Origin: a virus
Taxonomy: Duplodnaviria; Caudoviricetes
Virus record (IMG/VR): IMGVR_UViG_3300045936_000212
Coordinates: 1,206 to 65,205 of that record
DNA length: 64,000 bases
Direction: 5' to 3' (one strand)
Under the pieces are notes generated by a model. That model did no database searches. It was not told where the DNA came from and worked only from the letters and a program-made list of their open reading frames with translations. Made by a program: the position numbers and the translations under genes. Of the stretch, positions 1 through 64,000 are shown in pieces; the stretch's first letter is position 1; the number at the start of each line of letters is the position of its first letter.

Positions 1-1403
1 AGATCTACGACAACCCGGCCGGAACCCGCCGCGCGATCATCAGTTTCGGCCGCAAGAACGGCAAGACGGCGCTGGCCGCGTTCCTCCTACTCCTCCACCT
101 GTGCGGTCCGGAGGCGCTTGAGAACTCGGAACTCTACAGCGCGGCGCAGTCGCGCGAGCAGGCGGGCATCCTCTTTTCGCTCGCCGCCAAGACGGTTCGC
201 GCCTCGCCGAAGCTCGAGCCGTTCATCACGATCCGCGACACCCGCAAGGAGCTGTTCTGCCCAGGTCGCGGCACCCTCTATCGGGCGCTCTCGGCCGAGG
301 TGAAGACCTCCTACGGCCTCAGCCCGGTCTTCGTGGTGCACGACGAGCTCGGCCAGGTGAAGGGGCCGCGCAGCCCGCTCTACGAGGCGCTGGAGACCGC
401 CACCGGGGCGCAGGAAGCCCCGCTGTCGATTATCATCAGCACCCAGGCCCCGACCGAAGCAGACCTCTTGTCGGTGCTGCTCGACGACGCCATCGCCGGC
501 CACGACCCGCGCGTCATCTACTCGCTCTACACCGCCGACATGGACGCCGACCCGTTCGACGCGTGGACGATCCGGCAGGCCAACCCGGCTTTCGGCGACT
601 TCCAGAACGCCGCCGAGGTTCTGGCCATGGCCGAGGACGCGCGCCGCACCCCGAGCCTGGAAGCGTCGTACCGCAACCTGATCCTGAACCAGCGGGTCGA
701 AGCTTCGGCGCCCTTCGTCTCGCGCGGGGTCTGGGCCGCCAACAACGCAAAGCCGAAGCCGCTGGCGGGCGTCCCGGTCTATGGCGGGCTCGATCTCTCG
801 GAGACCGCCGATCTCACCGCGCTGGTGCTGATCGGCCTCGTCGACGAGATCTGGCAGATCCACCCGACCTTCTGGCTACCGGGCGACGGGTTGAAGGCCA
901 AGGCGGATCACGACCGGGTGCCCTACGACCTCTGGCACCGCGAAGGCTACCTCCTGGCGGCGCCGGGCAAGAGCGTCGACTACGAGTACGTCGCCGAGTA
1001 CCTGACCGGAGTCTTCGACGCTTTCGATATCAAGAAGATCGCCTTCGACCGGTGGAATTTCCGGCACCTGCGGCCTTGGCTGCTAAAGGTCGGGTTCACC
1101 GAGGCGATGATCGAAAAGCACTTTGAGGAATTCGGCCAGGGCATGAAGTCGATGTCGCCGGCCCTGCGCGTGCTGGAGGCCGACCTCCTCAATGGCCGGA
1201 TGGCACACGGCGATCACCCGGTGCTGCGCATGTGCTCGCGCAACGCGGTCATCGACACCGATCCGGCCGGCAACCGGAAGCTGATCAAGGATCCGAAAAA
1301 GCTCTCGGGCCGGGTCGACGGCATGATCTCGCTGGCCATGGCGCGCGGCGCCGCCGCCGCCGATGCCGAGAAAACCTTCAATATCCGCGCGCTGATCGGT
1401 TAG
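1..1403 (+). CDS. terL: Terminase large subunit (5'-truncated)
   Basis: Frame is open from base 3: IYDNPAGTRRAIISFGRKNGKTALAA (Walker A), VVHDELG (Walker B), YGGLDLS and C-terminal RVDGMISLAMA nuclease motifs. Confidence 0.95.
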   Translation, partial: IYDNPAGTRRAIISFGRKNGKTALAAFLLLLHLCGPEALENSELYSAAQSREQAGILFSLAAKTVRASPKLEPFITIRDTRKELFCPGRGTLYRALSAEVKTSYGLSPVFVVHDELGQVKGPRSPLYEALETATGAQEAPLSIIISTQAPTEADLLSVLLDDAIAGHDPRVIYSLYTADMDADPFDAWTIRQANPAFGDFQNAAEVLAMAEDARRTPSLEASYRNLILNQRVEASAPFVSRGVWAANNAKPKPLAGVPVYGGLDLSETADLTALVLIGLVDEIWQIHPTFWLPGDGLKAKADHDRVPYDLWHREGYLLAAPGKSVDYEYVAEYLTGVFDAFDIKKIAFDRWNFRHLRPWLLKVGFTEAMIEKHFEEFGQGMKSMSPALRVLEADLLNGRMAHGDHPVLRMCSRNAVIDTDPAGNRKLIKDPKKLSGRVDGMISLAMARGAAAADAEKTFNIRALIG

Positions 1404-1500
1404 CGGCGCGGCCCCGCCGGGCGAGGGGCTCAGACCCGGCAGGTTGTCTGGGGACGCCTCACCGCGCCGCCGTGCGCTCTTTAATCTCGGGATCTCGAAA

Positions 1501-3456
1501 ATGGAACTCGTCCAGAGGACGACGGCTGCTGCCGCGCCTGGCGGCGACCCGCTCGAGTTCGTCATGTCGGACGCGACGGTCGATAGATTCGGCGACATCA
1601 TCGAACCCGACGGCTGGCAGCTCGCGAACTTCCGCAAGAACCCGATCGCGCTGTTCGGCCACGACGGCGACTTTCTGGTCGGCAACTGGCACAACGTCAG
1701 GATCGAGGACGGCGCGCTGATCGGTCGCCTCGACTTGCTGCCGCCCGTCTCGGAGCGGCTGCGGGAGATCCACACCGCCATCGATGCCGGCGTCCTGCGC
1801 GCCGTCTCGGTCGGCTTCCGCCCGATCAAGCGCGAGCCCATCGAGGGCAGCAAGGTCGGCGGCATCCGCTTCCTCGAAACCGAACTTGTCGAATGCTCGC
1901 TCGTCTCAGTGCCGGCGAACCCGAACGCGCTGCAGGTGGCGAGAAGTCTGAATTTGTCCCGCGATACCATGGCTCTGATCTTTGGCGAGTCCGCCCTTGA
2001 TGGTCAGGAACCGGGTCGTGGGCGTCCTGGCGAGCCTGCCGGAACCTCCCTGACCAGAAGGTCACCCCCGATGAATATCTCGGAGCGTATCGAGCGGGCT
2101 CAGGCCACGCTCACCGAACTCAAGGACAAGCTTAACAACCACATCACCTCGCAGGGCGAAGTGATCGACGAGGCGGCGACTTTGGTCGCGGCCGAACTTA
2201 GCGGGCAGATTAAGCAGACCGAGGGCACGCTGGTGATGCTGAAAGACGCGGAAGCGTCGCTCGGCGCCAAGAGCGATCCCCTGGTCACCACCCCCGGCAC
2301 GAACGTCGTTACCACCACCGGCAACAACACCCGCCGGCCGTTCTCGCTGCCGCAGAAAAAGGTCGAGCCGGTCGACTACATCTACCGCTCGGTGGCGGCG
2401 GCGGTCGTCGCCCACATGACCCATCGGCCGATCCCCGAGGTCTTGCGCGCCGCCTACGGCGACGACGAGATCACCCACCGGGTCGCCGACATTCTGGTGA
2501 TGCGGGCCGCGACGGTGCCGGCGTCCACCACCCAGGTCGGCTGGGCCGCCGAGCTGGTGCAGACCGCGATCCTCGACCTCATCGACACGCTGCCGGTGAT
2601 GTCGGTCTACCCGCGGCTGCGCGCGCTCGGCGGGCGCTACACCTTCGGGCGCAACGGCATCGTCTCCCTGCCGGCGCGCAGCGCGACCCCGACCGTCGCC
2701 GGGTCGTTCATCGCCGAAGGTGCTCCCATCCCGGTGCGGCAGGCTGCGTTCACCGCAGTCACGCTGACCCCGAAGAAGATGGGCGTCATCACCACGATGA
2801 CCCGGCAGATCGCGATGCACTCGACGCCGGCCATCGAACAGGTGCTGCGCGAGGCGATGGCCGACGACACCGCCATCTCGCTCGACACGATCCTGCTCGA
2901 CAACGTGGCGGGGACTGCGGTGCGGCCACCGGGCCTGCGGTACAACGTGACCCCGGTCACGCCGACCGCCGGCGGCGGGTTTGCGGCGCTGGTCGGCGAC
3001 CTGAGCAAGCTCGTCGAGGTGCTGTCGGACGCCAACTCGATGCGCTCGCCCGCCTGGATCATGCACCCCAGCGATGTGGTGCGGATCGGGCTGACTCAGG
3101 GCACCGCCGGCACCGACTTCCCGTTCCGCGCCGAGGTCAATGCCGGGAACCTGCTGGGCTACCCGGTCATCCAGTCCACGACCCAGACCAAGAAGTCGGT
3201 GATCCTGCTCGACGCCGCCGACTTCTTCTCGGCGACCGGCGACGAGCCGATGTTCGACGTGTCGGATCAGGCGACGATCCACATGGAGGACACCACCCCG
3301 CTGCCGATCGGCTCGACGGGCACCCCCAACACCGTGGCGGCGCCGGTTCGCTCGCTGTGGCAGACGGACAGCCTCGGCATCCGCATGCTGCTCGATGTCA
3401 ACTGGGCGATGCGGCGCACGGGCGTCGTGACTTACGTCACGGGCGTGACTTGGTAA
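1501..3456 (+). CDS. HK97-type prohead protease fused to major capsid protein
   Basis: N-terminal DRFGDII..NPIALFGH..AVSVGF..ELVECSLVSVPANPNAL (HK97 protease), then a coiled-coil delta-like region from the internal Met at 2071, then an HK97 capsid region (LTPKKMGVI, WIMHP, LLGYPV, SLWQTD). No stop between parts. Confidence 0.93.
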   Translation: MELVQRTTAAAAPGGDPLEFVMSDATVDRFGDIIEPDGWQLANFRKNPIALFGHDGDFLVGNWHNVRIEDGALIGRLDLLPPVSERLREIHTAIDAGVLRAVSVGFRPIKREPIEGSKVGGIRFLETELVECSLVSVPANPNALQVARSLNLSRDTMALIFGESALDGQEPGRGRPGEPAGTSLTRRSPPMNISERIERAQATLTELKDKLNNHITSQGEVIDEAATLVAAELSGQIKQTEGTLVMLKDAEASLGAKSDPLVTTPGTNVVTTTGNNTRRPFSLPQKKVEPVDYIYRSVAAAVVAHMTHRPIPEVLRAAYGDDEITHRVADILVMRAATVPASTTQVGWAAELVQTAILDLIDTLPVMSVYPRLRALGGRYTFGRNGIVSLPARSATPTVAGSFIAEGAPIPVRQAAFTAVTLTPKKMGVITTMTRQIAMHSTPAIEQVLREAMADDTAISLDTILLDNVAGTAVRPPGLRYNVTPVTPTAGGGFAALVGDLSKLVEVLSDANSMRSPAWIMHPSDVVRIGLTQGTAGTDFPFRAEVNAGNLLGYPVIQSTTQTKKSVILLDAADFFSATGDEPMFDVSDQATIHMEDTTPLPIGSTGTPNTVAAPVRSLWQTDSLGIRMLLDVNWAMRRTGVVTYVTGVTW

Positions 3457-3467
3457 GCAGACGATCA

Positions 3468-3497
3468 GATGGCGGGCGGTCTGAACCGCCCGTCGTC
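3468..3497 (+). terminator. Strong hairpin after the capsid gene (terminator or mRNA stabiliser)
   Basis: GATGGCGGGCGGT-CTGA-ACCGCCCGTCGTC inverted repeat 11 nt after the stop; no clear U-tract. Confidence 0.45.
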
Positions 3498-3574
3498 GTG
3501 CTGCTTGTGGTGGCAGGCCTGGCGCTATGCGTGATCGGCCTCGCCGCCATCCCGATCCTCTTCGCGGTGCCGCA

Positions 3575-3778
3575 ATGACCGAGCCGCTGCTGCAGTTCTT
3601 CGCCTACCACCACCTGCCGATTCAACTCCAGGCGATCAGCATGCCGTTCGGCGAACTGGCCGACCACATCGTCGCGACGCTGCCGCGCAACCCCGAGCGG
3701 ACGACCGCGCTGCGCAAGCTCCTCGAGTCCAAGGACTGCGCGGTCCGGGCGGCGCTGTTCAAGGAGCCGGCATCATGA
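3575..3778 (+). CDS. Small conserved phage helical-hairpin protein (possibly Acb2/Tad1-hairpin-like)
   Basis: MTEPLLQFFAYHHLP...LPRNPERTTALRKLLESKDCAVRA; recognisable widespread phage family; ATGA overlap with the next gene. Confidence 0.7.
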   Translation: MTEPLLQFFAYHHLPIQLQAISMPFGELADHIVATLPRNPERTTALRKLLESKDCAVRAALFKEPAS

Positions 3779-4077
3779 GCACCATCGAAGAGATGCGTGC
3801 CGCCTGGGACAAGCAGACCAAGGAACCCTTGGTGCCGATGCCGCCCGGCGCTGCGGTGCCTGGATCCGCGCTCGAGTACCGCATCGCCAAGCTGCGGCTG
3901 GAGCCCGGCGATGTCCTCATCGTCAAGGTGGATCAGCACCTAACCCTGGAGATGACGATCGGCGCGGCCCAAGCGATGAAGGACATCGTTGGCCAGGATG
4001 TGCCGGTCATGGTGATCGACCGAGACATCGACGTGTCGCTGCTGACCAAGGCCGAGATCGCGGAGCGAACAGTATGA
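3775..4077 (+). CDS. Hypothetical protein
   Basis: Coupled by ATGA overlaps; normal codon usage. Confidence 0.7.
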   Translation: MSTIEEMRAAWDKQTKEPLVPMPPGAAVPGSALEYRIAKLRLEPGDVLIVKVDQHLTLEMTIGAAQAMKDIVGQDVPVMVIDRDIDVSLLTKAEIAERTV

Positions 4078-4289
4078 GCGATCCATGGGCCTCCGGGGTG
4101 ATGCGTTTCGAGGTAGCGCAGGCTGACCCGTTCGAACGGTTGCCAGCACTGGCGGCGAGGCTGGGGGTGAAGCCTTACGAGGCTGAGGATCGAGGTCAGG
4201 CCGAGGTGCTGCTGCACACCAAGAACGGCGAGCGCTACAGCCTGTTCGACCTGATCAACGCGTTTCTCGACCGGTTGGATAAGGCATGA
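4074..4289 (+). CDS. Hypothetical protein
   Basis: ATGA overlaps on both sides. Confidence 0.65.
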   Translation: MSDPWASGVMRFEVAQADPFERLPALAARLGVKPYEAEDRGQAEVLLHTKNGERYSLFDLINAFLDRLDKA

Positions 4290-4510
4290 TGGACGTGCCG
4301 CTGATCTGCGACCCGGTGCCGGGACCATCGGGGATCATCACGACTTCCCGGCGATTATCAGCGGCTGACGTAGAGCGGTTTCGCAAACGCTGGGCACTCG
4401 TATCGAAGGGCTTCGCAAGTCCGAGCGAAATACTGCCTGCGGCGTATCGGTTCCAACCGTTGACCGCCGGCCGCACCGAATGGCCCGACGCCGAGTATTG
4501 CGCGGCCTGA
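4286..4510 (+). CDS. Hypothetical protein
   Basis: ATGA overlap; fills the operon gap. Confidence 0.55.
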   Translation: MMDVPLICDPVPGPSGIITTSRRLSAADVERFRKRWALVSKGFASPSEILPAAYRFQPLTAGRTEWPDAEYCAA

Positions 4511-4513
4511 CCG

Positions 4514-5830
4514 ATGCGCCTCCTCGTCCTCTATCACGCCGGGTACAGCTACACGCCGACGATCCGGCATTACCTCGAGGCCTTCGGGCGGTACTCGACC
4601 TGCGAGGTCGCGTATTCGAACGTCGACCAGCCCGAATGCATCGATCTTGCATATTTCGACGCGGTTTTGGTCAATTTCTGCGTCACCTCGATGGTGCGCT
4701 TCCCCGAGCGCCTGCCCGAGTTCTTCCCGCCCTTGGCGGCGGCGCTGGCCGGGTTCAAGGGCGTCAAGCTGGCCGCGGTGCAGGACGACTACGACTTCAC
4801 CAACCGGGTGATCGAGTTCCTGGCCCAGATCGGTGCCGACATCGTGCTGACCCCGGTGCCGGCCGAAGGGATTCCGGTCGTCTATCGCGAGCTCGCGAAC
4901 CGGATGCACTTCGAGACGGTGCGCACCGCCTATCTCGTCCCCGGCCTGATCGAGCGCGGTCATTCGCTGCCGCCACTGGCCGAGCGGCCGATCAGCCTCG
5001 GGTATCGCGGTCGCGAACTGCCCTACCGGCTGGGTGATCTCGCCTGGCACAAGGCCGAGGTCGGGCGGCAGTTCAAATGGGCCTGCTCCCGCCGGCATGT
5101 CGCCTGCGACATCGCGATCGATGAGGGAAGCCGGTTTCTGGGCGACGCCTGGCTCGATTTCGTCGCCCGCTGCCGGGTCATGCTGGGCAGCCCCAGCGGG
5201 GCCAACGTCTTCGACTTCGACGGCTCGCTGCACAAGCGCCTCGTCGCGCTCTACCGGCCGGGCCTGCGCTACGGCGAGGTGCGCGACGAGATCCTCGCTC
5301 ACGCGGTCCCGTTCGACATGGGGCAGGTCTCGGCCCGGATCTACGAGGCGGTGGCGTTCGGCACCGCGCTGGCGCTGGTGCGCGGCAATTACTCCGGGGT
5401 GCTCGAACCCGACGAGCACTATGTCCCGATCGAACCCGACTACAGCAATGTCGATCAGGTGCTGGAGCGCATCCTCGACATCCCGGCCATGGAAGCGATG
5501 GCCGAGCGTGCGCTGACCCATGTCACGGGCGATCTGCGCAACCACTACAGCGATTTCGTCGGCCGCATCGACGACCTGATCCTGGCGCGGTGCCACCTCG
5601 GCGGTGGGGTCGCCCACGGGCAGGGGCCTCGGCCCGCAGTCACCGATCACCTGCTCGGCACCGATCCGTACCTGATCCGACAGCTGTTTGAGACCCGGCG
5701 CGCGCTGGCGGAATCCGAGGCGAACCGACGGGAGTTCCTGCAGCTCGCCGCCGAGAGGAGGCTCGAGGTCGTCCGAACCGGCGAGCGAACCTATCAGGTG
5801 CTGCACCGCGCCGAGGCGCGTTCGCCTTGA
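4514..5830 (+). CDS. Glycosyltransferase-like protein (GT-B / CgeB-like)
   Basis: MRLLVLY N-terminal strand, RPISLGYRGR, and SARIYEAVAFGTALALVRGNYSGVLEPDEHYVPI, typical of the Glyco_trans_1_2 C-terminal domain. Confidence 0.75.
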   Translation: MRLLVLYHAGYSYTPTIRHYLEAFGRYSTCEVAYSNVDQPECIDLAYFDAVLVNFCVTSMVRFPERLPEFFPPLAAALAGFKGVKLAAVQDDYDFTNRVIEFLAQIGADIVLTPVPAEGIPVVYRELANRMHFETVRTAYLVPGLIERGHSLPPLAERPISLGYRGRELPYRLGDLAWHKAEVGRQFKWACSRRHVACDIAIDEGSRFLGDAWLDFVARCRVMLGSPSGANVFDFDGSLHKRLVALYRPGLRYGEVRDEILAHAVPFDMGQVSARIYEAVAFGTALALVRGNYSGVLEPDEHYVPIEPDYSNVDQVLERILDIPAMEAMAERALTHVTGDLRNHYSDFVGRIDDLILARCHLGGGVAHGQGPRPAVTDHLLGTDPYLIRQLFETRRALAESEANRREFLQLAAERRLEVVRTGERTYQVLHRAEARSP

Positions 5831-5878
5831 TGATCCCCTGTGGATTAGCTGGGGATGATTAGCTGAGGAGATAGCAAA

Positions 5879-6250
5879 ATGTCCGACGAACAGGCGGTGC
5901 ACGACGCGCTGAGCGCCGAGTCGGCGCGGGTCATGGAGCAAAGCAAGCCCATCCCGAGCCAAGCCGATATCGACGCGATCAAGCGCGGCGAGAAGGGCGT
6001 CGACGACAAGGAGGATCCGAAGAACCCCGAAATGCCGCCCGCGCATGAGCAGCACGCGGCCTTCCGCCAGGCGCGGCAATCCGATGCGGATCGCGCTGGC
6101 CGGGAGCGCGGCGGCTATCAGACCCGCGCGGCTGAGCCAGAGGAGTCGACGCCGGCACCGGCCCCGACCTCGGGCCGCAGCACGTCGCGGGCGTCGTCAT
6201 CGTCGTTGTCCTCGACCTCCACCCCCGACGACGAGAAACACACTGCGTAA
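5879..6250 (+). CDS. Hypothetical low-complexity protein (head module)
   Basis: GAGGAG RBS; abuts the portal start. Confidence 0.7.
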   Translation: MSDEQAVHDALSAESARVMEQSKPIPSQADIDAIKRGEKGVDDKEDPKNPEMPPAHEQHAAFRQARQSDADRAGRERGGYQTRAAEPEESTPAPAPTSGRSTSRASSSSLSSTSTPDDEKHTA

Positions 6251-7684
6251 ATGCTGGGCCTTCCCGCAGTTCGGCGCGTCTTGGATGCATTCGCGCAGCC
6301 CTTCCGCGCGCCCGTCGCCAGATCGGACGTGCCGGCAACCACGCCGGCACCGCCCGCTGGCTATATCCTGCCGTTGGGCGGCGGATACATTCCGGCGAGC
6401 TGGCCGGTCAATTTCTGGCAGATGGGCTATGACCCGCTGTCCCACGATGCGTCGTCGGTCGTCTACGGCTGCATCGCCGCCTACGCGCAGACCGTCGCGA
6501 TGTGCCCTCCCGCGCATTGGCGCTCGACCGGCGACGGCGGTCGCGAGATGGTCACCACCTCGGCGCTGTCGCGGATCCTGCGCAAGCCGAATTTCTATCA
6601 GTCGCCATCGGACTTCTTCCTCTACCTGACCGACTGTCTCTACCGGCAGGGCGAGGCCTTCGGCCTGGCGCTGCGCAACGAGCGGTTCGAGATCAACCAG
6701 ATCCACCTGATGAACCCGCGGCTCTGTTTTGCGCGGGTCGCGGTCACCGGGGATCTTTTCTACACGCTGGGCGGCAACGAGATCGTCGAGCGGATGTTCG
6801 AGGGCGAACGCTACCTCCTCGACGCCGTGCCGGCCCGCGATGTCCTGCACGTCCGCCTGCCCGATCCCCGCAACCCGCTGAAGGGCTGCCCACCGCTCGA
6901 GGCCTCGCTGATCGAGCGTGCCGCCTCGGAGGCGATGGTGCAGCAGGCGCTCGCCTACGCCAACAATCAGGGTCGCCCGTCGGGGGTGCTGTCGACCGAG
7001 GCGGATCTCAACGAGGAGCAGGTCACGTTTCTGCGGATGCTCTGGGACAAGCAGACCAAGGGTGTCAACCAGGGCGGCACGCCGATCCTGACCAACGGCC
7101 TCAAGTGGGAGTCGGCGGTCATGAACTCGCGCGACGCCCAGATCGCCGAGTTTTTGAAGTTGTCGGATGCGCGCATCGCCACCGCCTATCGGGTGCCGCA
7201 GGCACTTCTCAGCCTAGAGCCGCAGGGGCCGCAAACCTCGACCGAGGCCCTGATGCAGTACTGGGTCGCCACCGGTCTGGGGTTTGCCGCCAACCATATC
7301 GAGGAAGCGTTCGGGCTGCTGTTCGGCCTCGCCGGCCAGCCGATCGAATACATGGAAATGGATTTCGAGGCGCTGCTCCGAGCCAACTTCCGAGATCGCA
7401 TGGAAGGTCTCGCCCGCGCGGTGCAGGGCGGCATCTTTGCTCCCAACGAAGCCCGCGCCCGCGAAGAGCTGCCGAAGAAGCCCTACGGCGACGAACCCCG
7501 CGTGCAGCAACAGGTCGTGCCGCTGAGCGCCTGGGCGCAAACGCCGCCCGCCACCCCCGCCCCGGATGCGCCCCCGTCCTCACCGCCAGCCGGAGATGAA
7601 CCGAATGTCGACGGCAGCACCCAGGAGCAATTCGATTGGGTCCGGGCCATCAACGATGCCGCCGATCGATATCGGGCCGCGTGA
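6251..7684 (+). CDS. Portal protein, HK97 family
   Basis: [59 protein letters not shown] motifs. Confidence 0.95.
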
Positions 7685-9035
7685 GGTCTTCGCCGACGCG
7701 CTGGGTCGGGTGCTGGAGCAGGTCAGGCAGGAGTTCCGGGTAGACCGGCAACTGATGCAGGCCGAGTACGGTCGCACCGTCGCCGAGCTCCGCGCCGAAG
7801 TTTCCGAGCTGAAACTGAAGCTCAACGAGATCATGGCCGAGCGGCTGGCGCAGCTGCATGACGGCAAGGACGGCGAGCCGGGGCCGCAAGGTGATCCAGG
7901 CCCGCAAGGTGAAAAAGGCGAGCCGGGCGCGGCCGGCGACCAAGGGGTTCCGGGTGAGCGCGGTGAGCCGGGCGAGCAGGGGCCTCCCGGCGAGAAGGGT
8001 GAGCCGGGCGAGCGCGGCGAGGCTGGAGAGCGCGGTGAACCGGGCGAGGCTATCAGAGGTGCACCGGGCGAGACGGGCGATCCTGGGCCTCCAGGCGCCG
8101 CCGGAGAGCGCGGTGAACCGGGCGCCCCGGGTGAACGCGGCGAGCCAGGATCTCCGGGTGAGCGCGGTGAGCCTGGCGAGCAGGGGCCGCAAGGGGTTGC
8201 GGGCGAGCGCGGCGAGCGCGGCGAGCCGGGCGCACCGGGTGAGCCGGGGTCTCCGGGCGAGCGCGGTGAGCCGGGCCAGGAGGGGCCGTCGGGGCCACCG
8301 GGTGAGAAAGGTGATCCAGGGGATCCGGGCGAGCGCGGTGAGCGCGGGGAGCCGGGTGACCGCGGCGAGCCGGGCGAGAAAGGTGATCCGGGCCAGGAGG
8401 GCATGCAAGGCCAACCGGGGGAGCCGGGGCCTCCGGGCGAGCGCGGCGAGCCGGGGATACCGGGAGAACGCGGCGAGGCGGGGGTCGCTGGGGAACGCGG
8501 CGATCCCGGCCCAGCGGGCGAGCGCGGCGAGGCCGGGCCTCCCGGCAAGCTGGCCGGCGTCAAGCCCTGGGCGCGCGGTGTTCACTACGAGAGCGATGTC
8601 GTGACGCATCTCGGCTCGACCTGGTGCGCGCTGCGCGACACCGGAGAGGAACCGCCACACGGCGACTGGCTCCTCGTCGCCGAGCGCGGCCAGGACGCTC
8701 CCGTGGGCGAGGTCAGAGGCAGCTATGACCCGACAGCGAAATACCGGCGGTTCGACATCGTCGCCTACAACGGCTCCGAGTGGCGGGCAAAGGTCGATGA
8801 CCCCGGACAACTCCCCGGAGACGGGTGGGCGTTATCTGCACAGAAAGGCGACCGCGGCCGACGCGGCGAACCCGGCGAGCAAGGCCCGCCAGGACCGCAA
8901 GGGAAGGCGGGGGCGACGATCAGCGAGTGGCTGACCGAAGGCTACCGCGCCATCCCGGTGCTGAGCGACGGCACGCTGGGGCCGGCTCTCAATCTGCGCG
9001 AGTTCTTTGAGGCCTACCATGGCGAGGCGCGCTGA
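7656..9035 (+). CDS. Collagen triple-helix repeat protein with C-terminal Trp-rich beta (CBM5/12-like) modules; putative head fibre
   Basis: N-terminal coiled coil, long Gly-X-Y run (about 7860-8550), then [15 protein letters not shown] and [16 protein letters not shown] repeats. Confidence 0.8.
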
Positions 9036-9601
9036 TGGCCTACGAACTGGTCACAGCGCCCACCACCGAGGTGATCACCCTTGAGCAGGCGAAACTGCAC
9101 CTCAAGGTCGACACCTCGGCCGACGACGACCTGATCACCATGCTGATCATGGCGGCGCGCAATCGGTACGAAGGCCCCTACGGGATCTACGGCTCGGCTT
9201 TTCTGACGCAGACCTGGGACTATTTCGCCGACTCATTCCCGGCGACCGGCCTTGAGATCACCTTTGGCCCGGTCCAGTCGGTCGAGGAGGTCGGGTACAG
9301 CGACAGCAGCGGCAACACCGTGGTCATGGATCCCTCGGCCTATCAGGTGGACAAGGTCAGCGTCCCGGCGCGGATCGTGATCCCCGGTACCGTCCCAGTG
9401 TCGAGCGGGCTCAACTCGGTCAAGGTGCGCCTCAAGGTCGGCTACGGCGACACGGCGGACAAGGTGCCGCCCCTGGTCGTGCAGGTGATGCTGGTGGCGA
9501 TCGGCTACTGGTACGCCAACCGCGGCGGCTACGGCAGCAGCAACTTCCCGGCCTGGATCGACCAGCTGGGGCTGCCGGCAAAGCGCCGCTGGGCGATGTG
9601 A
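9035..9601 (+). CDS. Head-tail connector protein (gp6-like)
   Basis: ITLEQAKLHLKVD..DDDLITMLIMAAR, LTQTW, YWYANR. Confidence 0.9.
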   Translation: MAYELVTAPTTEVITLEQAKLHLKVDTSADDDLITMLIMAARNRYEGPYGIYGSAFLTQTWDYFADSFPATGLEITFGPVQSVEEVGYSDSSGNTVVMDPSAYQVDKVSVPARIVIPGTVPVSSGLNSVKVRLKVGYGDTADKVPPLVVQVMLVAIGYWYANRGGYGSSNFPAWIDQLGLPAKRRWAM

Positions 9602-9602
9602 C

Positions 9603-9953
9603 ATGCTCACCACCAGCGGGCTCGCGCCCTCGATCGGCGAATTGAGCCACCGGGTCGATCTACAACGCCGCACCGACGCCCCGGATGCGGCGACCGGCGG
9701 CACCGTCGAGGCCTACGCCAAGATCGCCACCGTCTGGGCCAGGGTCGAGGCGATTTCCGGTTCGCTCTATTTCGCCAGCCAGCAGGTCGAGACCGGCACG
9801 ACGCACGCCATCACCGTGCGCTACCGCAGCGACTGGCGGCTCGTCGAGTACATCCGCTGGGATCGCCGCAGCTTCCGGGTTGAGCGGTGCCGCGATCTGG
9901 AAGGCCGCGAATACCAAGAGTTCCTCTGCGAGGAAATTGAGACTGAAACCTGA
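9603..9953 (+). CDS. Head-closure / head-tail adaptor protein
   Basis: IGELSHRVDLQ, ATVWARVE, THAITVRYR. Confidence 0.88.
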   Translation: MLTTSGLAPSIGELSHRVDLQRRTDAPDAATGGTVEAYAKIATVWARVEAISGSLYFASQQVETGTTHAITVRYRSDWRLVEYIRWDRRSFRVERCRDLEGREYQEFLCEEIETET

Positions 9954-10396
9954 TGCCGATCCAGTTTGTCACCGACGCCAGTCAAGCCACCCGCGGTCTG
10001 TTCTCGGTCGCCGACTTTGCCGATCTGGCGCGCCGGCCGATCCGCGCGGCGCTGCGCGAGACGGCGCAGGATGTCATGGTCGATGCCAAGGCCAGTATGC
10101 CCGATCGCGGGGGGCGACCGTCGCGCCCCGGCGAGACGCCGACCCGGCAGACCGGGAAACTGGTAGCAGCGCTGATGACGAAGCAGCCGGCCTCGCGCCG
10201 CAACGCCGAGCGGGCGTATGTGACGACGCCGCCGGGCGACGAGTACCGCTACGCCTGGATGCTGGAAAGCGGGTTCCCCCGCATCGGCGGGCCGCGCCCG
10301 TTCTTGGTGCCGGCGCGGCAGCGGCATGTTGCCGACTTTGTCACCCGCGTCGAAGCCGCCCTCGAGGAGGCGGCGCGGCAGACCAACCGCCGATGA
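9953..10396 (+). CDS. HK97 gp10-like tail completion protein
   Basis: PSRPGETPTRQTGKL, YAWMLESG, PRPFLVPA; position in the neck module. Confidence 0.8.
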   Translation: MPIQFVTDASQATRGLFSVADFADLARRPIRAALRETAQDVMVDAKASMPDRGGRPSRPGETPTRQTGKLVAALMTKQPASRRNAERAYVTTPPGDEYRYAWMLESGFPRIGGPRPFLVPARQRHVADFVTRVEAALEEAARQTNRR

Positions 10397-10824
10397 AGCT
10401 GAAGCCGATCATCGATCAGCTAAAGGTCGCGACCACCAGCTTCAACGGGCGGATCGCCGGGGCGTCCGAATATGCCGCCGGGGTCGAAAGCACCCGCCTT
10501 GTCGTGCCCTGCGCTTTTGTCATGCGCGGCCAGGTCTTCACCGACGAAGCCCGCACTCTGGGCGAGGTCGTGCAGATGATGACCGAGGAGTTCGGCATCG
10601 CCGTCGCGGTCGACAACAGCCAGGACGAGCGCGGCCAGATGGCCGAGGAGCTGCTCGACGACATCCGCCAGGATCTGATCCAGGCGCTCCTCGGCTGGGC
10701 CCCTGACGAGACGCACAACGCGATGGAATACGGCGGCGACGTGCCGATCGAGATCAACCGGGGCCGGCTCTGGCGGCTCTTCGTGTTCCGCACTTCCGGG
10801 GCGATTGCCAGCCTCGACCTGTAG
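10393..10824 (+). CDS. Tail terminator protein
   Basis: MKLKPIIDQLK..FNGRIAGA..ALLGWAP; sits just before the tail tube genes; ATGA overlap. Confidence 0.75.
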   Translation: MKLKPIIDQLKVATTSFNGRIAGASEYAAGVESTRLVVPCAFVMRGQVFTDEARTLGEVVQMMTEEFGIAVAVDNSQDERGQMAEELLDDIRQDLIQALLGWAPDETHNAMEYGGDVPIEINRGRLWRLFVFRTSGAIASLDL

Positions 10825-10866
10825 CACCCGCTACCCCGCTTCCAAAACCTGTCTGGAGTAACCGCG

Positions 10867-11160
10867 ATGCCGGAAGATGTCGTGCGCGAAGCCGTTGTTG
10901 TGCGCTATGCGGTGACGCATGAGCTGACGCCGGAAGGCACCCTGATCATCGTCGAAGATCAGGTGGTGACCGACCCGCCGCCCGATTTGCCGCTCGGGGA
11001 AGAGGTGCCGGCCGATCCTATCGTCCCCGACACGCCGCCGGTCGACCCGCCGCCGGGCACCACCACTACGAGCGGCACCGTCAGCACCAGCAGCTGGGCG
11101 GCCCCGACGCCAACGCCCGCCCCTGCGCCTGCGCCAACCTCTACGGACTCGGAGGTCTGA
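10867..11160 (+). CDS. Hypothetical Pro/Thr-rich protein
   Basis: GGAG RBS; 97 aa. Confidence 0.6.
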   Translation: MPEDVVREAVVVRYAVTHELTPEGTLIIVEDQVVTDPPPDLPLGEEVPADPIVPDTPPVDPPPGTTTTSGTVSTSSWAAPTPTPAPAPAPTSTDSEV

Positions 11161-11163
11161 CCG

Positions 11164-12315
11164 ATGCCGACGCTGCTGTCGCGCAAGGCAGCGCTCTTAT
11201 TCAAGATCGAGTCGACCGAGGGCGTCGATGCAGCGCCGGCCGCCGGCACAGATGGCATTCTGGTCGAGAACTGCAGGATCACGCTCAATCCCAATATCGT
11301 CGAGACGAACGAGGTCACTCCGTCACTCGACCCGTTCGATCCGATCGTCGGCGGCATGAGCGCGTCGATTGAGTTCGATGTCTACATGAAGGGCTCCGGG
11401 TCGGCGGTGACGCCGCCCGAATATGGCGATCTCCTCAAATGCTGCGGCTACGCCGAATGGATCGTTGGGCCGACACCGGGGGGCGGACCCGAGGTTTGCG
11501 GTGCCGGCGCTTCGACGGTGCAGGCGACTCTGGGGGCCTCGGCATCGACAAGCTCGCAGCAATATCGCGGGATGCCGGTCAATTTTACCGGCGCGGTCAC
11601 GTTGAACACGTTTATTTGGGATTACAGCGCCGCGAAGGTTGCGAAGCTGACCGATACCGCTTCTGCCAACATCACCAACACCACGAGCTGGCAGATCCCG
11701 GCGAACGTGACCTACGTTCCGGCTTCGAACGTACTCAGTTCGGGCACGATCCATTATTTCAACGACGGGCTGCGGTACGTTTTCCTCGGCAATCGGGGCA
11801 CTGTCGCCTTTAACATCGTCTCGGGCGGACCGGCCAAGGCCAGCTTCCGCTTTATGGGGATGTTCAGCTCCAAGACCGATGTGGCATTGCCGGCGGTCAC
11901 CTATGACGTGACCCGCCCGCCGATCTGGAAGGGTGGTTCCTGCACCATCGACTCGGCCCAGGCAGCCGCCGGCACTCTCAACCTCGACACCGGCAATCAA
12001 TTGGTGATGCCGGATAACCCGAACGCCCTGGAAGGTTTCGACCCGGCGATCATTACGCTGCGTCAGTTGCGGGGTTCGATCAACCCGAAGGAAACCTTGG
12101 TCGCCACCAGGAACATCATGGCCGACTTCCGCTCCCAGACGAAGCGGCCGATCCACGCCAAGCTCGGCATAACCGCCGGCAACCGCATCGGCTTCACCAT
12201 CCCCGCCGCTTTGTACTTGAACGAAACGTACGGTGACAACAACGGCTACCGCATCGTCGATGTGCCGTTCGACATGACCGGGCAAGACTCGGGGATGGTC
12301 ATCTGCAGCTTCTGA
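11164..12315 (+). CDS. Tail tube (major tail) protein, copy 1
   Basis: 383 aa, LLFKIESTEGVDA N-terminus; lies between tail terminator and chaperone. Confidence 0.8.
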   Translation: MPTLLSRKAALLFKIESTEGVDAAPAAGTDGILVENCRITLNPNIVETNEVTPSLDPFDPIVGGMSASIEFDVYMKGSGSAVTPPEYGDLLKCCGYAEWIVGPTPGGGPEVCGAGASTVQATLGASASTSSQQYRGMPVNFTGAVTLNTFIWDYSAAKVAKLTDTASANITNTTSWQIPANVTYVPASNVLSSGTIHYFNDGLRYVFLGNRGTVAFNIVSGGPAKASFRFMGMFSSKTDVALPAVTYDVTRPPIWKGGSCTIDSAQAAAGTLNLDTGNQLVMPDNPNALEGFDPAIITLRQLRGSINPKETLVATRNIMADFRSQTKRPIHAKLGITAGNRIGFTIPAALYLNETYGDNNGYRIVDVPFDMTGQDSGMVICSF

Positions 12316-12322
12316 CGCTGAC

Positions 12323-12356
12323 CGACTGAACCACAGGCGTTCAGTCGCGCTTTTTT
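12323..12356 (+). terminator. Intrinsic terminator between the tail tube paralogues
   Basis: CGACTGAAC-CACAGGC-GTTCAGTCG followed by CGC-TTTTTT. Confidence 0.6.
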
Positions 12357-12378
12357 CACTTCCGACCGGAGACAGATC

Positions 12379-13530
12379 ATGCCGACGCTGCTGACTCGCA
12401 GGGCCGCCGTGTTGTTCAAAATCGAAAGCACGGAAGGTGTCGATGCCGTTCCGGTAGCCGGCACCGATGGCGTTCTGGTGGAAAACCTCAGGATCACGAT
12501 GAACCCGAACATCGTGGAGACCAATGAGGTGACGCCCAGCCTCGACCCATTCGACCCGATCGTCGGCGGCATGAGCTCGTCAATCGAGTTCGATGTCTAC
12601 ATGAAGGGCTCGACAGCAGCGGCTACGGCGCCCGAGTGGGGCAAGCTTCTCAAATGCTGCGGCTACTCCGAGACCATCACCGCAGCGGCGGTCCCGGCGG
12701 CCCCGGAAGCCTGTGCGGCCGGCGGGACCACCATCCTCGCCAATCTCGGCGCAACTGCTGTTGCGACAGCGCAGCTCTACCGGGGGATGCCGCTCAACCT
12801 TACTGGCGCGAACACGCTGCAGACGTTCATCTACGACTACAGCGTCACCAAAGCCGCCAAGATCACTGATACGGCTTCGGTCGCGATCGTCGCCGCGACG
12901 CTCTACCAGATCATGCCCAACGTCCTCTATGTCCCGGCGTCGGGAGCGATCAGCAGCGGCACCTTCTATATCTTCAACGACGGGCTGCGGTACGTCTTCC
13001 TCGGTAACCGCGGCACCGTCGCCTTTAACATCGTGAGCGGCGGGCCCTGTAAAGCGTCCTTCCGCTTTATGGGCATGTTCGCGTCGAAAACGGATTTGGC
13101 GCTGCCGACCGTCAGCTACGACGCGACCCGTCCGCCGATCTGGAAGGGCGGCGCCTGCACGATCAACAGCGCGGCGATGGCAGCCGGGACGCTGAACTTG
13201 GACACCGGCAACCAGTTGGTGCAGCCGGATGACCCGAACATGCCCGAGGCGTTTGACCCGGCGATCATCCCGCTAAGGCAGCTGCGCGGCAGCATCAACC
13301 CGAAGGAAACCTTGGTCGCGACGCGCGACATCATGGCCGACTTCCGCTCCCAAACCCGCCGGCCGATCCACGCGAAATACGGCATCACCGCCGGCAACCG
13401 CCTCGGCTTCACCGTGCCGGCGGCGCTCTACCTCAATGAGACCTACGGTGACAACAACGGCTACAGAATCGTGGACGTGCCCTTCGACATGACCGGCCAG
13501 GACTCTGGGCTGAGTATCTGCAGCTTCTAG
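12379..13530 (+). CDS. Tail tube (major tail) protein, copy 2
   Basis: 383 aa; long blocks identical to 11164-12315. Confidence 0.8.
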   Translation: MPTLLTRRAAVLFKIESTEGVDAVPVAGTDGVLVENLRITMNPNIVETNEVTPSLDPFDPIVGGMSSSIEFDVYMKGSTAAATAPEWGKLLKCCGYSETITAAAVPAAPEACAAGGTTILANLGATAVATAQLYRGMPLNLTGANTLQTFIYDYSVTKAAKITDTASVAIVAATLYQIMPNVLYVPASGAISSGTFYIFNDGLRYVFLGNRGTVAFNIVSGGPCKASFRFMGMFASKTDLALPTVSYDATRPPIWKGGACTINSAAMAAGTLNLDTGNQLVQPDDPNMPEAFDPAIIPLRQLRGSINPKETLVATRDIMADFRSQTRRPIHAKYGITAGNRLGFTVPAALYLNETYGDNNGYRIVDVPFDMTGQDSGLSICSF

Positions 13531-13539
13531 GAGGCTCCC

Positions 13540-14238
13540 TTGCTAGCGTTATCGACCAAGGACGCCGTGCGCTTTACGCCGGATCGGCTGAAGGAGCGCG
13601 ACCCCGTCCCGGTGTTCCTGCTCAAGACCCCGTCGCTGCGCGACAAGATCGCGCTCGACGCCGAGGTGCAGGCCGAGGGCGTGCGCTACCCGCCCAACAC
13701 CGAATACGCAGAGGTGCTGCGCGAGGCGGTCCTCGCCCAGGTGCTGGAGCGCGACCACCCGCAGCTTCTCGAGATCATCTTGGAATACGAGGCGGTCAAC
13801 GAGGAAGGCAACCCGATCCCGGCCGAACTCACCGAGCGGATCGAGGAGATCGCCAAGGCGCTGCGCCCCTATCATCGCCCGCTGGCGCAGCTCGAGGCCG
13901 AGCGCACCCGCTATCTCGGCACCGCCTTCCTTGTCCGGGCCGAGATGTTCCTCCTCAAGATCGAGGGTGACCCCGAGGCGCCCGAGATCGAGCGCCGCTA
14001 CGGGAAACTCACCGAGGACTGCCAGAACGCCATCGAACAGCGCTACGGGCAGGGGACGCTCTTCGCCATCGGCGGGCGGACGATCGAGATCACCCAGCCG
14101 ACCGAGGACGAAAGAAAAAACTCGCCATCGCCGCCTGCATCGCCGCCCGACCCCGAGACTTCGACGGAGGAGCCACCGCCCCCGACGGCTCGGCGTGGGA
14201 GATCCTTGGGGAACGGTACGGGCGCAACCCCCGCCTAG
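13540..14238 (+). CDS. Tail assembly chaperone (gpG-like)
   Basis: GGAGG RBS with TTG start; lies between tube and tape measure; contains slippery A-AAA-AAC at 14115-14121. Confidence 0.8.
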   Translation: MLALSTKDAVRFTPDRLKERDPVPVFLLKTPSLRDKIALDAEVQAEGVRYPPNTEYAEVLREAVLAQVLERDHPQLLEIILEYEAVNEEGNPIPAELTERIEEIAKALRPYHRPLAQLEAERTRYLGTAFLVRAEMFLLKIEGDPEAPEIERRYGKLTEDCQNAIEQRYGQGTLFAIGGRTIEITQPTEDERKNSPSPPASPPDPETSTEEPPPPTARRGRSLGNGTGATPA

Positions 14239-14447
14239 ACCTGCCGCAGGTCTATTTCGAGGTGGTGCGGCTGTGGCGGCTGGCCTACCCGCCGCACGGG
14301 CGCATCGTCGGGATGGCGGCGGGCATCATCCCCATCGTCGGGCACCTGCCGGAAGCCGGCGGCACTCTCGATCAGGCCTCCTGGGTGATGGAGGCCTTTG
14401 GTCTCTTAAACAGCTATGAGATGAAGTTCGCGCCGCCGCCGGGTTAA
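14115..14447 (+). CDS. -1 frameshift extension of the tail chaperone (gpGT-like)
   Basis: The -1 frame is open from the slippery site: KLAIAACIAARPRDFDGG...HLPEAGGTLDQASWVMEAF...PPPG*. Confidence 0.8.
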   Translation, partial: KKLAIAACIAARPRDFDGGATAPDGSAWEILGERYGRNPRLDLPQVYFEVVRLWRLAYPPHGRIVGMAAGIIPIVGHLPEAGGTLDQASWVMEAFGLLNSYEMKFAPPPG

Positions 14448-14460
14448 GGAAGGCCGGCCT

Positions 14461-14811
14461 TTATCGACCGATGAGTCTTTGCAGGCTTGGCGGTAGTGGT
14501 GTGCTCCTCGTATCGCTGAACTCGCGGCAAAGCTGGACGGCGATCTCGGCTGTCTTCCTCGTCCTCTCGTTGACATAAGCTTCCTTGTTCGGGTGGTCAT
14601 AGGAGGTCATCGCCTCGGCCCTGCCCCAAAACTGCCGCACCTGATGTTCTGATAACTCACACCCGTCCGGCTGCCGCGCGTCGGATAGTAACGGCTCGTA
14701 TGTCAACGGAGCGGAGTTATTCAAGCGTGCACCGAAGTACAGTGCACCGAGAATACCGAGCACGCAAATTATCGAAACAACGAGTGCCTCTTCTAAAAAG
14801 TTCTGGCGCAT
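14461..14811 (-). CDS. Antisense moron, single-TM membrane protein
   Basis: AGGAG RBS; MRQNFLEEALVVSIICVLGILGALYFG TM segment; lower GC; opposite strand inside the tail operon. Confidence 0.7.
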   Translation of the reverse strand: MRQNFLEEALVVSIICVLGILGALYFGARLNNSAPLTYEPLLSDARQPDGCELSEHQVRQFWGRAEAMTSYDHPNKEAYVNERTRKTAEIAVQLCREFSDTRSTPLPPSLQRLIGR

Positions 14812-14915
14812 TAGGTGCTCCTGTTTCGCTGCGTCCGCAGCATTTAGCTCAAACCGCCCTGCTGCGGTCTTGATAGGCCCGGCCAAAAAATTGATCGGAC
14901 CCGCTTGCGGACCTG

Positions 14916-17900
14916 ATGGCAACTCCCCTCTCCATATCCCTCAAAGTCGTCGGCCTGGATCAAGCCAAGGCCGATCTGAGGACGTTTGCCGAAGCCGGTA
15001 AGCGGACTTTTGACGAGATCGAGGCCGAAGCCAAGAAAATTGGCGAGGCCGCGTCCAACAGCGACAGGTCGCTGCAGGCGCTGGCGAACCGGCTGCGCCA
15101 GACCTCGGCGGCGATCGACCCGGTCACCGCCAGCGCGATCAAGCTGCGCGAGAGCCTCGTCGATGTGCAGCGCGGCTTGCAGGCCAACCTGATCTCGACC
15201 GAGCAAGCGGCGCGGATGACGGAATTTCACCGTCAGAAGCATGAGGATTTTGTCCAGACCGTCACCAAATCGGTCTCGGCGCTGACCCGCATGAGCGGCG
15301 AACTGCGCGAATTCGGCACGGTCGGCCGCCAGTCATTTGAACAGATTTCGGCAGCGGCGAAGGGGCTGGCCGGGACCGCTCTCACCACTGAAGACGCTCT
15401 GACCAAGGCGATGACGGTGGTCAGGGGGCTCGCGGCGGAAATGAACCCCGCTGCGGCAGCCGCGCTAAAGCTGCGCGAGCAGTTGGCCGCCATTGCGACG
15501 GTTGAAGCCAGCGGGAATATCTCGCCGGAAGTCGCCGCCGGGCTACGCCAGCAGCTCCAGCTTGCGCGCGAACTGGCAGACCAAGAGGCGGCGCTCGCAA
15601 CGCAGCGGCAGGCGGCAGCCCTTATCCAGAAACAGGTAACTGCCGAGGCCACCGCGGCCGAACAGCGGGCGGCAACCGCGACACAAGTCCATTCTGCGGA
15701 GGTGGCGGCGGCGGCGCGGACAGCGGCGACCGCTCAGAAGGCCGCCGCGCAGGAAACCGCTGCGGTCATCAAGACGGCCGAAGAGCAGGCGGCGACCGCT
15801 TGGAGAGTGCACTACGCGGAGGTGGCGGCGCAGGCGCGGGCGGCGGCTGCGGCTCAGCAGGCGGCAGCGCAGTCGGCAGCGCTCGTCGAGAAGGCGACAG
15901 CCCTTATCCAGAAACAAGCCGCCGACGAAGCCAAGAAAGCCGAAGAGCAGGCGACAACCGCGTCGAGGGTACATTACGCGGAAGTAGCGGCGCGGGCGCG
16001 GCTGGCCGGCGAAGCGGTAAAGGGGACGGCGCAGCAGACGACGATTTCGGCCGCCCAGGCCCGCTTCGCGGTGCAGCAATTTGGTTTCCAGATCAACGAC
16101 GTCGCGACACAGTTAGCGTCTGGCGCCAACCCATTCAGAGTAGCGACGCAGCAGGCTGGTCAGTTTGTCCAGGCCTTCCAAGTTGGGGGTGGACCGGCTG
16201 CCGTGCTGCGCGGTTTTGTGGTTGAACTCAAGAGCCTGATTTCACCGACCACCGTTGCTATCGCGGGGTTGGCCGCGCTGGGCGTGGGTTTTATTGCGCT
16301 GGTGGCGAGGTCGACAGCTGCGGACGCGGCGATGCGACAGTTCGCCGTAACGCTCGAAGCAATGAACCTGACCGCCAAAGCCACGCCCGCGGGGCTTGAG
16401 GCGGTGTCGCATTCTTTTCTTGACCTGGGTATTTCGGTCAGCGAGGCGCGCACTCAGCTGAACCAACTCGCTACGAGCGGCCTCGATCCACAACGATGGC
16501 AAGCGATAATCAGGGCCGCAGCCAATTTGCAGACTGTATTTGGCGGCGATCAGTTTCAGAATCTCAAAAACGCCTTTGCCGGCGGCGTCGAGAGTGCGAG
16601 CACCTACGCGCTTAAGCTCCGCTTGATAACCACTGACCAGGCCGCCTATGCGCGGCAACTCGTATTAAGCGGGGACGCCGGCAAGGCGCTGGACTTTATA
16701 CTACAACAGGTGACGGCACGCTCTGACGATTGGAATAAGCGAGCGTTGAGCCCACTCGGGCAAGCTCTGCGTGACTTGAACGTCGCTTACGACAAATTTG
16801 TCACGACCCTCTCAAAGAGCGATGCCATTAGAGGAGTGGTCGAGCAAACGACCGCCCTTGTGCGGGTAATCGAGGACCTGTTCAAAAAAGAACCGCCAAA
16901 GTGGTTCAGGGTTCTTTTTATGGATGAGGCGGTCCCCGGCCTGGGTAACATCGTGACCCAACTGCTGCGGATGCAGGGTATCCCGGTCACGGGCTCGGGG
17001 CCTGGCGGCATCAGCGGGCCGGCTCCGGCTGCGGGCGGGGCGGCTTCTGGCGCGGGGGCTGGCCCGCTTAGTGTGACCATAACTAAGAGCCCATCGGCAG
17101 TCGCCGGCCTCGACCCCACCCTCCAATTTGCTTTGCGCGATATGTTCGCGGCGGCTGCCGAGAGTGGCATAACCCTCGGCATCGGCAGCGGATTTCGGAC
17201 TTTTGAGCAGCAAACCAAACTATACAACGAGGCCATCGCGAAATACGGTTCGGCGAATATCCCCGGGCATCAAGTCGCATATCCTGGGACGTCGATGCAT
17301 GAGAAAGGGCTAGCTGCCGATCTGACGGCCAGCGGTACCACAATTCGTGCGGGCAGTCCGGAGGCCCGCTGGCTTGCGGCAAATGCATCAACTTTTGGTA
17401 TTAGCTTTCCGGTGCGAGGCGAGCCCTGGCATGCCCAACTCGCTGGCGACGTAGTACCCGCAGGTGGCCGCACCGGCCTGCTAACAGCTGTCGGGGAGCA
17501 AGACCCGACAAAGATCGACGCGGTCAATAAGCTGATTGAAGCGGAAACACGGCGGGCCAATGCCCTCAGAGGGATGGGGCAGGTCCTTACTGAGAACGAA
17601 GTTCGTGAGCGCGCTGCTACAATCGCATTGGAGAATGAACTAACAGTAGAACAGAAAGCCCGTGTCGAAGCTGCCCTGCTGGCGAATTCTCGCGCCACCT
17701 TTAATAATGAACTGGACAACAGCAACAAGCTGCTCAATCAGGAAATCAGCGGCCAGCAGTCAATCGTTCAGGCATACCAAGCCAGCTCCCTTGCGGGTAA
17801 GGTTCGTGAAACGCAATTCAAGGCAGAAACAGAGGCTCTGCGTTTATTCGGCACGACCGATAGCGCGGTGGCAAAGCAGTTTATAGAAAATCGCACCAAG

Positions 17901-20900
17901 CAAAATCTCGCGCTGGAGAAGGCTTCCGAACAGCTTAAAAGCGCGCAGGAAATCCTGGCCGGCCGCGACACCCAGGCGCAGCTACAGCTGCAGATGAATC
18001 TCGTCGGTCAGACCAGCGAAGAGATTCAACGCCAGGTCACTATTCTGCAAGAGAAGCAGAGGATCGAACGGGAGTTTCCTCTGCTGTCGGAAGCCGAGAA
18101 GGCGGCAAAGCTCAAAGTTACGGAGGAGATAGCCAATCAGACCAAACTGCTCGCGGACATGAACCGCGAGCAGCAGCGCATCGACGGCCTCTATCGGCAG
18201 ATTGGCGACACCATCGTCAACACGCTGGGCCAGGCGCTCGACTCCGTCTTCGACCCCAAGAAGCCGATGGATTGGGGCAAGTCGATCAAGAACATGCTTT
18301 CCTCGCTGGTCGGCACGATCGGCCGCGAGATGTTGTTCAAGCCGCTGACCGGCTCGATCCTCTCGACGCTCGGCGCCTCGCCCTCGACGGTACAGCAGTA
18401 CGGCACGCTCGGCGGCAGCGGCGGCCTGTTCGGCAACATCGGTTCCCTGGGGTCGACAGGCTCTTTTCTGAAAAGCATTTTGCCCGAAAGCTGGTTCAGC
18501 GGCGGTGGGCTGTTCTCCAATATTGGCAGTTCGCTCGGGTTCGCCTCGACGGCCCCGGTCAGCAGCGTCTTTGGTATCGAATCATCGACCCTGAGTTCGC
18601 TCGGGCTGACCGGCAACATGGCGGTGCCTGGCAGCGTCTTTGGCATGACGAGCCTGGGCAGTGCCCTCGGCAGCGTCGGTGCCGGGTTTACCGCAGGGAC
18701 GATGATCAACAGCCTGGTCGGTGGCAAATCGACCGGCGGCATGATCGGCAGTGGTGTCGGCTCTATCGCCGGCATGGCGATTGGTTCGCTTATTGGTATG
18801 CCGTTCCTTGGCGCGCTCCTAGGCGGGGTTGGTGGCGGGCTATTCGGCGGCATGTTCGGCAACAACCGGCCGCGCAACCAGTCGGCCGGGTTCTCGACCG
18901 ATGTTTCGACTTTCCAGATCCAGTCCGGCTTTGCCGGGGGCAACCAGCAGATCGACCAGGCGGTCCTCGAAGCCGGGCAGAAGCTGCAGGGCTACCTCGA
19001 CCTGCTGAAGACGACCGGCGGCGCGCTCTCCGGCCAGCTTCTGCTGCAGCATGGCGTCAACACCGGGGTGACCCTCGATTACTCGGGCGTCCCCGGCTAC
19101 GGCAGCGGGCGGCTCTCGCTCGGCCAGGATCCGACCAAGGCGGTCGGCGATGTCGCGCTCGTCCTGGCGAAAACCATGACCGGGGTCAGCGACACGTTCA
19201 AGTCGGTGATGGACTCGGTCAGCGACCCCGCCAAGCTGGAGCGGGCGATTGCCTTCGCCAAGGCCTATGAGGCGATCGACGAAGCCGCCGAGGACGCCTT
19301 CGCCTCGATCGAAGACGCCACCAAGCGGATGGGCCCCTACCGCGTGGCCATCGACGAGATCAATGCCACCTTCGCCGATCTGACCGAGCAGGCGAAGGAA
19401 TTTGGGCAGGCCATCCCGCCGATCACCGCAGCGCTCGATGAAGCCATCAGCCGGCTCCGAGGTGACTTCAAGGACTCGCTGCAGCGCGCCCTCAACGAGG
19501 CGACCGGCGCGGGCTTCATCAACACGATCAAGGACATTTGGGATCAGTATCTCGCCTCGATCACCGACAGCCAGGCGATCGGCCTCGGCTCGGATCGCGC
19601 CACCCAGGATCTTCTGGGGCAGGTGGCGACCAATCAGATCCGGCAGGTGCTGGAGGGGTTGTCGGTCGCCGAACTCGACACGGTCATCGCCGAGTTCACC
19701 GGCCTCAACGATATCATCGTCGAACTGGCCCAGACCGCGAAGCTGACGACCGACGAGGTCGATCAGCTGGCGAGCCAGCTCGCGCAGATCCGGCTCGATA
19801 TCCAACGGTTCGTCGACAGCATCCGGGGCACCGCCGGGCCGGGCGCATCGCCCGAGCAGGCCTACTACGCCTCGGTTGCGCAGTGGGGCACGCAGTACGA
19901 CCTCGCCTCGCGCGGCGACATGAACGCGCTGCAGAACATCACTGGCTACGCGCAGCAGTACATCGACGCGATCAGCGGGTACTTCGGCTCGTCGCAGGCC
20001 GGGCAGGTCGAGATCGACCGGATCCTGGCGAACCTCGAGGCGCTGGCGCCGACGACGATCCAAGATCCGGTGGTGCAGGCGATCACGGTGCTAACCGAGG
20101 CGGTGACCACCGGCACCACGACGGTGACATCGGCGATCGAGGCGATCCCGACATCGCTACAGGTGATCCTCGACGCCAACACGCTGGCGGCGACCCAGGC
20201 GATCTACGCCAACAATTCGCTGCTGGAGCAGCTGCGGACCGATGTCAACGCGAGCGCCGAGACCGCCAAGACGGCGATCGACACGCAAATCCAGCAGCTC
20301 ATCACCGACATCACGGTGCAGACCTCGAGCCTGATCGGCCAGGGCATCCTGAATACCCAATCGCTGATCGACGCCAATAACACCGGGTTTGCCGATGTGA
20401 CGGCGCAGTATCAGGCCGAGACCGACCGGCTGATCGCATCCGGCGCCGCCACAACCGCCCAATTGCAAGAACTGAACACGCAGACCGCGACCGACATCAT
20501 CAACGAGGCCGGGATCAACGCCGACGACATCATCGCCGAGAGCAACCAGCGGCTCGACGATGCGCTCTCGAAATACGACGAGACGATCGAAGGCATCGGC
20601 GATGTCTCGACCGACGCCCAAGGCATCATCACGGCGGTCAACGCGACCGGCACCCTTCTGGCGCCGCTAATTACCGCTGTCGGCACCGATGTGGTGGCGG
20701 AACTCGGCGATGGTCCCAACAGTGTGGTCGGCTCGATCGTGAGCGAGCTCGCCGCCGTCTCGGGCTACCAGATCAGGGACCGCGGGTTCAATACCGGCCT
20801 GCTGATCGAGGCCATCGGCCTGGTCGGCGACGAGGTCAACGCCGCCGCGCTCGTCTACTCGAACAATGAAATAAGCAAGATGGGGACGGTGGAGACAAAC

Positions 20901-21287
20901 CTCCTGTCGAGCCTCAGTTTCAACTTTATCGCCGTCCTCAACGCGCTGAACTCGATCAGCGGCTACCTGCTCACCACCGACGCGACCAATTCGCTCGCCA
21001 TCGCCAATGCCGTCATCGGGGGCTTCAACAACGAAGCGACGGCGATGCTGACCTATGCCAATGGCGAGCAGGCGTTGCTTGGGCAGATCAACACAACCCT
21101 CGGCGGCGCGAACGGCGTCTACCAGACCAACCACTGGCTTTACCTGATCCAATACGATCAGAACTATTTCGGCTGGGAGCATATGCGGCGGTTCGACCGG
21201 ATGATCGAGCTTCTGGTCTCGATCGACACGAACCTTAAGCTCTCGCTGACGGCGCCCGTTCAGCAATGGCCAGCCTATGGCATGTAG
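14916..21287 (+). CDS. Tape measure protein with embedded M15 (VanY-like) peptidase
   Basis: 2123 aa, Ala-rich helical; lambda-type QINDVATQLASGANPFRVATQQAGQ motif; SGFRTFEQQ..SMHEKGLAAD..EPWH peptidase motifs at about 17100-17440. Confidence 0.92.
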   Translation: MATPLSISLKVVGLDQAKADLRTFAEAGKRTFDEIEAEAKKIGEAASNSDRSLQALANRLRQTSAAIDPVTASAIKLRESLVDVQRGLQANLISTEQAARMTEFHRQKHEDFVQTVTKSVSALTRMSGELREFGTVGRQSFEQISAAAKGLAGTALTTEDALTKAMTVVRGLAAEMNPAAAAALKLREQLAAIATVEASGNISPEVAAGLRQQLQLARELADQEAALATQRQAAALIQKQVTAEATAAEQRAATATQVHSAEVAAAARTAATAQKAAAQETAAVIKTAEEQAATAWRVHYAEVAAQARAAAAAQQAAAQSAALVEKATALIQKQAADEAKKAEEQATTASRVHYAEVAARARLAGEAVKGTAQQTTISAAQARFAVQQFGFQINDVATQLASGANPFRVATQQAGQFVQAFQVGGGPAAVLRGFVVELKSLISPTTVAIAGLAALGVGFIALVARSTAADAAMRQFAVTLEAMNLTAKATPAGLEAVSHSFLDLGISVSEARTQLNQLATSGLDPQRWQAIIRAAANLQTVFGGDQFQNLKNAFAGGVESASTYALKLRLITTDQAAYARQLVLSGDAGKALDFILQQVTARSDDWNKRALSPLGQALRDLNVAYDKFVTTLSKSDAIRGVVEQTTALVRVIEDLFKKEPPKWFRVLFMDEAVPGLGNIVTQLLRMQGIPVTGSGPGGISGPAPAAGGAASGAGAGPLSVTITKSPSAVAGLDPTLQFALRDMFAAAAESGITLGIGSGFRTFEQQTKLYNEAIAKYGSANIPGHQVAYPGTSMHEKGLAADLTASGTTIRAGSPEARWLAANASTFGISFPVRGEPWHAQLAGDVVPAGGRTGLLTAVGEQDPTKIDAVNKLIEAETRRANALRGMGQVLTENEVRERAATIALENELTVEQKARVEAALLANSRATFNNELDNSNKLLNQEISGQQSIVQAYQASSLAGKVRETQFKAETEALRLFGTTDSAVAKQFIENRTKQNLALEKASEQLKSAQEILAGRDTQAQLQLQMNLVGQTSEEIQRQVTILQEKQRIEREFPLLSEAEKAAKLKVTEEIANQTKLLADMNREQQRIDGLYRQIGDTIVNTLGQALDSVFDPKKPMDWGKSIKNMLSSLVGTIGREMLFKPLTGSILSTLGASPSTVQQYGTLGGSGGLFGNIGSLGSTGSFLKSILPESWFSGGGLFSNIGSSLGFASTAPVSSVFGIESSTLSSLGLTGNMAVPGSVFGMTSLGSALGSVGAGFTAGTMINSLVGGKSTGGMIGSGVGSIAGMAIGSLIGMPFLGALLGGVGGGLFGGMFGNNRPRNQSAGFSTDVSTFQIQSGFAGGNQQIDQAVLEAGQKLQGYLDLLKTTGGALSGQLLLQHGVNTGVTLDYSGVPGYGSGRLSLGQDPTKAVGDVALVLAKTMTGVSDTFKSVMDSVSDPAKLERAIAFAKAYEAIDEAAEDAFASIEDATKRMGPYRVAIDEINATFADLTEQAKEFGQAIPPITAALDEAISRLRGDFKDSLQRALNEATGAGFINTIKDIWDQYLASITDSQAIGLGSDRATQDLLGQVATNQIRQVLEGLSVAELDTVIAEFTGLNDIIVELAQTAKLTTDEVDQLASQLAQIRLDIQRFVDSIRGTAGPGASPEQAYYASVAQWGTQYDLASRGDMNALQNITGYAQQYIDAISGYFGSSQAGQVEIDRILANLEALAPTTIQDPVVQAITVLTEAVTTGTTTVTSAIEAIPTSLQVILDANTLAATQAIYANNSLLEQLRTDVNASAETAKTAIDTQIQQLITDITVQTSSLIGQGILNTQSLIDANNTGFADVTAQYQAETDRLIASGAATTAQLQELNTQTATDIINEAGINADDIIAESNQRLDDALSKYDETIEGIGDVSTDAQGIITAVNATGTLLAPLITAVGTDVVAELGDGPNSVVGSIVSELAAVSGYQIRDRGFNTGLLIEAIGLVGDEVNAAALVYSNNEISKMGTVETNLLSSLSFNFIAVLNALNSISGYLLTTDATNSLAIANAVIGGFNNEATAMLTYANGEQALLGQINTTLGGANGVYQTNHWLYLIQYDQNYFGWEHMRRFDRMIELLVSIDTNLKLSLTAPVQQWPAYGM

Positions 21288-21296
21288 GGCCGCACC

Positions 21297-24257
21297 GTGA
21301 CCCCCGAAGCCGAACGGCTACTCCGGAGCGCGACCGTCGATCTCGATTTCGAGCGCGCCGCCTATCGCAACGGCAGCAGCAATGGCGACATCCTCACCGA
21401 CTTTGTGACCACGACCCGCGCCTCGGTGGGGTACGCCGAAAACACGGCGGGCGTCTGGGCGGCGTTCGGAACCAACGTGCCGCGGCGCACCGACAAAGGG
21501 CTGCTCGTCGAGGAAGCGCGGACCAACGGGATCAGAAACAACTCGATGCAGGGTGCGGTCGCCGGCACCCCGGGCACGATCCCGACCAATTGGGCACAAA
21601 ACATCGGTGCCGGCATCACCCGCACCATCGTCGGGACCGGCACTTCTCTTGGCATAAACTACATCGACGTGCGCTATGCCGGCACGCTGAGCGCCGGCAC
21701 TCAGGTCGTAGCTCTGTTTTTCGACAGCACCACCGGGATCGCGGCGACGACCGGGCAGATTTGGACTTTGAGCGGCTTTGTCGCCCTGGTCGGCGGCAGC
21801 GTCGCCAATCTGACAGCGGTCACTTATGGATGGAATGAAAACACCAGCGGTGGCGCCTTCGTCAGCAACAAGACCGGGCCGAACTTCAGGACATCGCTGA
21901 CGGCGTCGTTGCAGCGGGGTTCGTACAGCACGGCCAACACCGGCGGCGGCACCGTCGCAGCCGTGATGCCGTGGATCCAGATCACTGCGCCGACGAGCAC
22001 AGTGGTCGATGTGACCCTGCGGATCGGCTGGCCCCAGATGGAGCTCGGCACCTGGGCGACCTCGCCGATCCGCACGACCACCGCGGCGGTAACGCGCGCC
22101 GCCGAGGTCGTCACGCTGACCACACCTCCGACGTTTGGTGCTTCGTTTTCGATGGTTGGCGAGGGAACGCCGCAGGCGCCCAGCGCCTATACCGCGCAGC
22201 AGTACCTATGCCAAGTAGACAACGGAAATAACAACAATCGCGAAACCATCCTGCGTAACAACGGCACCGGCAATGCTTTTGGATATATTGCTTCGGGGGG
22301 TGTCGCGCTCCTCAGCTTGCAGCCGGCCGCATGGGCACAGAACGTCGTTGGCATGTTGGCGGTTGCGGGTGCCGCTAATGACTACGCAACATCGTTTAAC
22401 GGCAGTGCACCCCTAATCAGCGCGGTGGCTGGTTCGATGCCGGCCATTTCGACGGTTAGGATCGGTAGCACGCTAAGTGGCGGGCAACCTTGGAACGGCT
22501 GGATCAACCGGATCGCGATCTGGCCCGAGACGCGGCTCGGCAACACCGATCTCCAGACCGTCACCGGGGCCGCGACCGGCGCCATCACCGAAGCGATGTT
22601 CACGCTCGATGCGACGCCGCTCGACGTGCCGCTCTACGCGCTCGATAGCGTCGTCGTCAGCCCCTCGGTCATCAGCGCCAGCGACATCCTTGTCGAACTC
22701 GACGCCTACACGCTGCCCTCGGGGCCTATCCGCAAGCTCTATTTCGGCTCGACCGCCTATAGCGATCCAACGGCACCGGGATTTTACGAAGAACGGATGC
22801 AGCAGCCGTTTTCATTCCGGCGCGACATCTTTAGCGGCAACACCACGGGCGGTCCCAGCCGGGTGTCGTTCGGCGAAATGCGGCTGGCGAACGGTGACGG
22901 CGGTCTCGACAACGCCCGCACCGCCTACGCCTTCGCGGGCTGGCCGGCGCGGATGATGATCGGCGATGTCAGGCAGCCCTACGCCACCTGGGAGACGCTG
23001 ATCGCCGGCAAGCCGCAGCAGGCGCTCTTTACGCTCAACGACCTGTCGGTCGTCTTGCGCGACCGGCTGCAGGATTTCGCGTTGACGATCCAGACCAACA
23101 AGTACAAGGGGGACAACGTCCTCCCCGGCGGTCTGGAGGGGCTGAGCGACATCAAGGATCGCCCAAAGCCGCTGCTGTTCGGGGCGGTGATGAACATCAG
23201 CCCGATTTTGGTCAACACCGCCAAATTGATCTGGCAGGTCAACGACGGTCCGGTCGGCATGATCGGCGCCGTCTATGACAAGGGCATCGCGCTCACCCAG
23301 GATTGGGACTACGCCAACGAGGCGGACATGATCGCCAACGAGCCCTTGCCCGGCACCTACCGGGTGTGGCTCGCGGGCGGCTATTTCCGCCTCGGTGCCG
23401 CGCCGTCCGGCACGATCACCTGCGATGCCCGCGAGTACGTCAGCAACCCGGAATGCACCGCCGCCCAGGTGGCGCTGCGGATCGCCCGCCGGCCACCGGA
23501 AACCGGCGAGCCGCCGATCATGGACGCCGACATCAACTGGAGCGATGTCGCGCAGCTCGACCGGCTCAACGCGGCGGTCGTCGGCATCTGGCTGTCGGAT
23601 GAGACGACCTTTAGTGCGGCGATCGACCTCGTCCTCAGCTCGATCGGGGCCTGGTACGGGTTCGACCGTCTCGGTTTCTTCCGGCTGCAACGGCTCGATC
23701 TGCCGCTGGGGCCGGGCACCGTCACCTTCCGGCGCTTCGGGCCGGATGCCGGTGGCGAAGCCGCGCTTGGCGAGTTCGATCTTCTCAACATCCGCTTCCT
23801 GCCGACCAACGACCCCGATCGCGGCGTCCCGACCGACGAGGTCAAGGTCGACTATGGCCGCAATTACACGGTCCAGACCGGCGACGCGTTGACCGGCAAT
23901 GTCAGCACCGAGCGAAAGAACTTTGTCGGGCTGGCAAACCGGACCGCGGTCGCCACCGATCCGACGCTCAAAGACGCATACCCGTCGGCGCTGAAAAAGC
24001 GGGTGCAGACGGTCCTGCTCAACGAGTGGGACGCCACCGCCGAGGCGCAGCGGTTGATCGGCATCTACAGCGACCAGCGCGATTTCATCGAGATCGACAC
24101 GCCGATGCTGTCGGATCTGATCCCGATGATCGACATCGGCTCCGAGATCAAGCTGGTCTACCCCCGGTACAACTACGATGTTGGCCGCGTGCTGCGGGTC
24201 ATCGGCATGCAATACAACGCGCTGAACCGGACGATGACGATAGGCGCTTGGGGATGA
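21297..24257 (+). CDS. Tail tip protein: N-terminal LamG/lectin-like region fused to a hub-like region
   Basis: GLLVEEARTN, TSPIRTTTAAVTRAAE, PWNGWINRIAIW in the N-half; KPLLFGAVMNISP and AVYDKG in the C-half; directly follows the TMP. Confidence 0.75.
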   Translation: MTPEAERLLRSATVDLDFERAAYRNGSSNGDILTDFVTTTRASVGYAENTAGVWAAFGTNVPRRTDKGLLVEEARTNGIRNNSMQGAVAGTPGTIPTNWAQNIGAGITRTIVGTGTSLGINYIDVRYAGTLSAGTQVVALFFDSTTGIAATTGQIWTLSGFVALVGGSVANLTAVTYGWNENTSGGAFVSNKTGPNFRTSLTASLQRGSYSTANTGGGTVAAVMPWIQITAPTSTVVDVTLRIGWPQMELGTWATSPIRTTTAAVTRAAEVVTLTTPPTFGASFSMVGEGTPQAPSAYTAQQYLCQVDNGNNNNRETILRNNGTGNAFGYIASGGVALLSLQPAAWAQNVVGMLAVAGAANDYATSFNGSAPLISAVAGSMPAISTVRIGSTLSGGQPWNGWINRIAIWPETRLGNTDLQTVTGAATGAITEAMFTLDATPLDVPLYALDSVVVSPSVISASDILVELDAYTLPSGPIRKLYFGSTAYSDPTAPGFYEERMQQPFSFRRDIFSGNTTGGPSRVSFGEMRLANGDGGLDNARTAYAFAGWPARMMIGDVRQPYATWETLIAGKPQQALFTLNDLSVVLRDRLQDFALTIQTNKYKGDNVLPGGLEGLSDIKDRPKPLLFGAVMNISPILVNTAKLIWQVNDGPVGMIGAVYDKGIALTQDWDYANEADMIANEPLPGTYRVWLAGGYFRLGAAPSGTITCDAREYVSNPECTAAQVALRIARRPPETGEPPIMDADINWSDVAQLDRLNAAVVGIWLSDETTFSAAIDLVLSSIGAWYGFDRLGFFRLQRLDLPLGPGTVTFRRFGPDAGGEAALGEFDLLNIRFLPTNDPDRGVPTDEVKVDYGRNYTVQTGDALTGNVSTERKNFVGLANRTAVATDPTLKDAYPSALKKRVQTVLLNEWDATAEAQRLIGIYSDQRDFIEIDTPMLSDLIPMIDIGSEIKLVYPRYNYDVGRVLRVIGMQYNALNRTMTIGAWG

Positions 24258-25087
24258 CCAACTGTCTCTTCGGCTTTCCGCGCATGACGCCCTACTACAC
24301 GGCGGCGGGCGGCTCGTGGAATGCCACCTACCCGGTCGCAAACCTCTTGTCGCTGCCGCTGTCGCGGGTGGCGCGCAGCACCAACGCGCTGGTCGCCAGC
24401 ACCGTCATCGACCTGACCAGCAGCCCGGCGCAGAGCGCCACGACGGTCTCCTTGGCGCGGCACAATCTCAGCGGCAATGCGCAGATCCGGGTCAACTGCT
24501 GGGCCGACGCAGCGCGCACCACGCCGACCTTCGTCGGAGGCTATGAGGATGTCTGGCCGACTGCGCTCAAGACGATGACCGCAGCCGAGCGGGCGAATGC
24601 GGTGTGGACATGGTTCAAGCGGTTCTCCGCGACCCCGATCACCTGTGGCGCGATCCGCCTCGAGATCAGCGATGCCGCCAACGCCGCCGGCTACGTCCAG
24701 GCCGGGTTTGCCGAAGTCTGCCAGCACTTCGAGACCAGGTGGAATTTCGAGTGGGGCATGAACTGGGGTTTCACCTTCCGCTCGCAGGTTACTGAAGCCA
24801 TAGGCGGGGCGCAGTATGTCGACCGCCGCGCCAAGCCGCGCATCGCCCGCGGCAACTTCCCCTTTGTGACGCGTGATCAGTCGCAGACCAAATTTTGGGA
24901 GATGTGGCGGCAATTGGATCTCGCCGACCCACTGCTGTTCGTGCCGCTCTACGACGAGCCGACGCACTACCCGCGCACCGCCATGCTGGCGCAGCAACTC
25001 GACGCCGGTCCCGCCAGGATGGCGATGCGAGGCGCCGGTACGCTGATCGACAGCGTCCCCTTCTCGCTCCGCGAAATCATCGGGTGA
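24254..25087 (+). CDS. Minor tail protein
   Basis: ATGA overlap; YPVANL..SRVARS, LARHNLS, WNFEWG motifs; tail module position. Confidence 0.7.
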   Translation: MTNCLFGFPRMTPYYTAAGGSWNATYPVANLLSLPLSRVARSTNALVASTVIDLTSSPAQSATTVSLARHNLSGNAQIRVNCWADAARTTPTFVGGYEDVWPTALKTMTAAERANAVWTWFKRFSATPITCGAIRLEISDAANAAGYVQAGFAEVCQHFETRWNFEWGMNWGFTFRSQVTEAIGGAQYVDRRAKPRIARGNFPFVTRDQSQTKFWEMWRQLDLADPLLFVPLYDEPTHYPRTAMLAQQLDAGPARMAMRGAGTLIDSVPFSLREIIG

Positions 25088-25093
25088 CGACGT

Positions 25094-27298
25094 ATGCCGT
25101 ATCCGTTTGCCCCTGGTGAAGTCCTAACCTCGGCCAACCTAAACGCCGCGCTCGATATGCGCGTGCGGACCGATGGGACCAATCTCGTCCTGACGCCGGG
25201 CGCGGTGCTGTTCGGGAGCTCGGCCGGCGGTTTCGCCTCCGATAGCACCAATCTCACCTTCGACGACACCAACAATCGCCTAGGGGTGAACAACAACACG
25301 CCGCAGGCAATGCTGTCGGTCGGCAAGACCGCCGGCGCGGCCCGCGTCTACAACAGCTACACCGATGCCGCCAACGGCGAGTGGGGCGACTTTAGCTGGT
25401 CCGGCAATGTCCTCCAGCTGGGTTCGGCGAAGAACGGCACCGGGATCGCGCGCGATGTTGTCATCAACCACGGATCGAGCGAACGGGCGCGGGTCACTTC
25501 CACCGACCTGCGTCTGACTGTCGGCGGGGGTACGACCGGCATCTATTTCAGCGTCTGGAGCGATGTCACCAAGGAATACTATCTGGCCAACCAAAACGGG
25601 GCGATGAATGTCGTCCGGCAGAGCGGGATCGGGGGGCCGGAATTTCGCTTGGTCAATGCCGGCTGGGTCGATTGGAACAACCACGAGTGGTCATATAACG
25701 GAAGCTGGATAAGCAACGTCGCGGCCTATGGCACGAGCCGGGTCGGCACTGGTGTCGCCCGCGATTCCGCCTTCTATCACGGCGGGACGCAAAAACTCTG
25801 GCTGACAAGCGAGGGGCTGGGCGTCGGCGGAACCCCTGGCGGGAGCGGCGCCGGCAGGTTGTTGCGCGTCACCGGCACCATGACCACGTCGCTCAACACT
25901 CCCGTCGAATTTGGCTACACGCTCGCGTCGAGCGTCACCACGAGCCAATACGGATTCGTAAATCAACCCACCTTCAATCCATCCGGAGCTTCACTTACCA
26001 CGGTCTACGGTCTTTTGAATTATGCGCTGATCGCAAGCACCGCCGCGATTGGTATCTCGACTATGTCCGGGGTAACGTCGCTGCTCCAGACCAACGCCGG
26101 CTACACGCAACAGATCACGACTGGCGCCGCCTTTGACACCTTGGGCCCGACCGTCAGTGGCTCGCTGCCGTTCATCAATTACTACGGCTACCGGTGCCAG
26201 GGTATCGGCAACGGCAACGGCGCCACCTCGGGCAGCATCGTCAATGTGGGGCTGATCATCGGCATCCATACCGCCGCTGGCGCCGCCGGCGGGACGGTCA
26301 ATAATTACGGCGCATATCTTAATGTGGGAACCGGCTCCGGCGCCGGGACAACCAATAATTACGGGTTGCGGATTACCGGCAACGGCGGGTCCGGGGGTGG
26401 CGGCACCACCACCAATTACGCCATCTACGCTGACAGCACCGCTCCCTCGGTATTTACCGGCAAGCTTGGTCTCAACGGCACGATACCGCAGGTTCCGCTG
26501 CAGATGGGCGGTACTTTTGTATCGGCGGGTGATGTCGTCATCGCGACGATCCAAACGACGATGCAAAGCACAGCCACCGGTAGCCAGTTCGGCTTTCAAG
26601 CCGCGCCGACGTTCCAGCCGACCGGCGCCTCGCTGACGACTGCGATCGGGCTATATGCCAATCCGGCCCTGGCGGGCAGCGTAGCGATCGGCGAGCTCGA
26701 TGCAATTTTTGCTTGGCCCAATCTTACCAGCTACAGCGGCACCAATCCGACATGGATCGTGGGGGTCGGATCTGAGGGGCCGTTAGGCGGCAGCTCGACC
26801 AAGTACGCAAGCAACTATGCCGGGTTCTATGCGCAAGACGTAGCGAACGGACACGGCGCGACCAGTGGCTCGATCGCCAATCACGGCATTTTTGTCGGCT
26901 CGCACACGGCGGCGGCGGCAGCCGGCGGGACCATCAACAACCGCGGTGCTACCATTTTCTTGCCGAGCGGCAGCGGGGCCGGCACAACCTCGAACCTCGG
27001 CCTCTACCTTACCGGGAACGGTGGCTCGGGCGGCGGCGGCACGACGACCAATTACGCGATCTTCAGCGACAGTGCTGCCCTTTCGCAGCTTCAGAGCACG
27101 CGGATTGGGATTGGCATCGCCAATCCGACCAATGCCACGGCGCCATTCCTCTACATCACTGCGGCAGCCGGAGTACCCACCGGAGTTCCAGCCTTTGCGG
27201 CGGTCGGCGCCATCGCCATCCAGTGGGACAGCACGAACAAAAAGCTGATGGTCTACGACCAGCCCTCGGCGACATGGAAGGGCGTCGTCCTGGCCTGA
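25094..27298 (+). CDS. Tail fibre / receptor-binding protein
   Basis: FAPGEVLTSANLNAA N-terminus, FDDTNNRLGVNNNTP, Gly/Thr/Asn-rich beta repeats with an internal duplication. Confidence 0.75.
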   Translation: MPYPFAPGEVLTSANLNAALDMRVRTDGTNLVLTPGAVLFGSSAGGFASDSTNLTFDDTNNRLGVNNNTPQAMLSVGKTAGAARVYNSYTDAANGEWGDFSWSGNVLQLGSAKNGTGIARDVVINHGSSERARVTSTDLRLTVGGGTTGIYFSVWSDVTKEYYLANQNGAMNVVRQSGIGGPEFRLVNAGWVDWNNHEWSYNGSWISNVAAYGTSRVGTGVARDSAFYHGGTQKLWLTSEGLGVGGTPGGSGAGRLLRVTGTMTTSLNTPVEFGYTLASSVTTSQYGFVNQPTFNPSGASLTTVYGLLNYALIASTAAIGISTMSGVTSLLQTNAGYTQQITTGAAFDTLGPTVSGSLPFINYYGYRCQGIGNGNGATSGSIVNVGLIIGIHTAAGAAGGTVNNYGAYLNVGTGSGAGTTNNYGLRITGNGGSGGGGTTTNYAIYADSTAPSVFTGKLGLNGTIPQVPLQMGGTFVSAGDVVIATIQTTMQSTATGSQFGFQAAPTFQPTGASLTTAIGLYANPALAGSVAIGELDAIFAWPNLTSYSGTNPTWIVGVGSEGPLGGSSTKYASNYAGFYAQDVANGHGATSGSIANHGIFVGSHTAAAAAGGTINNRGATIFLPSGSGAGTTSNLGLYLTGNGGSGGGGTTTNYAIFSDSAALSQLQSTRIGIGIANPTNATAPFLYITAAAGVPTGVPAFAAVGAIAIQWDSTNKKLMVYDQPSATWKGVVLA

Positions 27299-27312
27299 CC
27301 AAGGGGAGAGCA

Positions 27313-27672
27313 ATGCACTTCATCGACATCATCGTGCGCGACGAGAACACCGTCTTGCACAAGGAGACCGCCCAGGTGCCCGACGGTTTCGCCGGGGAGC
27401 TGGTCGAGGCCTACCGGACCTATTACCCGGATGCGGTGGGCGACACGCAGATGTTCCAGCGGATCAGCCGCGGTCTGATCGAGGGCATCATGGCGAACAT
27501 TGCCTCGGCCAGGGCCGCAGCCGCGATGTCCCGGTCGGCGCCGCGCACCTTCCGGCTGGAGAGCGAGCCGGAACTGCCGCCGGAACCGGAACCGGAACCC
27601 GAACCACCGCCGCCCATACCTGATGAGCCGTCGCCGCCGCCGGAGCCTGCCGATGAACCGGCGCAACCGTAG
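27313..27672 (+). CDS. Hypothetical protein with Pro/Glu tail
   Basis: GGGGAG RBS; MHFIDIIVRD start. Confidence 0.65.
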   Translation: MHFIDIIVRDENTVLHKETAQVPDGFAGELVEAYRTYYPDAVGDTQMFQRISRGLIEGIMANIASARAAAAMSRSAPRTFRLESEPELPPEPEPEPEPPPPIPDEPSPPPEPADEPAQP

Positions 27673-27685
27673 GAGACCAGCACCC

Positions 27686-27910
27686 ATGTTCGACGCCACG
27701 CCGCAAGGCGATCCGCAGCCGCAGCCGCAGCCGCAGCAGGAGCCGCCGCGCCCAATCACCCCCGAAGACATCTGGCGCAACCAGAGAGCCAACCTGTCGC
27801 TGCGCGCGCTCGACCTGGAGGCCGAGGTCATCCTGCTGCAGCAGGAGAACCAGCGCCTCCAGCAGCGGGTTGCCGAACTGACCGGCCAGCCGGTCGGCTC
27901 TGCGCCGTGA
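27686..27910 (+). CDS. Small coiled-coil protein
   Basis: AGGAG RBS; LRALDLEAEVILLQQENQRLQQRVAEL heptads. Confidence 0.65.
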   Translation: MFDATPQGDPQPQPQPQQEPPRPITPEDIWRNQRANLSLRALDLEAEVILLQQENQRLQQRVAELTGQPVGSAP

Positions 27911-27911
27911 G

Positions 27912-28175
27912 GTGCGCTACGATCGGCCACCGCCCGGCGTCGCGCTAGCGGCGCTCCTGTCCGGGCTAATCCTGTTGCACCGCCCCGACGGCGGCGGGGT
28001 GCTGGTGGCGACGCAGCACATCACCTCGCTGATCCCGACGGCTGCGCATAGCGGCGGGAAGAACCGGTTGGTTCACGGCCAAGCGCTGTGCGTCGTGCGG
28101 TTGACGGACCAGCAACTGATCGCGGTGCGCGAACCGTGCGCCGCAGTGCACCGGCTGATGTCAGGCGGTCAATGA
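27912..28175 (+). CDS. Hypothetical protein
   Basis: Operon-coupled ORF with a hydrophobic N-terminus. Confidence 0.55.
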   Translation: MRYDRPPPGVALAALLSGLILLHRPDGGGVLVATQHITSLIPTAAHSGGKNRLVHGQALCVVRLTDQQLIAVREPCAAVHRLMSGGQ

Positions 28176-28630
28176 CCAACAGCCTAACTCTGACCTTGGG
28201 CGGCTCCGTCGAACTGGTGCTGCGTCAGCCGCCGCCGGACATCGAATGCGTCATCGAGACGCGATACGAAGGCTTCACAGCAAGAGGAAAGGGGTTTTCC
28301 ATGGCTTACACACTGCCAGCCGACAAAATGATCACCGTGCGCGTCGACTACGTCGATGCCCAGGGACACCCGGCCGTGGTCGATGGCGATGTCAGCTGGG
28401 ATTCAAGCGCCCCCGAGGTCGCGACGGCGACCGTCGATCCGGGCGACAGCCACCTGTGCACGATCGTCCCCGGCACAACGCTCGGGACCACGCAGGTCTC
28501 GGCGCATGCCGATGCTGATCTTGGCTCCGGTGTACGGGCGCTGGTGACGACGCTCGATGTCACAACAGTGGCGGGCGAGGCGGTCGCCGGGACGATCAGC
28601 CCGGTGGGAGATCCCCAGCCGCTCCCATAA
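28172..28630 (+). CDS. Ig-like (Big2-type) domain protein; alternative start 28301
   Basis: VSWDSSAPEVATATV..GTTQVSA motif. Confidence 0.65.
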   Translation: MTNSLTLTLGGSVELVLRQPPPDIECVIETRYEGFTARGKGFSMAYTLPADKMITVRVDYVDAQGHPAVVDGDVSWDSSAPEVATATVDPGDSHLCTIVPGTTLGTTQVSAHADADLGSGVRALVTTLDVTTVAGEAVAGTISPVGDPQPLP

Positions 28631-28641
28631 AGGAGGTCGCG

Positions 28642-28800
28642 ATGGTCCTCACGATCTTGTTCGTCGTCGTCATGTTTCTGTGGCTCTTGAGCATCCTGCC
28701 GTACCCGCCGATGCAGTCCTTTGCCGCCGGCAGTTCTTTCCTCGCCTTCGTCGCGGTGCTGCTGCTGGGTCTATTCCTGTTCGTGCCCGGCCTGCGCTGA
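28642..28800 (+). CDS. 52-aa two-TM membrane protein (holin-like candidate; not in ORF track)
   Basis: AAGGAGG RBS; MVLTILFVVVMFLWLLSILPYPPMQSFAAGSSFLAFVAVLLLGLFLFVPGLR*. Confidence 0.7.
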   Translation: MVLTILFVVVMFLWLLSILPYPPMQSFAAGSSFLAFVAVLLLGLFLFVPGLR

Positions 28801-28954
28801 GCCGCGCAGATCCATCAGGTTGGTCAGTTCCTCGGCTGCGGCCGGCAGTTTCAGATCGCTGCCTCGGATCAGCACGTCGAACCACAGGCACCCGGCGAAG
28901 GGGAGCCTCCCTCGGTGCAGATCCCGCGCGAGAGCAAAGCAAGGAGCCTCGTTC

Positions 28955-29305
28955 ATGCCACTCATGATCCTAAACGGCCCGGTGATCCTGGCGGGCGAGT
29001 CCTTGTCGGACGGCATCGAGGTCGGCGGCGGCTTGGTCCGGATGACGATGCCGTCGATCTGGACTCCGGCGAATATCACCTTTCAGATCTCGACCGACGG
29101 GGAAGGCTACAACGACCTCGTCCATGCTCAGGGCATGGAGTTCATGATGCCCGTCGTGCCGGGATCGGCGGTCATTCTGACCCTTTACGCCGACGCTTTG
29201 CGGGCGATCCAGTTCTTGAAGATCCGCTCGGGCTCGCGGGACTTCCCGGTGATCCAGCCGGTGCAGACCGAGTTTGCGCTGACGGTCGATCCTGCGGCGA
29301 AGTGA
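28955..29305 (+). CDS. Conserved phage beta-sandwich hypothetical protein
   Basis: AAGGAG RBS; LNGPVILAGESLSDGI..WTPANITFQISTDG. Confidence 0.75.
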   Translation: MPLMILNGPVILAGESLSDGIEVGGGLVRMTMPSIWTPANITFQISTDGEGYNDLVHAQGMEFMMPVVPGSAVILTLYADALRAIQFLKIRSGSRDFPVIQPVQTEFALTVDPAAK

Positions 29306-29891
29306 TCTGCCCCGTCTCGCGCATCATCACCTGGGCCTGCTCTTTGAAGGTCAGACTTTGGAACCATCCAAGAGGATCGGGTGGGGGGCTGAATAGTTCT
29401 CCCACCGTGCAGTGGAGCGCTTCGGCATAGGCTTCGAGGACCGTCTGGTTGTATCGCTGCTTGCCGGTTTCGATCCGCGACAAGTACGCCTGTGTGAACT
29501 TGAGGGTGCCTTCTCGGAAAGGGATGAAGGCATCCGACATTGCTTGCAGCGACAGACCGTACACCTCCCGCCATTCGCGCAAGTAATGCCGCGGGCGCCT
29601 AGCAACGGGCGCGGGGGCCGGGGTTTCCTTTTTGGCGTCCGGGGTGGTCTTCTTGGCGGGTTCGCTATCCGATCCATTCAGCAGTTCAGCGAGGCTCCAT
29701 CCCAGAGCTTTGGCGATAGCGGTGAGTTTGTTGATATTCCAGCCAGTTTTTGGTTCGTCGTTGAGGTATGCCTTGTTGACCCCGGCCTCACGATAGACCG
29801 CGGCCAGCGACTTCCCGAGGCTCCGGGCGCGCTTTTGCGCGCGGAGTTTTACCCGGTTCTTGGCGTCGTAGTTATTTCTGGGCTGCGGCAT
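29172..29891 (-). CDS. Transcriptional regulator with two XRE-type HTH domains
   Basis: KSLAAVYREAGV..KLTAIAKALGWSLAELL and YLREWREVYGLS..YLSRIETGKQRYNQTVLEAYAEAL. Confidence 0.8.
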   Translation of the reverse strand: MPQPRNNYDAKNRVKLRAQKRARSLGKSLAAVYREAGVNKAYLNDEPKTGWNINKLTAIAKALGWSLAELLNGSDSEPAKKTTPDAKKETPAPAPVARRPRHYLREWREVYGLSLQAMSDAFIPFREGTLKFTQAYLSRIETGKQRYNQTVLEAYAEALHCTVGELFSPPPDPLGWFQSLTFKEQAQVMMRETGQITSPQDRPSAQTRSAPAGSPGSPASPSGSSRTGSPAKRRRKGSE

Positions 29892-30270
29892 AGCGGTCGA
29901 GTTCTTCCGGCTCGAAGCGCCGCTTGGATCGCGGCCCCCGGCAGGTCAAGCGGCCGGCATTGACCTCGCGTCTGATCTGGTCGATCGACAGCCCAAGGCG
30001 CTGACCGGCCCCCTTCTCCGACAACAGCAGTGGTTTTGGTGGTGGCGGGTCGGCCAGCACGGCGTCGAGCTGTGCCCGCAGGTCGAGCCACCCGACCGCC
30101 GTCTCAGGCGGCTCCTCGGCGACCCAGAATTTGACCCCCGGCACCGCCCGGAAGCGTTCCCGCATGCGGTGCGCGATCCGCTTCGCCTGGCGCTCTGTCA
30201 GCCCATCGACGCCGGGGTAGCGCGGCGCGACCACCGCCCGCTCGCCGTGATAGCGCGCCAGCACGATCAT
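29872..30270 (-). CDS. Protein with C-terminal excisionase-like HTH
   Basis: LLLSEKGAGQRLGLSIDQIRREVNAGRL..RRFEPEELDRY; start inferred from ATGA overlap. Confidence 0.65.
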   Translation of the reverse strand: MIVLARYHGERAVVAPRYPGVDGLTERQAKRIAHRMRERFRAVPGVKFWVAEEPPETAVGWLDLRAQLDAVLADPPPPKPLLLSEKGAGQRLGLSIDQIRREVNAGRLTCRGPRSKRRFEPEELDRYAAAQK

Positions 30271-30776
30271 GCCGGGACCCACTGCGCCGCCGGCTGGCGT
30301 ACCTCCTGCGGCGGCGGCTTCTGGCAGGACAGGATGTAAAAGCCGGCTGCATTCAGGAGATGGAATCCCACCGTCAACCCGAACACCGCGTCGATCGGCG
30401 GCATGAAAAACATCACGACCTGCCCGATCAGCAGCGCCAGCGTCACCTGGCGCGCCACCACCAAGAGAACGCGGTTTATGTTCGCGTGCCCCAACCGGGC
30501 GTGAAGGGCAGCCCGCCAAACCAACGGGCGCCAGACGCCGGAAACCAAGAGCCATGTCAGCCCGACGAACGCGCCGATAAACGGATGCCCCTCAGCCTGT
30601 ATTTCGTGCATCCTTACCACGCCGTAAACGAGCAACAGGATGCTGGCGATCTTCGTCAGGTTGGCTCCCAGCTTGATGTGATCAACGCCCCAGCGCCGGC
30701 CGAGCCAATCGACTACCGGCTGCGCCACCCGGTCCAGCAGCCATAAGTCGAGCTGATGCGGCGACCAGCGTTTCAC
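30267..30776 (-). CDS. Multi-pass membrane protein
   Basis: About four hydrophobic segments; coupled to neighbours. Confidence 0.7.
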   Translation of the reverse strand: MKRWSPHQLDLWLLDRVAQPVVDWLGRRWGVDHIKLGANLTKIASILLLVYGVVRMHEIQAEGHPFIGAFVGLTWLLVSGVWRPLVWRAALHARLGHANINRVLLVVARQVTLALLIGQVVMFFMPPIDAVFGLTVGFHLLNAAGFYILSCQKPPPQEVRQPAAQWVPA

Positions 30777-30982
30777 CTGGGAACCACCCTGACCTCGCTG
30801 CCGGTGATGATCGAGCGATAGACGCCGTCATCGCCGCGCAGCACCGGCATCATGCCGACGTGCCCGTCGAGGATCGATTCAAACCCCAACATCAACGAGG
30901 CGCCATTTGGGGACGCCATGATCACGGTGCCGTCGACCCGGCAGCCGGCGCAGAAGATCGTCACCGCGTCGCCGGATTTCAT
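30773..30982 (-). CDS. Hypothetical protein
   Basis: 4-nt overlaps at both ends. Confidence 0.65.
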   Translation of the reverse strand: MKSGDAVTIFCAGCRVDGTVIMASPNGASLMLGFESILDGHVGMMPVLRGDDGVYRSIITGSEVRVVPR

Positions 30983-31191
30983 CCGGCCTCCAGATCGAAC
31001 ACCACGACTGCGGCGGGTGGCATGGTGGTGTCGAATCCGATGTCGTCGAGATATTTTGAGACGATGGTCAGCGCGGTGACGTCAGAGCCCGGCGGCGGGG
31101 CGCAGATGGTGGCGATAAACTTCGTGTCCCACCAGACCTCGATGACGGCGTTGCCGTGGACGGTGTGGACGCCGGGGCGGAAGGTCATCAT
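30979..31191 (-). CDS. Hypothetical protein
   Basis: MMTFRPGVH start overlapping the upstream stop (TGATG). Confidence 0.6.
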   Translation of the reverse strand: MMTFRPGVHTVHGNAVIEVWWDTKFIATICAPPPGSDVTALTIVSKYLDDIGFDTTMPPAAVVVFDLEAG

Positions 31192-31601
31192 CAGGTCTGC
31201 TCCGTCGATGGATCGCTGCTCGTCTTGAGCTGCACCGACGCGTCGACCGCGGCGAGCTGCTGCTTCGCCCATTCGACTGCCTTGGCGTGGCCCGCCTCGG
31301 CCTCCTCCCAGGTGGCGTAGCGTTCCTGATAGCCCTTGAAGTCCGGGGTGATCTCGCGGCCGAGTACGATCTTCGGCTCGCCGCCAAAGACCATCGTCTC
31401 GAACAGAATGGCCGGCGCATCCGGCTCTATCGAAAAACTGTGATCGAGCCCGAGGAACACGGTCGAAACGTCGAGCGGCCCGACCTCCGTCTTGCCGACC
31501 GTCCACTCCTGCGTGCCATACTGGGAACCTGCGGCCCACTCCTCCATGCTGCACGGCACGGCGAGCTTGCCGATCAGCTTGTAGTGGCGCGGTCTATTCA
31601 T
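31191..31601 (-). CDS. Conserved phage hypothetical protein
   Basis: VSTVFLGLDH..LFETMVFGG..RYATWEEAEAGH family motif. Confidence 0.8.
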   Translation of the reverse strand: MNRPRHYKLIGKLAVPCSMEEWAAGSQYGTQEWTVGKTEVGPLDVSTVFLGLDHSFSIEPDAPAILFETMVFGGEPKIVLGREITPDFKGYQERYATWEEAEAGHAKAVEWAKQQLAAVDASVQLKTSSDPSTEQT

Positions 31602-31843
31602 CGAGACCCCCTGACATCGCAGCCGGTCCAGTTAGGGACGCCGCCGATGGCGGCGCAGGCCCGGAACATTTCCGCCCTGGCGTTGCTTTCGGCCGATGTC
31701 ATCCAGGCGACCGAGATAAAAAACGACGCCAAGCAAATCGCGGTGCTGGCTGCCAGCGCGATCATCCGGAGATGGCGTGTGGGGTCGCTCGAACGAGCTT
31801 GCCACTGGCGGCATCCTGTTGGCGGCGGTCCCGGCATCACCAA
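31598..31843 (-). CDS. Small TM protein
   Basis: Hydrophobic segment; start uncertain. Confidence 0.5.
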   Translation of the reverse strand: MVMPGPPPTGCRQWQARSSDPTRHLRMIALAASTAICLASFFISVAWMTSAESNARAEMFRACAAIGGVPNWTGCDVRGSR

Positions 31844-32139
31844 AGTCCAGAAAGGCGCCCGGAGATAATGATCGTCATCCCCTGCGCCAGCGTGGCGATG
31901 ATGCTGGCGATGGCGACCGCGAGGATCAGCCAGCGCAGCCGCCGATAGTTGCGCTGCACCCGCTCCATCTCCCCGGCGAAATCCAATTGGTTCCGCAGCA
32001 GCAGCAACTGAAACCGGATGTAATCGACCAGCGGATGCAGCCCGAACGGGATGTCCACGTCGAGCGGATCGCGCTCGGGCGGCTCGGTCTCGCGGCGATG
32101 CCGGGCGAACGGCGTGGGGATGCTAAACCGGGCCACCAC
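31837..32139 (-). CDS. Small TM protein
   Basis: C-terminal hydrophobic helix; start uncertain. Confidence 0.5.
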   Translation of the reverse strand: MVARFSIPTPFARHRRETEPPERDPLDVDIPFGLHPLVDYIRFQLLLLRNQLDFAGEMERVQRNYRRLRWLILAVAIASIIATLAQGMTIIISGRLSGLW

Positions 32140-32380
32140 CCGGACCTCTCAGCACCTCGAGGAACAGCGGCTGGCCGGGGCGGCCTATGGGCTGCGCCCC
32201 GTCGTCACCGACAAACCGGACCGCCTGGCCGAAGATGATCACGAGGTTGTAGCGCGCGCCGCAGGCACGGCAGGTCATGTTCTGGCACGAGCCGCCGCGC
32301 GGCCCCGGCTCAAAATTCTCGACCGGGTCGCTGCAGTAGAGGCAGCCGCTAAACGCCGAGAACGGTTCCGGGGTCTTCAT
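32123..32380 (-). CDS. Zn-ribbon protein
   Basis: CLYC...CRAC. Confidence 0.65.
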   Translation of the reverse strand: MKTPEPFSAFSGCLYCSDPVENFEPGPRGGSCQNMTCRACGARYNLVIIFGQAVRFVGDDGAQPIGRPGQPLFLEVLRGPGGGPV

Positions 32381-32745
32381 TCCACGACCTCGATCGTAAC
32401 CCGGACCCGCTTCCCGTCGAACTGCGCAAAGGCGGCGTGCTGCTTCGTCTCGTCATAACTGTGCAGCCGCACGAAGAAGGCGTCGGGACCCGAGACCTCG
32501 GCGATCTTCGCCTGTCCGGAGTCCTCGGTCGTGGACTCGACCTTGCCCTCCAGCGTGCAGATGCCAACCGGCGGCAAGCCTCTTTTGCTGACGGCGCGCT
32601 CTGCGATACCGGCGATCATCCCCAGCGCCAGCGGCAGGTTCGGATCATCAACGCGGGCAGTGGCGGGCCAGGAATGGCTGCTCAGCGCCTGCCCCCGGAT
32701 CTGCTTCAGCAGGTCTATGGCGGTGCCGTCGACCTTGTCGGCCAT
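32377..32745 (-). CDS. Hypothetical protein
   Basis: AGGAG RBS before MADKVDG. Confidence 0.65.
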   Translation of the reverse strand: MADKVDGTAIDLLKQIRGQALSSHSWPATARVDDPNLPLALGMIAGIAERAVSKRGLPPVGICTLEGKVESTTEDSGQAKIAEVSGPDAFFVRLHSYDETKQHAAFAQFDGKRVRVTIEVVE

Positions 32746-32761
32746 GTCGGTTCTCCTGTTT

Positions 32762-33778
32762 TCATGATGATGCCGGCAGCATCGCCCAGCGGGCGACTTC
32801 GTCAAAGCGCTCGGCGAATTCCGGCCGGATTTTATATTGCCCGCTGTTGCCCCACATGACCCCGAGCTGCACCAGCGTTTCGGCGCAGCGCGGCGTGTTG
32901 CCCTTCTCTTTGCCCCTTATGCGCTCGATCGTGGCGGCGATCTCCTCGGGCGGCATCCGCTCCGAGACCTCGCCCTGATGGATCAGCCGACCGGCGAACC
33001 GGCGCAGGATGCGCTCGCCATACGCCTCCAACTGGTCGAGTTCAATCTCGGCAAAGCTCCCGACCGGCGGCAGCTCGTCCCCGGCCTTGTCCTCCTCCTC
33101 GGCCTTGCCCTCGGGCTTTTTGAATAATTCCTCGGGGTCGACCCAGCGCATCTCGCCCTTCCCGTCGAACACCGGGGCACGCAGCGGCGGCGGCGGGTCC
33201 TTTGCGGATTTGCGCAATTCCGAAAATCCGACGACCTTGCGCCGCAGCGGCTCCTTCGGGCGGTGTTCCCAGCGGTAGCTGAGCGCCTGCGGTGTCAGCC
33301 TGGGATCGTCGAAATACTGCGGGTGCCGGTTGGCGTAAGCCGTGATCTCGTCGATCTGGCGGCGCAGCGCCACCAGCGTCGAGCGCTGATGCGACGGCAT
33401 CTCGGCGTAGCCCTGGCGCCGGTACCAGTCGCGGATCCAGAGATTGTAGGCGCGCCCGGTGGTGGCTCCGTTCGAGGCCTGGATCGCCTCCTCACGCCCG
33501 GCCGCGAACTCGCTCACTGTCGCGACGATCGCCGCGAACCCGATCGGCACTCCGAGCGGGTCGCGGGTCGGGGGCGGTGTCTGGGCCTTGGGTTCGGCCG
33601 GCGCGGGCGGGGCGGCGGCGGTGACCCGGCGGGTCGGCGCGGCCTTGTCGCCGCCTATCCCCAGCCGGCGCCGGATCCAACCCTCAAGCGACAGCCCGAG
33701 ATTGCGGGCTTCGCCGCGGACGTGGTCGTACTCCCGTTCGTCGAGAGTGATTTCGAATTGGTGTCTGATCGATGCCAT
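32762..33778 (-). CDS. Hypothetical protein, possible N-terminal ribbon-helix-helix
   Basis: AGGAGGAG RBS; FEITLDEREYDHVRGEARNLGLSLEGWIRRRL. Confidence 0.7.
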   Translation of the reverse strand: MASIRHQFEITLDEREYDHVRGEARNLGLSLEGWIRRRLGIGGDKAAPTRRVTAAAPPAPAEPKAQTPPPTRDPLGVPIGFAAIVATVSEFAAGREEAIQASNGATTGRAYNLWIRDWYRRQGYAEMPSHQRSTLVALRRQIDEITAYANRHPQYFDDPRLTPQALSYRWEHRPKEPLRRKVVGFSELRKSAKDPPPPLRAPVFDGKGEMRWVDPEELFKKPEGKAEEEDKAGDELPPVGSFAEIELDQLEAYGERILRRFAGRLIHQGEVSERMPPEEIAATIERIRGKEKGNTPRCAETLVQLGVMWGNSGQYKIRPEFAERFDEVARWAMLPASS

Positions 33779-33807
33779 GTTGTTGCGGCTCCTCCTGTTG
33801 TTTGCTC

Positions 33808-33883
33808 TGGCAGGGGTGACCGGAATCGAACCGGCGAATACGGGCTGCACAGGCCCGCGCGTCTACCACTCCGCCACACCCCC
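33808..33883 (-). tRNA. tRNA with GTG (His) anticodon, atypical (no G-1, G1-U72, G73, C37)
   Basis: GGGGGTG-TG-GCGGAGTGGTAGACGC-G-CGGGC-CTGTGCA-GCCCG-TATTC-GCCGG-TTCGATT-CCGGT-CACCCCT-G-CCA; 76 nt with encoded CCA. Confidence 0.88.
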
Positions 33884-33887
33884 TTTC

Positions 33888-33963
33888 TGGTGGATCCGAC
33901 CGGACTCGAACCGGCACATCGGCGCGTTGCAAGCGTCGGCGTCTTCCTTTCCGCCACGGACCC
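33888..33963 (-). tRNA. tRNA with GCA (Cys) anticodon and Ala-type acceptor (G3-U70, A73)
   Basis: GGGTCCG-TG-GCGGAAAGGAAGACGC-C-GACGC-TTGCAAC-GCGCC-GATGT-GCCGG-TTCGAGT-CCGGT-CGGATCC-A-CCA; 76 nt. Confidence 0.88.
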
Positions 33964-33964
33964 G

Positions 33965-34084
33965 TCAAAAAAAACTCCTCACCCAGACGACGGCGAACCC
34001 GATCAAGCCCCACAAGACAAGTGACGCCGCGATGATGACGAGCGCGCCAGCGCCGTCCGTCAGCCTGTCGTCGGCGTGTGTCAT
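33965..34084 (-). CDS. 39-aa single-TM peptide (not in ORF track)
   Basis: GAGG RBS; MTHADDRLTDGAGALVIIAASLVLWGLIGFAVVWVRSFF*. Confidence 0.6.
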   Translation of the reverse strand: MTHADDRLTDGAGALVIIAASLVLWGLIGFAVVWVRSFF

Positions 34085-34088
34085 GGCT

Positions 34089-34685
34089 TCACCTCAGCTC
34101 CCGCCTTGCGGCGTCGATCGCGAGGTTGAGGTCGCGCAGCTTGTCGCTGCCTTCGCCCGCCTCGCGCGCCAAGGCCCGATAGACCGCCTCGGCGGCGGCA
34201 AGCGAGCGGGTCTCAATGTCCAGCACCTTGCGCCAGTCGAACGGGCGCTCGGGCGGCGGCAAGGCGCGGGCGCCCTCGACGGCGGCCACCAGCGAATAGG
34301 CACCGATCTCGTCGACCAGCCGCAGCCGCTCCATCGTGAGACTGAGCGCGCGCACGTTCTGCGGCAGTTCCTCGAACCGGTCGCAGGCCAGCACCATCAG
34401 CGCCGTGTCGCCGGTCACGTCCTTGCCGGCGAGGGTGAACCACAGCGCCGCACCGGGGTCGGCGTGCGCCTGCGCCCGGCCGACGTGCCAGCTGCTCAAT
34501 TGCCAGTCGACGATGCGGGCGTTGCGCTTTACCCGCTGCCAGCGCGTGACCTCGGCCTCGATCGTCGCCATCGCTTGGCTGAAGAGCCGCAGGCTGTAGC
34601 GCCCCTTCTCGCGCCGGTCGGCCGGCGTCCTGGCGCGGCCTGGGGGCCAGGCGAGCGGGTAGGGCGCGGGGAGGGTGGTCGTCAC
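34089..34685 (-). CDS. Phage DnaJ-like protein with a degenerate J-domain
   Basis: YPLAWPPGRART, LACDRF..NVRAL, WRKVL..YRALAREAGEGSDKLRDLNLA; the HPD motif is absent. Confidence 0.75.
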   Translation of the reverse strand: MTTTLPAPYPLAWPPGRARTPADRREKGRYSLRLFSQAMATIEAEVTRWQRVKRNARIVDWQLSSWHVGRAQAHADPGAALWFTLAGKDVTGDTALMVLACDRFEELPQNVRALSLTMERLRLVDEIGAYSLVAAVEGARALPPPERPFDWRKVLDIETRSLAAAEAVYRALAREAGEGSDKLRDLNLAIDAARRELR

Positions 34686-34951
34686 CGGAACCGCACTCCT
34701 TCGCCCTCGGTCGCCCAGATGCCCAGCGACTTGAGCCGTGCCTCGGCCTGGGCCAAGCGTAGCCGTTCACGCTGCAGTTCGAGGCTGAGGTCGCGCACCT
34801 GGCGCTCGGCATTAGCGGCGCGGCGGCGTTGATCGCCGAGTTCCCGGCGCAGCTTGTCGACGCCGCTATCCTCCAGCAGCTTCGCGATCTTCGCGTGCAG
34901 GGCGGCGATCTCGCGCCGTAGTTCCTTGACCCTGACCGGTGTCGTCGTCAT
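34682..34951 (-). CDS. Coiled-coil hypothetical protein
   Basis: ATGA overlaps; heptad pattern. Confidence 0.65.
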   Translation of the reverse strand: MTTTPVRVKELRREIAALHAKIAKLLEDSGVDKLRRELGDQRRRAANAERQVRDLSLELQRERLRLAQAEARLKSLGIWATEGEGVRFR

Positions 34952-35229
34952 GCGTCCCCCCGACAGGGGATCTTGACGCTGGTCGGGTCGTCGGCTCGGC
35001 CGGCTGCGGTGACGGCACCCTGCCAGCCGCAGATCTCGCAGCGCACCAGCCACGTCCCGACACCGGGCGCGGGGTACTTCAGAAATGCCGTGCAAAAAAC
35101 GCTCGCACCCTTGCTGATATCGTGCGCGATGCCGAACGGCCATTTCGGATCAGCAGGCGAGCGAGCCGGTTCTCGGCTGCGCCATTCCCATCGGATGATG
35201 AACTTGCCGCGCATCACGCCGGCATCCAC
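34948..35229 (-). CDS. Cys-containing hypothetical protein
   Basis: CEICG; operon coupling. Confidence 0.65.
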   Translation of the reverse strand: MDAGVMRGKFIIRWEWRSREPARSPADPKWPFGIAHDISKGASVFCTAFLKYPAPGVGTWLVRCEICGWQGAVTAAGRADDPTSVKIPCRGDA

Positions 35230-35465
35230 ACGGCGTCGCCGCCGGTCGGCATCATCTCGTCGTGCCTCGCGCGATAATAAGCGCGGCCAGCCGGCTTGCC
35301 GTCCTGTCCCGGCACCGGGATGTAACCGATGGCACCCCAGTCGCGCGCCTCGGTCACCACCATGAAGCAGTAGGCGAGCATCGGGTTCTGGGCGTTGTCG
35401 CCGAGCTGCACGACCTCGCCCACCCGCCAGGGCCGGGCACCGCTGTCGATGTCGTCGCGCGGCAT
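35214..35465 (-). CDS. Hypothetical protein
   Basis: GEVVQL..CFMVVTEARDWGAIGY; operon coupling. Confidence 0.7.
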   Translation of the reverse strand: MPRDDIDSGARPWRVGEVVQLGDNAQNPMLAYCFMVVTEARDWGAIGYIPVPGQDGKPAGRAYYRARHDEMMPTGGDAVWMPA

Positions 35466-35466
35466 C

Positions 35467-35778
35467 TCAAGCCCTCCCGGTCATTTCCGGCTGGCCTTCG
35501 AACCGGGCGATCATCTCCTTCATCAGGTTGACGACATCGCGCCTGTCGGCCCCGTTCGACATGTAGTTGCAGCGCCCCGTGTGATCGTCGAACGGGAAGA
35601 CCATCAGGACGAACCCAACTTTCCGAGCACCGCCCTTGGCGTCGCCGTTGAAGAACTCGTCGACGGCGTGCGCCACCGCCGTCATCTTCTCGTGGTACTC
35701 GGCCTCGACCGGCGCATCGCCCAGGCGATCCTGCGGCTGCTGCTGCCGGAACTCGCGCCGTCGCTTGCTCTCGCCCAT
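35467..35778 (-). CDS. Conserved phage hypothetical protein
   Basis: GFVLMVFPF..RCNYMSNGADR family motif. Confidence 0.75.
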   Translation of the reverse strand: MGESKRRREFRQQQPQDRLGDAPVEAEYHEKMTAVAHAVDEFFNGDAKGGARKVGFVLMVFPFDDHTGRCNYMSNGADRRDVVNLMKEMIARFEGQPEMTGRA

Positions 35779-36155
35779 CAGTTCGGTTTCCCTCGTCGGT
35801 GCAGATCGCCGTAGAGCGCATTGGCGGCGTCGTTCGCTTGGGCGGTCTCTTTGAGGAACGGCGCTGCCTCTTCCAGCGTCAGCCAGGCGCTGCGCCCGAG
35901 ATCGATGCTCCATTCGGTCGCGCCGCAGATCGCGCACCACGGGTTGATGGCTTTCGCCTCCAAGGCCTGCCGGGTCTCCTCGCGCAGCGGCTCGACCAAT
36001 CTTTCCTCGGCTTCCTCGCGGGTCGCGGCCTCGCCGGCCGCCGCCATGATGCAGTGGCGCTGCGGGCACAGGCACTGCGCGATCCACACCCGCACCACCG
36101 GGGCGGTGGTCGCATCGTCTGGGAAGGCGCGCCGCCGTCGCTTGGCTTCACCCAC
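35778..36155 (-). CDS. Zn-binding hypothetical protein
   Basis: CLCPQRHC..WCAICG; MGEAKRRR start like its neighbour. Confidence 0.65.
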   Translation of the reverse strand: MGEAKRRRRAFPDDATTAPVVRVWIAQCLCPQRHCIMAAAGEAATREEAEERLVEPLREETRQALEAKAINPWCAICGATEWSIDLGRSAWLTLEEAAPFLKETAQANDAANALYGDLHRRGKPN

Positions 36156-36345
36156 CGGTCTTCTCCCGGTGCTTGGCGGCGTCCCATTCCATGACGTGCT
36201 TCAGGAAGAGCAGGTCATCTTCCGACCAATGCTGCATCAGCTCCGGATCCTCTTTGATCTCGCGGTCGAGCTCAGTCACCACATCGCGGAACCGTTCATA
36301 CGGGGTCAGCGATCTGGCCCGCAGGCGTTCCGCCTTGGTCAGCAC
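36148..36345 (-). CDS. Hypothetical protein
   Basis: GTG start overlapping the upstream stop. Confidence 0.55.
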   Translation of the reverse strand: MLTKAERLRARSLTPYERFRDVVTELDREIKEDPELMQHWSEDDLLFLKHVMEWDAAKHREKTGG

Positions 36346-36647
36346 CTCGGCCTCGCCCGGTAATGCTCGATCAGCGACGCCACGGTCTGTTGATGGAGTG
36401 CGAGCATGTCGGCCTGTAGTTCCTGCGTCGCCTCCGGGTTGTCCTCGACGCGGTGACCATCGATCCAAATCGCCACGAGGTCGGCGAGGATGGCCCCCTG
36501 TAAGAGGCTACCCTTGCCGGCGAGCAGCGGTTTGATCTGCTCCACCGCAGCATCCGAGTCTTCGCGCAGCTTCTCGATGCCGCCGGCATCCGCCAGCAAC
36601 TCGCTAAGTTCGCGCAGCGGCTCCGAGACGGCAGCGGGTGCGGTCAT
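36339..36647 (-). CDS. Hypothetical protein
   Basis: ATGA overlap with RecT. Confidence 0.65.
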   Translation of the reverse strand: MTAPAAVSEPLRELSELLADAGGIEKLREDSDAAVEQIKPLLAGKGSLLQGAILADLVAIWIDGHRVEDNPEATQELQADMLALHQQTVASLIEHYRARPRC

Positions 36648-38209
36648 GGCCGCAGCCTTGCGAAGGTCGCCTCGATCGCCTGGTCGAGTTCGTCGATATC
36701 CGGTTTGGCGACCGCCGAGCGGGCCTGCTCGATGTTCGCGGCGTTGTCGCCCAGGAGGTAGGCGAGGTCGTCGCTCGAGGTCTGCTGCTTGACCTTGGGA
36801 ATGAGGAGGCCGCGCACATAGGTGCGGTAGTCGGGCTTGCCGCGCGACATCGGCGGCGGTCCGATGAACTTGCTCTGACGCTCGCCCGCCTCAGAAGGGG
36901 ATGCAGGTGTCGTCGCAGTCGGGCCAGGACCAGCCGGTGAACTCGCTCCAGCCGCGACCGTCGGCGCGGGGGAGCCGCCCATAACGTCCTGGCTCGTGCC
37001 CGACGCGGCAGCGACCTGGGTAGGAGGGCGCGCGGGATCCATCCGCTGCGAACCGACATCGACGACTTCCGCCGGCGGCATTGCGAGACGCTGGCCGGGC
37101 GGCAGGTCGCCGGGGAAGCGGTCGTCCTCGGGGATGGGCGCAGTGGCGGCGGGCGGTGGTGCAGGAGCCACCTCGGCGGGGCGCGACGGCTCGGTGGGCG
37201 GCGGCGCGCTCTGGCCCTCTGGCGGCGATCCTGGCGGCTCTGAGGGGGTCACCCGCCCCGGCTCGGTATGGGCCGGGTCTGGCACCGGGGCGGGCGCCTC
37301 CGTCCGGGGTGCGGACGGAGCCGGTGGCGGGAACTCGGCGAGCAGCATAGCGCCGGCCTCGCCCAGTTGCGTCATGACGTCGGCGTTGTTCTCGATGGCG
37401 GCTTCCAGCATCTTCGCCCCGGCCCGGCGGGCGCCGGTCAGGACGGTGCGCAGCGCATCGAGCGCGTTCGCTCCAGCCTCGAACTCAAAGACCTCGCCGT
37501 CGAGCGCCACCACGGCAAAGAGTTCCGGCTCGGGTTCGGGTTCCGGTTCGTGGTAGTCGCTGCGCTGCGGCTCCGGGGTCTCCGGTTCCATGTCGATGAC
37601 ATCGCCCATCTCTTCCGGGGCATAGATGCCCAAGAGGATCTCGGGGACGTAGCGGCGCGCCCAGGCGCGTGTCGTGTAGTAGTAGAGCTGCTGGTCGCGG
37701 TCGGCGCTCCACAAGGGCGAGTTCTTAACCGCGATCTCCTCGACGGTTGGCGATTCGTACTCGAAGGGTTCTTCCTCCCCCTTGATGTAGCCGATGATCT
37801 TGCACTTGCGCTTTGGGCCTTGGCCTTCGTAGACCGGCCGCAGCCGCTTCTGCAGGACGCCCGAGGAGGTGACGATGGCGTGGATCAGCTGCGCCTCGTA
37901 GCTGATCTGCTCGTCGCCCGATTTCGACTTCGTGATGTAGGCCTTGTTGGCCCAGGCGAAGGGGTCGCCGCCGCAACGGAAGGCCTGTAGCGCGACGGCG
38001 AGACAGGCACCGGGGTTGCCGCGAAAGCCGGGGCGCACGCAGAAATCGGAGACCGCCATCATCTTGGCGAACTCCATGATCTCGCCGACATTGCGCGGCA
38101 TGATGGTAAAGGTGCCGGCAGTCGAGCGGCTGATCGCCAGGTTGCCGGCGACCTCGCGGTCGATGTTGCGCTCGATCCGCGCCAGCCGGCCTTCCGTCTG
38201 GGTCTGCAT
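36644..38209 (-). CDS. recT: RecT-family single-strand annealing protein with long Pro-rich C-terminal extension
   Basis: FRGNPGACLAVALQA..GGDPF, ISYEAQLIHA, SPLW..DQQLYY..RAWARRYVPEILLGIYAPEE. Confidence 0.88.
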   Translation of the reverse strand: MQTQTEGRLARIERNIDREVAGNLAISRSTAGTFTIMPRNVGEIMEFAKMMAVSDFCVRPGFRGNPGACLAVALQAFRCGGDPFAWANKAYITKSKSGDEQISYEAQLIHAIVTSSGVLQKRLRPVYEGQGPKRKCKIIGYIKGEEEPFEYESPTVEEIAVKNSPLWSADRDQQLYYYTTRAWARRYVPEILLGIYAPEEMGDVIDMEPETPEPQRSDYHEPEPEPEPELFAVVALDGEVFEFEAGANALDALRTVLTGARRAGAKMLEAAIENNADVMTQLGEAGAMLLAEFPPPAPSAPRTEAPAPVPDPAHTEPGRVTPSEPPGSPPEGQSAPPPTEPSRPAEVAPAPPPAATAPIPEDDRFPGDLPPGQRLAMPPAEVVDVGSQRMDPARPPTQVAAASGTSQDVMGGSPAPTVAAGASSPAGPGPTATTPASPSEAGERQSKFIGPPPMSRGKPDYRTYVRGLLIPKVKQQTSSDDLAYLLGDNAANIEQARSAVAKPDIDELDQAIEATFARLRP

Positions 38210-38466
38210 CAGCGGGCCTCCTCGGTGTGCGGCAGCGAGACGCCGCGGGTCTCGATCAGCTTCTGGTGCACCTCGCGAATGAGGCGCAGCTCCTCGACCC
38301 GCACGAGGTGCTCAAGGTCGACGCGGTAATGCCGCGAGATGGCGAGATCGAGCGCCTCCAGAAAATCCCCGATCGAGAGGATCCGGTTGTTGATGATGGC
38401 GCGGATGCCTTCCGCCGCCAGTTCGACCCGCGGGTTGGCGTGCGGGTCCATGACCGATGTCGCCAT
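38209..38466 (-). CDS. Hypothetical protein
   Basis: GGAG RBS; TGATG coupling to recT. Confidence 0.6.
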   Translation of the reverse strand: MATSVMDPHANPRVELAAEGIRAIINNRILSIGDFLEALDLAISRHYRVDLEHLVRVEELRLIREVHQKLIETRGVSLPHTEEAR

Positions 38467-38482
38467 GTTCTCTCCCCCCCTG

Positions 38483-38974
38483 TTACGGCAGGATCCCGTC
38501 GATGATCCGGCCGGAAAATCCATCCCCAGCAATCGGGCTCTCGACCAATGAGATGATCCGCCCGCCCGGCCGGTTGCGGACGATCTGCCAGCAACAGGCT
38601 TCCCGATCCTTGCCGTTGGTGGCGACCGCGACGACGACCTCGCGGCGCTGCGGATCCTCGGACGCCGGCAGATCGAACTGCGGCCGGGCTATCGGGCGGC
38701 TCGCCATCCAGACTTCGGCGACAAAGGAGAGCGCCGTCGCGCCGAACTCGCGGGCGCGCTTTTTGACCGCCAGGATCGCCAACTGTTTTTCGAACCCGCT
38801 GCGCCAGACGCAGCCGATCACTTCGATCTCGATGTCGTCGTCCGGGCCGGGGCGCAGCAGCAGGTAGGTGGACAGGAGTTCCTTCTGACCCTCCTTGATC
38901 AGGATCTTCTCGGCGTGCTCGCCGGCCAGCCGCACCAGCCCCTTCAGATCCGATGGCGAAATCTTGACGGTCAT
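38483..38974 (-). CDS. Hypothetical protein
   Basis: FVAEVWM..DPQRREVVV; ATGA overlap. Confidence 0.7.
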   Translation of the reverse strand: MTVKISPSDLKGLVRLAGEHAEKILIKEGQKELLSTYLLLRPGPDDDIEIEVIGCVWRSGFEKQLAILAVKKRAREFGATALSFVAEVWMASRPIARPQFDLPASEDPQRREVVVAVATNGKDREACCWQIVRNRPGGRIISLVESPIAGDGFSGRIIDGILP

Positions 38975-39150
38975 CCTGCCTCCTCGGGGGTGTCCGGTTC
39001 GCGGCGCTCGATCGCATCCGCCTCGCGCTCCAGCTTCTCGGCGACCTCGATCATCAATTGATCGGCGCGGTGCCCGCCGGTCGTCGGCACAGCGGCGGCG
39101 CGGCGGATGAACTCGGCTTGGCGACGCAATTTGGCGGCGGTTTCGTTCAT
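38971..39150 (-). CDS. Hypothetical protein
   Basis: MNETAAKLRRQAE..., 59 aa. Confidence 0.55.
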   Translation of the reverse strand: MNETAAKLRRQAEFIRRAAAVPTTGGHRADQLMIEVAEKLEREADAIERREPDTPEEAG

Positions 39151-39167
39151 GGCTTGGCTCTGTGGTG

Positions 39168-40088
39168 CTACCGGCGGACGGCGACGCCGCCCGCTTCGAC
39201 GCGGGCCTCGATGCCGGGGATGGCGACGCCGCGCGCCACGGCGTCGGTGCCGAGCGATTTGAGGTAGGCCCCGATCATGGTCCGGGTCGCGTGCTCGACC
39301 TTGCCGCGGTGCCCCGGCTGTTGGATCAGCCAGGCGAGGGTGGCGGCGAGATCGGTGATCTCGAAGACGATCTCGCGGCGGCGCGCGATCTGGCCGAGAT
39401 GCGAGCGCAGCGGCTCCGGCCGCACCGCCTCGGCCCGGTGCGCGGCGCGCTCGGCTTCCTCGCGGGCCTTGGCCGCCGCCAGTTCGGCATTGATCTGCCC
39501 CTGGCCCTGGGCGGCAGCCTCGCGGGCCGTCTTCTCGGCCTCGGCGGCGGCGAGTTCGCGCTGGCGCTGCTCCTCGCGCAGGCGGGCCTGCTCGGCCTGG
39601 GCGGCGGCGCGCTGCTTGTCGTCCCAGACCTTCAGCATGCCCTTGAGACCGCCGCGCCCGTTGTCGCCCTCGCGCGCCAGCTTCAAGGCATGCGCGATGT
39701 CGCCGAACGTCCGGTTGATCAGCGCGGTCGCATCGCGGTAGGGCAGCGAGCGCTGCAGCCGGGCGGCATTGATCTCGTCTTCGAGGTCTTTGCATTTGAC
39801 CCCGAGGTCGAGCGCCGTCCGGGCGCCCTCGGCGTTGCGGATCACCGCCTTCTCGGCCAGCCCCAGCGCCTCGGCGGCGCGCACCCGGAAGGGTTCGAGC
39901 TCGGACTCCAGCGCCTCCGACAGCGGCGGCCGGTTGTGCCCCAGCCCCGGCGCGCGGGCCTTTAGCGCCGCTAGCGCGAGGTTCTGATCCTCGCTGCCGT
40001 CGGGCCACGCCAGGATGGCGGCGGCGACCTCCTGATTGGAGAGGTGCGCATAGGGGTCGAGGTCGGGCAGCTCGGCGGTGTTGGTCAT
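39168..40088 (-). CDS. Coiled-coil phage protein (recombination module)
   Basis: GHNRPP, long helical region, C-terminal FEITD..IPGIE. Confidence 0.75.
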   Translation of the reverse strand: MTNTAELPDLDPYAHLSNQEVAAAILAWPDGSEDQNLALAALKARAPGLGHNRPPLSEALESELEPFRVRAAEALGLAEKAVIRNAEGARTALDLGVKCKDLEDEINAARLQRSLPYRDATALINRTFGDIAHALKLAREGDNGRGGLKGMLKVWDDKQRAAAQAEQARLREEQRQRELAAAEAEKTAREAAAQGQGQINAELAAAKAREEAERAAHRAEAVRPEPLRSHLGQIARRREIVFEITDLAATLAWLIQQPGHRGKVEHATRTMIGAYLKSLGTDAVARGVAIPGIEARVEAGGVAVRR

Positions 40089-40636
40089 GCAGGCAGTCCC
40101 AGCTTGTCGAGCATCAGGTTGCCGGAGGGGCTTTTGGCGACCGTCCCGTGGTAGATGAAGTGCCAGCGCTGCGGCCGGGCGGCGTCAAAGACGGGGGCAA
40201 AGGCGGCGAGGCCTTCGGCGCTGCCGAACCGCACCAGCATCGCGATACCGGCCTCGGCCTGCTTCTCGGCGTAGGCCATCAGCGCCGGATCGCGCCACGC
40301 GTCGCGGAAAGCCGGATCGACCCAGACCTGAAAGACCTGCACCTCGGTGACTTCGCCGGTCTCGTTGTGGGTCAGCTTGATCAGGTCGGGCAAGAGATCG
40401 AGGACGTAGTGCGAGCGATCCGGGCGCTTGAGTTTGGCGGTCGCCGGATCGACCAGCCAGCGGCAGTTCCACAGGGCGCAGGAGGGCGGCATCTGCGGCC
40501 GGTGATAGACCCGGCACTTCCCCATGCCCTGGTGGCGGCAGCGCTCGCCGGCACCCTTCGCCAGTTCGCGCACCGGCAAGAGCTTGCAGCACAGGGTGCA
40601 GCCGCCGCAGCGGCGTTTCATCGTCGCCTGGGTCAT
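40085..40636 (-). CDS. CxxCxxCC (YkgJ-like) metal-binding protein
   Basis: RRCGGCTLCCK..CRH..CRVY..PPSCALWNCRWL. Confidence 0.8.
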   Translation of the reverse strand: MTQATMKRRCGGCTLCCKLLPVRELAKGAGERCRHQGMGKCRVYHRPQMPPSCALWNCRWLVDPATAKLKRPDRSHYVLDLLPDLIKLTHNETGEVTEVQVFQVWVDPAFRDAWRDPALMAYAEKQAEAGIAMLVRFGSAEGLAAFAPVFDAARPQRWHFIYHGTVAKSPSGNLMLDKLGLPA

Positions 40637-40761
40637 CGCCGCCTCCGGAACAGGCGGTAGAGGCGGCTCCACCACGGGCGGCGGCGCGGTTCGCGGAACA
40701 ACAGGTTGCCGGCCCGCGCCATCCGCTGCAGCCGGTCGGAGCGAACGACTGATGTCGTCAT
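40633..40761 (-). CDS. Small hypothetical protein
   Basis: ATGA overlaps both sides; 42 aa. Confidence 0.45.
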   Translation of the reverse strand: MTTSVVRSDRLQRMARAGNLLFREPRRRPWWSRLYRLFRRRR

Positions 40762-41294
40762 GGGGGCCTCGCGCGTGGCCGCAGGCGGCGGCTCTTGCAG
40801 TAGGGGCAGAAATTCGGCTCGACCCCCTCGGGGTAGGCGAAGAGACCGGTGCAGTCGCGGCACACCCAGCTTGCCATGCGCGGCGCCGGCTCGTCGTCGG
40901 CGCGGCACGGCGCAATCGCCGGGTCCTGCGGGTCGACCCCGTTGGCGATGGCCATCGCCCGGTAGCTGGGGTAGAGCGGCACCGGGGAGGCGCAGCCGGT
41001 GCCGCCGGCCACGCCGCGCATGCGCGCGGTGAGGTTGTGCACCGAGTTGGCGATCAGAAACCCGGCGCAGGTCGCCGGTTTCTGCGGCCCGCTTTCGTGA
41101 CAGCCAAACAGCCGGAACGACGCGTCATAGCAAGTATCGGCGCTCAGCCGGAAAGCTTCGGCCGGGAACTTGCCGGTCTGATCGAGCCGCCAGGGACAAC
41201 CGTTGCAAGGTGCTTTGCGATGCGCGCCGATGCCGTCGATTTGCAAAACTCTGTGCCGATCGTCGGCGCGATGTACCGCAGTGACTTTTATCAT
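40758..41294 (-). CDS. DUF6283-like Cys-rich protein
   Basis: PCNGCPWR..FGCHES..TCAGFL plus a C-terminal CRDC..CPYC ribbon. Confidence 0.7.
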   Translation of the reverse strand: MIKVTAVHRADDRHRVLQIDGIGAHRKAPCNGCPWRLDQTGKFPAEAFRLSADTCYDASFRLFGCHESGPQKPATCAGFLIANSVHNLTARMRGVAGGTGCASPVPLYPSYRAMAIANGVDPQDPAIAPCRADDEPAPRMASWVCRDCTGLFAYPEGVEPNFCPYCKSRRLRPRARPP

Positions 41295-41309
41295 GGGTTA
41301 ACCCCCTTC

Positions 41310-41324
41310 TTGCACCGCGTGCAA
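41310..41324. promoter_or_regulatory. Palindromic operator TTGCA-N5-TGCAA
   Basis: TTGCACCGCGTGCAA in an AT-richer intergenic region; same motif at 46814-46828. Confidence 0.6.
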
Positions 41325-41504
41325 CACTTCACCATGAAAACGTGCGAGTCCGATACCTGTTTATTGCAAATTTCGAAGAATCAACCGCCGTATTCGCAAC
41401 CCGATTTGCAACCGCCGACGACGCGAAGATAGGCGCGAGGGCAACCCCGCTGCTTGTGCGATGCAGCAAGTTGGCCGATCCGCAGTGGCGATGTCTTGCA
41501 CATC

Positions 41505-41831
41505 TCATGGGGTGCGCCAGTGCACCGTCAGCTTCGGCTCCTTGATGATCCGGTGGGTGTCGAGCCGCACCACCGCCGCCTCCCTGACCGTGCACCAGAC
41601 CGGCCAGCCCCGATCCATCGCCCAGGCGATCTGCGGGTTGGCGACGCGCGGGATGTAGCCGACCGGGATGCCGTCGACGACGCAGGCGACCGCCCTCGGA
41701 TCCTCGCGGTTCTGCGGCTCGCGCTGCAGCGCCACGACATCGCCCGGCTGCAGCTTGGCGACGAGGCTGCGGGCCGGCGTCGGCTTGAAGCGGATGCCGA
41801 CGATGACGGTGTCGAGCGAGACTTCAGCCAC
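41505..41831 (-). CDS. HIRAN-domain protein
   Basis: IVGIRF..LQREPQNREDPRAVAC..VGYIPR. Confidence 0.85.
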   Translation of the reverse strand: MAEVSLDTVIVGIRFKPTPARSLVAKLQPGDVVALQREPQNREDPRAVACVVDGIPVGYIPRVANPQIAWAMDRGWPVWCTVREAAVVRLDTHRIIKEPKLTVHWRTP

Positions 41832-41997
41832 GGGCCCCCTCCTCGAGGCAGCGGTCGATCGTCCGCTCGATCTGCACGATCTGGTCGGCGAGCTGGCCGC
41901 GCCGCCGGTCGGTAAAGGGCAGGGCGCGCATCCGGCGCACCAGTTCGTCGCGATAGGCGGTCAGCGCCTCGGCCGGTTGTTTGCCGCCATCAGGCAT
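41824..41997 (-). CDS. Small hypothetical protein
   Basis: GAGGAG RBS; 57 aa. Confidence 0.55.
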   Translation of the reverse strand: MPDGGKQPAEALTAYRDELVRRMRALPFTDRRRGQLADQIVQIERTIDRCLEEGARG

Positions 41998-42436
41998 GCG
42001 CCGGCTCCTCGAATTGCAGCGGCAGCTCGGCCGGCTTGATCTGCTGATACGGGTTGGCGCGCGGGTCGTTTGGCCGATGGCGTTCCAGCCATTGCAGATG
42101 CGCCACCCGGTAGCTGTATTCGGCGGCGGTGATCGGTTGCGCATAGGCCCAGTGCCCGACGGGGCGCGGGGTCTGGAGCGAGGGATCGGCGAGCGCCGCC
42201 ACCGCCTCGTCCGCCCGCAAGGTGCCGTCGCCGCAGCGGCGCCAGACCCCGAGCCGGTCGAGCAGCCGTTCGGGCGGCACTTCGCGGCCGGCGATCTCGG
42301 CGCGCGGGAAGACCGAGAGCGCGCCGCGGTCGAGCCGGTTCTCCGGATCGGCCGGGTCGTGGTCGCACAACCAGAGCCGCGCCGGGACGAGCGGGGCACC
42401 CCGGCGCAGCCGCAACAGAAAGTACCGTGGCGTCAT
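41990..42436 (-). CDS. Conserved phage hypothetical protein
   Basis: YFLLRLRRGAPLVPARLW..PITAAEY..HRPNDPRANP; start set after the repeat array. Confidence 0.7.
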   Translation of the reverse strand: MTPRYFLLRLRRGAPLVPARLWLCDHDPADPENRLDRGALSVFPRAEIAGREVPPERLLDRLGVWRRCGDGTLRADEAVAALADPSLQTPRPVGHWAYAQPITAAEYSYRVAHLQWLERHRPNDPRANPYQQIKPAELPLQFEEPAHA

Positions 42437-42450
42437 TGCCCTGTTCCCCC

Positions 42451-42962
42451 GCCTGCCATGCCTTGCCGTGCCCTGCTCAGCCGAGACTTGCCGAACCATG
42501 CCTGCCGCGCCGGGCCTCTCGCAGCCGAGCGACGCGACGCCCTGCCAAACCGCGCCTGCCGTGTCCGCCCTGGGCTCGCCACGTTCGAGCCATGCCTGCC
42601 GCGCCCCGACAAACCCCGCCTTGCCACGCCGTGCCGTGCCCAGCCTTGCCTGCCTTGCCTGCCGAGCGTTGCCGGGCGTTGCCGGGCGTTGCCGCGCCCT
42701 GCCGTGCCGTGCCGTGCCTTGCCTGCCTTGCCTGCCTTGCCATGCCTCGCCCAGTCTTGCCCGGTCGTGCCAAGCCCTGCCTTGCCTGCCGCGCCATGCC
42801 CCGCCGAGCCGGGCTTTGCCGCGCCCGACCCGGCCGTGCCCTGCCGGCCAATCGGTGCCGTGCCCGGCCCTGCCTGACCGCGGCGTGCTAAGCCGTGCCC
42901 CGCCTGCCATGCCATGCCCGGCCGAACCATGCCTGTCCGGGCCAAACCGAGCCGCGCCTGCC
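42451..42962 (-). ncRNA. Array A of GGCA+(GGY-NN)n units, putative guide-RNA array
   Basis: Delimiter GCCTGCC (+) at 42451, 42500, 42554, 42594, 42648, 42657, 42721, 42730, 42784, (42843 variant), 42902, 42956; spacings mostly 4+5n nt. The RNA role is inferred. Confidence 0.75.
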
Positions 42963-42980
42963 ATGCGAAAAGGTTCGCCC

Positions 42981-43415
42981 TCACGCTGCTTCTTGATCCG
43001 GCGGTTCAAGCAGCGCGAAAGCGTCGATCGAGCGGAACAACCCGGCCAATTCACGGTCGAGGTGCCGGTGCCGATCGCGCCAGCGGATGAGTTCGGTCAG
43101 CGCCTCTCTGGCGGCGAGCCGGCGCATCTCCTCCGAGGACATCGTCGCGCCCATGTCGCGATAACCGCCGCCGACACTGCGGTCGATCATCAGGCTGATG
43201 GTTTGCCGGTGGCCGACATCGTCGACGACATGGATCGCGATCAACTGGCGCGCCTGGATCAGGCGGTAGCGCTCGCCTGCGACGGCATCGTCCCAGACAA
43301 AAGCGCGATAGAGCGCCGAGTCCGGGTTCTGGCGTGCCCAGTCGATGGCGATCGACGGGTAAATCCGCCCATCGGTTGCCCGCAACGCGACGAGTTCCGC
43401 GCCGATCCGGGTCAT
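42981..43415 (-). CDS. Partner protein of the RAMP-like gene (144 aa)
   Basis: ARQNPDSALYRAFVWDDAVAGERYRLIQARQLI; ATGA-coupled to 43412-44230. Confidence 0.8.
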   Translation of the reverse strand: MTRIGAELVALRATDGRIYPSIAIDWARQNPDSALYRAFVWDDAVAGERYRLIQARQLIAIHVVDDVGHRQTISLMIDRSVGGGYRDMGATMSSEEMRRLAAREALTELIRWRDRHRHLDRELAGLFRSIDAFALLEPPDQEAA

Positions 43416-44230
43416 GCGACGATCTCGAAAAGCCCCCAACCGAGCCCATTGGAATTCGGGCTGTTGGGGCGACCCTCCCCGACGCCGACCTGAAGCCCGG
43501 CGCGGGCGATCAGATTGACGACATCGCCGGCGCTGAACTGATCCGCATCCCAGCGGACCCTCAGCATCAACTCCCACTCGTGCCAGATCGGGCGCCAGCG
43601 CAGGTCGGCGCCACCGTTCGCATTGCGGCCCCAGCCTTTGTGGATTTCGGGCTGGCCCTTGACGATGCGCACGAGCGGCGTGCCGTCTTCGGCATCGAAC
43701 CCGTCCGCCTCGATAAAGATCGTCAGCTTGGCGTGGGTCATTTTGTAGCCGACGAGCCGGCAGGCATCGATCGCCGCATTGCGGAAGGCCGGTGCCGGGA
43801 TGCCGTGCCAGCCCTCGCGGCTGATGTGCTGCGCCGCCTTGTAGCCGGCCTCGAAGTCGCGCGCCTCGCGCTTCTTGCGGGACCGCGCCTGCGTTCCGGC
43901 GCGCTGCGTCTCCTCCATCTGCGCCTGCGCCTTGGCCGAGAATTTGTGCTGCACATAGGGCGAGATCCCGCGCAGATGCAGGACGGCGGTCTGCATCCGC
44001 GGCGGGCTGATCACCACCTTCAGGTCGCCCGCCTTGACCGCCTCGATCTCGGCCCGCGTGACCGCCGGGATCTTGCCGCGCAGATCGACCGTCTCCTCGC
44101 CGACCGGCACCGTCGGGGTCGAGCGTCGCGTCCGCCGTGGCGGCGCTGCCGGGGTCGGAGCGGCGGCGCCATTGGTGCGCCGGGGGCGCCCGCGCGGCTT
44201 CGGGGCCGGCGGGTCGAATTGCATCGTCAT
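43412..44230 (-). CDS. Stand-alone Cas7/RAMP-like protein
   Basis: GGAGG RBS; TAVLHLRGISPYVQH, HGIPAPAFRNAAIDAC, RPIWHEWELMLRVRW, and C-terminal Gly-rich loop GLQVGVGEGRP..GLGWGLFEI; N-terminal PRGRP AT-hook-like motif. Confidence 0.75.
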   Translation of the reverse strand: MTMQFDPPAPKPRGRPRRTNGAAAPTPAAPPRRTRRSTPTVPVGEETVDLRGKIPAVTRAEIEAVKAGDLKVVISPPRMQTAVLHLRGISPYVQHKFSAKAQAQMEETQRAGTQARSRKKREARDFEAGYKAAQHISREGWHGIPAPAFRNAAIDACRLVGYKMTHAKLTIFIEADGFDAEDGTPLVRIVKGQPEIHKGWGRNANGGADLRWRPIWHEWELMLRVRWDADQFSAGDVVNLIARAGLQVGVGEGRPNSPNSNGLGWGLFEIVA

Positions 44231-44341
44231 CGGTTCCTCCACACCAAAAAGCCCCGGCTGCGACTGCCGTCGGGGTGCCGATGGCTCGGGCTGTCGCTCG
44301 GCGCGAACGTGCCGCGAACAGCCCGGCCAGGTCTGACGAGG

Positions 44342-44575
44342 CTTGTGTCTGGCCTGTGTCTAAAACCCGGCGCAAAACCCCTTTTCGTTCCGGTTTTGGC
44401 GCTGTCGGAGAACGCGCCGGAACTCGCTAAGCCAGTGGAAATACTGGCGTTTTTCGATTGCGCCGGGGAAGCGCCGGCTGTTGCCGAAGCAGGTATGCAT
44501 CGCCCTCTAACCCGTTCTCTTATCATGTGGTTTTCGCTCGTCGCCCGCGCCCTTGTGTCAGCCCTGTGTCTGAAA
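44342..44575. other. Putative attP region with paired integrase arm-type repeats
   Basis: CTTGTGTCTGGCCTGTGTCTAAAA (44342-44365) and CTTGTGTCAGCCCTGTGTCTGAAA (44552-44575), 21/24 identical, at the integrase 3' end. Confidence 0.65.
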
Positions 44576-45809
44576 TGCGGGGTTGTGCCGCCGCCGCCGG
44601 CTCAACCAGACCCCCATCCTCAACCGCAACGGGTAAAATACCGGTGGGCAAAACACCCTCCAACCCGCCGGTCTCTAACCCACCGGTCTGGCGGAACCGC
44701 GCCTGCCGCTCTTCGAGCCGCGCCAAGGCGTCGGCGACATCCTGGGTCGTCGTCTGGGCGTAGCGCATCGTGGTGCGGATATCGCTGTGCGCCATCGCCT
44801 GCTGCACCCGGCCCAACGGCGCGACGGCCGCCAGCCTTGTGCCAAAGGTATGCCGCAGATCGTGAAAGCGCAGCGTCGGCAACCCGATGGCGCGGCGCGC
44901 CTTGACCCAGTCGCGGCGGAAATTGCCGCCATCGGCGACCAAGGGATAGCGCTCGCCCCGCTTCCGGCCGGGGGCGGGGTGACGGCAGAGATAAGTGAAG
45001 ACGTATGCCTCGTGCCGGCCGCGCTCCAGACTGAGGAGCGCCCGCATCCCCTGGGTCAGCGGTAACAGATGCTGCTTGCCGCCCGGCTTTTTCGACTTGG
45101 TGCGAAAGGTGATAAACCCGAGATCCCAGTCGATCTGCTCCCATCGCAGCGCCAAGGCGTTCTCCCGGCGCACCCCCGACAGGATGGCAAAGCGGATGAC
45201 CGGGCGGAAATCCTCGCGCATCGCCGCCAGCAGCATCTCCTCCTTCTCGCCCTCCGGCAGGATCGTCTGCCGGTTGTCGGGTTCCTCCAGCCACAACGAG
45301 GGGCCCTTGGTGCTGCGCCACTTCAACTCGGGCACCTTGAACCCCCAGGCGGCGCAGGCATTGACGATCGAGCGCAGATGCGCCGTCTCGCGGTTGACGC
45401 TGGCATTAGAGAGGCTGGCCCGGCGACCGGCGACAAAACTCGCCAGCCGCCCGAAATCCAACGACGACAGCAAGACCTCCGCCCCGAGCTCGTCGATCAG
45501 CGTGCGGTTGTGGATCTGCGCCTGCCGCGCCGTCTTCCAGTATTGCGACACATCGGTCCAGTGCCGCACCACCGCCGCCTTTAGCGTGATGTCGGGTTTC
45601 TCCCCGGTGTATTTGCCGAGGAGCGCCGCCGCGCGGGTTTGCGCCGCGAGGGTTTCGGCGATGTCCCGGTCGCCTGTGCCAAGGCACTTGCGAAATCGAG
45701 GATAGCCCCGGACGGTGAAACTCTCGTAGTAGACCTCGCCGCGGAGCTGGACGAGGCTCGTCCGCCCGCCTTTTGGTTTTGCGCCTCCTCTTGGTTTTGG
45801 TGCTGCCAT
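44523..45809 (-). CDS. int: Tyrosine integrase
   Basis: SGVRRENALALRW (R), TKSK (K), FHDLRHTFGT (HxxR), MAHSDIRTTMRY (H, Y). Confidence 0.95.
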   Translation of the reverse strand: MAAPKPRGGAKPKGGRTSLVQLRGEVYYESFTVRGYPRFRKCLGTGDRDIAETLAAQTRAAALLGKYTGEKPDITLKAAVVRHWTDVSQYWKTARQAQIHNRTLIDELGAEVLLSSLDFGRLASFVAGRRASLSNASVNRETAHLRSIVNACAAWGFKVPELKWRSTKGPSLWLEEPDNRQTILPEGEKEEMLLAAMREDFRPVIRFAILSGVRRENALALRWEQIDWDLGFITFRTKSKKPGGKQHLLPLTQGMRALLSLERGRHEAYVFTYLCRHPAPGRKRGERYPLVADGGNFRRDWVKARRAIGLPTLRFHDLRHTFGTRLAAVAPLGRVQQAMAHSDIRTTMRYAQTTTQDVADALARLEERQARFRQTGGLETGGLEGVLPTGILPVAVEDGGLVEPAAAAQPRISDTGLTQGRGRRAKTT

Positions 45810-46057
45810 CCGCCCAACTCCTGTTTTTGAATGTACGAGATGAGATCGTTCGGTTTGAACCGCCGGGTCTTGCCGATCTTGACCCAGCGCAGCCGCCCGG
45901 CGGCAATCTCGTCGACCAGCGTCTGACGGCTGATGCCGAGCGCCTTCGCCGCCTCGCCCTGGCGGATCAAAAGCCGGCCGCGGGCAATCTGCTGCAGCCG
46001 TTCCTCCAAATCGAGGCTGAGGCTGTCGACCCTCAGGGTCGGGGGATCAGCGCTCAT
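45581..46057 (-). CDS. xis: Excisionase-like HTH protein
   Basis: LLIRQGEAAKALGISRQTLVDEIAAGRLRWVKIGKTRRF; immediately upstream of int and overlapping it. Confidence 0.8.
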   Translation of the reverse strand: MSADPPTLRVDSLSLDLEERLQQIARGRLLIRQGEAAKALGISRQTLVDEIAAGRLRWVKIGKTRRFKPNDLISYIQKQELGGWQHQNQEEAQNQKAGGRASSSSAARSTTRVSPSGAILDFASALAQATGTSPKPSRRKPARRRSSANTPGRNPTSR

Positions 46058-46086
46058 TCAAACTCCTGCCCGCCAACTCCTGCCCG

Positions 46087-46723
46087 GCCTGCCAAACCAG
46101 GCCAAACCATGCCTTGCCGTGCCCTGCCTCAGACCGAGCCCTGCCGAGCCGCGCCTGCCGTGCCCTGCCATGCCCTGCCGAGCCGTGCCGAGCCGCGCCT
46201 GCCGCGCCCTGCCGGGGCAACCCAAGCCCCGCGCTGCCTTGCCGCGCCTGCCGTGCCCTGCCATGCCAAGCCGGGCCGTGCCAAACCGCGCCTGCCGGGC
46301 CATGCCGTGCCACGCCAACCCCCGTCCCGCCTAGCCTGCCGCGCCGCGCCTGCCCGGCGATGCCAAGCCATGCCGGTCCAGGCCCTGCGGTTGCTTGCCT
46401 TGCCAAGCCCTGCCTGCCCGCCGTGCCGAGCCGAGCCGAGCCTTGCCCTGCCTCACCGTGCCGAGCCTGCGGTGCCGAGCCCTGCGGTGCCAAGCCGGGG
46501 CACGCCCAGCCTGCCTGCCGAACCGAGCCGCGCCGAGTCGAGCCTTGCCTTGCCGGGCCAAGCCTGCGGTGCCGCGCCCTGCCATGCCATGCTCTGCCGG
46601 GGCAGGCCTTGCCGCGCCTGCCGTGCCGGGCCAAGCCACGCGCTGCCGGGCCGGGCCTTTTTGCCACGCCTGCCCTGCCTGGCCCTGCCAGGCGACGCCA
46701 AACCGAGCCGCGCCGAGCCTGCC
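46087..46723 (-). ncRNA. Array B of GGCA+(GGY-NN)n units, putative guide-RNA array
   Basis: Delimiters at 46087, 46153, 46197, 46246, 46290, 46334, 46348, 46412, 46465, 46509/46513, 46562, 46616, 46668, 46717; most spacings 44, 49, 54 or 64 nt. The RNA role is inferred. Confidence 0.75.
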
Positions 46724-46813
46724 CTGCCAGCAGAATGCGGATGGCTTCGTGTTTCGTCTGGGCCATGCCGGGGCCTCGGGGGGGTTCCACCGGCCCCGAG
46801 CCTACCGCCGGCT

Positions 46814-46852
46814 TTGCAGATCGTGCAAGAGGGGAGTTCGTAACTTTTACAA
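46814..46852. promoter_or_regulatory. Tandem operators / leftward promoter upstream of array B
   Basis: TTGCAGATCGTGCAA (46814-46828) and TCGTAACTTTTACAA (46838-46852). Confidence 0.6.
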
Positions 46853-46860
46853 GAGGCGGG

Positions 46861-47022
46861 TTAGCAGTCGCCCCGGTGCCGCTTCTCCCACTCGATCACC
46901 GACTTGACAAAGTCGGCCCGCAGCTGGTCGGCGTCAAACACCGACGCGCCGCCGTCCTGGCGGGTGACGCAGTCGTCAAACAGGTCTTTGATCTCTTCGA
47001 ACACGTCCTCGACGGTCCCCAT
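46861..47022 (-). CDS. 53-aa acidic protein (not in ORF track)
   Basis: MGTVEDVFEEIKDLFDDCVTRQDGGASVFDADQLRADFVKSVIEWEKRHRGDC*; typical codon usage. Confidence 0.6.
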   Translation of the reverse strand: MGTVEDVFEEIKDLFDDCVTRQDGGASVFDADQLRADFVKSVIEWEKRHRGDC

Positions 47023-47254
47023 GATGTGTGCCCCCACACTTGCTCTTCTTTGGCCCGACCCTGCCGCGCACGGCGGCGCCCCGGTCGAGGGCTGCGCGCA
47101 CTCTCATCGCCTGTCGGCCCTCCCGTTCCCAAGGGGCAGTCACGCTAACCTTATGGGTGTATTCGGAAAGTATGTCGTCGCTTATCGCGCGTTTATTGCA
47201 TCATGAAGGCGCGGCATGCCCCGGCGTCAAGTGAGGTTTTTTATCATTCCGGAT

Positions 47255-47851
47255 TCATCTGTCTCGATCTGGTTTGTCGCCGTCGGCGCTGACCGTATCG
47301 GCCGGCTCCTCCTTGGCGTCAATGGCGGTCACCTTGCCGCCGCCTCGCTCGACAACGATGTCCGGTTTGCGCCGCAAGGTGCGCCCGAAATGCTCGACCG
47401 TCTCGGCCAGCATCTCGCCCTGCACCAGGGCGTCCCTGACCAGCGTGATGGCGTCGGCGATCTGCGTCTCAAAGGTTTTGATCTGCACCTGAATGGTGCC
47501 CTGAAAACTCTTGAACGCGGCATCGAGGGTGGAGAGCGTCGCCAGCGCCGTCTGCAGCGAGCCGGCGAGACCAAACTCCTCCTCGGTCGAAACCGCCGTC
47601 TCCTGTAGTTCGCGCGGCACGTTCGGATCGCGCCCGAGCAGGTCGGAGACCGAACATCGGTAGGTCTTCGACAGCGCCATCAAGACATGCGCAGTGATGG
47701 TCGCCCGGTTGGTCTCGATGTTGCTGACGCGGGTCGCGGGCCAGTTGTTCAACTCTTCGACCTTGGTCTGGCTCAGACCGCGAAACTGCCGCCATTCCTT
47801 AAAGTAATTGGGAAAAGGTTCGCGCGCGGCGACACGCCGGCTGCCGCTCAT
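47255..47851 (-). CDS. CI-like XRE repressor
   Basis: NYFKEWRQFRGLSQTKVEE..TRVSNIETNR..SVSDLL; divergent from a Cro-like gene; no S24 peptidase domain seen. Confidence 0.8.
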   Translation of the reverse strand: MSGSRRVAAREPFPNYFKEWRQFRGLSQTKVEELNNWPATRVSNIETNRATITAHVLMALSKTYRCSVSDLLGRDPNVPRELQETAVSTEEEFGLAGSLQTALATLSTLDAAFKSFQGTIQVQIKTFETQIADAITLVRDALVQGEMLAETVEHFGRTLRRKPDIVVERGGGKVTAIDAKEEPADTVSADGDKPDRDR

Positions 47852-48156
47852 GGGGGTTCTCCTGTTTCAACGCCCGGATGAACCCGGCGTAGTCTTGACA
47901 GGTTATCCGTTGCATCCCCTGTAACAGCAAGGGATTTTATGTATCGCCCATGTCACCCCTACGGTAACGCGGTGGTTGCGCCGGGGCGCGGCTTGTAAAC
48001 CTGCATCGACCGGCTTGCAGATCGGCGCATGGCTAACGGTTAACGCACATCAACCGGCTTGCAGATAACCGTAAGAGGCTGACCGGCGGTGACTTGTAAA
48101 ATTTGCGATGCTCGGGGCTTGACGGGTCTGCAAAACCGGCGCGAGGATGCACCGCC
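47852..48156. promoter_or_regulatory. Divergent immunity promoter/operator region
   Basis: AT-richer intergenic DNA; TTGACA at about 47896; operator-like TTGTAAAATTTGCGA (48094-48108) and TTGACGGGTCTGCAA (48119-48133); CCGGCTTGCAGAT twice. Confidence 0.65.
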
Positions 48157-48489
48157 ATGCCCCCCGGCCTCGCCCCCCTCGAGCCCCATCCGCTGCGCGC
48201 CTACCGCGAGCGCCGCGGGCTCTCGATCAGCGAGTTGGCGCGCCGGGCCGGGCTGTCGGTCGCCACCGTCAGCCGGGTCGAAGCCGGCGGCGTCGATCTG
48301 CCGACCATGGCCGTCATCATCAAACTGGCGATGGCCTGCGAGGGCGAAGTCTCCGAACTCGACATCGTGCGCTACTCCTTTGCCCGCTCGGTCGGCGTCG
48401 TGCTGCCGCTGCGGGCTCCCATGACATCGGATTTCACCTGGAACTGGGTCCGACCGAGTACTGAGGGCGCTACCCCAGTCTTGGTCTGA
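48157..48489 (+). CDS. Cro-like XRE HTH protein
   Basis: HPLRAYRERRGLSISELARRAGLSVATVSRVEAG. Confidence 0.85.
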   Translation: MPPGLAPLEPHPLRAYRERRGLSISELARRAGLSVATVSRVEAGGVDLPTMAVIIKLAMACEGEVSELDIVRYSFARSVGVVLPLRAPMTSDFTWNWVRPSTEGATPVLV

Positions 48490-48490
48490 C

Positions 48491-48534
48491 ACGGCGCGGT
48501 GCCGGGAGGCTCTGCCCGGAGCCGCGCCGTTTTT
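48491..48534 (+). terminator. Intrinsic terminator after the Cro-like gene
   Basis: ACGGCGCGG...CCGCGCCGT followed by TTTT. Confidence 0.7.
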
Positions 48535-48656
48535 GCGAGGAGCGTTGGGGAAAGCCGCCGACCGGCGCCCTCCGACGGTTGACCGGGGGGAGCTGCGAAC
48601 GCCGGTAAGCGCCGGCCGGCGGCTGTCACGTCAAACCCGAGGGGGAGAACACTCAC

Positions 48657-49352
48657 ATGGCCGAAGCGTTGCGCGATGCGGCAGGACCCAACCTGACACG
48701 CGCCACCTTTATCGAGTTCTGTACGAAGCACGACGAGATAGAGCGCGAACTCGCCGATGTCGCCGAGACCAAGCGCAGCTTGAACAAGCGGCGCAAGGAC
48801 ATCCGCAAAAACATGGGCGCCGCCGGCATCGATATCGACATGTTCGACCGGATGCGCGACGACCTCGAACTGACCCCGGAGGAGCGCGAAGCCCGGACCC
48901 GCGATCTGGCGCAATACATGGCCTGGATGCAGGCCCCGGCCGGGTACCAGGCGTCAATGGATTTCCAGTCCGACGACCCCGGCGAGCGCGCCTACAACGT
49001 CCACGAGCTGCACGCCATCGACGGCGAGGGCTTTGACGCCGGCAAGACCGGCCGGCGCGCGGACTCCAACCCCTACCGCCCCGGCACCGAGGGGCACGCC
49101 CGCTGGCACAACGCCTGGAACCGCGGCCAGCAGCTCGCGGTCGAGGCGATGGGCGGCGGCGCGCCCGCGCCTGCGGCCGAGCCGAACGGCCATGCCGAGG
49201 CGCCGGAACCCGAGGCGGTGCCCGATCCGCCGCAGGGCAAGCGCCGCCCAGGTCGGCCGCGCAAACCGCACCCGCCGGTCGGGGAGAACGGCGACCCGCC
49301 GCCGATGGCGGCTAGCGACCAGCACACAGAAACACCGCCGGCTGTCCACTAA
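48657..49352 (+). CDS. GapR (DUF2312)-like DNA-binding protein fused to an Rmf-like motif
   Basis: IERELADVAETKRSLNKRRKDIRKNMGAAGID..ELTPEERE..LAQYM, then GFDAGKTG..NPY..WHNAWNRG, then RPGRPRK. Confidence 0.6.
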   Translation: MAEALRDAAGPNLTRATFIEFCTKHDEIERELADVAETKRSLNKRRKDIRKNMGAAGIDIDMFDRMRDDLELTPEEREARTRDLAQYMAWMQAPAGYQASMDFQSDDPGERAYNVHELHAIDGEGFDAGKTGRRADSNPYRPGTEGHARWHNAWNRGQQLAVEAMGGGAPAPAAEPNGHAEAPEPEAVPDPPQGKRRPGRPRKPHPPVGENGDPPPMAASDQHTETPPAVH

Positions 49353-49408
49353 ACAGCCGGCGGCGAACTGGGAGGTAAATCCCAAACCCTTGAAGAAGGA
49401 TAGCCATT

Positions 49409-50752
49409 ATGCTCGTCGACCTCGCTTTACTCAAGCCCAACCCGTATCGGGATTTTGTCGTCGATCCGATTGACGCAGATGCTGTCGATCGGCTGGCCGC
49501 TTCCATCGAGGAAGACGGGTTCTGGGGCGGCGTCGTCTGTCGCCGGGTTAACGGCCACGTCGAGATTGCCGCCGGGCACCATAGGGTGCAGGCGGCGATG
49601 CAAGCTGGCATGACGGCCGCCGATGTCTTTGTCGGCGACCTCGACGACGCGGCGATGATCCGGGTTTATGCCCGCGAGAACGCCACCCAGCGCGGCAACA
49701 CCAGCAGCGCCGTCGCCGGCACCGTCGCCAGTGCCATCCGTTTCCTGGCAAAATCAGTGCTTACCGGGAGTTTGGCAACAATTGTTGCCAAACTAGATGC
49801 CGACAAAGTTCGCGGGAATTTGACCGCGGGCAGAGGATTAGGCGAAGACGTCATCATCGCCTTCCTGCCGAGTATCCCCGGCGTCACACTCCGCTCGGTA
49901 CGCGATCAGCTCGCCAATCTGCACGCCTCGGGCGACTACGCGCGGATCATCAACGAGGTTCGCGAGGAGATCGAACGCGAGGAGCGGGCGGCAGCCGAAG
50001 CGCTGGAGCGGGCCGAAACAGAGCGCAAAGCGGCCGAGGAGGCCGAGAGGAAGGCCGAGGCCGATCGCCGGGCAGCAGCCGAGAGAGCCAAGGAAGCTCG
50101 CGAGGAGGCGGCGCGGAAGCGGGCCGAGGAAGAACGCCAGCGTGCCGAAGTGCAGGCGCAACTTGCCGAGAGACGGCGCAAGGAACTCGAAGCCGAGGCC
50201 GAGCGGCTCGGACTCAAGCGCAAGGAAGCGACCAGAGCGGGCAGCGACGCACGCAGGGCGGCGACCGAAACTAAAGCCAAGGCCAAGGTCACCTTCGATT
50301 TCGAGGGCGTCTCGCGGCACCTGAAGGTGTCGCATCATGTGAACGTGTTCCGCGATGTCGTCGGCGGGCCCGGCGTCGCACCCTATTTGCCAGTTAAAAA
50401 TCAGGCGGCGCTGGCTGCCGAGCTGGTCAAACGCATCGGCCGGCGCGAACTAACCGGCAGCGTCATCCGCGACACGATCTTTTCCCTGGTGCAGGAAGTC
50501 CGGCAGTTCGGCCGGTTCACCAGCGATCAGGAGCGCCGCGAGGCCGAGCAGCGCAACATCCAGCTGCGCATGCAAAACGCGCAGGGGGATTTCGCCCGGC
50601 ATCTGCGCGGGCTGATCGAGCACGGCAACAAGATCCTCGAACTCTACCGTGCCTATCCGGAGACCGATTTCCAGATCATCCCGCAATTCCGAGAGGCGGT
50701 GACCGGGGCCAAGCCGATCGTCGATGCACTGCATCGGAGGATCGCGCCATGA
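49409..50752 (+). CDS. ParB/Srx N-terminal domain protein with coiled coil
   Basis: LKPNPYR..LAASIEEDG..IAAGHHRVQAA..ARENA. Confidence 0.82.
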   Translation: MLVDLALLKPNPYRDFVVDPIDADAVDRLAASIEEDGFWGGVVCRRVNGHVEIAAGHHRVQAAMQAGMTAADVFVGDLDDAAMIRVYARENATQRGNTSSAVAGTVASAIRFLAKSVLTGSLATIVAKLDADKVRGNLTAGRGLGEDVIIAFLPSIPGVTLRSVRDQLANLHASGDYARIINEVREEIEREERAAAEALERAETERKAAEEAERKAEADRRAAAERAKEAREEAARKRAEEERQRAEVQAQLAERRRKELEAEAERLGLKRKEATRAGSDARRAATETKAKAKVTFDFEGVSRHLKVSHHVNVFRDVVGGPGVAPYLPVKNQAALAAELVKRIGRRELTGSVIRDTIFSLVQEVRQFGRFTSDQERREAEQRNIQLRMQNAQGDFARHLRGLIEHGNKILELYRAYPETDFQIIPQFREAVTGAKPIVDALHRRIAP

Positions 50753-51366
50753 CGGTGCCAGCGAAGGTCGTCCCGATCTGGGGGCGCGAGCATCCTACGC
50801 GCGGCATCCGCCATCACGATCTCGCGGTGTCATTCATCGAAGATTTTCCGATCGGCACACAGTTAAGCCAGGACCGCTTTGGCGAATGGCTGCAGCAAAG
50901 GAATATCCTCGTTACCGCCTCGGGAAATTCGTTGGGTCGCCGCGATTATATCTATTGGCGCAAAGAATGGCGCGATCGGATAAACGCCGCTGCATCCCAT
51001 TCCCGCATGAATGAGACCGTCGGTGTCACGTTCACAATCGAGGTGATCGCGCAGCAGACGCTGGAAGTCCGGAGCTGCATCGTAGCCCTGGCGGTGACCG
51101 ATAATGTCAGGCCGATAGAACTGCGCACCGAAGCGCGGCGCCGGAAAATGAGCCAGTGGGCGGCTGGGATTGATTGGTCGCAGCACGATCCGCACGTCAA
51201 AGACAGCGCGACGCTGTTGTTCAAATTCAGCGAAACGCTGCGCAAGCACGCTGAGGTCTCGCATCGTGACTATTGCGACGCGATCGGCGATTTCACCGCC
51301 TATCTGCAAACGCTGAAGCTTTTACCGGGGCCGAGTGAAGCGTCCGGCGATGGAGAGCCGGGGTGA
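50749..51366 (+). CDS. Hypothetical protein
   Basis: ATGA coupling to the ParB-domain gene. Confidence 0.65.
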   Translation: MTVPAKVVPIWGREHPTRGIRHHDLAVSFIEDFPIGTQLSQDRFGEWLQQRNILVTASGNSLGRRDYIYWRKEWRDRINAAASHSRMNETVGVTFTIEVIAQQTLEVRSCIVALAVTDNVRPIELRTEARRRKMSQWAAGIDWSQHDPHVKDSATLLFKFSETLRKHAEVSHRDYCDAIGDFTAYLQTLKLLPGPSEASGDGEPG

Positions 51367-51638
51367 TCGACGATCTCGTCCACGCGCAACTTATCGCCAC
51401 GGCGGAACTGGCGATAGTCGCGGTGCAGGCGGGCCTGCGCGATACGGTATTGGTCTACGTTCCGGGTGACGCTCCCTATGTCACCCGGAGTGCTCTGCGG
51501 GGCACCCAAATCTGCACAGATGGTCGTGGCACTTTCGACCTCTGGCAAACCGAGCCGCAACTAGAAATAGCAAAAAACGGACTGTCGCTCGCTGACGCGG
51601 TTGCCGCGCTGCGCGATCCATCGGCGCGTGCGTCATGA
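51363..51638 (+). CDS. Hypothetical protein
   Basis: GTGA/ATGA overlaps. Confidence 0.55.
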   Translation: MIDDLVHAQLIATAELAIVAVQAGLRDTVLVYVPGDAPYVTRSALRGTQICTDGRGTFDLWQTEPQLEIAKNGLSLADAVAALRDPSARAS

Positions 51639-52138
51639 CTGCGTTCCTCACGATCGGCCAGAACGGCGACAGCTATGTCAATGTCGCCAATGTCGCTCGG
51701 CTTAACTGGGTCGGTGATGGCCAATACCACGTCGAAGATCTGCGCGGGCACATCATCGGGATAACCCATCAGGTCTATCTCGACAGCTTGCGGTTCAACG
51801 TCGTCGCGGCCAGCGGATGGGAATGCCTGATCGCGCTTGAGCCTGAAACGCCTTCCGAGAACTGGGGCGTGATCGTCGAGCCGGTTCTGGCGTTCAGCCA
51901 CAACATCGATCACGACCTCATACCGATCGTCACAGACTCGCTTTTCAACAATCGCGAGTCGTGGGCTCTGCGCCACAAAGACAGCCCGCGTGTCTTCACC
52001 GATGGCTCAGGGTGCTTCGACGATGTCGAGTCCTGGCTGAGGAATTGCAAAGCGGAAAAGGCGCAAAGCGAAGAATGGGCGGCTCAGCGCAAAGCAAGGG
52101 AAGAGGCGGCTGAGCAGAAGGCGAGGGAAGAGGCATGA
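51635..52138 (+). CDS. Hypothetical protein
   Basis: ATGA overlap; 167 aa. Confidence 0.65.
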   Translation: MTAFLTIGQNGDSYVNVANVARLNWVGDGQYHVEDLRGHIIGITHQVYLDSLRFNVVAASGWECLIALEPETPSENWGVIVEPVLAFSHNIDHDLIPIVTDSLFNNRESWALRHKDSPRVFTDGSGCFDDVESWLRNCKAEKAQSEEWAAQRKAREEAAEQKAREEA

Positions 52139-52310
52139 TCCTCGCCCTCGGGAGCTACCAGGCATTTGAGGCCGCCGTAATGCCTGGGATTGGTCGCGGA
52201 ACGGCGGTCGAGGCAAGCCGAGCAGCGGGGAGTCGCGGCCTGCGGCGTCCTGGCTGGGTACGGCTAGGTGCGGCGAGGAGCGGCGGGCGTAGGCCCGCCG
52301 TCACCTCGAC

Positions 52311-52991
52311 ATGATGCTCTTAAGCCTGGATTGCGCGACCAGATTGGGCTGGTGCTTCGGCACCGTTGGCCAGCACCCTCGTTGGGGCAGCCACGATTTC
52401 GGGCGCGGTCGCAGCAACGGCGAGGTTCTTGGAAATTTTCATAACTGGCTGATCGCCAAGATCGACGCGGTCCGCCCCGATCTGATCGCCTTTGAATCGC
52501 CATTCGTGCCGGCCCCAAACAGCCGGTTCGCGACGCCGATGAACGCGCTGACGGTCAGGCGCTTATTTGGCTTTGCCGCGATCACCGAGGCGGTCTGCCA
52601 CCAGCGCCGCATCCGCTGCGCCGAAAGCCCGCCCACCGAAATCACCAGGGTTCTGTTGGGTGGCCCGGCGCCCAAAGGACGCGCCGCCAAAAAAGCCGTC
52701 ACGCTCCAGCGGGTGCGCGCTCTTGGTTTCGCCGTCGAGGATGACGACGAGGCTGATGCGGTTAGCTTGTGGCTATTCGCGGAGGGTGTCTTCAGCCCCG
52801 CAATGCTGTCGCAGCGCCGCGCCGCCGCCGGCCTCGAACTCAACCTCCACCCCCGAAAAACGAACGCCCCGCGAGGCAAACCGCGGAGCGCTCTGGGGGT
52901 AACGACCGCCACTATGGAACCGGATCATGGCAGTCTCGACACCAACAAAAATATCGACGGCAAATTCCAATTTCAATTCGCCCAGGTTTAA
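52311..52991 (+). CDS. RuvC-like Holliday junction resolvase
   Basis: LSLDCATRLGW, IAFESP, DDDEADAVSLW acidic motifs. Confidence 0.82.
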   Translation: MMLLSLDCATRLGWCFGTVGQHPRWGSHDFGRGRSNGEVLGNFHNWLIAKIDAVRPDLIAFESPFVPAPNSRFATPMNALTVRRLFGFAAITEAVCHQRRIRCAESPPTEITRVLLGGPAPKGRAAKKAVTLQRVRALGFAVEDDDEADAVSLWLFAEGVFSPAMLSQRRAAAGLELNLHPRKTNAPRGKPRSALGVTTATMEPDHGSLDTNKNIDGKFQFQFAQV

Positions 52992-53131
52992 CGCGGAAAA
53001 TAATTCCGCCGAGAGCCAGGCCGAACTTGGCCTCGCCGTCGCCCGCCCGAATCTGATCCGGGGCGGTCTCGTCCATATCAGTCAGCCGGTGCGCAAGATC
53101 TTGGCGCGCCTCTCGACCCGGATGCGCGGCG

Positions 53132-53410
53132 ATGGCGCATAGCTGGGAATCTCCCGCCAACGCGGCGCGCGAAGTGCTGCTGGAGACGCTCGAGTCCCAG
53201 ATCGGCTCGCGCGAGACCCGGCAGGCGGTGATCGACCTCGTGATCGAGGAATTCGACCGGCAGTTCTCGGACCCCGATGACGAGATGGTGGTGGCCGGCG
53301 CCGAGGTGCTCGCCGCCAGCGCCGATTGCGTCGGGCTCAGCCTCTACCACCGCCGCCTGGTGGTCGAAACCATCTGGCGGACGATGGCCGAAAAGGCCTT
53401 CGGACGATGA
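53132..53410 (+). CDS. Hypothetical protein
   Basis: DPDDEMVVAG..IWRTM motif, also present in 53658-54179. Confidence 0.65.
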   Translation: MAHSWESPANAAREVLLETLESQIGSRETRQAVIDLVIEEFDRQFSDPDDEMVVAGAEVLAASADCVGLSLYHRRLVVETIWRTMAEKAFGR

Positions 53411-53661
53411 GACGCCAGCCCCGACGCCTCCAGCTCCCCCAGGTCGCCGACCACAATGCGGCGCACTGGCTGGAGCCGCGCTGGTTCGCCACCCGGCCGG
53501 CGAGTTTCCGGCAGATCTGGGGTGGCCCCGGCTGGTACCTCGTGCGCGTCTGCCCGTGCCATCCCGGCGAACCGGTCGGGCACAATCCCTTCGACAGCGA
53601 GGCGGCGGCGCGCCGGCTGGCGGCGATCCTCGTCGGTGCGTCGGAGGCGCTCGGGCGATGA
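53407..53661 (+). CDS. Hypothetical protein
   Basis: ATGA overlaps. Confidence 0.55.
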   Translation: MRRQPRRLQLPQVADHNAAHWLEPRWFATRPASFRQIWGGPGWYLVRVCPCHPGEPVGHNPFDSEAAARRLAAILVGASEALGR

Positions 53662-54179
53662 CCGAAATACTGAGCCCCGGCCAGAAAGCCGTCCGCACGG
53701 TCGCGGCAACCTACCGCGTTACCGGCACCACCGGTCGGATCCTCGTCGATGCCGTGGTGCGCGAACTGGCCGAACCCGATCGCGAGATGCAGGAGGCGGG
53801 TGCGGCCGAGCTGCTGCAGGCGCTGCCGCCCGGCACGACCCCGAGCTATCGCCGCGAACTCGCCGGGGTGGTCTGGCGGGCGATGCTGGCGAGGGCAGGG
53901 TGCATGGCGTTCGCCCTCGCCCTCGCCGGCCCGGTGCTGGCGAGCGACTACCAGCCCCGAACGCTAACGCTGGAATTCGCCGACGGTCGCACCGAGCAGG
54001 TCGCCGCCACCAGCCCGCGCATATGCGAAGAAGCATTGCGCGCCTTGCGCATTGGTTATTGGCGCATCGTCGGCGAGCAGCCGGTCAAGTGGTATTGCGG
54101 GCCGGGCGACCGGTTCGCCGCCTGCGACCAGTACATCGTCGGGTTCAATGCTCCTCCCTCCTGCGCTGGGAGGCAGTGA
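53658..54179 (+). CDS. Hypothetical protein
   Basis: EPDREMQEAG..VWRAML; ATGA overlap. Confidence 0.6.
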   Translation: MTEILSPGQKAVRTVAATYRVTGTTGRILVDAVVRELAEPDREMQEAGAAELLQALPPGTTPSYRRELAGVVWRAMLARAGCMAFALALAGPVLASDYQPRTLTLEFADGRTEQVAATSPRICEEALRALRIGYWRIVGEQPVKWYCGPGDRFAACDQYIVGFNAPPSCAGRQ

Positions 54180-54433
54180 TGCCCTACAAATACGCGCGTC
54201 CCCCATACCAGCGCCAACTCGATACCGGACCCAACCGGCCGCGCACCCGCGACGAGATCGCGCTCTACGCCCAATACCGCGACGCGCGGGCCAACTTCCG
54301 CCCGAGGGAGTGCACCGGCACCTCGCCCTGCTGGGTCGAAGACGGCCCCCTCGGCCTCAACGGTAACCGCTGCCGCGGCTGCGACAACCGGCCGGACGCC
54401 CCCCTTTCCTGGCGTGGTCGGGTGCAGCGATGA
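54179..54433 (+). CDS. Small Cys-containing protein
   Basis: TGATG coupling; CTGTSPC..CRGC. Confidence 0.55.
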   Translation: MPYKYARPPYQRQLDTGPNRPRTRDEIALYAQYRDARANFRPRECTGTSPCWVEDGPLGLNGNRCRGCDNRPDAPLSWRGRVQR

Positions 54434-54795
54434 CCGCCGATCCGCGCTCCCTCGCATTGGAACACGTCGCCTGGTGCCTCAAGGAAGGCATGACGCTCTC
54501 CGAACTGCATGCCGCCCTCGGGTTCGAGGCCGGGCCGCATTTCGCCTCGTGGGAAGACGCCATCGTGCGGTTGACGCGGGTGGCCTCCGACATGGAGATC
54601 ACCCTCGATCAGCGGCACCGGCCGCACCACCGCCAAGCAAGCCTGCCAGCACCCTACCGCCGCCGCGAGCCGCCGCCTGCGCCCTGGCCGGGGAAGCGGG
54701 TCTGCCTGTGCGCCAACCTCTGCCGACAAGACTGCTTGGCGCCTGACCGGTATTGCCGGTTTGAAGCCCGGCCGAGCCGAAAGCGGATCGCATGA
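54430..54795 (+). CDS. Hypothetical protein
   Basis: ATGA overlaps on both sides. Confidence 0.55.
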   Translation: MTADPRSLALEHVAWCLKEGMTLSELHAALGFEAGPHFASWEDAIVRLTRVASDMEITLDQRHRPHHRQASLPAPYRRREPPPAPWPGKRVCLCANLCRQDCLAPDRYCRFEARPSRKRIA

Positions 54796-56264
54796 TGACG
54801 CCGCGCTACGACAACGTGACGCCGCTGCGCCAGCCGCAGGGCGTCGGCGACCTCGCCTTCGAGGCGCAGAAGGCGCTCGTCAACCACGAGGCCGAGCAGG
54901 CGCTCCTCGGCGCCATCATGCTCGACAACCGGGCCTATGACGCGGTCTCGGACTTTCTCGGCTGGGAGGATTTTGCCCACCCGCTGCACGGCCGGATCTA
55001 CGCCGCCGCCGGGAGCCTCGTTGCCGGTGGCCAGCCCGCCAACGCCATCACCCTCGGCAGCTATTTCGCCGACGACGAGATCCTCAAGACCAATGGCGGG
55101 ATGGGCTACCTCGCCAAGCTGGCGATGAGCGCCGTCACCGTCATCAACGCCTACTGGTACGGCAAGACGATCTTCGACCTGGCGCGCCGTCGCGACCTCG
55201 TCGAGGTGGCCGAGCAGGCGATCATCGACGCCGCGTCCCCAAGTCCCGACGATGCCGTCGATGCGGTGATCGAAAAGGTCGAGCAGCGTCTCTACGAGAT
55301 CGCCGAGCAGGGGCAGCAGCACCAGAGCCGGCCGCTCGCCGCCATCGCGCACGCCGTCGTCAGCAACACGGAGAGCGCCTACAAGGCGGGCGGCGCCGTC
55401 ACCGTCGACACCGGTCTCCTCGATGTCGACGGCACGATCCGGGGGATGTCGCCGGGCGATCTGATCGTGCTGGCGGGACGCCCGTCGATGGGGAAGTCGG
55501 CGCTCGCCGGCACCGTCGCCACCAACGCCGGAAAAGCCGGCAAGCACACGATCATGTTCTCGCTCGAGATGACCGCCGAGGAGCTTGGGCAGCGCTGGAT
55601 CGCGGCGCGCACCGGCATCACGACGGAAAAGTTACGCCACGGCGACCTCACGATGACCGACTGGCCGCTGTTGCGTGACGCCGAGATCGAGATCGCCGCC
55701 TTGCCGATCACGGTCGACGACCAGCCCCGCATCAGTGTGGCGGCGATCCGCCAGCGCGCCCGCCGGCTGAAGCGCCGCAGCGGGCTCGATCTGATCCTGA
55801 TCGACCACCTGCAGCTGATCCGCCAGGGCGGGAAGCAAGAGAGCCGTCGGCTGGAGATCGGCGACGCCACCTCGAGCCTCAAGGCCATCGCCAAGGAGCT
55901 AGGGGTTCCGATCCTCTTGCTCTCCCAGATCAACCGGAAGGTCGAGGACCGCGACGACAAAAGGCCGACCCTCGCCGATCTGAAGGAAAGCGGCGACATC
56001 GAGCAGGACGCCGACATCGTCCTCTTCCTCTACCGCGAGGAATATTACCTCGCCAAAGCCGAACCCCGGAAACGCGGGCGCGAGACCAAGGAGGCCTACG
56101 CCGGCCGTCTCGCCGACTGGCAGGACGACTGCGAGCGCTTCAAGGGCATCGCCGAAATCGGCGTCGCCAAAAACCGGCATGGCCGCACCGGTACCGTCAA
56201 GGTGCACTTCGACGCCGAGCGGCAGCGCTTCGACAACCTCGCTCGCTGGGAGCAGCCCCGATGA
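54792..56264 (+). CDS. dnaB: Replicative DNA helicase
   Basis: EAEQALLGAI, LAGRPSMGKS, FSLEM, IDHLQLI, LSQINR, DLKESGDIEQDAD, KNRHG. Confidence 0.97.
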   Translation: MMTPRYDNVTPLRQPQGVGDLAFEAQKALVNHEAEQALLGAIMLDNRAYDAVSDFLGWEDFAHPLHGRIYAAAGSLVAGGQPANAITLGSYFADDEILKTNGGMGYLAKLAMSAVTVINAYWYGKTIFDLARRRDLVEVAEQAIIDAASPSPDDAVDAVIEKVEQRLYEIAEQGQQHQSRPLAAIAHAVVSNTESAYKAGGAVTVDTGLLDVDGTIRGMSPGDLIVLAGRPSMGKSALAGTVATNAGKAGKHTIMFSLEMTAEELGQRWIAARTGITTEKLRHGDLTMTDWPLLRDAEIEIAALPITVDDQPRISVAAIRQRARRLKRRSGLDLILIDHLQLIRQGGKQESRRLEIGDATSSLKAIAKELGVPILLLSQINRKVEDRDDKRPTLADLKESGDIEQDADIVLFLYREEYYLAKAEPRKRGRETKEAYAGRLADWQDDCERFKGIAEIGVAKNRHGRTGTVKVHFDAERQRFDNLARWEQPR

Positions 56265-57316
56265 CGCTGCCGGATCCGCCATTGGGCCCGGAGGTCGATT
56301 GCACCGACCTCGACAGCTTCATGCTCAACGTCGAACGGCTGCTCGGCTCCGAGCTCGTCGCCGTTTCCTCGCACGAGGTACTGGGCGCCGCGCTTCTGTT
56401 GTGGTGCCGCGCTTGGAAACAGCGCCCGGCGGCGAGCCTGCCCGATGATGACGAGGTATTGGCGGGTTTCGCCCACATGCCGCTGAAACGGTTCAAACGG
56501 CTCCGCGAAAAGGTGCTGCACGGCTTCGTCAAATGCTCCGACGGACGCCTCTACCACCCCGTCCTGGCGGCGGATGCGATCACAGCTTTTCAACGTAAAT
56601 TGAAGCACCGCGAAAAGGTTGCCCAGGAAACCAATCGCAAAAAACGCTGGCGAGAGGCTCAAAAGCCGCAGAAAGCCTCACCCCGTCCCGAAGATGTCCC
56701 GCGTCGCGAGACGCCTTATACAGGGACAGGGACAGGGACAGGGACAAAGAGTCCAAACGGAATCAACGAGACCTTTTTTTCGAGGAAGGGGGTGCAGGGG
56801 GAAGGGGGCTCGGCTGACGCCTCGCCGGGTTTGCCTCGCGGCAAACCTGCAAAAAAGGCTTCGCCGCACAAGCGGTTACCCATCCCCGATGGCTGGAAGC
56901 CCGGCGACGAGGAGCGCCAGGCGGCAATCGGCCGGACCGGCTGGTCCGAGGCCGAGTGCGACGCGGCGGCGGAAGCCTTCCGGCTGCACCACACCGCCAA
57001 GGGAACCCTGTTCAGCGACCTGGGCGCTGCCTGGCAGGCCTGGGTCGCGGTCGCGGCGGCGCATGGGCGGCGCCGGCCTCGGTCGCCACCGGGCCTCGAG
57101 GAGGACGGCGGCGGCTACGACCGCGCCGAGCAGCCCTTCGCCTACGCCGCCGAGAGCCGCGAGCACTGGCACGACCGCTGCGCCGTGTGGTTCGACCGCA
57201 CCCGCGGCGGGCCGCTCCGGCGGCGCTGGCCGGAGGGTTGGGGGCCGGCGCCGGGTGAGACCGGATGCCGCGTCCCGGCGGACGTGTTGGCCGAGTTCGA
57301 GGGACAGCGTGAATGA
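56261..57316 (+). CDS. Replication initiator, DUF1376/YdaU-like
   Basis: LLLWCRAWKQRPAASLPDDD..DGRLYHPV, TGTGTGTGT linker, IPDGWKP..FRLHH..WQAWV (DnaT-like); follows dnaB. Confidence 0.8.
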   Translation: MTLPDPPLGPEVDCTDLDSFMLNVERLLGSELVAVSSHEVLGAALLLWCRAWKQRPAASLPDDDEVLAGFAHMPLKRFKRLREKVLHGFVKCSDGRLYHPVLAADAITAFQRKLKHREKVAQETNRKKRWREAQKPQKASPRPEDVPRRETPYTGTGTGTGTKSPNGINETFFSRKGVQGEGGSADASPGLPRGKPAKKASPHKRLPIPDGWKPGDEERQAAIGRTGWSEAECDAAAEAFRLHHTAKGTLFSDLGAAWQAWVAVAAAHGRRRPRSPPGLEEDGGGYDRAEQPFAYAAESREHWHDRCAVWFDRTRGGPLRRRWPEGWGPAPGETGCRVPADVLAEFEGQRE

Positions 57317-57567
57317 TCGATTGGCTAGCGGTAGCCCTGATTTTGAACGCTCTGGCGGTGACGCTGCTGGCGATCTGCGGGTTCATGCTCGGGTCGGTGC
57401 TGAGCCGGGTGGGGGACGCGCTGGAAGCGCTGCGCCCGGCGCCGCAGGTGCGCAGTCCGGGCGTGCAGCCGGTGCAGCCGTGGCCGAAGCCGGGGCCGTT
57501 TGCCGATCCGCGACCGGCACCGCCGCGACCGGTTGCAGCGGCACCGTCGGTCTCGCGGTGGCCGTGA
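57313..57567 (+). CDS. Small TM protein
   Basis: Hydrophobic N-terminus; ATGA overlap. Confidence 0.6.
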   Translation: MIDWLAVALILNALAVTLLAICGFMLGSVLSRVGDALEALRPAPQVRSPGVQPVQPWPKPGPFADPRPAPPRPVAAAPSVSRWP

Positions 57568-57950
57568 CGCACTGGGTCGTGGTGTTGCGCTTCGCGATGA
57601 CCACCCGCATCGACATCGTCAGGGGCGAGACCGGTCCCCAGGCGGCGGCGGACTTTGTCGCCCGGTGCCTGCAGCAACCGCACCCGCCGGAATTGCCGCT
57701 GCTGTCGATCGACACCTGCGAGGTGCCGGCCGGCAAGCTGCGCGAGCTGGCCGACGAGACGCCGCCGCCCTCCTGGCCGCAACCGGTGCCGGTCACCCCG
57801 ACGCTGCCGGTGATCGGGCTGTGCGCGGCGGTGCGGGCCTACCACACCGCGCTCGCCGACAACGCCGACGGCGCCGAAGTGAAGCTCGCCGCCTTCGCCG
57901 AGCATCACGGCTGCCGGATCGACTTCGCCAGCAACCGGGGAGCGCCATGA
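57564..57950 (+). CDS. Hypothetical protein
   Basis: GTGA overlap. Confidence 0.55.
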   Translation: MTHWVVVLRFAMTTRIDIVRGETGPQAAADFVARCLQQPHPPELPLLSIDTCEVPAGKLRELADETPPPSWPQPVPVTPTLPVIGLCAAVRAYHTALADNADGAEVKLAAFAEHHGCRIDFASNRGAP

Positions 57951-58213
57951 CCGAGGAAGTGGATCTCGACCAATACCGGCTCGACGCCGCCGCGCTCGCG
58001 GAGATCGACCGCCAGATCGAGGCGATGCCGGTTCTGCCCGAGCCGCAGGAGATGATTGCCGCAATGCAGGCTGCGCCAGCGGGCGAAAGCCTCAGCATCG
58101 CGAGCGCGGTCAAACTGCAGGCGATGTATCGCCGCTGCCCGGCAGCCGAGGCGCAAAACGAATTGTTCAAGGGCCTGCGCTCTGGCGACCTGCCGGTTCG
58201 GTGGCCGTCATGA
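57947..58213 (+). CDS. Hypothetical protein
   Basis: GGAG RBS; ATGA overlap. Confidence 0.6.
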   Translation: MTEEVDLDQYRLDAAALAEIDRQIEAMPVLPEPQEMIAAMQAAPAGESLSIASAVKLQAMYRRCPAAEAQNELFKGLRSGDLPVRWPS

Positions 58214-58488
58214 GCGGGTATCACATCGCCGCCGACGGTCGCTCGATCACCTGCGGGCAGTGCGGGGCCACCAGCCACAACCTGACCGATGTGGCGCAGC
58301 GCTACTGCGGCAGCTGCCACATCTTCCACGAGGACTGTTCGGCCGAGTTCAAGTGCCGGGACTGCGGCCGGCTGATCGTCCAGTTCGGGGGCCCCGTCAC
58401 CGAGGTGTGCGCCACCTGCACGGTGCTGCCCGGCTGGCACCGCGACCCGGTGCTGCGGCGGTATTTCGACCCGGAGGTGGCGCGCTGA
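58210..58488 (+). CDS. Double Zn-finger protein
   Basis: CGQC..YCGSCH..CRDC..CATC. Confidence 0.7.
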   Translation: MSGYHIAADGRSITCGQCGATSHNLTDVAQRYCGSCHIFHEDCSAEFKCRDCGRLIVQFGGPVTEVCATCTVLPGWHRDPVLRRYFDPEVAR

Positions 58489-58790
58489 TGCCCGAGCTGC
58501 ATGTCGATGTCGATCTGGTGGTCAAAATATTCGCGCGCGTCGATGGCGCGCCGACGCCGGTCGATGGGCAATTTATCGTGCGCTACGACCCGATGATCGA
58601 TCAGACCGGTGCCTATCGGCTCGACACCACCGCCGACATCGACGAGGCGCTGGGCTTCTCGCGGGTGTCGGAGATCGAGGCGTTCATCCGGCGCCCGTCG
58701 CCGAATGTGCCGTTCGACCGCCCCGGCCACGTCAACCGGCCGATCACCTGCTACCACCTCGAAATCCTGCCGCGGGTGCGGCGCCCATGA
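58488..58790 (+). CDS. Hypothetical protein
   Basis: GGAGG RBS; TGATG coupling. Confidence 0.65.
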   Translation: MPELHVDVDLVVKIFARVDGAPTPVDGQFIVRYDPMIDQTGAYRLDTTADIDEALGFSRVSEIEAFIRRPSPNVPFDRPGHVNRPITCYHLEILPRVRRP

Positions 58791-60778
58791 AAGGCGGCAC
58801 CCTATTCAGCGGCATCGCCGCCCCCGAGGTCGCGTGCCCCGAGATCGACTGGCGCTGGCAGGCCGAGATCGACCCGTTCGCCTGCGCCGTGCTGCGCCAC
58901 CGTTTCCCCCACATCCCCAACCTGGGCGATGTCACAAGGATCGATCCCGATGCAGTTGAGCCTGTTGACCTTGTTGTCTTCGGGTCGCCCTGCCAGTCGT
59001 TCTCGGTCGCCGGAAAGCGGCTCGGACTGGACGACCCGCGTGGCAACCTGGCCCTCGTCGCCCTTTCGCTTGTTCAGCGAATTCGGCCCCGCTGGCTGGC
59101 TTTTGAGAACGTCCCCGGCCTATTTAGCTCTTTCTCCGGAAGCGAACTCGAGGAGCGTCAGGTACGAGAAGGTGATGTCGGGGAAAGCGCCGACGGTCGT
59201 GAAGACCGTGACTTCGCCGCCTTCCTCTCCCGACTTCGGGAATGCGGGTATCTTGGCGCATGGCGAGTGTTTGACGCTCAATTTACCGGAGTCCCCCAGC
59301 GTCGCCGTCGCATCTTCTTTGTCGGATATTCTGGAGACTGGCGTCCTCCCACAGCGGTACTTTTTGAGCGCGAAAGCTTGCGCGGGGATCATCCGGCGAG
59401 CGCAGAAGCGCGGGAAAGAATTGCCCGCCCAATTGCAAGCTGCTCTCCAGGCGGCAGCGGCTGGCGGGCCGACGCCGACACCGCTGACAACCTGATCCCG
59501 CAGACGGCCGGCGCGATGACGAGCGCCGGCGGCACCGACAAAAAGCACGGGCAGGGCTGGGGGCAGCAGGACTGGGAGAACGGCTATGCCATTCCCCAAG
59601 TCGCCGACCCGGTCAGCGCGCATGAGCAGCGCACCTATACCCACGAGGGCACCAACAACTTCCGGCTGCGCAACGTCGTCGCCAAGAGCGTGCGCGGCCA
59701 GCACAACGTGGCGCACCGCGAGGACACCGACACGCTGATCGCGGTGCAGTGCAACGGCAACAATGTCGGCACCGATCTGCCGTCGCTGCGGGCCGGGAAC
59801 CAGCACATAACCGGCGGCGGGCCCGCCATCGCCTTCTCGGCCAAGGATCACGGTGCCGACGTCGGCGAGATCGCCCCGACGCTGCGGGCGATGAACGAGA
59901 TCGACGGCAACGCCAATGCCGGCGGGCAGCTCGCGGTCGCCTATGGTGGCAACCGGCAGTCGGGACCGCTCGACGCCGCCTCGGCGGTGCGCGCCAAGGG
60001 CGGCACCGGGCACGGCGACTTTGAGAGCGAGACCTTCATCGTCGCCACCCCGATCCAGAACGCCACCCGAGGCAAGAATCAGAACGGCGTCGGGATCGGC
60101 GGCGAGGCGATGTTCACGCTCGACCAGGGATCGCAGCACGCCGTCGCGTTCGCAGAGAACACCCGCAACGAGGTGAGGACGTCGGCGATCATGCCGCAGC
60201 TGACGGCCGGCGGCGGTAAGCCGGGGCAGGGGTATCCGGCGGTCGCCTTCAAGCCGTCGCACTACACCCGCGACAAGGACGGCGCGCCCGCCGAGGTGAC
60301 GCCGCCGCTCTCGGCCGACGCCGACAAGGGCGATCAGGACACGCTGGTGTTCGAGAGCCGCTTCGCCAGAAACGGCAGGGGCGCGCCAAGCGAGGTCGTG
60401 CCGCCCTTAAAAGCGCAGAGCGGGCAGACAGGGAAGGGGGACGGCTCACCCCTCCTGGCGGCCTTCCAGGCGTCCCAGAGCGGCATGCGCCTGGGCGACC
60501 AGCACCCGACCCTCGACGGCAACAACGGCTCTCGGCGTCACCACGGGGTTGCTGAAAACTCCAGAAACCAGGTTTCCAGCGCGATGTCGGTGCGCCGGCT
60601 CACTCCGCGCGAATGCGAGCGCCTGCAGGGACTGCCCGACGACTTCACGCTGATCGTCTACCGCGGCAAGCCTGCCGCCGACGGCCCGCGCTACCGCGCC
60701 ATCGGCAACTCGATGGCGGTGCCGGTGATGCGCTGGATCCTGGGGCGCATCTGCCAGTTCGAGGAGCGGCAGCGATGA
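58787..60778 (+). CDS. C5-cytosine DNA methyltransferase with very long variable region
   Basis: LFSGI (I), GSPCQSFS (IV), ENVPG (VI), PQRRRRIF (VIII), RRLTPRECERLQG (IX), RYRAIGNS (X). Confidence 0.93.
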   Translation: MKGGTLFSGIAAPEVACPEIDWRWQAEIDPFACAVLRHRFPHIPNLGDVTRIDPDAVEPVDLVVFGSPCQSFSVAGKRLGLDDPRGNLALVALSLVQRIRPRWLAFENVPGLFSSFSGSELEERQVREGDVGESADGREDRDFAAFLSRLRECGYLGAWRVFDAQFTGVPQRRRRIFFVGYSGDWRPPTAVLFERESLRGDHPASAEARERIARPIASCSPGGSGWRADADTADNLIPQTAGAMTSAGGTDKKHGQGWGQQDWENGYAIPQVADPVSAHEQRTYTHEGTNNFRLRNVVAKSVRGQHNVAHREDTDTLIAVQCNGNNVGTDLPSLRAGNQHITGGGPAIAFSAKDHGADVGEIAPTLRAMNEIDGNANAGGQLAVAYGGNRQSGPLDAASAVRAKGGTGHGDFESETFIVATPIQNATRGKNQNGVGIGGEAMFTLDQGSQHAVAFAENTRNEVRTSAIMPQLTAGGGKPGQGYPAVAFKPSHYTRDKDGAPAEVTPPLSADADKGDQDTLVFESRFARNGRGAPSEVVPPLKAQSGQTGKGDGSPLLAAFQASQSGMRLGDQHPTLDGNNGSRRHHGVAENSRNQVSSAMSVRRLTPRECERLQGLPDDFTLIVYRGKPAADGPRYRAIGNSMAVPVMRWILGRICQFEERQR

Positions 60779-60951
60779 TCTGCGAGGCCTGCCACGGCAG
60801 CGGATGGCATCTGCATTGCCCGGAGCGCTGGCCCGGCTGTCCGGTCCGGTGCTCACCACGGTGCCGGCTAGGGCCCTGCCCGGAATGCGGCGGCTGCGGT
60901 CGGACGCACTGCTGCGAGGGAGAACGTCCTGGCAACGAGGTGCCCGAATGA
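60775..60951 (+). CDS. Small Cys-rich Zn-finger protein
   Basis: CEACHGSG..CPECGGCG..HCCEG. Confidence 0.6.
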   Translation: MICEACHGSGWHLHCPERWPGCPVRCSPRCRLGPCPECGGCGRTHCCEGERPGNEVPE

Positions 60952-61142
60952 CTGAAGATCTCGTCCTCGGCGCGCGGGTCAGCATGCGCGGTGCGGCCCG
61001 GCAGATCCTTGAGGCGATCGACCAGCTCGCCGAGTTCGAGGTCGCGCGCACCGGCTGGACGCGCGAGGACATCGCTCTGCTCGAGCGCATCGCCGCCTGG
61101 AAGATCGAGGGCGTCCCCTTTGGCGAATGGCCGGTCCCATGA
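60948..61142 (+). CDS. Hypothetical protein
   Basis: ATGA overlaps. Confidence 0.6.
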   Translation: MTEDLVLGARVSMRGAARQILEAIDQLAEFEVARTGWTREDIALLERIAAWKIEGVPFGEWPVP

Positions 61143-61513
61143 GCGAACCCGTCACCTTTGTCGTCGAGACCCGCCACGGCCGGGAGAGCGCCAGCATCGT
61201 CTACGGCCAGCTTCCCGAGCATCTGCGGGCGAAGGGGTCGAACCAGCTGGTGTGGGTCTGGCGGCTCGACAAGCTGCCAAACGGCGAGGCGCTGCAGCAG
61301 ATGCCGATCGGCGACCTCTACGACCAGTTCGTGCGGATGCGCGAGCAGGGCAAGCTGCCGCCGTCCAACCTCGCCGATCCGCCGAGGAAGGTCGAGACCG
61401 GGCCGAAGGTCATCGAGCGCGGGCCGGAATTCTGGTGGAAGCCCACACCGCTGCCGCGCGGCCAGGACTGGACCCCTGACGCGCCGCCGGCCGACATCGT
61501 GGGGTTCGAGTGA
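61139..61513 (+). CDS. Hypothetical protein
   Basis: ATGA/GTGA overlaps. Confidence 0.6.
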   Translation: MSEPVTFVVETRHGRESASIVYGQLPEHLRAKGSNQLVWVWRLDKLPNGEALQQMPIGDLYDQFVRMREQGKLPPSNLADPPRKVETGPKVIERGPEFWWKPTPLPRGQDWTPDAPPADIVGFE

Positions 61514-62586
61514 CGGTCACGATCCTCACCGGAGACGCGCGCGGCCGGCTGCAGGAACTGCAGTCCGACAGTGTCCACTGCGTCGTCACCTCGCCCCCCT
61601 ATTACGGGCTGCGCGACTACGGCGTCGCCGGCCAGATCGGACTCGAGGCCTCGCCCGACGACTACATCGATGCGCTGGTCGAGGTGTTCCGCGAGGTGCG
61701 CCGCGTGCTGCGCCCGGACGGCACGCTGTGGCTCAACATCGGCGACAGCTACGCCGCCGACGGCGGCACCTATCGCCGCAACAACGGCAACAAGGATAGC
61801 CGCGCCCGCTACGACGGGCGCTCGCCGGCCCGGCCGCGCCACACCGGCAGCAGCATCAAGCCGAAAGACCTGATCGGGATCCCGTGGATGCTCGCCTTCG
61901 CGCTGCGCGCCGACGGCTGGTGGCTGCGCCAGGAGATCATCTGGTCGAAGCCCAACCCGATGCCGGAACGGGTCAGGGACCGCTGCACCAAGGCGCACGA
62001 GTCCCTGTTCCTGTTGAGCAAGCGTGCGCGGTACTGGTTCGACGCGGCGGCGATCGAGGAAGAGCGCGTCTCGGACGAGGACGCCAACGGCTTTCGCGGC
62101 GGGGCCTATGTCGATGCCGAGATCGACAACGGCGTGATCGGCAAGCGGCGCACGGTCGGCAACAAACGCCTCTATGTCCCTGGCAACAAGACGCATCGAG
62201 GCGCGCTCGCTTACGAGGCCGGCGACGAGCATTCGCGAACCAAGGCTGGCCTCGTCGCCTTCGCGGAGCGCGAGCGGGGCAAAGCCGCCAACGGCGAGCA
62301 GCTGGGGACGCGCAACCGGCGATCGGTCTGGACGGTGGCGCGCAGCGAGCCGTTCGCCGAGGCGCACTTCGCGACCTATCCGCCGACGCTGGTCGAGCCG
62401 TGCCTCCTGGCGGGTTGTCCCGAGGGCGGCACCGTCCTCGACCCGTTCGCTGGATCCGGCACCACGGGGCTGGCGGCGGACAGGATCGGGCGCAATGCGA
62501 TCCTGATCGAGCTCAACCCCGAATACGCGGACATGGCGCGGCGCCGGCTGATTGCCGATGCGCGCCTCTTCGCCGATGTCGCATGA
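61510..62586 (+). CDS. N4/N6 DNA methyltransferase (beta class)
   Basis: VTSPPY before VLDPFAGSGTT; HFATYP. Confidence 0.93.
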   Translation: MTVTILTGDARGRLQELQSDSVHCVVTSPPYYGLRDYGVAGQIGLEASPDDYIDALVEVFREVRRVLRPDGTLWLNIGDSYAADGGTYRRNNGNKDSRARYDGRSPARPRHTGSSIKPKDLIGIPWMLAFALRADGWWLRQEIIWSKPNPMPERVRDRCTKAHESLFLLSKRARYWFDAAAIEEERVSDEDANGFRGGAYVDAEIDNGVIGKRRTVGNKRLYVPGNKTHRGALAYEAGDEHSRTKAGLVAFAERERGKAANGEQLGTRNRRSVWTVARSEPFAEAHFATYPPTLVEPCLLAGCPEGGTVLDPFAGSGTTGLAADRIGRNAILIELNPEYADMARRRLIADARLFADVA

Positions 62587-63068
62587 TGCAGATCGTGCCG
62601 CTGACCGTGCGCCGGGCCAACGACTTCGTCGAGCAGTGGCACCGCCACTCGGCGCGCACCGCCAACGACGGCGGCAAATTCGCCGTCGGCCTCGAGCATG
62701 AGGGCGAACTGGTCGGCGTCGCCATCGTCGGTCGCCCGGTCGCCCGGCTGCTGCAGTCCGGGCAGCAATACCCGGCCGAGCTGCTGCGGCTGTGCGTCTC
62801 GCCGGAATGCCCGAAGGGTGGCCCAGGCAAGCTCTACGCGCGGGCGCGCCGGATCTGGCAATTGATGGGCGGCACCCACTTTCACACCTACACCCTCACC
62901 CGCGAGACCGGCGCGGTGATGCGCGGTGTCGGGTTCAACGACAGCGACGCCGTCCCGGTGCCCGGCGGCAAGCAGTGGACGCGACCGTCGCGGCCGAGGC
63001 CCCGCGATCCGCTGACCGCCGAGCCGAAGCTGCGGTGGAGCGAGGAACTGCCGGGAGTCCCGGTCTGA
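62583..63068 (+). CDS. XF1762-family (GNAT/Mom-like fold) protein
   Basis: ANDFVEQWHRH..LVGVAIVGRPVAR..ELLRLC..LY..TYTLTRETGAVMR. Confidence 0.75.
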   Translation: MMQIVPLTVRRANDFVEQWHRHSARTANDGGKFAVGLEHEGELVGVAIVGRPVARLLQSGQQYPAELLRLCVSPECPKGGPGKLYARARRIWQLMGGTHFHTYTLTRETGAVMRGVGFNDSDAVPVPGGKQWTRPSRPRPRDPLTAEPKLRWSEELPGVPV

Positions 63069-63111
63069 TGGCAAAACGCGACGACACCGAGGCGACCCGC
63101 GAATTGCTGCG

Positions 63112-63684
63112 GTGGATGCACAGCCACGGCGACCAGGTGCGGATATCACGGCCAGCGTCAGCGACGAACTCGACCGCATGGGGATCAAGCCGGCCTCGGT
63201 GCTGGGCTACACCCCGCAGACGGACGACGCCAAAGGCAAGGACGCCATCGTCATCGCGCCCTACGTCACCAAGCCACTGATGCTGCCCGACAACAAGATC
63301 AGCCGCTGCGCCGGGTGCCACAAAAAGTTGCAGCACCGCCCGCATTTGCCGAAGGGCGCCACCTTTATGTGCAGTCCCTGCGCGCTGAAGAAGGTGAAGC
63401 GCCAGAAGCCGAAGGGCTGGGTCGAGACCCGGATGCCGGTCAGCGCGTGCCCGCTCTGCGGGTACCAGACAGACGCTGCCAGCGGGTTGGGCGCTCCGGT
63501 GCCGGGCGATCTCACCGTCTGCCTCCAGTGCGCCTCGCCGCTGCGCTTTACCGATACGCTGCAGCTGAGGGCGGTTTCCCCCGATGAGTTCACCAACCTC
63601 GACCTTCAGCTGAAGAACGGGCTGCGCCGCGTCATGGCGGCGGTCCGCACCCTCGACCGCAGGAAGGTCAAGGGCGATGCCTGA
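63112..63684 (+). CDS. Zn-finger protein; true start possibly 63068 via a frameshift
   Basis: CAGC..CSPC..CPLC..CLQC. Confidence 0.6.
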   Translation: MDAQPRRPGADITASVSDELDRMGIKPASVLGYTPQTDDAKGKDAIVIAPYVTKPLMLPDNKISRCAGCHKKLQHRPHLPKGATFMCSPCALKKVKRQKPKGWVETRMPVSACPLCGYQTDAASGLGAPVPGDLTVCLQCASPLRFTDTLQLRAVSPDEFTNLDLQLKNGLRRVMAAVRTLDRRKVKGDA

Positions 63685-64000
63685 CCGGGTGGTCATGTTC
63701 TCCGGTGGCCTCGTCAGCTGGGGCACCGCCAAACGCGTCGTCGAGCGCCACGGCGCCGCCGATCTGACGCTGCTGTTCACCGACACCCGGATCGAGGATC
63801 CCGACCTCTACCGGTTCCTTGAGGAGGCTGCGGCCGACGTCTTCCGCAACATGCCGGCGCGGCTGGTGCGCCTCGCCGACGGGCGCACGCCCTGGGAGGT
63901 GTTCCGCGACCGCCGCATGATCGGCAACACCAATGCGGACATCTGCTCGCGGATCCTGAAGCGCGAACTGGCCGACCGATGGCTCAAGGAGCATTGCGAC
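63677..64000 (+). CDS. PAPS-reductase-like (PP-loop) protein, 3'-truncated
   Basis: MPDRVVMFSGGLVSW..LLFTDTRIEDPDLYRFL..DGRTPWEVF..CSRILKRE; open to the window end. Confidence 0.8.
   Translation, partial: MPDRVVMFSGGLVSWGTAKRVVERHGAADLTLLFTDTRIEDPDLYRFLEEAAADVFRNMPARLVRLADGRTPWEVFRDRRMIGNTNADICSRILKRELADRWLKEHCD

What the first reader, a model, noticed from the sequence alone, without database searches (positions are those of the whole stretch)
33888..33963. tRNA with Cys anticodon on an alanine-identity acceptor stem: possible mistranslating tRNA
Seen: the canonical 76-nt fold gives anticodon stem GACGC/GCGCC (one A-C mismatch) and loop UU-GCA-AC, i.e. Cys. The acceptor has G1-C72, G2-C71, G3-U70 and A73. 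Known: G3-U70/A73 are AlaRS determinants, AlaRS ignores the anticodon, and CysRS needs U73. Inference: it could insert Ala at UGC/UGU codons or act as a decoy. The alternative register with UGC (Ala) centred pairs only 2 bp without a bulge, so a shifted or frameshifting tRNA-Ala is a second possibility.
Basis: partly seen in the sequence, partly recalled or inferred. Interest (0 to 1): 0.72.

Follow-up and report, generated by a model that had tools for sequence, protein, structure and literature searches.

The report
Phage tRNA: Cys anticodon, Ala/Leu identity
A soil phage carries a well-formed tRNA gene that should read cysteine codons but lacks the cysteine charging signal and instead carries the full alanine signal plus a leucine-type core, so it may insert the wrong amino acid, although nothing here shows that it is charged or used.

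Summary
Window 33888-33963 (minus strand) is a 76-nt tRNA gene with encoded CCA, called tRNA(GCA) by ARAGORN and scoring 41.3 bits on Rfam RF00005. It has G1-C72, G2-C71, G3·U70, A73, loop UUGCAAC and one A28xC42 mismatch. The same sequence stands in contigs of two soil metagenome runs, so it is not an assembly slip.

It lies in a 65-kb temperate phage whose terminase relatives are alphaproteobacterial prophages. Next to it is a paralogous tRNA-His(GUG) with no G-1 and a G1·U72 pair, as in that host clade.

In 1,193 other-than-Ala tRNAs parsed from fetched loci, only this one has the full alanine acceptor set. All 48 other tRNA-Cys have U73 and none has G3·U70.

LeuRS therefore rivals AlaRS.

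The phage's own UGC codons sit at conserved cysteines, including a methyltransferase PCQ motif, so this is not codon reassignment.

No homologue was found, and charging and use are untested. Best reading: a hybrid-identity, potentially mistranslating tRNA (0.45). The main rival is a drifting or inert gene copy (0.25).

The parts
33888..33963 (-). tRNA gene with anticodon GCA (33930-33928), G3·U70 (33961/33894), A73 (33891), A15:U48 (33949/33916), A28xC42 mismatch (33936/33922) and encoded CCA (33890-33888)
   Evidence: ARAGORN. Rfam RF00005 41.3 bits. Identical in contigs of runs X1 and X6.
33884..33887 (-). 4-nt spacer (GAAA on the minus strand) between the two tRNAs. It puts A, not G, at position -1 of the tRNA-His.
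   Evidence: Sequence read; tRNA coordinates.
33808..33883 (-). Paralogous tRNA-His(GUG) with no G-1, G1·U72 (33883/33812), G73 (33811), G15:C48 and encoded CCA. Its D and T arms are nearly identical to those of the GCA tRNA.
   Evidence: ARAGORN. Rfam 56.5 bits. Arm-by-arm comparison.
33965..34084 (-). 39-codon ORF whose stop codon ends 1 nt upstream of the GCA tRNA (only base 33964 lies between). Its last codons hold a run of eight U.
   Evidence: Sequence. Accepted as a 39-aa protein, with no PHROG match. A weak terminator-like site lies at 33997-33978.
34089..34685 (-). Upstream gene in the same orientation, 198 aa, of unknown function
   Evidence: PHROG phrog_9210, E 5.8e-23. No Pfam family.
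32762..33778 (-). Downstream gene P0001 (338 aa). A GGAGGA site lies about 11 nt before its ATG, and the ATG is 30 nt after the tRNA-His. It is an ORFan.
   Evidence: Translation. No PHROG or Pfam family. Only itself among 5.8 billion clusters, at similar lengths.

Best explanation
This is a real, structurally intact phage tRNA gene of hybrid identity. It sits inside a leftward (minus-strand) operon of a temperate phage of alphaproteobacteria and is probably released from the transcript by RNase P and 3' trimming (inferred). Its seven-base anticodon loop presents GCA, so on the ribosome it should pair with the cysteine codons UGC and UGU (inferred from the sequence). It lacks the cysteine discriminator U73 and the C3-G70 pair. 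It carries the whole acceptor-end signature of tRNA-Ala: G1-C72, G2-C71, G3·U70 and A73. It also carries the core signature used by bacterial LeuRS: A73, A15:U48, G18G19 and a Leu-type D loop. AlaRS and LeuRS both ignore the anticodon. The most likely outcome is charging with alanine, and possibly leucine as well, followed by stochastic Cys-to-Ala (or Cys-to-Leu) substitution in competition with the host's tRNA-Cys (inferred). The phage's own UGC codons still mean cysteine. Any such activity would therefore be mistranslation at some tolerated level, not a recoding. Shown here: the gene, its features, their rarity, and the absence of recoding. Inferred: expression, processing, charging and decoding.
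For: Identity rules were read in papers. Bacterial Cys determinants are U73, G2-C71, C3-G70 and GCA. Bacterial Ala determinants are A73, G2-C71, G3·U70, G4-C69 and G20. G1-C72, G2-C71, G3·U70 and A73 are conserved in all known non-animal-mitochondrial tRNA-Ala (PMC9976931, passages). G3:U70 placed in tRNA-Cys or tRNA-Phe gives Ala charging in vitro and in cells (PMC8583063, passage). For E. coli Leu identity, A73, A15-U48, G18G19 and A20a matter, while the anticodon and long arm are not needed (PMC9976931). An anticodon-swapped phage tRNA-Leu decodes TCG as Leu in E. coli (bioRxiv 10.64898/2026.09.17.752456, passages).

Background counts come from tRNAs in the fetched loci.
- 48 of 48 other tRNA-Cys have U73, and 0 of 48 have G3·U70.
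- 143 of 144 tRNA-Ala have G3·U70, and 143 of 144 have A73.
- A15:U48 occurs in 51 of 53 short-arm Leu and 65 of 65 long-arm Leu, but in only 3 of 48 Cys.
- All 62 short-arm tRNA-Leu have A73, and the D arm is 15/16 identical to three of them.
- An anticodon-blind naive-Bayes classifier (leave-one-out accuracy 0.78) puts the acceptor end with Ala (4.8 bits) and the body with short-arm Leu (2.6 bits); Cys scores -3.7 on the body.

In the candidate host order, the U73 form of the tRNA(GCA) pattern is found in 380 of 401 genomes.

Several signs point to selection on fold and charging. Against the His paralogue there are three double compensatory changes in the acceptor stem, two in the anticodon stem, and G15:C48 versus A15:U48 (read). 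U8, A14, G18G19, U33, A37, the GUUCGA T loop and CCA are all present. The neighbouring tRNA-His has the host-clade-specific G1·U72 without G-1. In Caulobacter HisRS, U72C costs 91-fold and A73C only 3-fold (PMC3064791).

The sequence is identical in contigs of two runs.
Against: - No homologue was found, so nothing shows that G3·U70 plus GCA is conserved. There was none in IMG/VR with two patterns. There was none in the metagenome contigs. There was none in 401 genomes of the host order, nor in 5 + 49 genomes with related terminases. Only 3 of 40 terminase-related virus records hold any tRNA.
- The Rfam score of 41.3 bits is below 47 of the 49 tRNA matches of a candidate host genome. The anticodon stem has an A x C mismatch. 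The cloverleaf is not the MFE fold. The total anticodon-blind score fits no isotype well: the best is short-arm Leu at -2.1, against a self-median of 14.
- Two minor Ala determinants are not met: U4-A69 instead of G4-C69, and A rather than G at position 20.
- The phage needs cysteine at UGC. The PCQ catalytic motif of its C5 methyltransferase is TGC. Four of five TerL TGC codons lie in columns that are Cys in 81-99% of 138 relatives. Efficient mischarging would hurt the phage itself.
- One genome of the host order (G394) has an otherwise ordinary tRNA-Cys with A73 and no U73 copy found. A73 may therefore be tolerated by CysRS in this clade, or that record has an error.
- RNA evidence is weak. 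One 190-nt metatranscriptome contig covers 33920-34109, and DNA carry-over cannot be excluded.
Confidence: 0.45

Rival explanations
1. It is a drifting or inert duplicate: a tRNA gene copy that no longer has to work, is poorly expressed, processed or charged, and has picked up G3·U70 and A73 by neutral change.
For: The score is low for a tRNA, 41.3 bits against 50-76 for most host tRNAs. There is an A28xC42 mismatch, and no isotype model fits. No homologue was found anywhere searched. Both tRNAs of the phage have discriminators unique in the sample: A73 in 1 of 49 Cys and G73 in 1 of 37 His. G3·U70 alone occurs in 11 of 1,191 other non-Ala tRNAs. There is no enrichment of Cys or His codons in the phage against host-clade loci: Cys 0.81 vs 0.99%, His 1.63 vs 1.87%.
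Against: All invariant tRNA positions and the CCA are kept. Five stem pairs and the 15:48 pair differ from the paralogue by changes on both sides that keep pairing. The acceptor stem has 7 of 7 pairs. The combination G1-C72/G2-C71/G3·U70/A73 was seen in 0 of 1,191 other non-Ala tRNAs. The paralogue shows host-specific His determinants, so the pair is not simply decaying.
Confidence: 0.25
2. It is a working tRNA-Cys, possibly with dual Cys/Ala acceptance. CysRS reads the GCA anticodon strongly enough to charge it despite A73, and the tRNA supplements the host's single tRNA-Cys gene.
For: GCA and G2-C71 are CysRS determinants (PMC9976931). The phage's UGC codons sit at conserved cysteines, including a catalytic one. 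Candidate hosts have one or two tRNA-Cys genes. One genome of the host order has tRNA-Cys with A73 and no U73 copy found.
Against: U73 is called a major determinant, sufficient on a minihelix (PMC9976931). It is kept in 48 of 48 other tRNA-Cys in the sample, and the U73 pattern is in 380 of 401 host-order genomes. C3-G70 is replaced by G3·U70. The core is A15:U48, whereas 38 of 48 Cys have G15:C48. The body scores -3.7 bits for Cys. Cys codons are not enriched in the phage.
Confidence: 0.15
3. It has a non-decoding role. It could be a decoy for a host tRNA-targeting defence nuclease or toxin, or a processing signal that cuts the operon transcript between the upstream genes and P0001.
For: The two tRNAs lie inside an operon. 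The first begins 2 nt downstream of a stop codon (one base between), and the second ends 30 nt before the next start codon. Phage tRNAs are said to evolve to avoid host tRNA nucleases (statement in bioRxiv 10.64898/2026.09.17.752456).
Against: Nothing tested here points to it. A decoy would not need an encoded CCA, a full acceptor identity set, or a His partner tuned to the host HisRS.
Confidence: 0.1
4. It is a shifted-register or frameshifting tRNA-Ala(UGC).
For: The string UUGCAA also contains UGC. A tRNA-Ala in L275 shares a 13-nt anticodon-arm string with it in the other register.
Against: The UGC register leaves 2 stem pairs and costs 6 kcal/mol. U33 and a purine at position 37 are in place only in the GCA register. 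The D arm, variable loop and core are not Ala-like. ARAGORN and Rfam both choose the GCA register.
Confidence: 0.02

Closest known systems
[quoted passage not shown]
   Same: A GCA-anticodon tRNA carries the G3·U70 pair. The engineered form is charged with Ala in vitro and in cells.
   Different: Here the tRNA is natural and phage-borne. It has A73 as well, and its core is of the Leu type rather than that of a cellular tRNA-Cys.
Human tRNA variants (Pro, Cys-GCA, Thr, Gly) that gained G3:U70 and are misacylated with Ala (PMC11415595, passage)
   Same: The same anticodon and the same gained determinant occur in nature.
   Different: Those are single-nucleotide population variants of cellular genes. 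This is a phage gene that differs from host tRNA-Cys at many positions.
Bacterial mistranslating tRNA-ProX family of Streptomyces and Kitasatospora (PMC10404621)
   Same: It is a genome-encoded tRNA whose anticodon and charging identity disagree.
   Different: Those have Pro identity with Ala, Thr or Asn anticodons, are conserved across genomes, and were tested experimentally. This one is a single untested case with Ala/Leu determinants and a Cys anticodon.
Allo-tRNAs and mitochondrial tRNAs with G3:U70 and non-Ala anticodons (PMC7609411, passages)
   Same: G3·U70 plus A73 on a non-Ala anticodon directs Ala insertion.
   Different: Allo-tRNAs have 8/4 or 9/3 folds. The mitochondrial cases are true codon reassignments. 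Here the fold is the ordinary 7/5 cloverleaf, and the phage's UGC codons still stand at conserved cysteines.
Phage short-variable-arm tRNA-Leu
   Same: The D arm is 15/16 identical. A15:U48, a 5-nt variable loop, a similar T arm and A73 are shared.
   Different: Those carry Leu anticodons and C-G, U-A or G-C at 3:70 (0 of 118 with G·U). This one has GCA and G3·U70.

Membership tests
tRNA (Rfam RF00005) | Cloverleaf match above the gathering score, with invariant positions | tested here: met
   41.3 bits against a gathering score of 29. ARAGORN gives a 76-nt cloverleaf. U8, A14, G18G19, U33, purine 37, the GUUCGA T loop, C61 and CCA are read.
tRNA (Rfam RF00005) | Cloverleaf thermodynamically favoured | tested here: not met
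   The cloverleaf is -25.5 and the MFE -28.6 kcal/mol; z is 0.15 against shuffles. This is common for GC-rich tRNAs and is not disqualifying.
Bacterial tRNA-Cys (CysRS substrate) | Anticodon G34 C35 A36 | tested here: met
   Seven-base loop UUGCAAC. The alternative register is 6 kcal/mol worse.
Bacterial tRNA-Cys (CysRS substrate) | Discriminator U73 | tested here: not met
   It has A73. U73 is in 48 of 48 other tRNA-Cys sampled, and the U73 pattern is in 380 of 401 host-order genomes.
Bacterial tRNA-Cys (CysRS substrate) | G2-C71 and C3-G70 | tested here: not met
   G2-C71 is present, but 3:70 is G·U. Table 1 of PMC9976931 lists both pairs.
Bacterial tRNA-Ala (AlaRS substrate) | G3·U70 wobble pair | tested here: met
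   G at 33961 and U at 33894. It is seen in 143 of 144 sampled tRNA-Ala and in 0 of 48 other Cys.
Bacterial tRNA-Ala (AlaRS substrate) | A73, G1-C72, G2-C71 | tested here: met
   All are present. The full set occurs in 0 of 1,191 other non-Ala tRNAs.
Bacterial tRNA-Ala (AlaRS substrate) | Minor determinants G4-C69 and G20 | tested here: not met
   It has U4-A69, and A follows G18G19 in the D loop.
Bacterial tRNA-Ala (AlaRS substrate) | Ala anticodon (needed for decoding, not for charging) | tested here: not met
   The anticodon is GCA, not NGC.
Bacterial tRNA-Ala (AlaRS substrate) | Actual alanylation | not testable with these tools
   This needs an aminoacylation assay.
Bacterial tRNA-Leu (LeuRS substrate, E. 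coli rules) | A73 | tested here: met
   A73 is present. It is in 53/53 short-arm and 65/65 long-arm Leu sampled.
Bacterial tRNA-Leu (LeuRS substrate, E. coli rules) | A15:U48 Levitt pair, G18G19 placement, A20a-type D loop | tested here: met
   It has A15 and U48. The D arm is 15/16 identical to the short-arm tRNA-Leu of L284, L293 and L298. The rule was read in PMC9976931. My numbering of A20a is by alignment to those D loops.
Bacterial tRNA-Leu (LeuRS substrate, E. coli rules) | Leu anticodon; long variable arm | tested here: not met
   It has GCA and a 5-nt variable loop. Neither feature is required by E. coli LeuRS, and 62 of 133 sampled tRNA-Leu are short-armed.
Sense-codon reassignment system (as in mitochondrial G3:U70 tRNAs) | The genome's own codons of that kind stand where relatives have the new amino acid | tested here: not met
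   TerL TGC codons lie at columns that are Cys in 117/132, 109/135, 132/138 and 133/135 relatives, with Ala at most 10/135. The methyltransferase PCQ Cys is TGC.

The most novel reading that the evidence does not exclude
The phage deliberately encodes a mistranslator. The tRNA is charged by anticodon-blind AlaRS and/or LeuRS and is expressed from the early or lysogenic leftward operon. It replaces a fraction of cysteines across the host proteome, weakening Cys-dependent host enzymes or defence proteins, or inducing a stress state that favours the phage. The phage tolerates the cost in its own few critical cysteines. The sample also holds other phage tRNAs with Ser- or Leu-type bodies and foreign anticodons. 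This would then be one member of a wider, unrecognised class of phage tRNAs built on anticodon-blind identities.
Probability: 0.12. Interest if true: 0.85.

Novelty: new variant of a known kind. Interest (0 to 1): 0.5.

Why it matters
Hybrid-identity tRNAs that break the codon-to-amino-acid rule are known from a few bacteria, from organelles and from human variants. G3·U70 on tRNA-Cys is the textbook engineered case. A natural phage-borne tRNA that joins a Cys anticodon to a complete Ala acceptor set and a Leu-type core would be a ready-made test of how three synthetases compete for one tRNA in vivo. If active, it would show that phages can tamper with sense-codon fidelity and not only with stop codons. 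There is also a practical warning for annotation. Naming by anticodon calls this tRNA-Cys, and calls its neighbour an ordinary tRNA-His, although neither has the usual discriminator. The neighbour's G1·U72 without G-1 is a useful host marker for phages of the alphaproteobacterial clade whose tRNA-His lacks G-1.

Tried and rejected
- My first class pattern for 'GGG...U70CCA73 + YTGCAR' was confounded. All 119 IMG/VR hits were ordinary tRNA-Ala(UGC) with a purine at position 38. With the second gap fixed at 15 nt there were 43 hits. ARAGORN called 36 of them tRNA-Ala(tgc). The 7 not called all read CUUGCAA in the Ala register. None was in the Cys register. tRNAs with a 4-nt variable loop could not be separated from tRNA-Ala by a pattern and were not searched.
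- An exact anticodon-arm pattern found nothing in IMG/VR.
- Neighbour proteins gave no relatives in IMG/VR: P0001 and the 198-aa protein. P0001 also has no relative of similar length in the 5.8-billion-cluster search, so no syntenic relatives could be examined. For the same reason I made no structure prediction.
- A DNA search of the phage collection gave only a 73% match of the tRNA pair to tRNA-Gln/Ile of an Erwinia phage, plus 190-nt matches to mycobacteriophages elsewhere.
- A weak tRNA-like element in the related Mesorhizobium prophage has a UCC loop and is not a homologue.
- The codon-supply idea is not supported by a crude ORF caller.
- The promoter scan found none, and the terminator-like hits are weak.
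- Pfam and PHROG searches on neighbours gave nothing related to tRNA biology.
- RNA run X7 holds six short contigs at 99% or more, one over 33920-34109. DNA carry-over cannot be excluded, and contigs cannot show ends or strand, so I do not count this as expression.
- Parts of the 31000-37000 stretch without cover in X7 or X8 mean nothing.
- One search used a wrong reading frame for TerL and its table is void. One search repeats it correctly.
- The V73 scan of the host order listed 150 of 304 matches. The 154 unlisted rows could hold further non-U73 tRNA(GCA) genes.
- No paper describing a phage tRNA with a Cys anticodon and Ala identity turned up in searches. These searches see only open-access PMC and bioRxiv, and supplements were closed.
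Full report
**What is there.** The window is almost the whole of a 65,205-bp virus record that IMG/VR classes as linear and CheckV as 100% complete. It has 66% G+C. It encodes:
- a large terminase (completed upstream of the window);
- a fused prohead protease-capsid protein;
- a 2,123-aa ORF at 14916-21287, of the size and place expected for a tape-measure protein, although I ran no family search on it;
- a RecT-like protein and a tyrosine integrase;
- DnaB, a ParB-like protein and two DNA methyltransferases.

It is therefore a temperate tailed phage. ARAGORN finds exactly two tRNA genes in the whole record. They lie side by side on the minus strand: tRNA(GCA) at 33888-33963 and tRNA-His(GUG) at 33808-33883. 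Rfam RF00005 matches both, at 41.3 and 56.5 bits.

**The observation.**
- G1-C72, G2-C71, G3·U70, U4-A69, C5-G68, C6-G67 and G7-C66;
- discriminator A73 and an encoded CCA;
- anticodon stem GACGC/GCGCC with one A28xC42 mismatch;
- a seven-base loop UUGCAAC that puts GCA at positions 34-36, behind U33 and before A37.

The alternative register with UGC centred keeps only two stem pairs. It evaluates 6 kcal/mol worse, at -19.5 against -25.5. The cloverleaf is not the minimum-free-energy fold, and the energy is no better than that of shuffles. The call therefore rests on the covariance model and on the invariant positions: U8, A14, G18G19, U33, purine 37, the GUUCGA T loop and C61. All of these are present.

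An assembly slip is unlikely. A 3,003-nt contig of run X1 (depth 23, possibly the source sample) is letter-identical over the tRNAs. So is an 875-nt contig of run X6 (depth 5.5, another study code), while X6 differs by 2-10% further along the genome.

**Host.** Relatives of the terminase, at up to 70% identity, lie in prophages of Mesorhizobium, Starkeya, Rhodoplanes, Methylobacterium, Bradyrhizobium and other mostly alphaproteobacterial genomes. In five such genomes:
- tRNA-His has no G-1 and has G1·U72 and A73;
- tRNA-Cys is GGCCNCG...U73 with C3-G70 and a 4-nt variable loop;
- tRNA-Ala(UGC) has G3·U70 and A73.

The phage tRNA-His likewise has A at -1, G1·U72 and GUG, but G73. For the Caulobacter HisRS, which serves tRNA-His without G-1, U72C lowers kcat/Km 91-fold and anticodon changes lower it 91- to 1000-fold. 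A73C lowers it only 3-fold (PMC3064791, abstract and passages). The His gene thus looks tuned to this host clade. That argues that the pair is, or recently was, under selection for charging.

**How unusual the GCA tRNA is.** I ran ARAGORN on all 300 loci then fetched, which are mostly viral and metagenomic, plus the window. I parsed 1,523 unique tRNAs.
- Of 1,193 parsed non-Ala tRNAs, only this one has G1-C72, G2-C71, G3·U70 and A73 together.
- G3·U70 alone occurs in 11 of the other 1,191.
- All 48 other tRNA-Cys have U73, and none has G3·U70.
- In 401 genomes of the order of the closest terminase host, the U73 form of a tRNA(GCA) pattern is present in 380.

The non-U73 form of the pattern matched in 218 of the 401. 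The rows listed (150 of 304) are tRNA-Ala(UGC), with one real exception. Genome G394 has an otherwise typical tRNA-Cys ending in A73, and no U73 copy was found there. That single case is either an error or a hint that A73 can be lived with.

**No homologue.** None of these searches found another tRNA with this scaffold, GCA and G3·U70:
- two class patterns over IMG/VR;
- a scaffold pattern blind to anticodon and acceptor, run over IMG/VR and the metagenome contigs;
- BLAST over 401 + 5 + 49 genomes;
- a tRNA scan of 40 terminase-related virus records, of which only 3 hold any tRNA.

Both flanking proteins lack relatives: the 198-aa upstream protein in IMG/VR, and P0001 also in the protein-cluster collection.

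**What the body is.** The scaffold search was informative in another way. Its hits are bacterial-type tRNA-Cys (U73) and, in phage tRNA arrays, tRNA-Leu with a short variable loop.
- Such short-arm tRNA-Leu make up 62 of the 133 unique tRNA-Leu in the sample, and all 62 have A73.
- The D arm of the GCA tRNA is 15/16 identical to three of them.
- It shares their A15:U48 pair and 5-nt variable loop.
- A15:U48 is found in 51/53 short-arm and 65/65 long-arm Leu, but in only 3/48 Cys, of which 38/48 are G15:C48.

I built a naive-Bayes isotype classifier that ignores the anticodon. Its leave-one-out accuracy is 0.78, with Ala 138/144, Cys 44/48 and short-arm Leu 47/53 correct. It puts the acceptor end with Ala (4.8 bits) and the body with short-arm Leu (2.6 bits). 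Cys scores -3.7 on the body. The total fits no class: the best is -2.1, against self-medians of 12-15. The molecule is a three-way chimera of a Cys anticodon, an Ala acceptor end and a Leu core.

The His paralogue has almost the same D and T arms but carries G15:C48 and G73. It thus lacks the leucine marks. Between the two paralogues, three acceptor pairs, two anticodon-stem pairs and the 15:48 pair differ on both sides while staying paired. This speaks for continued selection on the fold.

**What the identity rules predict.** According to the review PMC9976931 (Table 1 and the Cys, Ala and Leu sections):
- bacterial Cys identity rests on U73, G2-C71, C3-G70, tertiary features and GCA;
- Ala identity rests on G3·U70, with A73, G2-C71, G4-C69 and G20;
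- E. coli Leu identity rests on A73, A15-U48, G18G19 and A20a, with neither the anticodon nor the long arm required.

G3:U70 placed in tRNA-Cys gives alanine charging in vitro and in cells (PMC8583063). Human tRNA-Cys(GCA) variants with G3:U70 are listed as Ala-misacylated (PMC11415595). An anticodon-swapped phage tRNA-Leu inserts Leu at a Ser codon in E. coli (bioRxiv 10.64898/2026.09.17.752456).

On these rules the phage tRNA fails two of the three acceptor-end marks for CysRS. It meets the major marks and two of the minor ones for AlaRS, and all the named marks for LeuRS. I therefore expect Ala, possibly with Leu. This is inference, because no tool here can test aminoacylation.

**Not a recoding.** If the phage read UGC as Ala or Leu, its UGC codons should stand where relatives have Ala or Leu. 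They do not.
- Four of the five TerL TGC codons are in columns that are Cys in 117/132, 109/135, 132/138 and 133/135 relatives, with Ala in at most 10/135. The fifth is a variable column.
- The GSPCQSFS motif of the C5 methyltransferase has TGC at the Cys. From general knowledge of these enzymes, that Cys is the catalytic nucleophile.

Any Ala or Leu insertion would then be mistranslation that also hits the phage's own proteins. That caps how active the tRNA can be, and it keeps the rivals alive.

The phage is not enriched in Cys or His codons relative to host-clade loci, by a crude ORF caller. Codon supply is therefore not an obvious reason for the pair.

**Context.** The GCA tRNA starts 2 nt downstream of the stop codon of a 39-codon ORF, with one base between. 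A 4-nt spacer separates it from the His gene. The next gene, P0001, starts 30 nt after that behind a GGAGGA site. The tRNAs are thus inside a leftward operon that also holds the RecT-like gene and, further up, the integrase. The neighbours have no family related to tRNA biology. A metatranscriptome run holds six short near-identical contigs of this region, one over 33920-34109. DNA carry-over cannot be excluded, so I do not count this as evidence of expression.

**Verdict.** It remains a prediction for a single, unconserved, untested gene. I put 0.45 on a hybrid-identity tRNA that is charged by an anticodon-blind synthetase and reads Cys codons. I put 0.25 on a drifting or inert copy, 0.15 on mainly Cys acceptance, 0.10 on a non-decoding role and 0.02 on a shifted tRNA-Ala.

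It is a new variant of a known kind, since natural hybrid-identity or mistranslating tRNAs are already known. I found no report of a phage case with this combination in four searches of the open-access library. Paper supplements were closed, and subscription papers are not covered.

Noticed in passing
window 33808-33883 (-): The phage tRNA-His has no G-1 (A at -1) and has G1·U72, like the alphaproteobacterial clade whose tRNA-His lacks G-1. Its discriminator is G73, the only G among 37 parsed tRNA-His in the sample. It is a likely host-range marker, and the G73 is unexplained.
   Followed up: partly
loci L003-L162 and L284-L298: 62 of 133 unique tRNA-Leu in the fetched, mostly viral loci have a short variable loop of 6 nt or less instead of the class II long arm. 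All 62 have A73, and of the 53 that the classifier could parse, 51 have A15:U48. Short-arm tRNA-Leu seem common in phage tRNA arrays.
   Followed up: partly
L086, L110, L138, L131: Other phage or metagenome tRNAs have a body and an anticodon that disagree. One has a long-arm Ser-type body with G73 and a Trp CCA anticodon (L086). Two have Leu-long-type bodies with Asn GUU (L110) and Glu UUC (L138) anticodons. In all, 17 of 1,321 tRNAs had a strong mismatch by my classifier, and some may be ARAGORN register errors.
   Followed up: no
L415 = G394:C501:44-117: A chromosomal-type tRNA-Cys(GCA) of the host order ends in A73 instead of U73. No U73 copy was found in that 2.4-Mb genome. It lies near a contig end and may be an error.
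   Followed up: partly
L285 (metagenome contig): A tRNA-like gene has the same Leu-type D arm, a variable loop ending in U, and A73. ARAGORN calls it Gly(ACC), and its acceptor stem has only 5 of 7 pairs.
   Followed up: no
L091, L096, L120: Three tRNAs in viral contigs have eight-base anticodon loops, which ARAGORN labels with two isotypes. As parsed, they have G3·U70 and A73. They may be off by one base at the 5' end.
   Followed up: no
L123, L125, L126, L141, L143, L148, L155: Seven roughly 80-kb IMG/VR records share a 72-nt element. It matches the Ala acceptor pattern and has a CUUGCAA loop, but ARAGORN does not call it a tRNA.
   Followed up: no
L265:9289-9367 (G001 prophage): The related Mesorhizobium prophage holds a weak tRNA-like element (22.9-29.9 bits, UCC loop, poor D arm) about 33 kb from its terminase gene. 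That is about the same distance as the tRNA pair lies from the terminase in this phage.
   Followed up: partly
L275 (G422:C152): This is a dense array of 14 tRNA genes, most without an encoded CCA. It lies on a short contig of a MAG labelled Clostridia that also holds a terminase relative. It is probably a phage contig binned with the wrong organism.
   Followed up: no
window 58787-60778 (+): The C5 cytosine methyltransferase is 663 aa long. The Pfam match falls in two stretches, so there is a long insert between the catalytic and target-recognition parts. A second methyltransferase (N6_N4_Mtase) lies at 61510-62586.
   Followed up: no

What the first reader, a model, noticed from the sequence alone, without database searches (positions are those of the whole stretch)
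42451..46852. Candidate non-CRISPR RNA-guided system: lone Cas7/RAMP-like protein, partner gene and GGY-NN pentamer arrays
Seen: on the minus strand, gene 43412-44230 is ATGA-coupled to gene 42981-43415. A small hairpin (GCGAA-CCTT-TTCGC) follows, then about 510 nt of units of GGCA + n x (GGY-NN). A second array with the same grammar lies at 46087-46723. The protein has RAMP-like hallmarks: first strand ending SP (LHLRGISP), an IP-led helix (GIPAPAFRNAA, compare RAMP IPGSSxKG) and a terminal Gly-rich loop (GVGEGRP..GLGWGLFEI). No cas1/2/3/5/6 and no repeat-spacer CRISPR array are visible in the window. Known: Cas7-type RAMPs polymerise on guide RNA with a fixed nucleotide period. Inference: one subunit binds each pentamer, gripping constant GGY and displaying variable NN, so each 44-64 nt unit is a guide encoding a gapped target. 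With no nuclease nearby, silencing of competing phages or host genes is the likely output. From memory this resembles the recently reported phage 'VIPR' systems; that match, and thus novelty, needs checking.
Basis: partly seen in the sequence, partly recalled or inferred. Interest (0 to 1): 0.96.

Follow-up and report, generated by a model that had tools for sequence, protein, structure and literature searches.

The report
Phage VIPR system, staggered guide arrays
This soil phage carries a VIPR system, a CRISPR-related RNA-guided DNA silencer first described in 2026 preprints, so the finding is real but is a new member of a known kind.

Summary
Two minus-strand arrays (42449-42962 and 46066-46728) are built of GGY-NN pentamers. 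They are cut into units of 8-13 pentamers by a one-base overlap at GGCAG|G. The 272-aa gene (43412-44230) has a Cas7/Csm3-like RAMP fold (Z 10.5). By profile search its only relative in the PDB is the SUSP1 Vipr protein (E 1.7e-6).

In 76 of 80 related viral loci, GGY-NN runs lie on the gene's strand, against 14 of 80 on the other strand. In 71 of 80 the 144-aa partner is also present. The same GGCAG|G punctuation recurs in 84 of 113 related loci.

This matches the published VIPR system (bioRxiv 10.64898/2026.04.26.720920), including its 'staggered' arrays. The scan has noted VIPR before on other DNA (567 notes in at least 244 genomes).

Features particular to this phage:
- An excisionase-integrase pair sits between the upstream array and vipr (0 of 113 related loci).
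- Both arrays run straight into the ribosome-binding site of the next gene.

I found no convincing natural target. Seven of 18 guides were tested in public collections. All 18 were tested against the phage itself and 113 related loci.

Transcription evidence is weak: only short metatranscriptome contigs.

The parts
46066..46728 (-). Upstream vrRNA array (array 2). It holds 10 units of at least 8 GGY-NN pentamers plus fragments, punctuated by GGCAG|G one-base overlaps. It ends 8 nt before the excisionase start codon.
   Evidence: Two other soil DNA runs show a 1-nt deletion at 46133.
46729..46860 (-). Leader between a 58-aa ORF (46861-47037) and array 2. It may hold a promoter, but none was demonstrated.
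   Evidence: sequence. The sigma-70 consensus scan found 0 sites in 42200-47100. An RNA-library contig covers 46784-47000.
45800..46057 (-). Excisionase-like helix-turn-helix gene (86 aa).
   Evidence: Pfam HTH_17, E 8.4e-10. phrog_66 excisionase/regulator, E 4.2e-06.
44523..45809 (-). Tyrosine integrase (428 aa), lying between array 2 and vipr.
   Evidence: Pfam Phage_integrase, E 1.7e-18. phrog_1, E 5.5e-45. No homologue (E <= 1e-5) within the flanks of 113 related loci.
44342..44580 (.). Two 29-nt direct repeats (83% alike, 210 nt apart) that straddle the integrase stop and the int-vipr spacer. They are candidate integrase arm sites or attP. This is inferred only.
43412..44230 (-). vipr: a 272-aa single-RRM RAMP protein with a disordered Pro/Arg-rich N-terminal extension (about residues 1-70) and a core at residues 76-272.
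42981..43415 (-). vap-like accessory gene (144 aa), ATGA-coupled to vipr. The N-terminal 94 residues look weakly winged-helix-like.
   Evidence: phrog_15946, E 2.6e-11. A homologue is present in 71 of 80 viral loci, mostly right after vipr. Model mean pLDDT 92.5. Fold matches are weak.
42965..42978 (-). A 5-bp hairpin between the vap stop and array 1.
   Evidence: No function was tested.
42449..42962 (-). Downstream vrRNA array (array 1). It holds 8 units of 10-13 pentamers, two 9-nt mini-units and one degenerate 40-nt stretch. It ends 12 nt before the next ORF's ATG at 42436.
   Evidence: An RNA-library contig at 42919-43076 bridges the vap 3' end and the first 44 nt of the array.

Best explanation
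This is a VIPR (Viral Interference Programmable Repeat) system in a temperate tailed phage from soil.

Proposed mechanism, step by step:
1. The two arrays are transcribed on the minus strand. This is inferred, with only weak RNA evidence.
2. The transcript is cut at or near each GGCAG|G junction into vrRNAs of about 8-13 pentamers. This is inferred from the published 'staggered array' architecture.
3. Vipr protomers polymerise on each vrRNA, one per pentamer. They bury GGY and present the NN pair. This is shown for SUSP1 Vipr and inferred here from homology, fold and three identical contact residues.
4. The filament reads double-stranded DNA as NN-x-NN-x, skipping every third base. This is shown for SUSP1 and inferred here.
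5. No nuclease gene is adjacent and the partner looks like a small DNA binder. The output is therefore most likely transcriptional silencing of genes of competing mobile elements in the same host. This is inferred, and no target was identified.
For: Homology:
- The only PDB sequence matched with E below 0.01 is the SUSP1 Vipr protein (36pp_D). E was 0.061 with the single protein, 7.8e-5 with a 32-sequence profile and 1.7e-6 with a 48-sequence profile.
- The alignment covers beta-1 and the thumb-to-G-loop stretch.

Fold:
- Foldseek gave 23 PDB matches at E <= 0.001. The ones listed are all Csm, Cmr, type III-D or type VII complexes.
- VIA gave Z 10.5 against Csm3 over residues 77-272.

Contact residues:
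- The structure preprint names five SUSP1 residues that hold GGY: H17, R138, D177, W178 and R179.
- In the HMM alignments they align here with H95, R213, E252, G253 and R254. That is 3 identical, 1 conservative and 1 lost.

RNA grammar: see the observation check.

Linkage with the gene:
- 76 of 80 IMG/VR loci have at least one run of 4 or more GGYNN on the gene strand, against 14 of 80 on the other strand.
- Of all 113 loci, 98 have runs downstream of vipr, 28 upstream and 20 on both sides.
- 611 of 739 frame breaks in those arrays are 4-nt steps.
- The pentamer before such a step is GGCAG in 351 of 367 cases.
- The commonest unit length is 10 pentamers.

Guide variability: no guide here matches a unit in a related locus at more than 0.79.

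Phage context:
- Head, portal, tape-measure, RecT, repressor and DnaB families were found.
- G000 is a virus record of 65,205 bases.

RNA: contigs from two metatranscriptome runs cover the vipr/vap junction, vap, the vap-to-array-1 junction and the xis/int junction.
Against: - No natural target was found, so the output is unproven. See Tried and rejected.
- The Trp that stacks on G2 in SUSP1 (W178) aligns with Gly here.
- 27 of 186 pentamers are not GGY, and one 40-nt stretch of array 1 is degenerate. Some units may be dead.
- The RNA evidence comes from assembled contigs of RNA libraries. These may contain DNA. They cover only the first 44 nt of array 1 and none of array 2.
- The partner's winged-helix likeness is below the tool's own noise level (best Z 5.6).
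- The VIPR type (I-VII) could not be assigned. Figures and supplements are not held.
Confidence: 0.85

Rival explanations
1. It is a decayed or differently wired VIPR relative. The protein and arrays descend from a VIPR system, but in this phage they no longer guide DNA binding, or they act on RNA or by another pairing rule.
For: - SUSP1 W178 aligns with Gly.
- 27 of 186 pentamers are degenerate.
- No target was found for any tested guide.
Against: - Gly at that position is invariant in the 32 close homologues and nearly invariant in the 48 cluster representatives, so it is a clade feature and not a lesion.
- Both genes are intact, and they are conserved together in 71 of 80 loci.
- The preprint itself notes frequent internal degeneracy of vrRNAs.
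Confidence: 0.08
2. The system regulates the phage's own lysogeny genes and not those of rivals. On this reading, guides made from the leader of the xis-int message feed back on the phage or on its attachment region.
For: - Array 2 abuts the xis start, and the integrase sits inside the locus.
- In two cultured phages an excisionase gene lies next to the module.
Against: - The best NN-x match of the 18 guides to the phage's own 65 kb is 0.62-0.83, and the mean is barely above the 0- and 2-base-skip controls (0.730 against 0.702 and 0.697).
- The preprint found no self-targets at 80% or above in its systems.
Confidence: 0.04
3. The arrays are not RNA genes at all. They would be low-complexity coding sequence, or a plain pentanucleotide microsatellite or protein-binding iteron field.
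For: Open frames of 183 and 247 aa run through the arrays.
Against: - A 5-nt period with 4-nt steps keeps no reading frame.
- Positions 4-5 are nearly free while 1-3 are fixed.
- The runs are strand-specific relative to vipr, 76 against 14 of 80.
- A homologous system has sequenced, protein-bound vrRNAs.
Confidence: 0.02

Closest known systems
VIPR systems with 'staggered' vrRNA arrays (bioRxiv 10.64898/2026.04.26.720920; Results and the fig. S18 legend read, figures and supplements not held)
   Same: - A lone single-RRM RAMP gene.
- An adjacent small accessory gene.
- GGY/NN pentamer arrays on the same strand.
- Successive vrRNAs that share one base at their boundary.
- A phage carrier.
- No CRISPR array.
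   Different: - An excisionase-integrase pair separates the upstream array from vipr.
- Both arrays abut the next gene's ribosome-binding site.
- The type number is unknown.
- There is no expression or binding data for this clade in what I could read.
Escherichia phage SUSP1 VIPR (type II; PDB 36pp; bioRxiv 10.64898/2026.04.26.720927)
   Same: - Profile-detectable homology (E 1.7e-6).
- Counterparts of H17, R138 and R179 are conserved, and D177 is replaced conservatively by Glu.
- Arrays lie upstream and downstream of a vipr-vap pair.
   Different: - SUSP1 vrRNAs are about 100 nt and end in a structured 3' tail with a pseudoknot. Here only the last pentamer, GGCAG, is constant.
- This Vipr has an N-terminal extension of about 70 residues.
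- This Vipr lacks the stacking Trp.
- The partner showed no detected similarity to any solved chain.
CRISPR type III Csm3 / Cmr4 (Cas7) backbone subunits
   Same: RRM core, thumb hairpin and Gly-rich loop (Z 8.6-10.5 over residues 74-272). Both polymerise on a guide with a fixed period.
   Different: - The period is 5 nt, not 6 nt.
- The constant part is inside every repeat, not in one handle.
- No Cas1 is present, and no CRISPR repeat-spacer array or other RAMP gene was noticed nearby.
- Sequence identity is 6-16%.

Membership tests
VIPR | Vipr protein with a RAMP fold: a single RRM core, a thumb and a glycine-rich loop | tested here: met
   AlphaFold2 model with mean pLDDT 75.7. VIA Z 10.5 against Csm3 9g9f_E (rmsd 3.6, 153 residues aligned), with all 50 listed rows CRISPR RAMP chains. 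Foldseek gave 23 matches at E <= 0.001.
VIPR | Sequence relationship to an experimentally characterised Vipr | tested here: met
   SUSP1 Vipr (36pp_D) is the only PDB sequence matched with E below 0.01: E 0.061, 7.8e-5 and 1.7e-6.
VIPR | Residues that hold the GGY bases (SUSP1 H17, R138, D177, W178, R179) | tested here: inconclusive
   They align with H95, R213, E252, G253 and R254, which is 3 identical, 1 conservative and 1 lost. The alignment comes from HMMER output, not from superposed structures.
VIPR | Tandem GGY/NN (YNNGG) pentamers, at least 4 in a row and 9-16 per vrRNA, next to vipr on its strand | tested here: met
   23 runs in two arrays. There are 18 units of 8-13 pentamers.
VIPR | Arrays linked to the gene across relatives | tested here: met
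   76 of 80 viral loci on the gene strand against 14 of 80 opposite. 98 of 113 loci have runs downstream.
VIPR | Adjacent accessory (vap) gene | tested here: met
   The 144-aa gene is ATGA-coupled. A homologue is present in 71 of 80 loci. Which of vap1-6 it is could not be told.
VIPR | No CRISPR array and no cas adaptation genes | tested here: met
   Cas1 (PF01867) gave 0 matches in the record, while the control hit 7 of 14 known genomes. TRF lists no repeat-spacer array. Other cas families were not searched.
VIPR | vrRNAs expressed and bound by Vipr | not testable with these tools
   Only short contigs from two RNA libraries are available, and one bridges vap and the first 44 nt of array 1. 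No small-RNA data exist.
VIPR | DNA recognition by the one-base-skip rule | tested here: inconclusive
   No natural target was found. The rule itself needs a bench test.
VIPR staggered-array subtype | Neighbouring vrRNAs overlap by one base | tested here: met
   The GGCAG|G junction ends 14 of 18 units here. It accounts for 351 of 367 four-nt steps in related loci. The preprint's wording is in the fig. S18 legend.
CRISPR-Cas class 1 | Repeat-spacer array, adaptation genes and a multi-RAMP effector | tested here: not met
   Only one RAMP gene was seen in the locus.

The most novel reading that the evidence does not exclude
In this phage the guide arrays may be wired into the integration-excision module.
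- Array 2 would be the 5' leader of the xis-int message.
- Array 1 would be the leader of the next early gene.
- If attP lies at the 29-nt repeats between int and vipr, integration would place vipr-vap-array 1 at one prophage end and array 2-xis-int at the other.

Guide supply and processing would then be coupled to the lysogeny decision. Cutting out vrRNAs would also cleave, and so regulate, the xis-int mRNA.
Probability: 0.12. Interest if true: 0.55.

Novelty: new member of a known kind. Interest (0 to 1): 0.3.

Why it matters
- It adds a well-anatomised example of the staggered-array form of VIPR from a high-GC (66%) temperate soil phage.
- It shows that the GGCAG|G punctuation is shared by a very large clade. 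That clade has 2311 representatives at 50% identity with E <= 0.001 and is found on 472 IMG/VR contigs.
- It points to cultured carriers of this clade. These are Mycobacterium smegmatis phages such as BobaPhett, and cyanophage Cy-LDV1.
- In those phages, processing of staggered arrays and the role of the partner gene could be tested at the bench.
- It does not change what is known about the mechanism.

Tried and rejected
Target search. Guides are the NN pairs of each unit joined by one wildcard, with the constant last pentamer left out.

Scans of all 18 guides:
- Own 65-kb genome: best identity 0.62-0.83, and no self-target.
- 113 related loci, 1.9 Mb counting both strands: mean best identity 0.781 against 0.774 for order-shuffled guides.

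Exact scans of IMG/VR with 9-NN cores of six guides:
- Unit 42958: 1 hit, in a low-GC phage. The skipped base falls on codon position 1, and the flanking pairs do not match.
- Unit 42845: 2 contigs with one identical sequence, 19 of 24 bases, with no extension.
- Unit 42650: 0 hits.
- Unit 46467: 6 hits in unrelated contexts and phases.
- Unit 42786: 0 hits.
- Unit 46564: 25 hits.
  - All read in frame as an acidic motif followed by two Phe/Leu residues, Gly and Asn/Lys, with the skipped base at wobble.
  - They fall in at least 12 unrelated ORFs, mostly of low-GC phages.
  - Four contigs of GC 0.58-0.60 carry the match in one shared ORF, which in the one contig tested (L143) is a tail-assembly-chaperone gene (phrog_344, E 1.1e-10).
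  - The pattern read backwards gave 2 hits.
  - I treat this as a common peptide motif and at most a weak candidate. The phage has no homologue of that chaperone.

Other collections:
- The 10-NN guide of unit 42958 in JGI metagenomes gave 1 intergenic hit.
- The same guide in 5 genomes holding related loci, with up to 3 mismatches, gave 1 hit.
- The same guide in 138 genomes of the order of the closest bacterial carrier, with up to 2 mismatches, gave 0 hits.
- The 11-NN guide of unit 42845 in the same 138 genomes, with up to 3 mismatches, gave 17 hits against 17 for the built-in backwards control. The best cluster (2 mismatches) lies in what the ORF translation suggests is a short-chain dehydrogenase gene (read by eye, no family search), with the skip on codon position 1. 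I rejected it.
- Eleven of the 18 guides were never tested against public collections. Exact matching also misses imperfect targets.

Other dead ends:
- Partner gene: no Pfam or NCBIfam family. No PDB sequence match below E 0.78. No Foldseek match at E <= 0.001. Best VIA Z was 5.6. The ESM Atlas returned only unnamed viral clusters.
- Rfam found no ribozyme or other family in the arrays.
- The promoter scan found nothing, and the terminator count was at shuffle level.
- RNA contigs do not cover array 2 or most of array 1. That absence means nothing for small RNAs.
- DNA contigs that join the two arrays have sides of 21-25 nt, and I take them for repeat mis-joins.
- The record has no terminal repeat.
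- NN composition (GC 0.32 at N4 and 0.61 at N5, against 0.66 for the genome) is suggestive of codon positions 1-2, but I did not rely on it.
- I did not run complex prediction, because I make no claim that Vipr and the partner bind.
They may already contain this clade.


Full report
WHAT IS THERE

On the minus strand the region reads, in order:
- a CI-like repressor gene (47255-47851; phrog_8 and phrog_3);
- a 58-aa ORF;
- a 130-nt leader;
- array 2 (46066-46728);
- an excisionase-like HTH gene (45800-46057; Pfam HTH_17, E 8.4e-10);
- a tyrosine integrase (44523-45809; PF00589, E 1.7e-18; phrog_1, E 5.5e-45);
- a 290-nt spacer;
- the 272-aa gene (43412-44230);
- the ATGA-coupled 144-aa gene (42981-43415);
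- a 5-bp hairpin;
- array 1 (42449-42962);
- 12 nt later, the next ORF.

The record is a virus contig of 65,205 bases. It encodes head, portal, tape-measure, RecT, ParB, DnaB and methyltransferase genes. It is therefore a temperate tailed phage. Its GC content is 66%. The runs that hold it are soil metagenomes.

- Tandem Repeats Finder sees period-5 arrays at these two places only.
- GGY-to-GGY spacing is 5 nt in 56 of 87 and 83 of 122 cases, against 5-8% over the whole window.
- Twenty-three of the 24 minus-strand runs of four or more GGYNN units lie in the arrays. Shuffles give about one run per window.
- Positions 1-3 of 186 pentamers carry 1.46-1.65 bits, and positions 4-5 carry 0.20 and 0.09 bits.
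The last pentamer of a unit, GGCAG in 14 of 18 units, shares its final G with the next unit.
- No other position of the units is constant.

THE PROTEIN

- It has no Pfam family and matches phrog_4652, of unknown function.
- The family is very large:
  - 3812 clusters at 90% identity passed E <= 0.001 among 5892 candidates.
  - 2311 representatives at 50% identity passed the same threshold.
  - 472 IMG/VR contigs encode a relative.
  - 33 loci were found in genomes of many phyla.
- An AlphaFold2 model built on 32 homologues has mean pLDDT 75.7, and residues 1-47 are disordered.
- Foldseek returns Csm, Cmr, type III-D and type VII RAMP subunits, 23 of them at E <= 0.001.
- VIA gives Z 10.5 to Csm3 over residues 77-272, and all 50 listed rows are CRISPR RAMP chains.
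- By sequence, the only PDB chain matched with E below 0.01 is 'SUSP1 Vipr protein' (36pp_D). E improves from 0.061 to 7.8e-5 to 1.7e-6 as the profile widens.
- The five SUSP1 residues that the structure preprint says hold GGY align with H95, R213, E252, G253 and R254. The stacking Trp is the one that is lost. The Gly in its place is conserved across the clade.

LINKAGE IN RELATIVES

- In 76 of 80 viral loci the gene strand carries GGYNN runs, against 14 of 80 for the opposite strand, mostly single 4-unit runs.
- Among all 113 loci, 98 have runs downstream of the gene, 28 upstream and 20 on both sides.
- The partner gene is found in 71 of 80 loci, usually right behind vipr.
- In these arrays 611 of 739 frame breaks are 4-nt steps. 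The pentamer before a step is GGCAG in 351 of 367 cases. Units are most often 10 pentamers long. In all, 84 of 113 loci show the pattern.
- Guides are not shared with relatives. The best match was 0.79, over 14 positions.

COMPARISON WITH WHAT IS KNOWN

Three preprints describe VIPR:
- 10.64898/2026.04.26.720920: outline, Results, Discussion, three Methods sections and legends read.
- 10.64898/2026.04.26.720927: outline and two Results sections read.
- 10.64898/2026.10.15.759431: outline, one Methods section and passages read.

They report:
- a lone ancestral RAMP (Vipr);
- an accessory gene (vap);
- vrRNAs of 9-16 YNNGG repeats;
- one protomer per repeat;
- recognition of dsDNA with one skipped base per pair;
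- transcriptional silencing of rival phages and satellites;
- seven types;
- among the array forms, 'staggered' arrays whose vrRNAs derive from 1-nt overlapping positions.

Every testable defining feature is met here (see Membership tests). The finding is therefore a member of this kind, of the staggered form. The type number cannot be given, because figures and supplements are not held.

Differences from SUSP1:
- There is no structured 3' tail.
- This Vipr has an N-terminal extension of about 70 residues.
- The partner is an unrelated protein. Its model is confident (mean pLDDT 92.5). Its fold matches are only weakly winged-helix-like.

WHAT IS PARTICULAR TO THIS PHAGE

- None of 113 related loci has a homologue of this integrase within 5-6 kb. 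The xis-int pair inside the locus is therefore unusual for the clade.
- Array 2 ends 8 nt before the xis ATG, with the Shine-Dalgarno sequence inside its last units. Array 1 ends 12 nt before the next ATG. Both arrays look like leaders within a long minus-strand transcription unit.
- Two 29-nt direct repeats lie 210 nt apart and straddle the int stop. They could be arm sites of attP. That is a guess.
- In two cultured carriers an excisionase lies next to the module:
  - cyanophage Cy-LDV1 (55% identity);
  - Mycobacterium phage BobaPhett (33% identity).
- Both also have GGCAG|G-punctuated arrays. In BobaPhett the array overlaps an annotated 'hypothetical protein'.

EXPRESSION

Two soil metatranscriptome runs hold short contigs over four places:
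- the vipr/vap junction;
- vap;
- the vap end plus the first 44 nt of array 1;
- the xis/int junction.

This is a weak hint of transcription. RNA libraries can carry DNA, and contigs show neither ends nor strand.

An independent DNA run holds the whole 4.7 kb in one contig, with three substitutions and one deletion. The gene order is therefore not an assembly accident of one sample.

TARGETS

The details are in Tried and rejected. In short:
- There is no self-target.
- No guide is aimed at the related VIPR loci.
- Seven of the 18 guides were also run against public collections, without a convincing natural target.
- One guide spells a common acidic peptide motif. Four of its 25 hits share one ORF in phages of GC about 0.6, a tail-assembly-chaperone gene in the one contig tested. 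I rate that candidate at about 0.15.

The mechanism therefore rests on homology, not on an identified victim.

VERDICT

It is a new member of a known kind. The scan has noted VIPR many times on other DNA (567 notes in at least 244 genomes).

Noticed in passing
window 44342-44370 and 44552-44580: Two 29-nt direct repeats (83% alike) lie 210 nt apart and straddle the integrase stop codon and the spacer before vipr. They may be integrase arm sites or attP.
   Followed up: partly
window 46057-46075 and 42436-42460: Both arrays run straight into the Shine-Dalgarno sequence and ATG of the next gene (xis at 46057, a 148-aa ORF at 42436). The arrays would therefore be 5' leaders of those messages.
   Followed up: no
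window 44180-44200 (residues 11-17 of Vipr): An AT-hook-like Arg-Gly-Arg-Pro motif sits in the disordered N-terminal extension. A like motif occurs in the first 120 residues of 5 of 270 stored homologues.
   Followed up: partly
L160:2656-2907 (Mycobacterium phage BobaPhett) and L159:3644-3795, 4451-4583 (cyanophage Cy-LDV1): Cultured phages carry the same clade of vipr with GGCAG|G-punctuated arrays. In BobaPhett the array overlaps annotated gene 51 ('hypothetical protein'), probably a mis-call. An excisionase gene lies next to the module in both.
   Followed up: partly
window 46133: Two other soil DNA runs lack one base inside array 2. Three substitutions (42533, 43380, 43547) also separate the copies.
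   Followed up: no
window 33808-33883 and 33888-33963: Two adjacent phage tRNA genes, His(GTG) and Cys(GCA), lie on the minus strand.
   Followed up: no
window 7935-8537: Long 9/18/27-nt Gly-X-Y-type (collagen-like) repeats lie inside the 489-aa ORF 7566-9035 of the structural module.
   Followed up: no
L143:11391-11726 and the like in L123, L130, L135: In L143 a tail-assembly-chaperone gene (phrog_344) from a phage of GC about 0.6 matches all 9 tested NN pairs of the guide at 46515-46564, wobble-phased; L123, L130 and L135 carry the same match in a near-identical ORF that was not itself run against PHROGs. This may be chance, because the same motif occurs in at least 11 other unrelated ORFs.
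   Followed up: partly

What the first reader, a model, noticed from the sequence alone, without database searches (positions are those of the whole stretch)
42451..42962. Array A: about 9 units with 5-nt phasing and information confined to dinucleotides
The first unit (minus strand from 42962) reads GGCA GGC-GC GGC-TC GGT-TT GGC-CC GGA-CA GGC-AT GGT-TC GGC-CG GGC-AT GGC-AT GGCA, so NN = GC TC TT CC CA AT TC CG AT AT. Delimiter spacings are 49, 54, 40, 54, 9, 64, 9, 54, 59, 59, 54; all but one equal 4+5n. Units differ in their NN strings while keeping phase, unlike a slippage microsatellite. Period 5 does not fit a coding constraint. Distal units (42500-42600) are more degenerate, suggesting polarity or ageing (inference).
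Basis: seen in the sequence. Interest (0 to 1): 0.85.

Follow-up and report, generated by a model that had tools for sequence, protein, structure and literature searches.

The report
Phage VIPR guide-RNA array (GGCNN repeats)
The 5-base repeat tract is one of two guide-RNA arrays of a phage-borne VIPR system, a recently described CRISPR-like RNA-guided DNA-silencing system, so it is real and functional-looking but belongs to a kind already reported in 2026.

Summary
Window 42451-42962 (minus strand) is a phased GGCNN array: GGC is nearly fixed (0.6-0.8 bit) and NN is near-random (1.9 bit). It is cut into about 9 units of 8-12 pentamers by GGCA 4-mers. A second array lies at 46093-46726 on the same strand.

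Between the arrays sits a 276-aa gene. Its family profile matches PDB 36pp "SUSP1 Vipr protein" (E = 9.7e-15). Its AlphaFold model (pLDDT 91) matches Csm/Cmr-type CRISPR RAMP chains. In 86 loci found through this protein alone, 79 carry same-strand GGYNN arrays.

This fits the VIPR system (bioRxiv 10.64898/2026.04.26.720920): Vipr protein plus vrRNAs of 9-16 GGY/NN repeats, whose NN dinucleotides pair with target DNA, skipping every third base.

The locus is a tail-less "staggered" variant. GGCA makes up 223 of 233 short units across relatives. The accessory gene is a conserved 144-aa protein of unknown fold.

I found no natural target above chance, and there is no direct RNA evidence. Verdict: a new member of a known kind.

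The parts
42451..42962 (-). Array A: downstream vrRNA array. About 9 full units of 8-12 GGCNN pentamers, plus two 9-nt mini-units, separated by GGCA 4-mers.
   Evidence: It starts 22 nt after the stop of the 144-aa gene and ends 15 nt before the ATG of the next gene (42436).
42984..43415 (-). 144-aa accessory gene (vap-like), of unknown fold. Its ATG overlaps the vipr stop codon (ATGA).
   Evidence: phrog_15946 (E = 2.6e-11); no Pfam family; no PDB relative. Atlas neighbours are viral hypothetical proteins. A homolog sits directly after vipr in 37 of 50 genomic and 22 of 36 viral loci, and in Mycobacterium phage Donkeykong as gp50 (E = 5e-8).
43415..44242 (-). vipr gene. RAMP-fold core of about 200 aa (43415-44017), with a Pro/Arg-rich N-terminal extension if the first ATG is used.
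   Evidence: The profile of 64 homologs matches PDB 36pp 'SUSP1 Vipr protein' at E = 9.7e-15. The AF2 model has pLDDT 91.4. Foldseek's top hits are Csm/Cmr and type VII complex chains. Also phrog_4652.
44526..46057 (-). Tyrosine integrase (44526-45809) and HTH_17 excisionase-like gene (45584-46057). They lie between Array B and vipr. This is context and not a conserved VIPR part.
   Evidence: By tblastn, the window's integrase matches 1 of 86 protein-found relatives and its excisionase 2 of 86.
46093..46726 (-). Array B: upstream vrRNA array on the same strand, with about 12 in-phase runs of 6 or more pentamers.
   Evidence: The parse gives 121 pentamers and 17 tetramers, with entropy 0.52/0.53/0.73 bit (GGC) against 1.85/1.85 bit (NN).

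Best explanation
Array A and its twin Array B are the guide-RNA (vrRNA) arrays of a VIPR (Viral Interference Programmable Repeat) system carried in the early/lysogeny region of a temperate, 66% GC phage.

Shown here: a Vipr-family RAMP protein and a conserved 144-aa accessory gene lie between two same-strand, non-coding GGCNN arrays, and this protein-array linkage holds across relatives.

Inferred by homology to the characterised SUSP1 and P. fulva systems: the minus strand is transcribed. One Vipr protomer binds each pentamer and sequesters GGY. The exposed NN dinucleotides pair with double-stranded target DNA, skipping every third target base (xNN). The resulting filament blocks transcription of a competing phage, satellite or prophage gene.

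Inferred from anatomy: each run of about 8-12 pentamers is one guide. The GGCA 4-mer is a terminal GGCAG pentamer sharing its last G with the first GGC of the next guide. That matches the 'staggered, 1-nt overlapping' array of the preprint's Fig. S18 legend. There is no structured 3' tail.
For: (1) Protein identity. The family profile (64 sequences) hits PDB 36pp 'SUSP1 Vipr protein' at E = 9.7e-15 over profile 25-215 and chain 1-187; the next hit is at E = 0.38. The single sequence hits the same chain at the G-loop (E = 0.036).

(2) Fold. The AF2 model has pLDDT 91.4 and pTM 0.86. Foldseek gives 20 PDB chains at E <= 1e-3; those listed (17) are all chains of type III (Csm/Cmr) or type VII CRISPR effector complexes. 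Further down the list (E 3.5e-3 and 5.2e-3) are the two entries whose titles name the subunit, Csm3 (5yjd_B) and Cmr6 (4w8v_B).

(3) RNA-contact residues reported for SUSP1 Vipr (10.64898/2026.04.26.720927, section 5). H17, R138 and R179 align to H24, R142 and R183 of the window core. D177 aligns to E181.

(4) Array anatomy matches the published vrRNA definition of 9-16 YNNGG repeats with conserved GGY and hypervariable NN.

(5) Linkage, tested in both directions. Of 120 IMG/VR loci found by the DNA pattern alone, 40 encode a homolog of the 276-aa protein and 22 a homolog of the 144-aa protein. Of 86 loci found by the protein alone, 79 have a same-strand array, 78 of them within 1.5 kb. That is 109 same-strand arrays (32,132 bp) against 4 opposite-strand ones (230 bp).

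(6) No self-target above background: the best is 16/20 under skip 1, against up to 15/20 under the control skips. The preprint likewise reports no self-targeting hits passing its threshold.

(7) Near-identical phages L213 and L214 keep six units and differ in their distal units.
Against: There is no direct evidence of transcription or processing. The only RNA data are short soil metatranscriptome contigs at 99% identity or more, covering 42919-43076 and five other pieces. They carry no strand information, and DNA carry-over cannot be excluded.

No natural target was found above chance. SUSP1 W178, which stacks on G2, is Gly here.

Foldseek TM-scores are moderate (0.36-0.55) with large rmsd. 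The preprint says only the ribozyme-interspersed and single-vrRNA architectures were confirmed by sRNA-seq, so the staggered form was not.

The 1-nt skip rule was tested only for other VIPR types. Some units are degenerate (GGY intact in 6-7 of 8-10 pentamers) and may be dead. An integrase and an excisionase separate Array B from vipr, unlike in relatives.
Confidence: 0.87

Rival explanations
1. The arrays are VIPR-type RNAs but act mainly as decoys or hijackers and not as this phage's own guides. They would redirect a competitor's Vipr, or are partly decayed remnants.
For: The abstract of 10.64898/2026.10.15.759431 reports stand-alone vrRNAs that redirect another element's VIPR machinery. Several units here are degenerate. 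No target was found.
Against: An apparently intact vipr and accessory gene lie between the arrays. The same gene-array layout is conserved in 78 of 86 relatives.
Confidence: 0.07
2. It is a double-stranded-DNA feature: a periodic protein-binding platform (iteron, centromere or arm-site-like array next to the integrase), or a G-quadruplex-prone tract.
For: The position next to integrase and excisionase. The 10-bp sub-period reported by TRF. The minus strand is 45% G.
Against: Integrase is absent from nearly all related loci, while Vipr is always present. Arrays are co-oriented with vipr in 109 of 113 cases, which fits a transcribed element. The published system is RNA-based.
Confidence: 0.03
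3. It is a neutral, slippage-driven degenerate pentanucleotide microsatellite with no function.
For: Pure GGCNN microsatellites do exist among the 120 pattern hits: many loci have no 4-mers and no Vipr. Units are duplicated, with TRF periods 44-97.
Against: GGC is conserved while NN is near-random. The delimiter is specific, GGCA in 223 of 233 cases. 231 of 284 spacings are congruent to 4 mod 5. Linkage and co-orientation with one protein family are tight.
Confidence: 0.02
4. It is a protein-coding low-complexity region, for example ORF 42433-42984 or the 354-aa ORF 41990-43054.
For: All three minus-strand frames are open across the tract.
Against: Openness is mechanical: within a GGCNN repeat a stop can arise only as TAG, when NN is TA. 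Period 5 rotates the reading frame every unit, and each GGCA shifts it again. The true downstream gene starts at 42436. In phage Donkeykong the same kind of tract is annotated as a CDS but shows period-5 autocorrelation of 0.63.
Confidence: 0.01

Closest known systems
Type II VIPR systems of Escherichia phage SUSP1 and a Pseudomonas fulva prophage (bioRxiv 10.64898/2026.04.26.720920; structures in 10.64898/2026.04.26.720927; PDB 36pp)
   Same: A homologous Vipr protein (profile E = 9.7e-15). GGY/NN pentamer guides of about 10 repeats on the vipr strand, in intergenic tracts on both sides of a two-gene operon. Phage-borne, with no self-targets.
   Different: The single sequence is only weakly similar to SUSP1 Vipr (E = 0.036). 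There is no conserved 3' tail or pseudoknot after each repeat tract (junction logo). About 20 candidate guides in two long arrays, against the four vrRNAs the preprint describes for SUSP1. The accessory protein has no detectable relative in the PDB. The G2-stacking Trp is replaced by Gly.
'Staggered vrRNA arrays' (Fig. S18 legend of 10.64898/2026.04.26.720920; legend text only was seen)
   Same: [quoted passage not shown] This is what a GGCAG pentamer sharing its G with the next GGC looks like.
   Different: I could not see the figure or the type table, so equivalence is inferred. The preprint does not report experimental confirmation for this architecture.
Class 1 CRISPR backbone RAMPs (Csm3/Cmr4-type subunits) with crRNA
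   Same: The same fold class. One protomer per fixed RNA step, with a thumb that flips bases out of the guide.
   Different: A 5-nt step instead of 6-nt. Guides are internally repetitive and are not unique spacers between long repeats. TRF found no repeat-spacer array in the window, and the 10 neighbouring ORFs scanned against Pfam and PHROGs matched no Cas family; the rest of the window was not scanned.
TRAP binding sites in the Bacillus trp leader (recalled from memory, not tested)
   Same: Triplets spaced by 2-nt gaps, about 11 per site, read by an oligomeric protein on RNA.
   Different: The triplet is (G/U)AG, the protein is unrelated, and it has no guide function. I considered it early and dropped it once Vipr was identified.

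Membership tests
VIPR system | A Vipr protein homologous to characterised Vipr | tested here: met
   The profile of alignment A1 matches PDB 36pp_D 'SUSP1 Vipr protein' at E = 9.7e-15 and 57.6 bits, nearly full length.
VIPR system | RAMP fold (RRM core, glycine-rich loop, thumb) | tested here: met
   AF2 model with pLDDT 91.4. Foldseek's best hits are Csm/Cmr and type VII complex chains at probability 0.99-1.00. The G-loop motif aligns to the SUSP1 G-loop. The thumb was not delineated separately.
VIPR system | Conservation of GGY-contacting residues (SUSP1 H17, R138, D177, W178, R179) | tested here: inconclusive
   H, R and R are conserved. D is replaced by E, and W by G. R142 and R183 are invariant in 64 homologs.
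VIPR system | Intergenic tandem GGY/NN pentamers, 9-16 per guide, flanking vipr on its strand | tested here: met
   units of 8-12 pentamers. Across relatives, 79 of 86 protein-found loci have same-strand arrays.
VIPR system | An adjacent vap accessory gene | tested here: met
   The 144-aa gene is coupled to vipr by an ATGA overlap. It is conserved after vipr in 59 of 86 loci. Which of vap1-6 it is, if any, could not be tested because supplements are closed.
VIPR system | vrRNAs expressed, processed and bound by Vipr | not testable with these tools
   Only short metatranscriptome contigs without strand information were available.
VIPR system | NN strings match targets in competing mobile elements under the 1-nt skip rule | tested here: inconclusive
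   Six guides were scanned in IMG/VR and one in metagenomes, and 111 and 149 guides were tested against held loci. Nothing exceeded chance. The searches were exact-match only and capped.
VIPR type II architecture | A conserved structured 3' tail (pseudoknot) after each repeat tract | tested here: not met
   The junction logo over 302 junctions shows no conserved sequence beyond GGCAGGC.
Ribozyme-interspersed VIPR arrays | Hammerhead ribozymes between guides | tested here: not met
   The Rfam gathering-threshold scan of the window finds only two tRNAs.
CRISPR-Cas | A repeat-spacer array (repeats of about 23-50 nt) with cas genes | tested here: not met
   TRF lists no such array. The 10 neighbouring ORFs scanned against Pfam and PHROGs matched no Cas family. 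The rest of the window was not scanned for cas genes.

The most novel reading that the evidence does not exclude
This widespread clade, which includes cultured Mycobacterium, Gordonia and 'Cy-LDV1' phages, may make guides by a mechanism different from the characterised type II systems. Long tail-less arrays would be measured into guides of about 10 pentamers at a GGCAG/GGC one-base-overlap junction, with no structured handle. The G-loop lacks the guanine-stacking Trp, and the partner is a 144-aa protein of unknown fold. In addition, at least one guide (unit 1 of Array A) may target the host chromosome and not a rival phage: it has a 20/20 match just upstream of an SPFH/Band-7 gene in L248.
Probability: 0.2. 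Interest if true: 0.6.

Novelty: new member of a known kind. Interest (0 to 1): 0.4.

Why it matters
It shows that a reader working from raw sequence alone can recover the signature of a VIPR guide array: phase-locked GGY with free NN.

It also adds a well-resolved example of the least-characterised architecture, the staggered and tail-less form, with about 20 candidate guides embedded in a lysogeny module.

The comparative work gives testable specifics. The guide boundary is GGCA(G). The modal unit is 10 pentamers. A 144-aa accessory protein of unknown fold is conserved across phyla.

The same architecture occurs in cultured Mycobacterium smegmatis and Gordonia phages. In one of these (Donkeykong) the array is currently annotated as a protein-coding gene. 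Those phages offer a ready laboratory system for the processing and targeting questions that the preprints leave open for this architecture.

Tried and rejected
Early ideas, set aside once Vipr was found: TRAP-like RNA sites, Rho rut sites on the opposite strand, G-quadruplexes, iterons or centromere repeats, and integrase arm sites. All were recalled from memory, and none was tested beyond strand and linkage statistics.

Single-sequence AF2 of the 276-aa ORF gave an unusable model (pLDDT 42.6).

The 144-aa protein has no Pfam family and no PDB relative. The Atlas gives only unnamed viral clusters. Only 12 database homologs were found by word search.

The promoter and terminator scan of 41800-48700 found 0 promoter-like sites and 4 terminator-like sites, against 4.9 expected. 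It is uninformative.

Target search:
- Self-scan: best 16/20 under skip 1, against up to 15/20 under the control skips.
- IMG/VR 16-base seeds for guides A1, A7, B9 and the third unit of Array A gave 14, 10, 9 and 17 hits. Extension over the flanking NN was at chance. There was one 19/20 match for A1 and two for the third unit, against about 0.7 and 0.9 expected.
- 18-base patterns for B1 and A3 gave 0 hits.
- Local all-against-all test. In one search the apparent skip-1 excess came from loci fetched with skip-1 seeds, which is circular. In one search, with those loci removed, 149 unique guides against 1.82 Mb gave 0 perfect sites under any rule and 1, 1, 2, 2 one-mismatch sites for skips 0-3. 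A mild skip-1 excess at 2-3 mismatches is what a period-3 pattern should give against coding DNA.
- Metagenome scan of the full 20-base A1 pattern: one hit (L248), in a bacterial chromosome fragment between an amidase gene and a Band_7 gene. No other guide converges on it. My rough scaling from the seed-hit rate predicts about one chance hit, so it is not evidence.

RNA: two soil metatranscriptome runs hold small shares of the stretch (0.10 and 0.05). When laid, six contigs of 151-223 nt match at 99% or more, but they cover the arrays only at 42919-42962. They show neither transcription nor strand.

Paper supplements are closed. Table S3 and data S3/S4 of the VIPR preprint may already list this clade, its type and its vap class. 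I could not check, so I give no type assignment.

What I saw of the papers:
- 10.64898/2026.04.26.720920: outline, all of Results, Discussion, Methods part 1 and sections 26-27, and legend passages.
- 10.64898/2026.04.26.720927: abstract and sections 5-6.
- 10.64898/2026.10.15.759431: abstract and outline only.
- 10.64898/2026.10.21.760802: passages found by term search.

Full report
WHAT IS THERE. The window is bases 1206-65205 of a 65,205-bp IMG/VR virus record. The record is classed as linear, and CheckV estimates it as 100% complete. Window GC content is 66%.

On the minus strand, 42451-42962 is a tract with strong period-5 structure. Autocorrelation is 0.53 at lag 5 and 0.51 at lag 10, against 0.21-0.35 at lags 1-4 and 6-8. 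GGC..GGC occurs 44 times, against 1.9 (maximum 9) in 1000 shuffles.

A parse of 42433-42984 gives 97 pentamers, 12 tetramers, 2 hexamers and 1 heptamer. Entropy is 0.70/0.59/0.80 bit at G-G-C and 1.86/1.95 bit at the two N positions. The tetramers are GGCA, with one GGCC.

GGCAGGC occurs 46 times in the window against 23.5 +/- 4.9 expected. Of these, 24 lie on the minus strand inside this array and a second one.

The second array (46093-46726, same strand) has 121 pentamers and 17 tetramers and the same entropy profile. These two are the only such tracts in the record.

CONTEXT. The gene order on the minus strand is:
- a cI-like HTH_3 gene (47258-47851)
- Array B
- an HTH_17 excisionase-like gene (45584-46057)
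- a tyrosine integrase (44526-45809)
- a 276-aa ORF (43415-44242, phrog_4652)
- a 144-aa ORF (42984-43415, phrog_15946), whose ATG overlaps the preceding stop codon
- Array A
- a 148-aa ORF starting at 42436
- HIRAN and DUF6283 genes, and an exonuclease-like gene.

Array A therefore fills an intergenic gap inside a co-directional early/lysogeny operon. Rfam finds only two tRNAs in the window.

IDENTIFICATION. [quoted passage not shown]

Its Results describe VIPR systems as follows:
- a small RAMP-fold protein, Vipr
- an accessory gene, vap
- vrRNAs of 9-16 YNNGG repeats, with GGY conserved and NN hypervariable
- vrRNAs encoded in long intergenic tracts flanking vipr
- systems found mostly in proviruses and phages.

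The NN dinucleotides pair with double-stranded DNA under a '1-nt skip' rule (xNN) and silence transcription.

The companion structural preprint (10.64898/2026.04.26.720927) shows one protomer per repeat in a helical filament. GGY is sequestered by residues H17, R138, D177, W178 and R179.

Two later preprints extend the biology and recover VIPR-like period-5 arrays at scale (99 clusters with a dominant 5-nt entropy period).

TESTS OF MEMBERSHIP.
- Sequence. The core of the 276-aa ORF has 2,995 database relatives at E <= 1e-3. All are unnamed and without Pfam domains. A profile of 64 of them (alignment A1) matches PDB 36pp 'SUSP1 Vipr protein' at E = 9.7e-15 over nearly its whole length, with the next hit at E = 0.38. 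The single sequence finds the same chain at the G-loop (E = 0.036).
- Fold. With A1, AlphaFold2 gives pLDDT 91.4 and pTM 0.86; without the alignment it gives 42.6. Foldseek's best PDB matches are chains of type III Csm/Cmr and type VII effector complexes (E from 1.4e-4, probability 0.99-1.00, TM 0.36-0.55). Further down the list are entries whose titles name Csm3 and Cmr6.
- Contact residues. H17, R138 and R179 are conserved. D177 is Glu and W178 is Gly.

LINKAGE, TESTED IN BOTH DIRECTIONS.
- From DNA to protein. By tblastn, 40 of the 120 encode a homolog of the 276-aa protein next to the array, 22 a homolog of the 144-aa protein, and 1 a match to the integrase. The rest include plain microsatellites.
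- From protein to DNA. I examined 50 genome loci and 36 viral loci that were found only through Vipr peptides. Of these 86, 79 have a same-strand GGYNN array and 78 have one within 1.5 kb. There are 109 same-strand arrays (32,132 bp) against 4 small opposite-strand ones (230 bp). The array is only downstream in 59 loci, only upstream in 10, and on both sides in 9. The 144-aa gene follows vipr in 59 of the 86.

The closest Vipr relatives in named genomes are alphaproteobacterial MAGs (Vineibacter 74%, Aestuariivirga 64%, Bradyrhizobium 60%). The family also spans Planctomycetota, Cyanobacteria, Verrucomicrobiota, Gemmatimonadota and others.

ARCHITECTURE. I pooled 106 Vipr-linked arrays (28,988 nt; this set includes pattern-selected loci and the two window arrays).
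- 4-nt units flanked by in-phase pentamers are GGCA in 223 of 233 cases.
- Among the 687 GGYNG pentamers followed by GGY, which could give a 4-mer by losing one G, only 221 have N = A.
- 231 of 284 GGCAGGY spacings are congruent to 4 mod 5.
- The mode is 54 nt, with most spacings between 39 and 74. Mini-units of 9 nt recur 15 times.
- The junction logo over 302 junctions shows nothing conserved beyond GGCAGGC, apart from a purine preference at the first N of neighbouring pentamers.

My reading, which is an inference: each guide ends in a GGCAG pentamer whose last G is also the first G of the next guide. This fits the legend of the preprint's Fig. S18 ('staggered' arrays, '1 nt overlapping positions'). 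I could not see the figure. The preprint states that only the ribozyme-interspersed and single-vrRNA forms were confirmed by sRNA-seq.

There is no type II-like tail here and no hammerhead ribozyme.

TURNOVER. L213 and L214 are about 96% identical. Their first six downstream units are identical and their distal units differ. Their upstream arrays are 273 and 451 bp.

TARGETS. No guide matches the window itself above background.

Exact-match scans of IMG/VR with 16- to 18-base skip-1 patterns from six guides gave 0-17 hits each. Extension over the flanking NN was at chance.

An all-against-all test of 149 unique guides against the 1.82 Mb of loci I held gave no perfect site under any skip rule. 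An earlier run was confounded by loci fetched with skip-1 seeds.

The full 20-base pattern of unit 1 has one exact match in the metagenome collection (L248 3858-3886). It lies just upstream of an SPFH/Band_7 gene, overlapping a TATAAT-like box and a Shine-Dalgarno-like stretch and ending 7 nt before the ATG, on an ordinary bacterial chromosome fragment. No other guide converges there. By my rough scaling about one such hit is expected by chance, so natural targets remain unknown.

EXPRESSION. Two soil metatranscriptome runs hold six short contigs at 99% identity or more. One runs from the 3' end of the 144-aa gene into the first unit of Array A (42919-43076). Contigs give no strand information, and DNA carry-over cannot be excluded.

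CULTURED RELATIVES. By tblastn, Vipr homologs occur in 33 GenBank phage records: Cyanophage Cy-LDV1 (56% identity), 27 Mycobacterium records and 5 Gordonia records (about 30-35%).
- Cy-LDV1 has arrays on both sides of the gene that follows vipr, next to a putative excisionase.
- Gordonia phage ODay has an array directly after gp19.
- In Mycobacterium phage Donkeykong the annotated CDS gp48 coincides with a staggered GGCNN/GGCA array (lag-5 autocorrelation 0.63), upstream of gp49 (the Vipr homolog) and gp50, which is related to the 144-aa protein at E = 5e-8.

VERDICT. The element is a vrRNA array of a VIPR system. The kind was described in 2026 preprints, so it is not new as a kind. This locus is a clear member of the staggered, tail-less architecture, which has not been characterised experimentally. 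It also has an unusual insertion of integrase and excisionase between the upstream array and vipr.

Noticed in passing
window 46093-46726 (minus strand): A second, larger GGCNN/GGCA array (121 pentamers, 17 tetramers) lies upstream of the excisionase-like gene. It belongs to the same VIPR locus.
   Followed up: yes
window 44526-46057: A tyrosine integrase and an HTH_17 excisionase-like gene sit between Array B and vipr. The two ORFs overlap by about 230 nt as called. Among 86 protein-found relatives, the window's integrase has 1 tblastn match and its excisionase 2, so the placement inside the VIPR locus looks peculiar to this phage. (Cy-LDV1 and Donkeykong do have an annotated excisionase a little downstream.)
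   Followed up: partly
L266 1956-2342 (Mycobacterium phage Donkeykong gp48): An annotated 'hypothetical protein' CDS coincides with a period-5 GGCNN/GGCA array directly upstream of the Vipr homolog gp49. The CDS call is probably spurious.
   Followed up: partly
L128 (Cyanophage Cy-LDV1 record), whole 6.6-kb stretch: The stretch is 67% GC. From memory, the recorded host (Cylindrospermopsis raciborskii) has a much lower GC content, so the host assignment of this third-party assembly may be doubtful.
   Followed up: no
window 42724-42736 and 42651-42663; also 15 of 284 spacings in relatives: Recurrent 9-nt mini-units (one pentamer plus GGCA) occur between full-length units. They are too short to be guides and remain unexplained.
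   Followed up: partly
L248 3858-3886: An exact 20/20 skip-1 match of Array A unit 1 lies just upstream of an SPFH/Band_7 gene, on a bacterial chromosome fragment. The count is at chance level. From memory, SPFH proteins HflK/HflC influence the lambda lysis-lysogeny decision, so the gene class is suggestive.
   Followed up: partly
window 7935-8537: Long arrays with periods of 9, 18 and 27 nt (collagen-like Gly-X-Y coding repeats by their period) lie inside ORF 7566-9035. This is probably a tail-fibre-type protein.
   Followed up: no
window 33808-33963 (minus strand): Adjacent tRNA-His and tRNA-Cys genes are carried by the phage.
   Followed up: no
window core residue 182 of the vipr product (G-loop): The Trp that stacks on the second guanine in SUSP1 Vipr is Gly in this subclade (G-x-G-E-G-R-P), while more distant relatives keep Trp or Phe. 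This suggests a different way of holding G2.
   Followed up: partly
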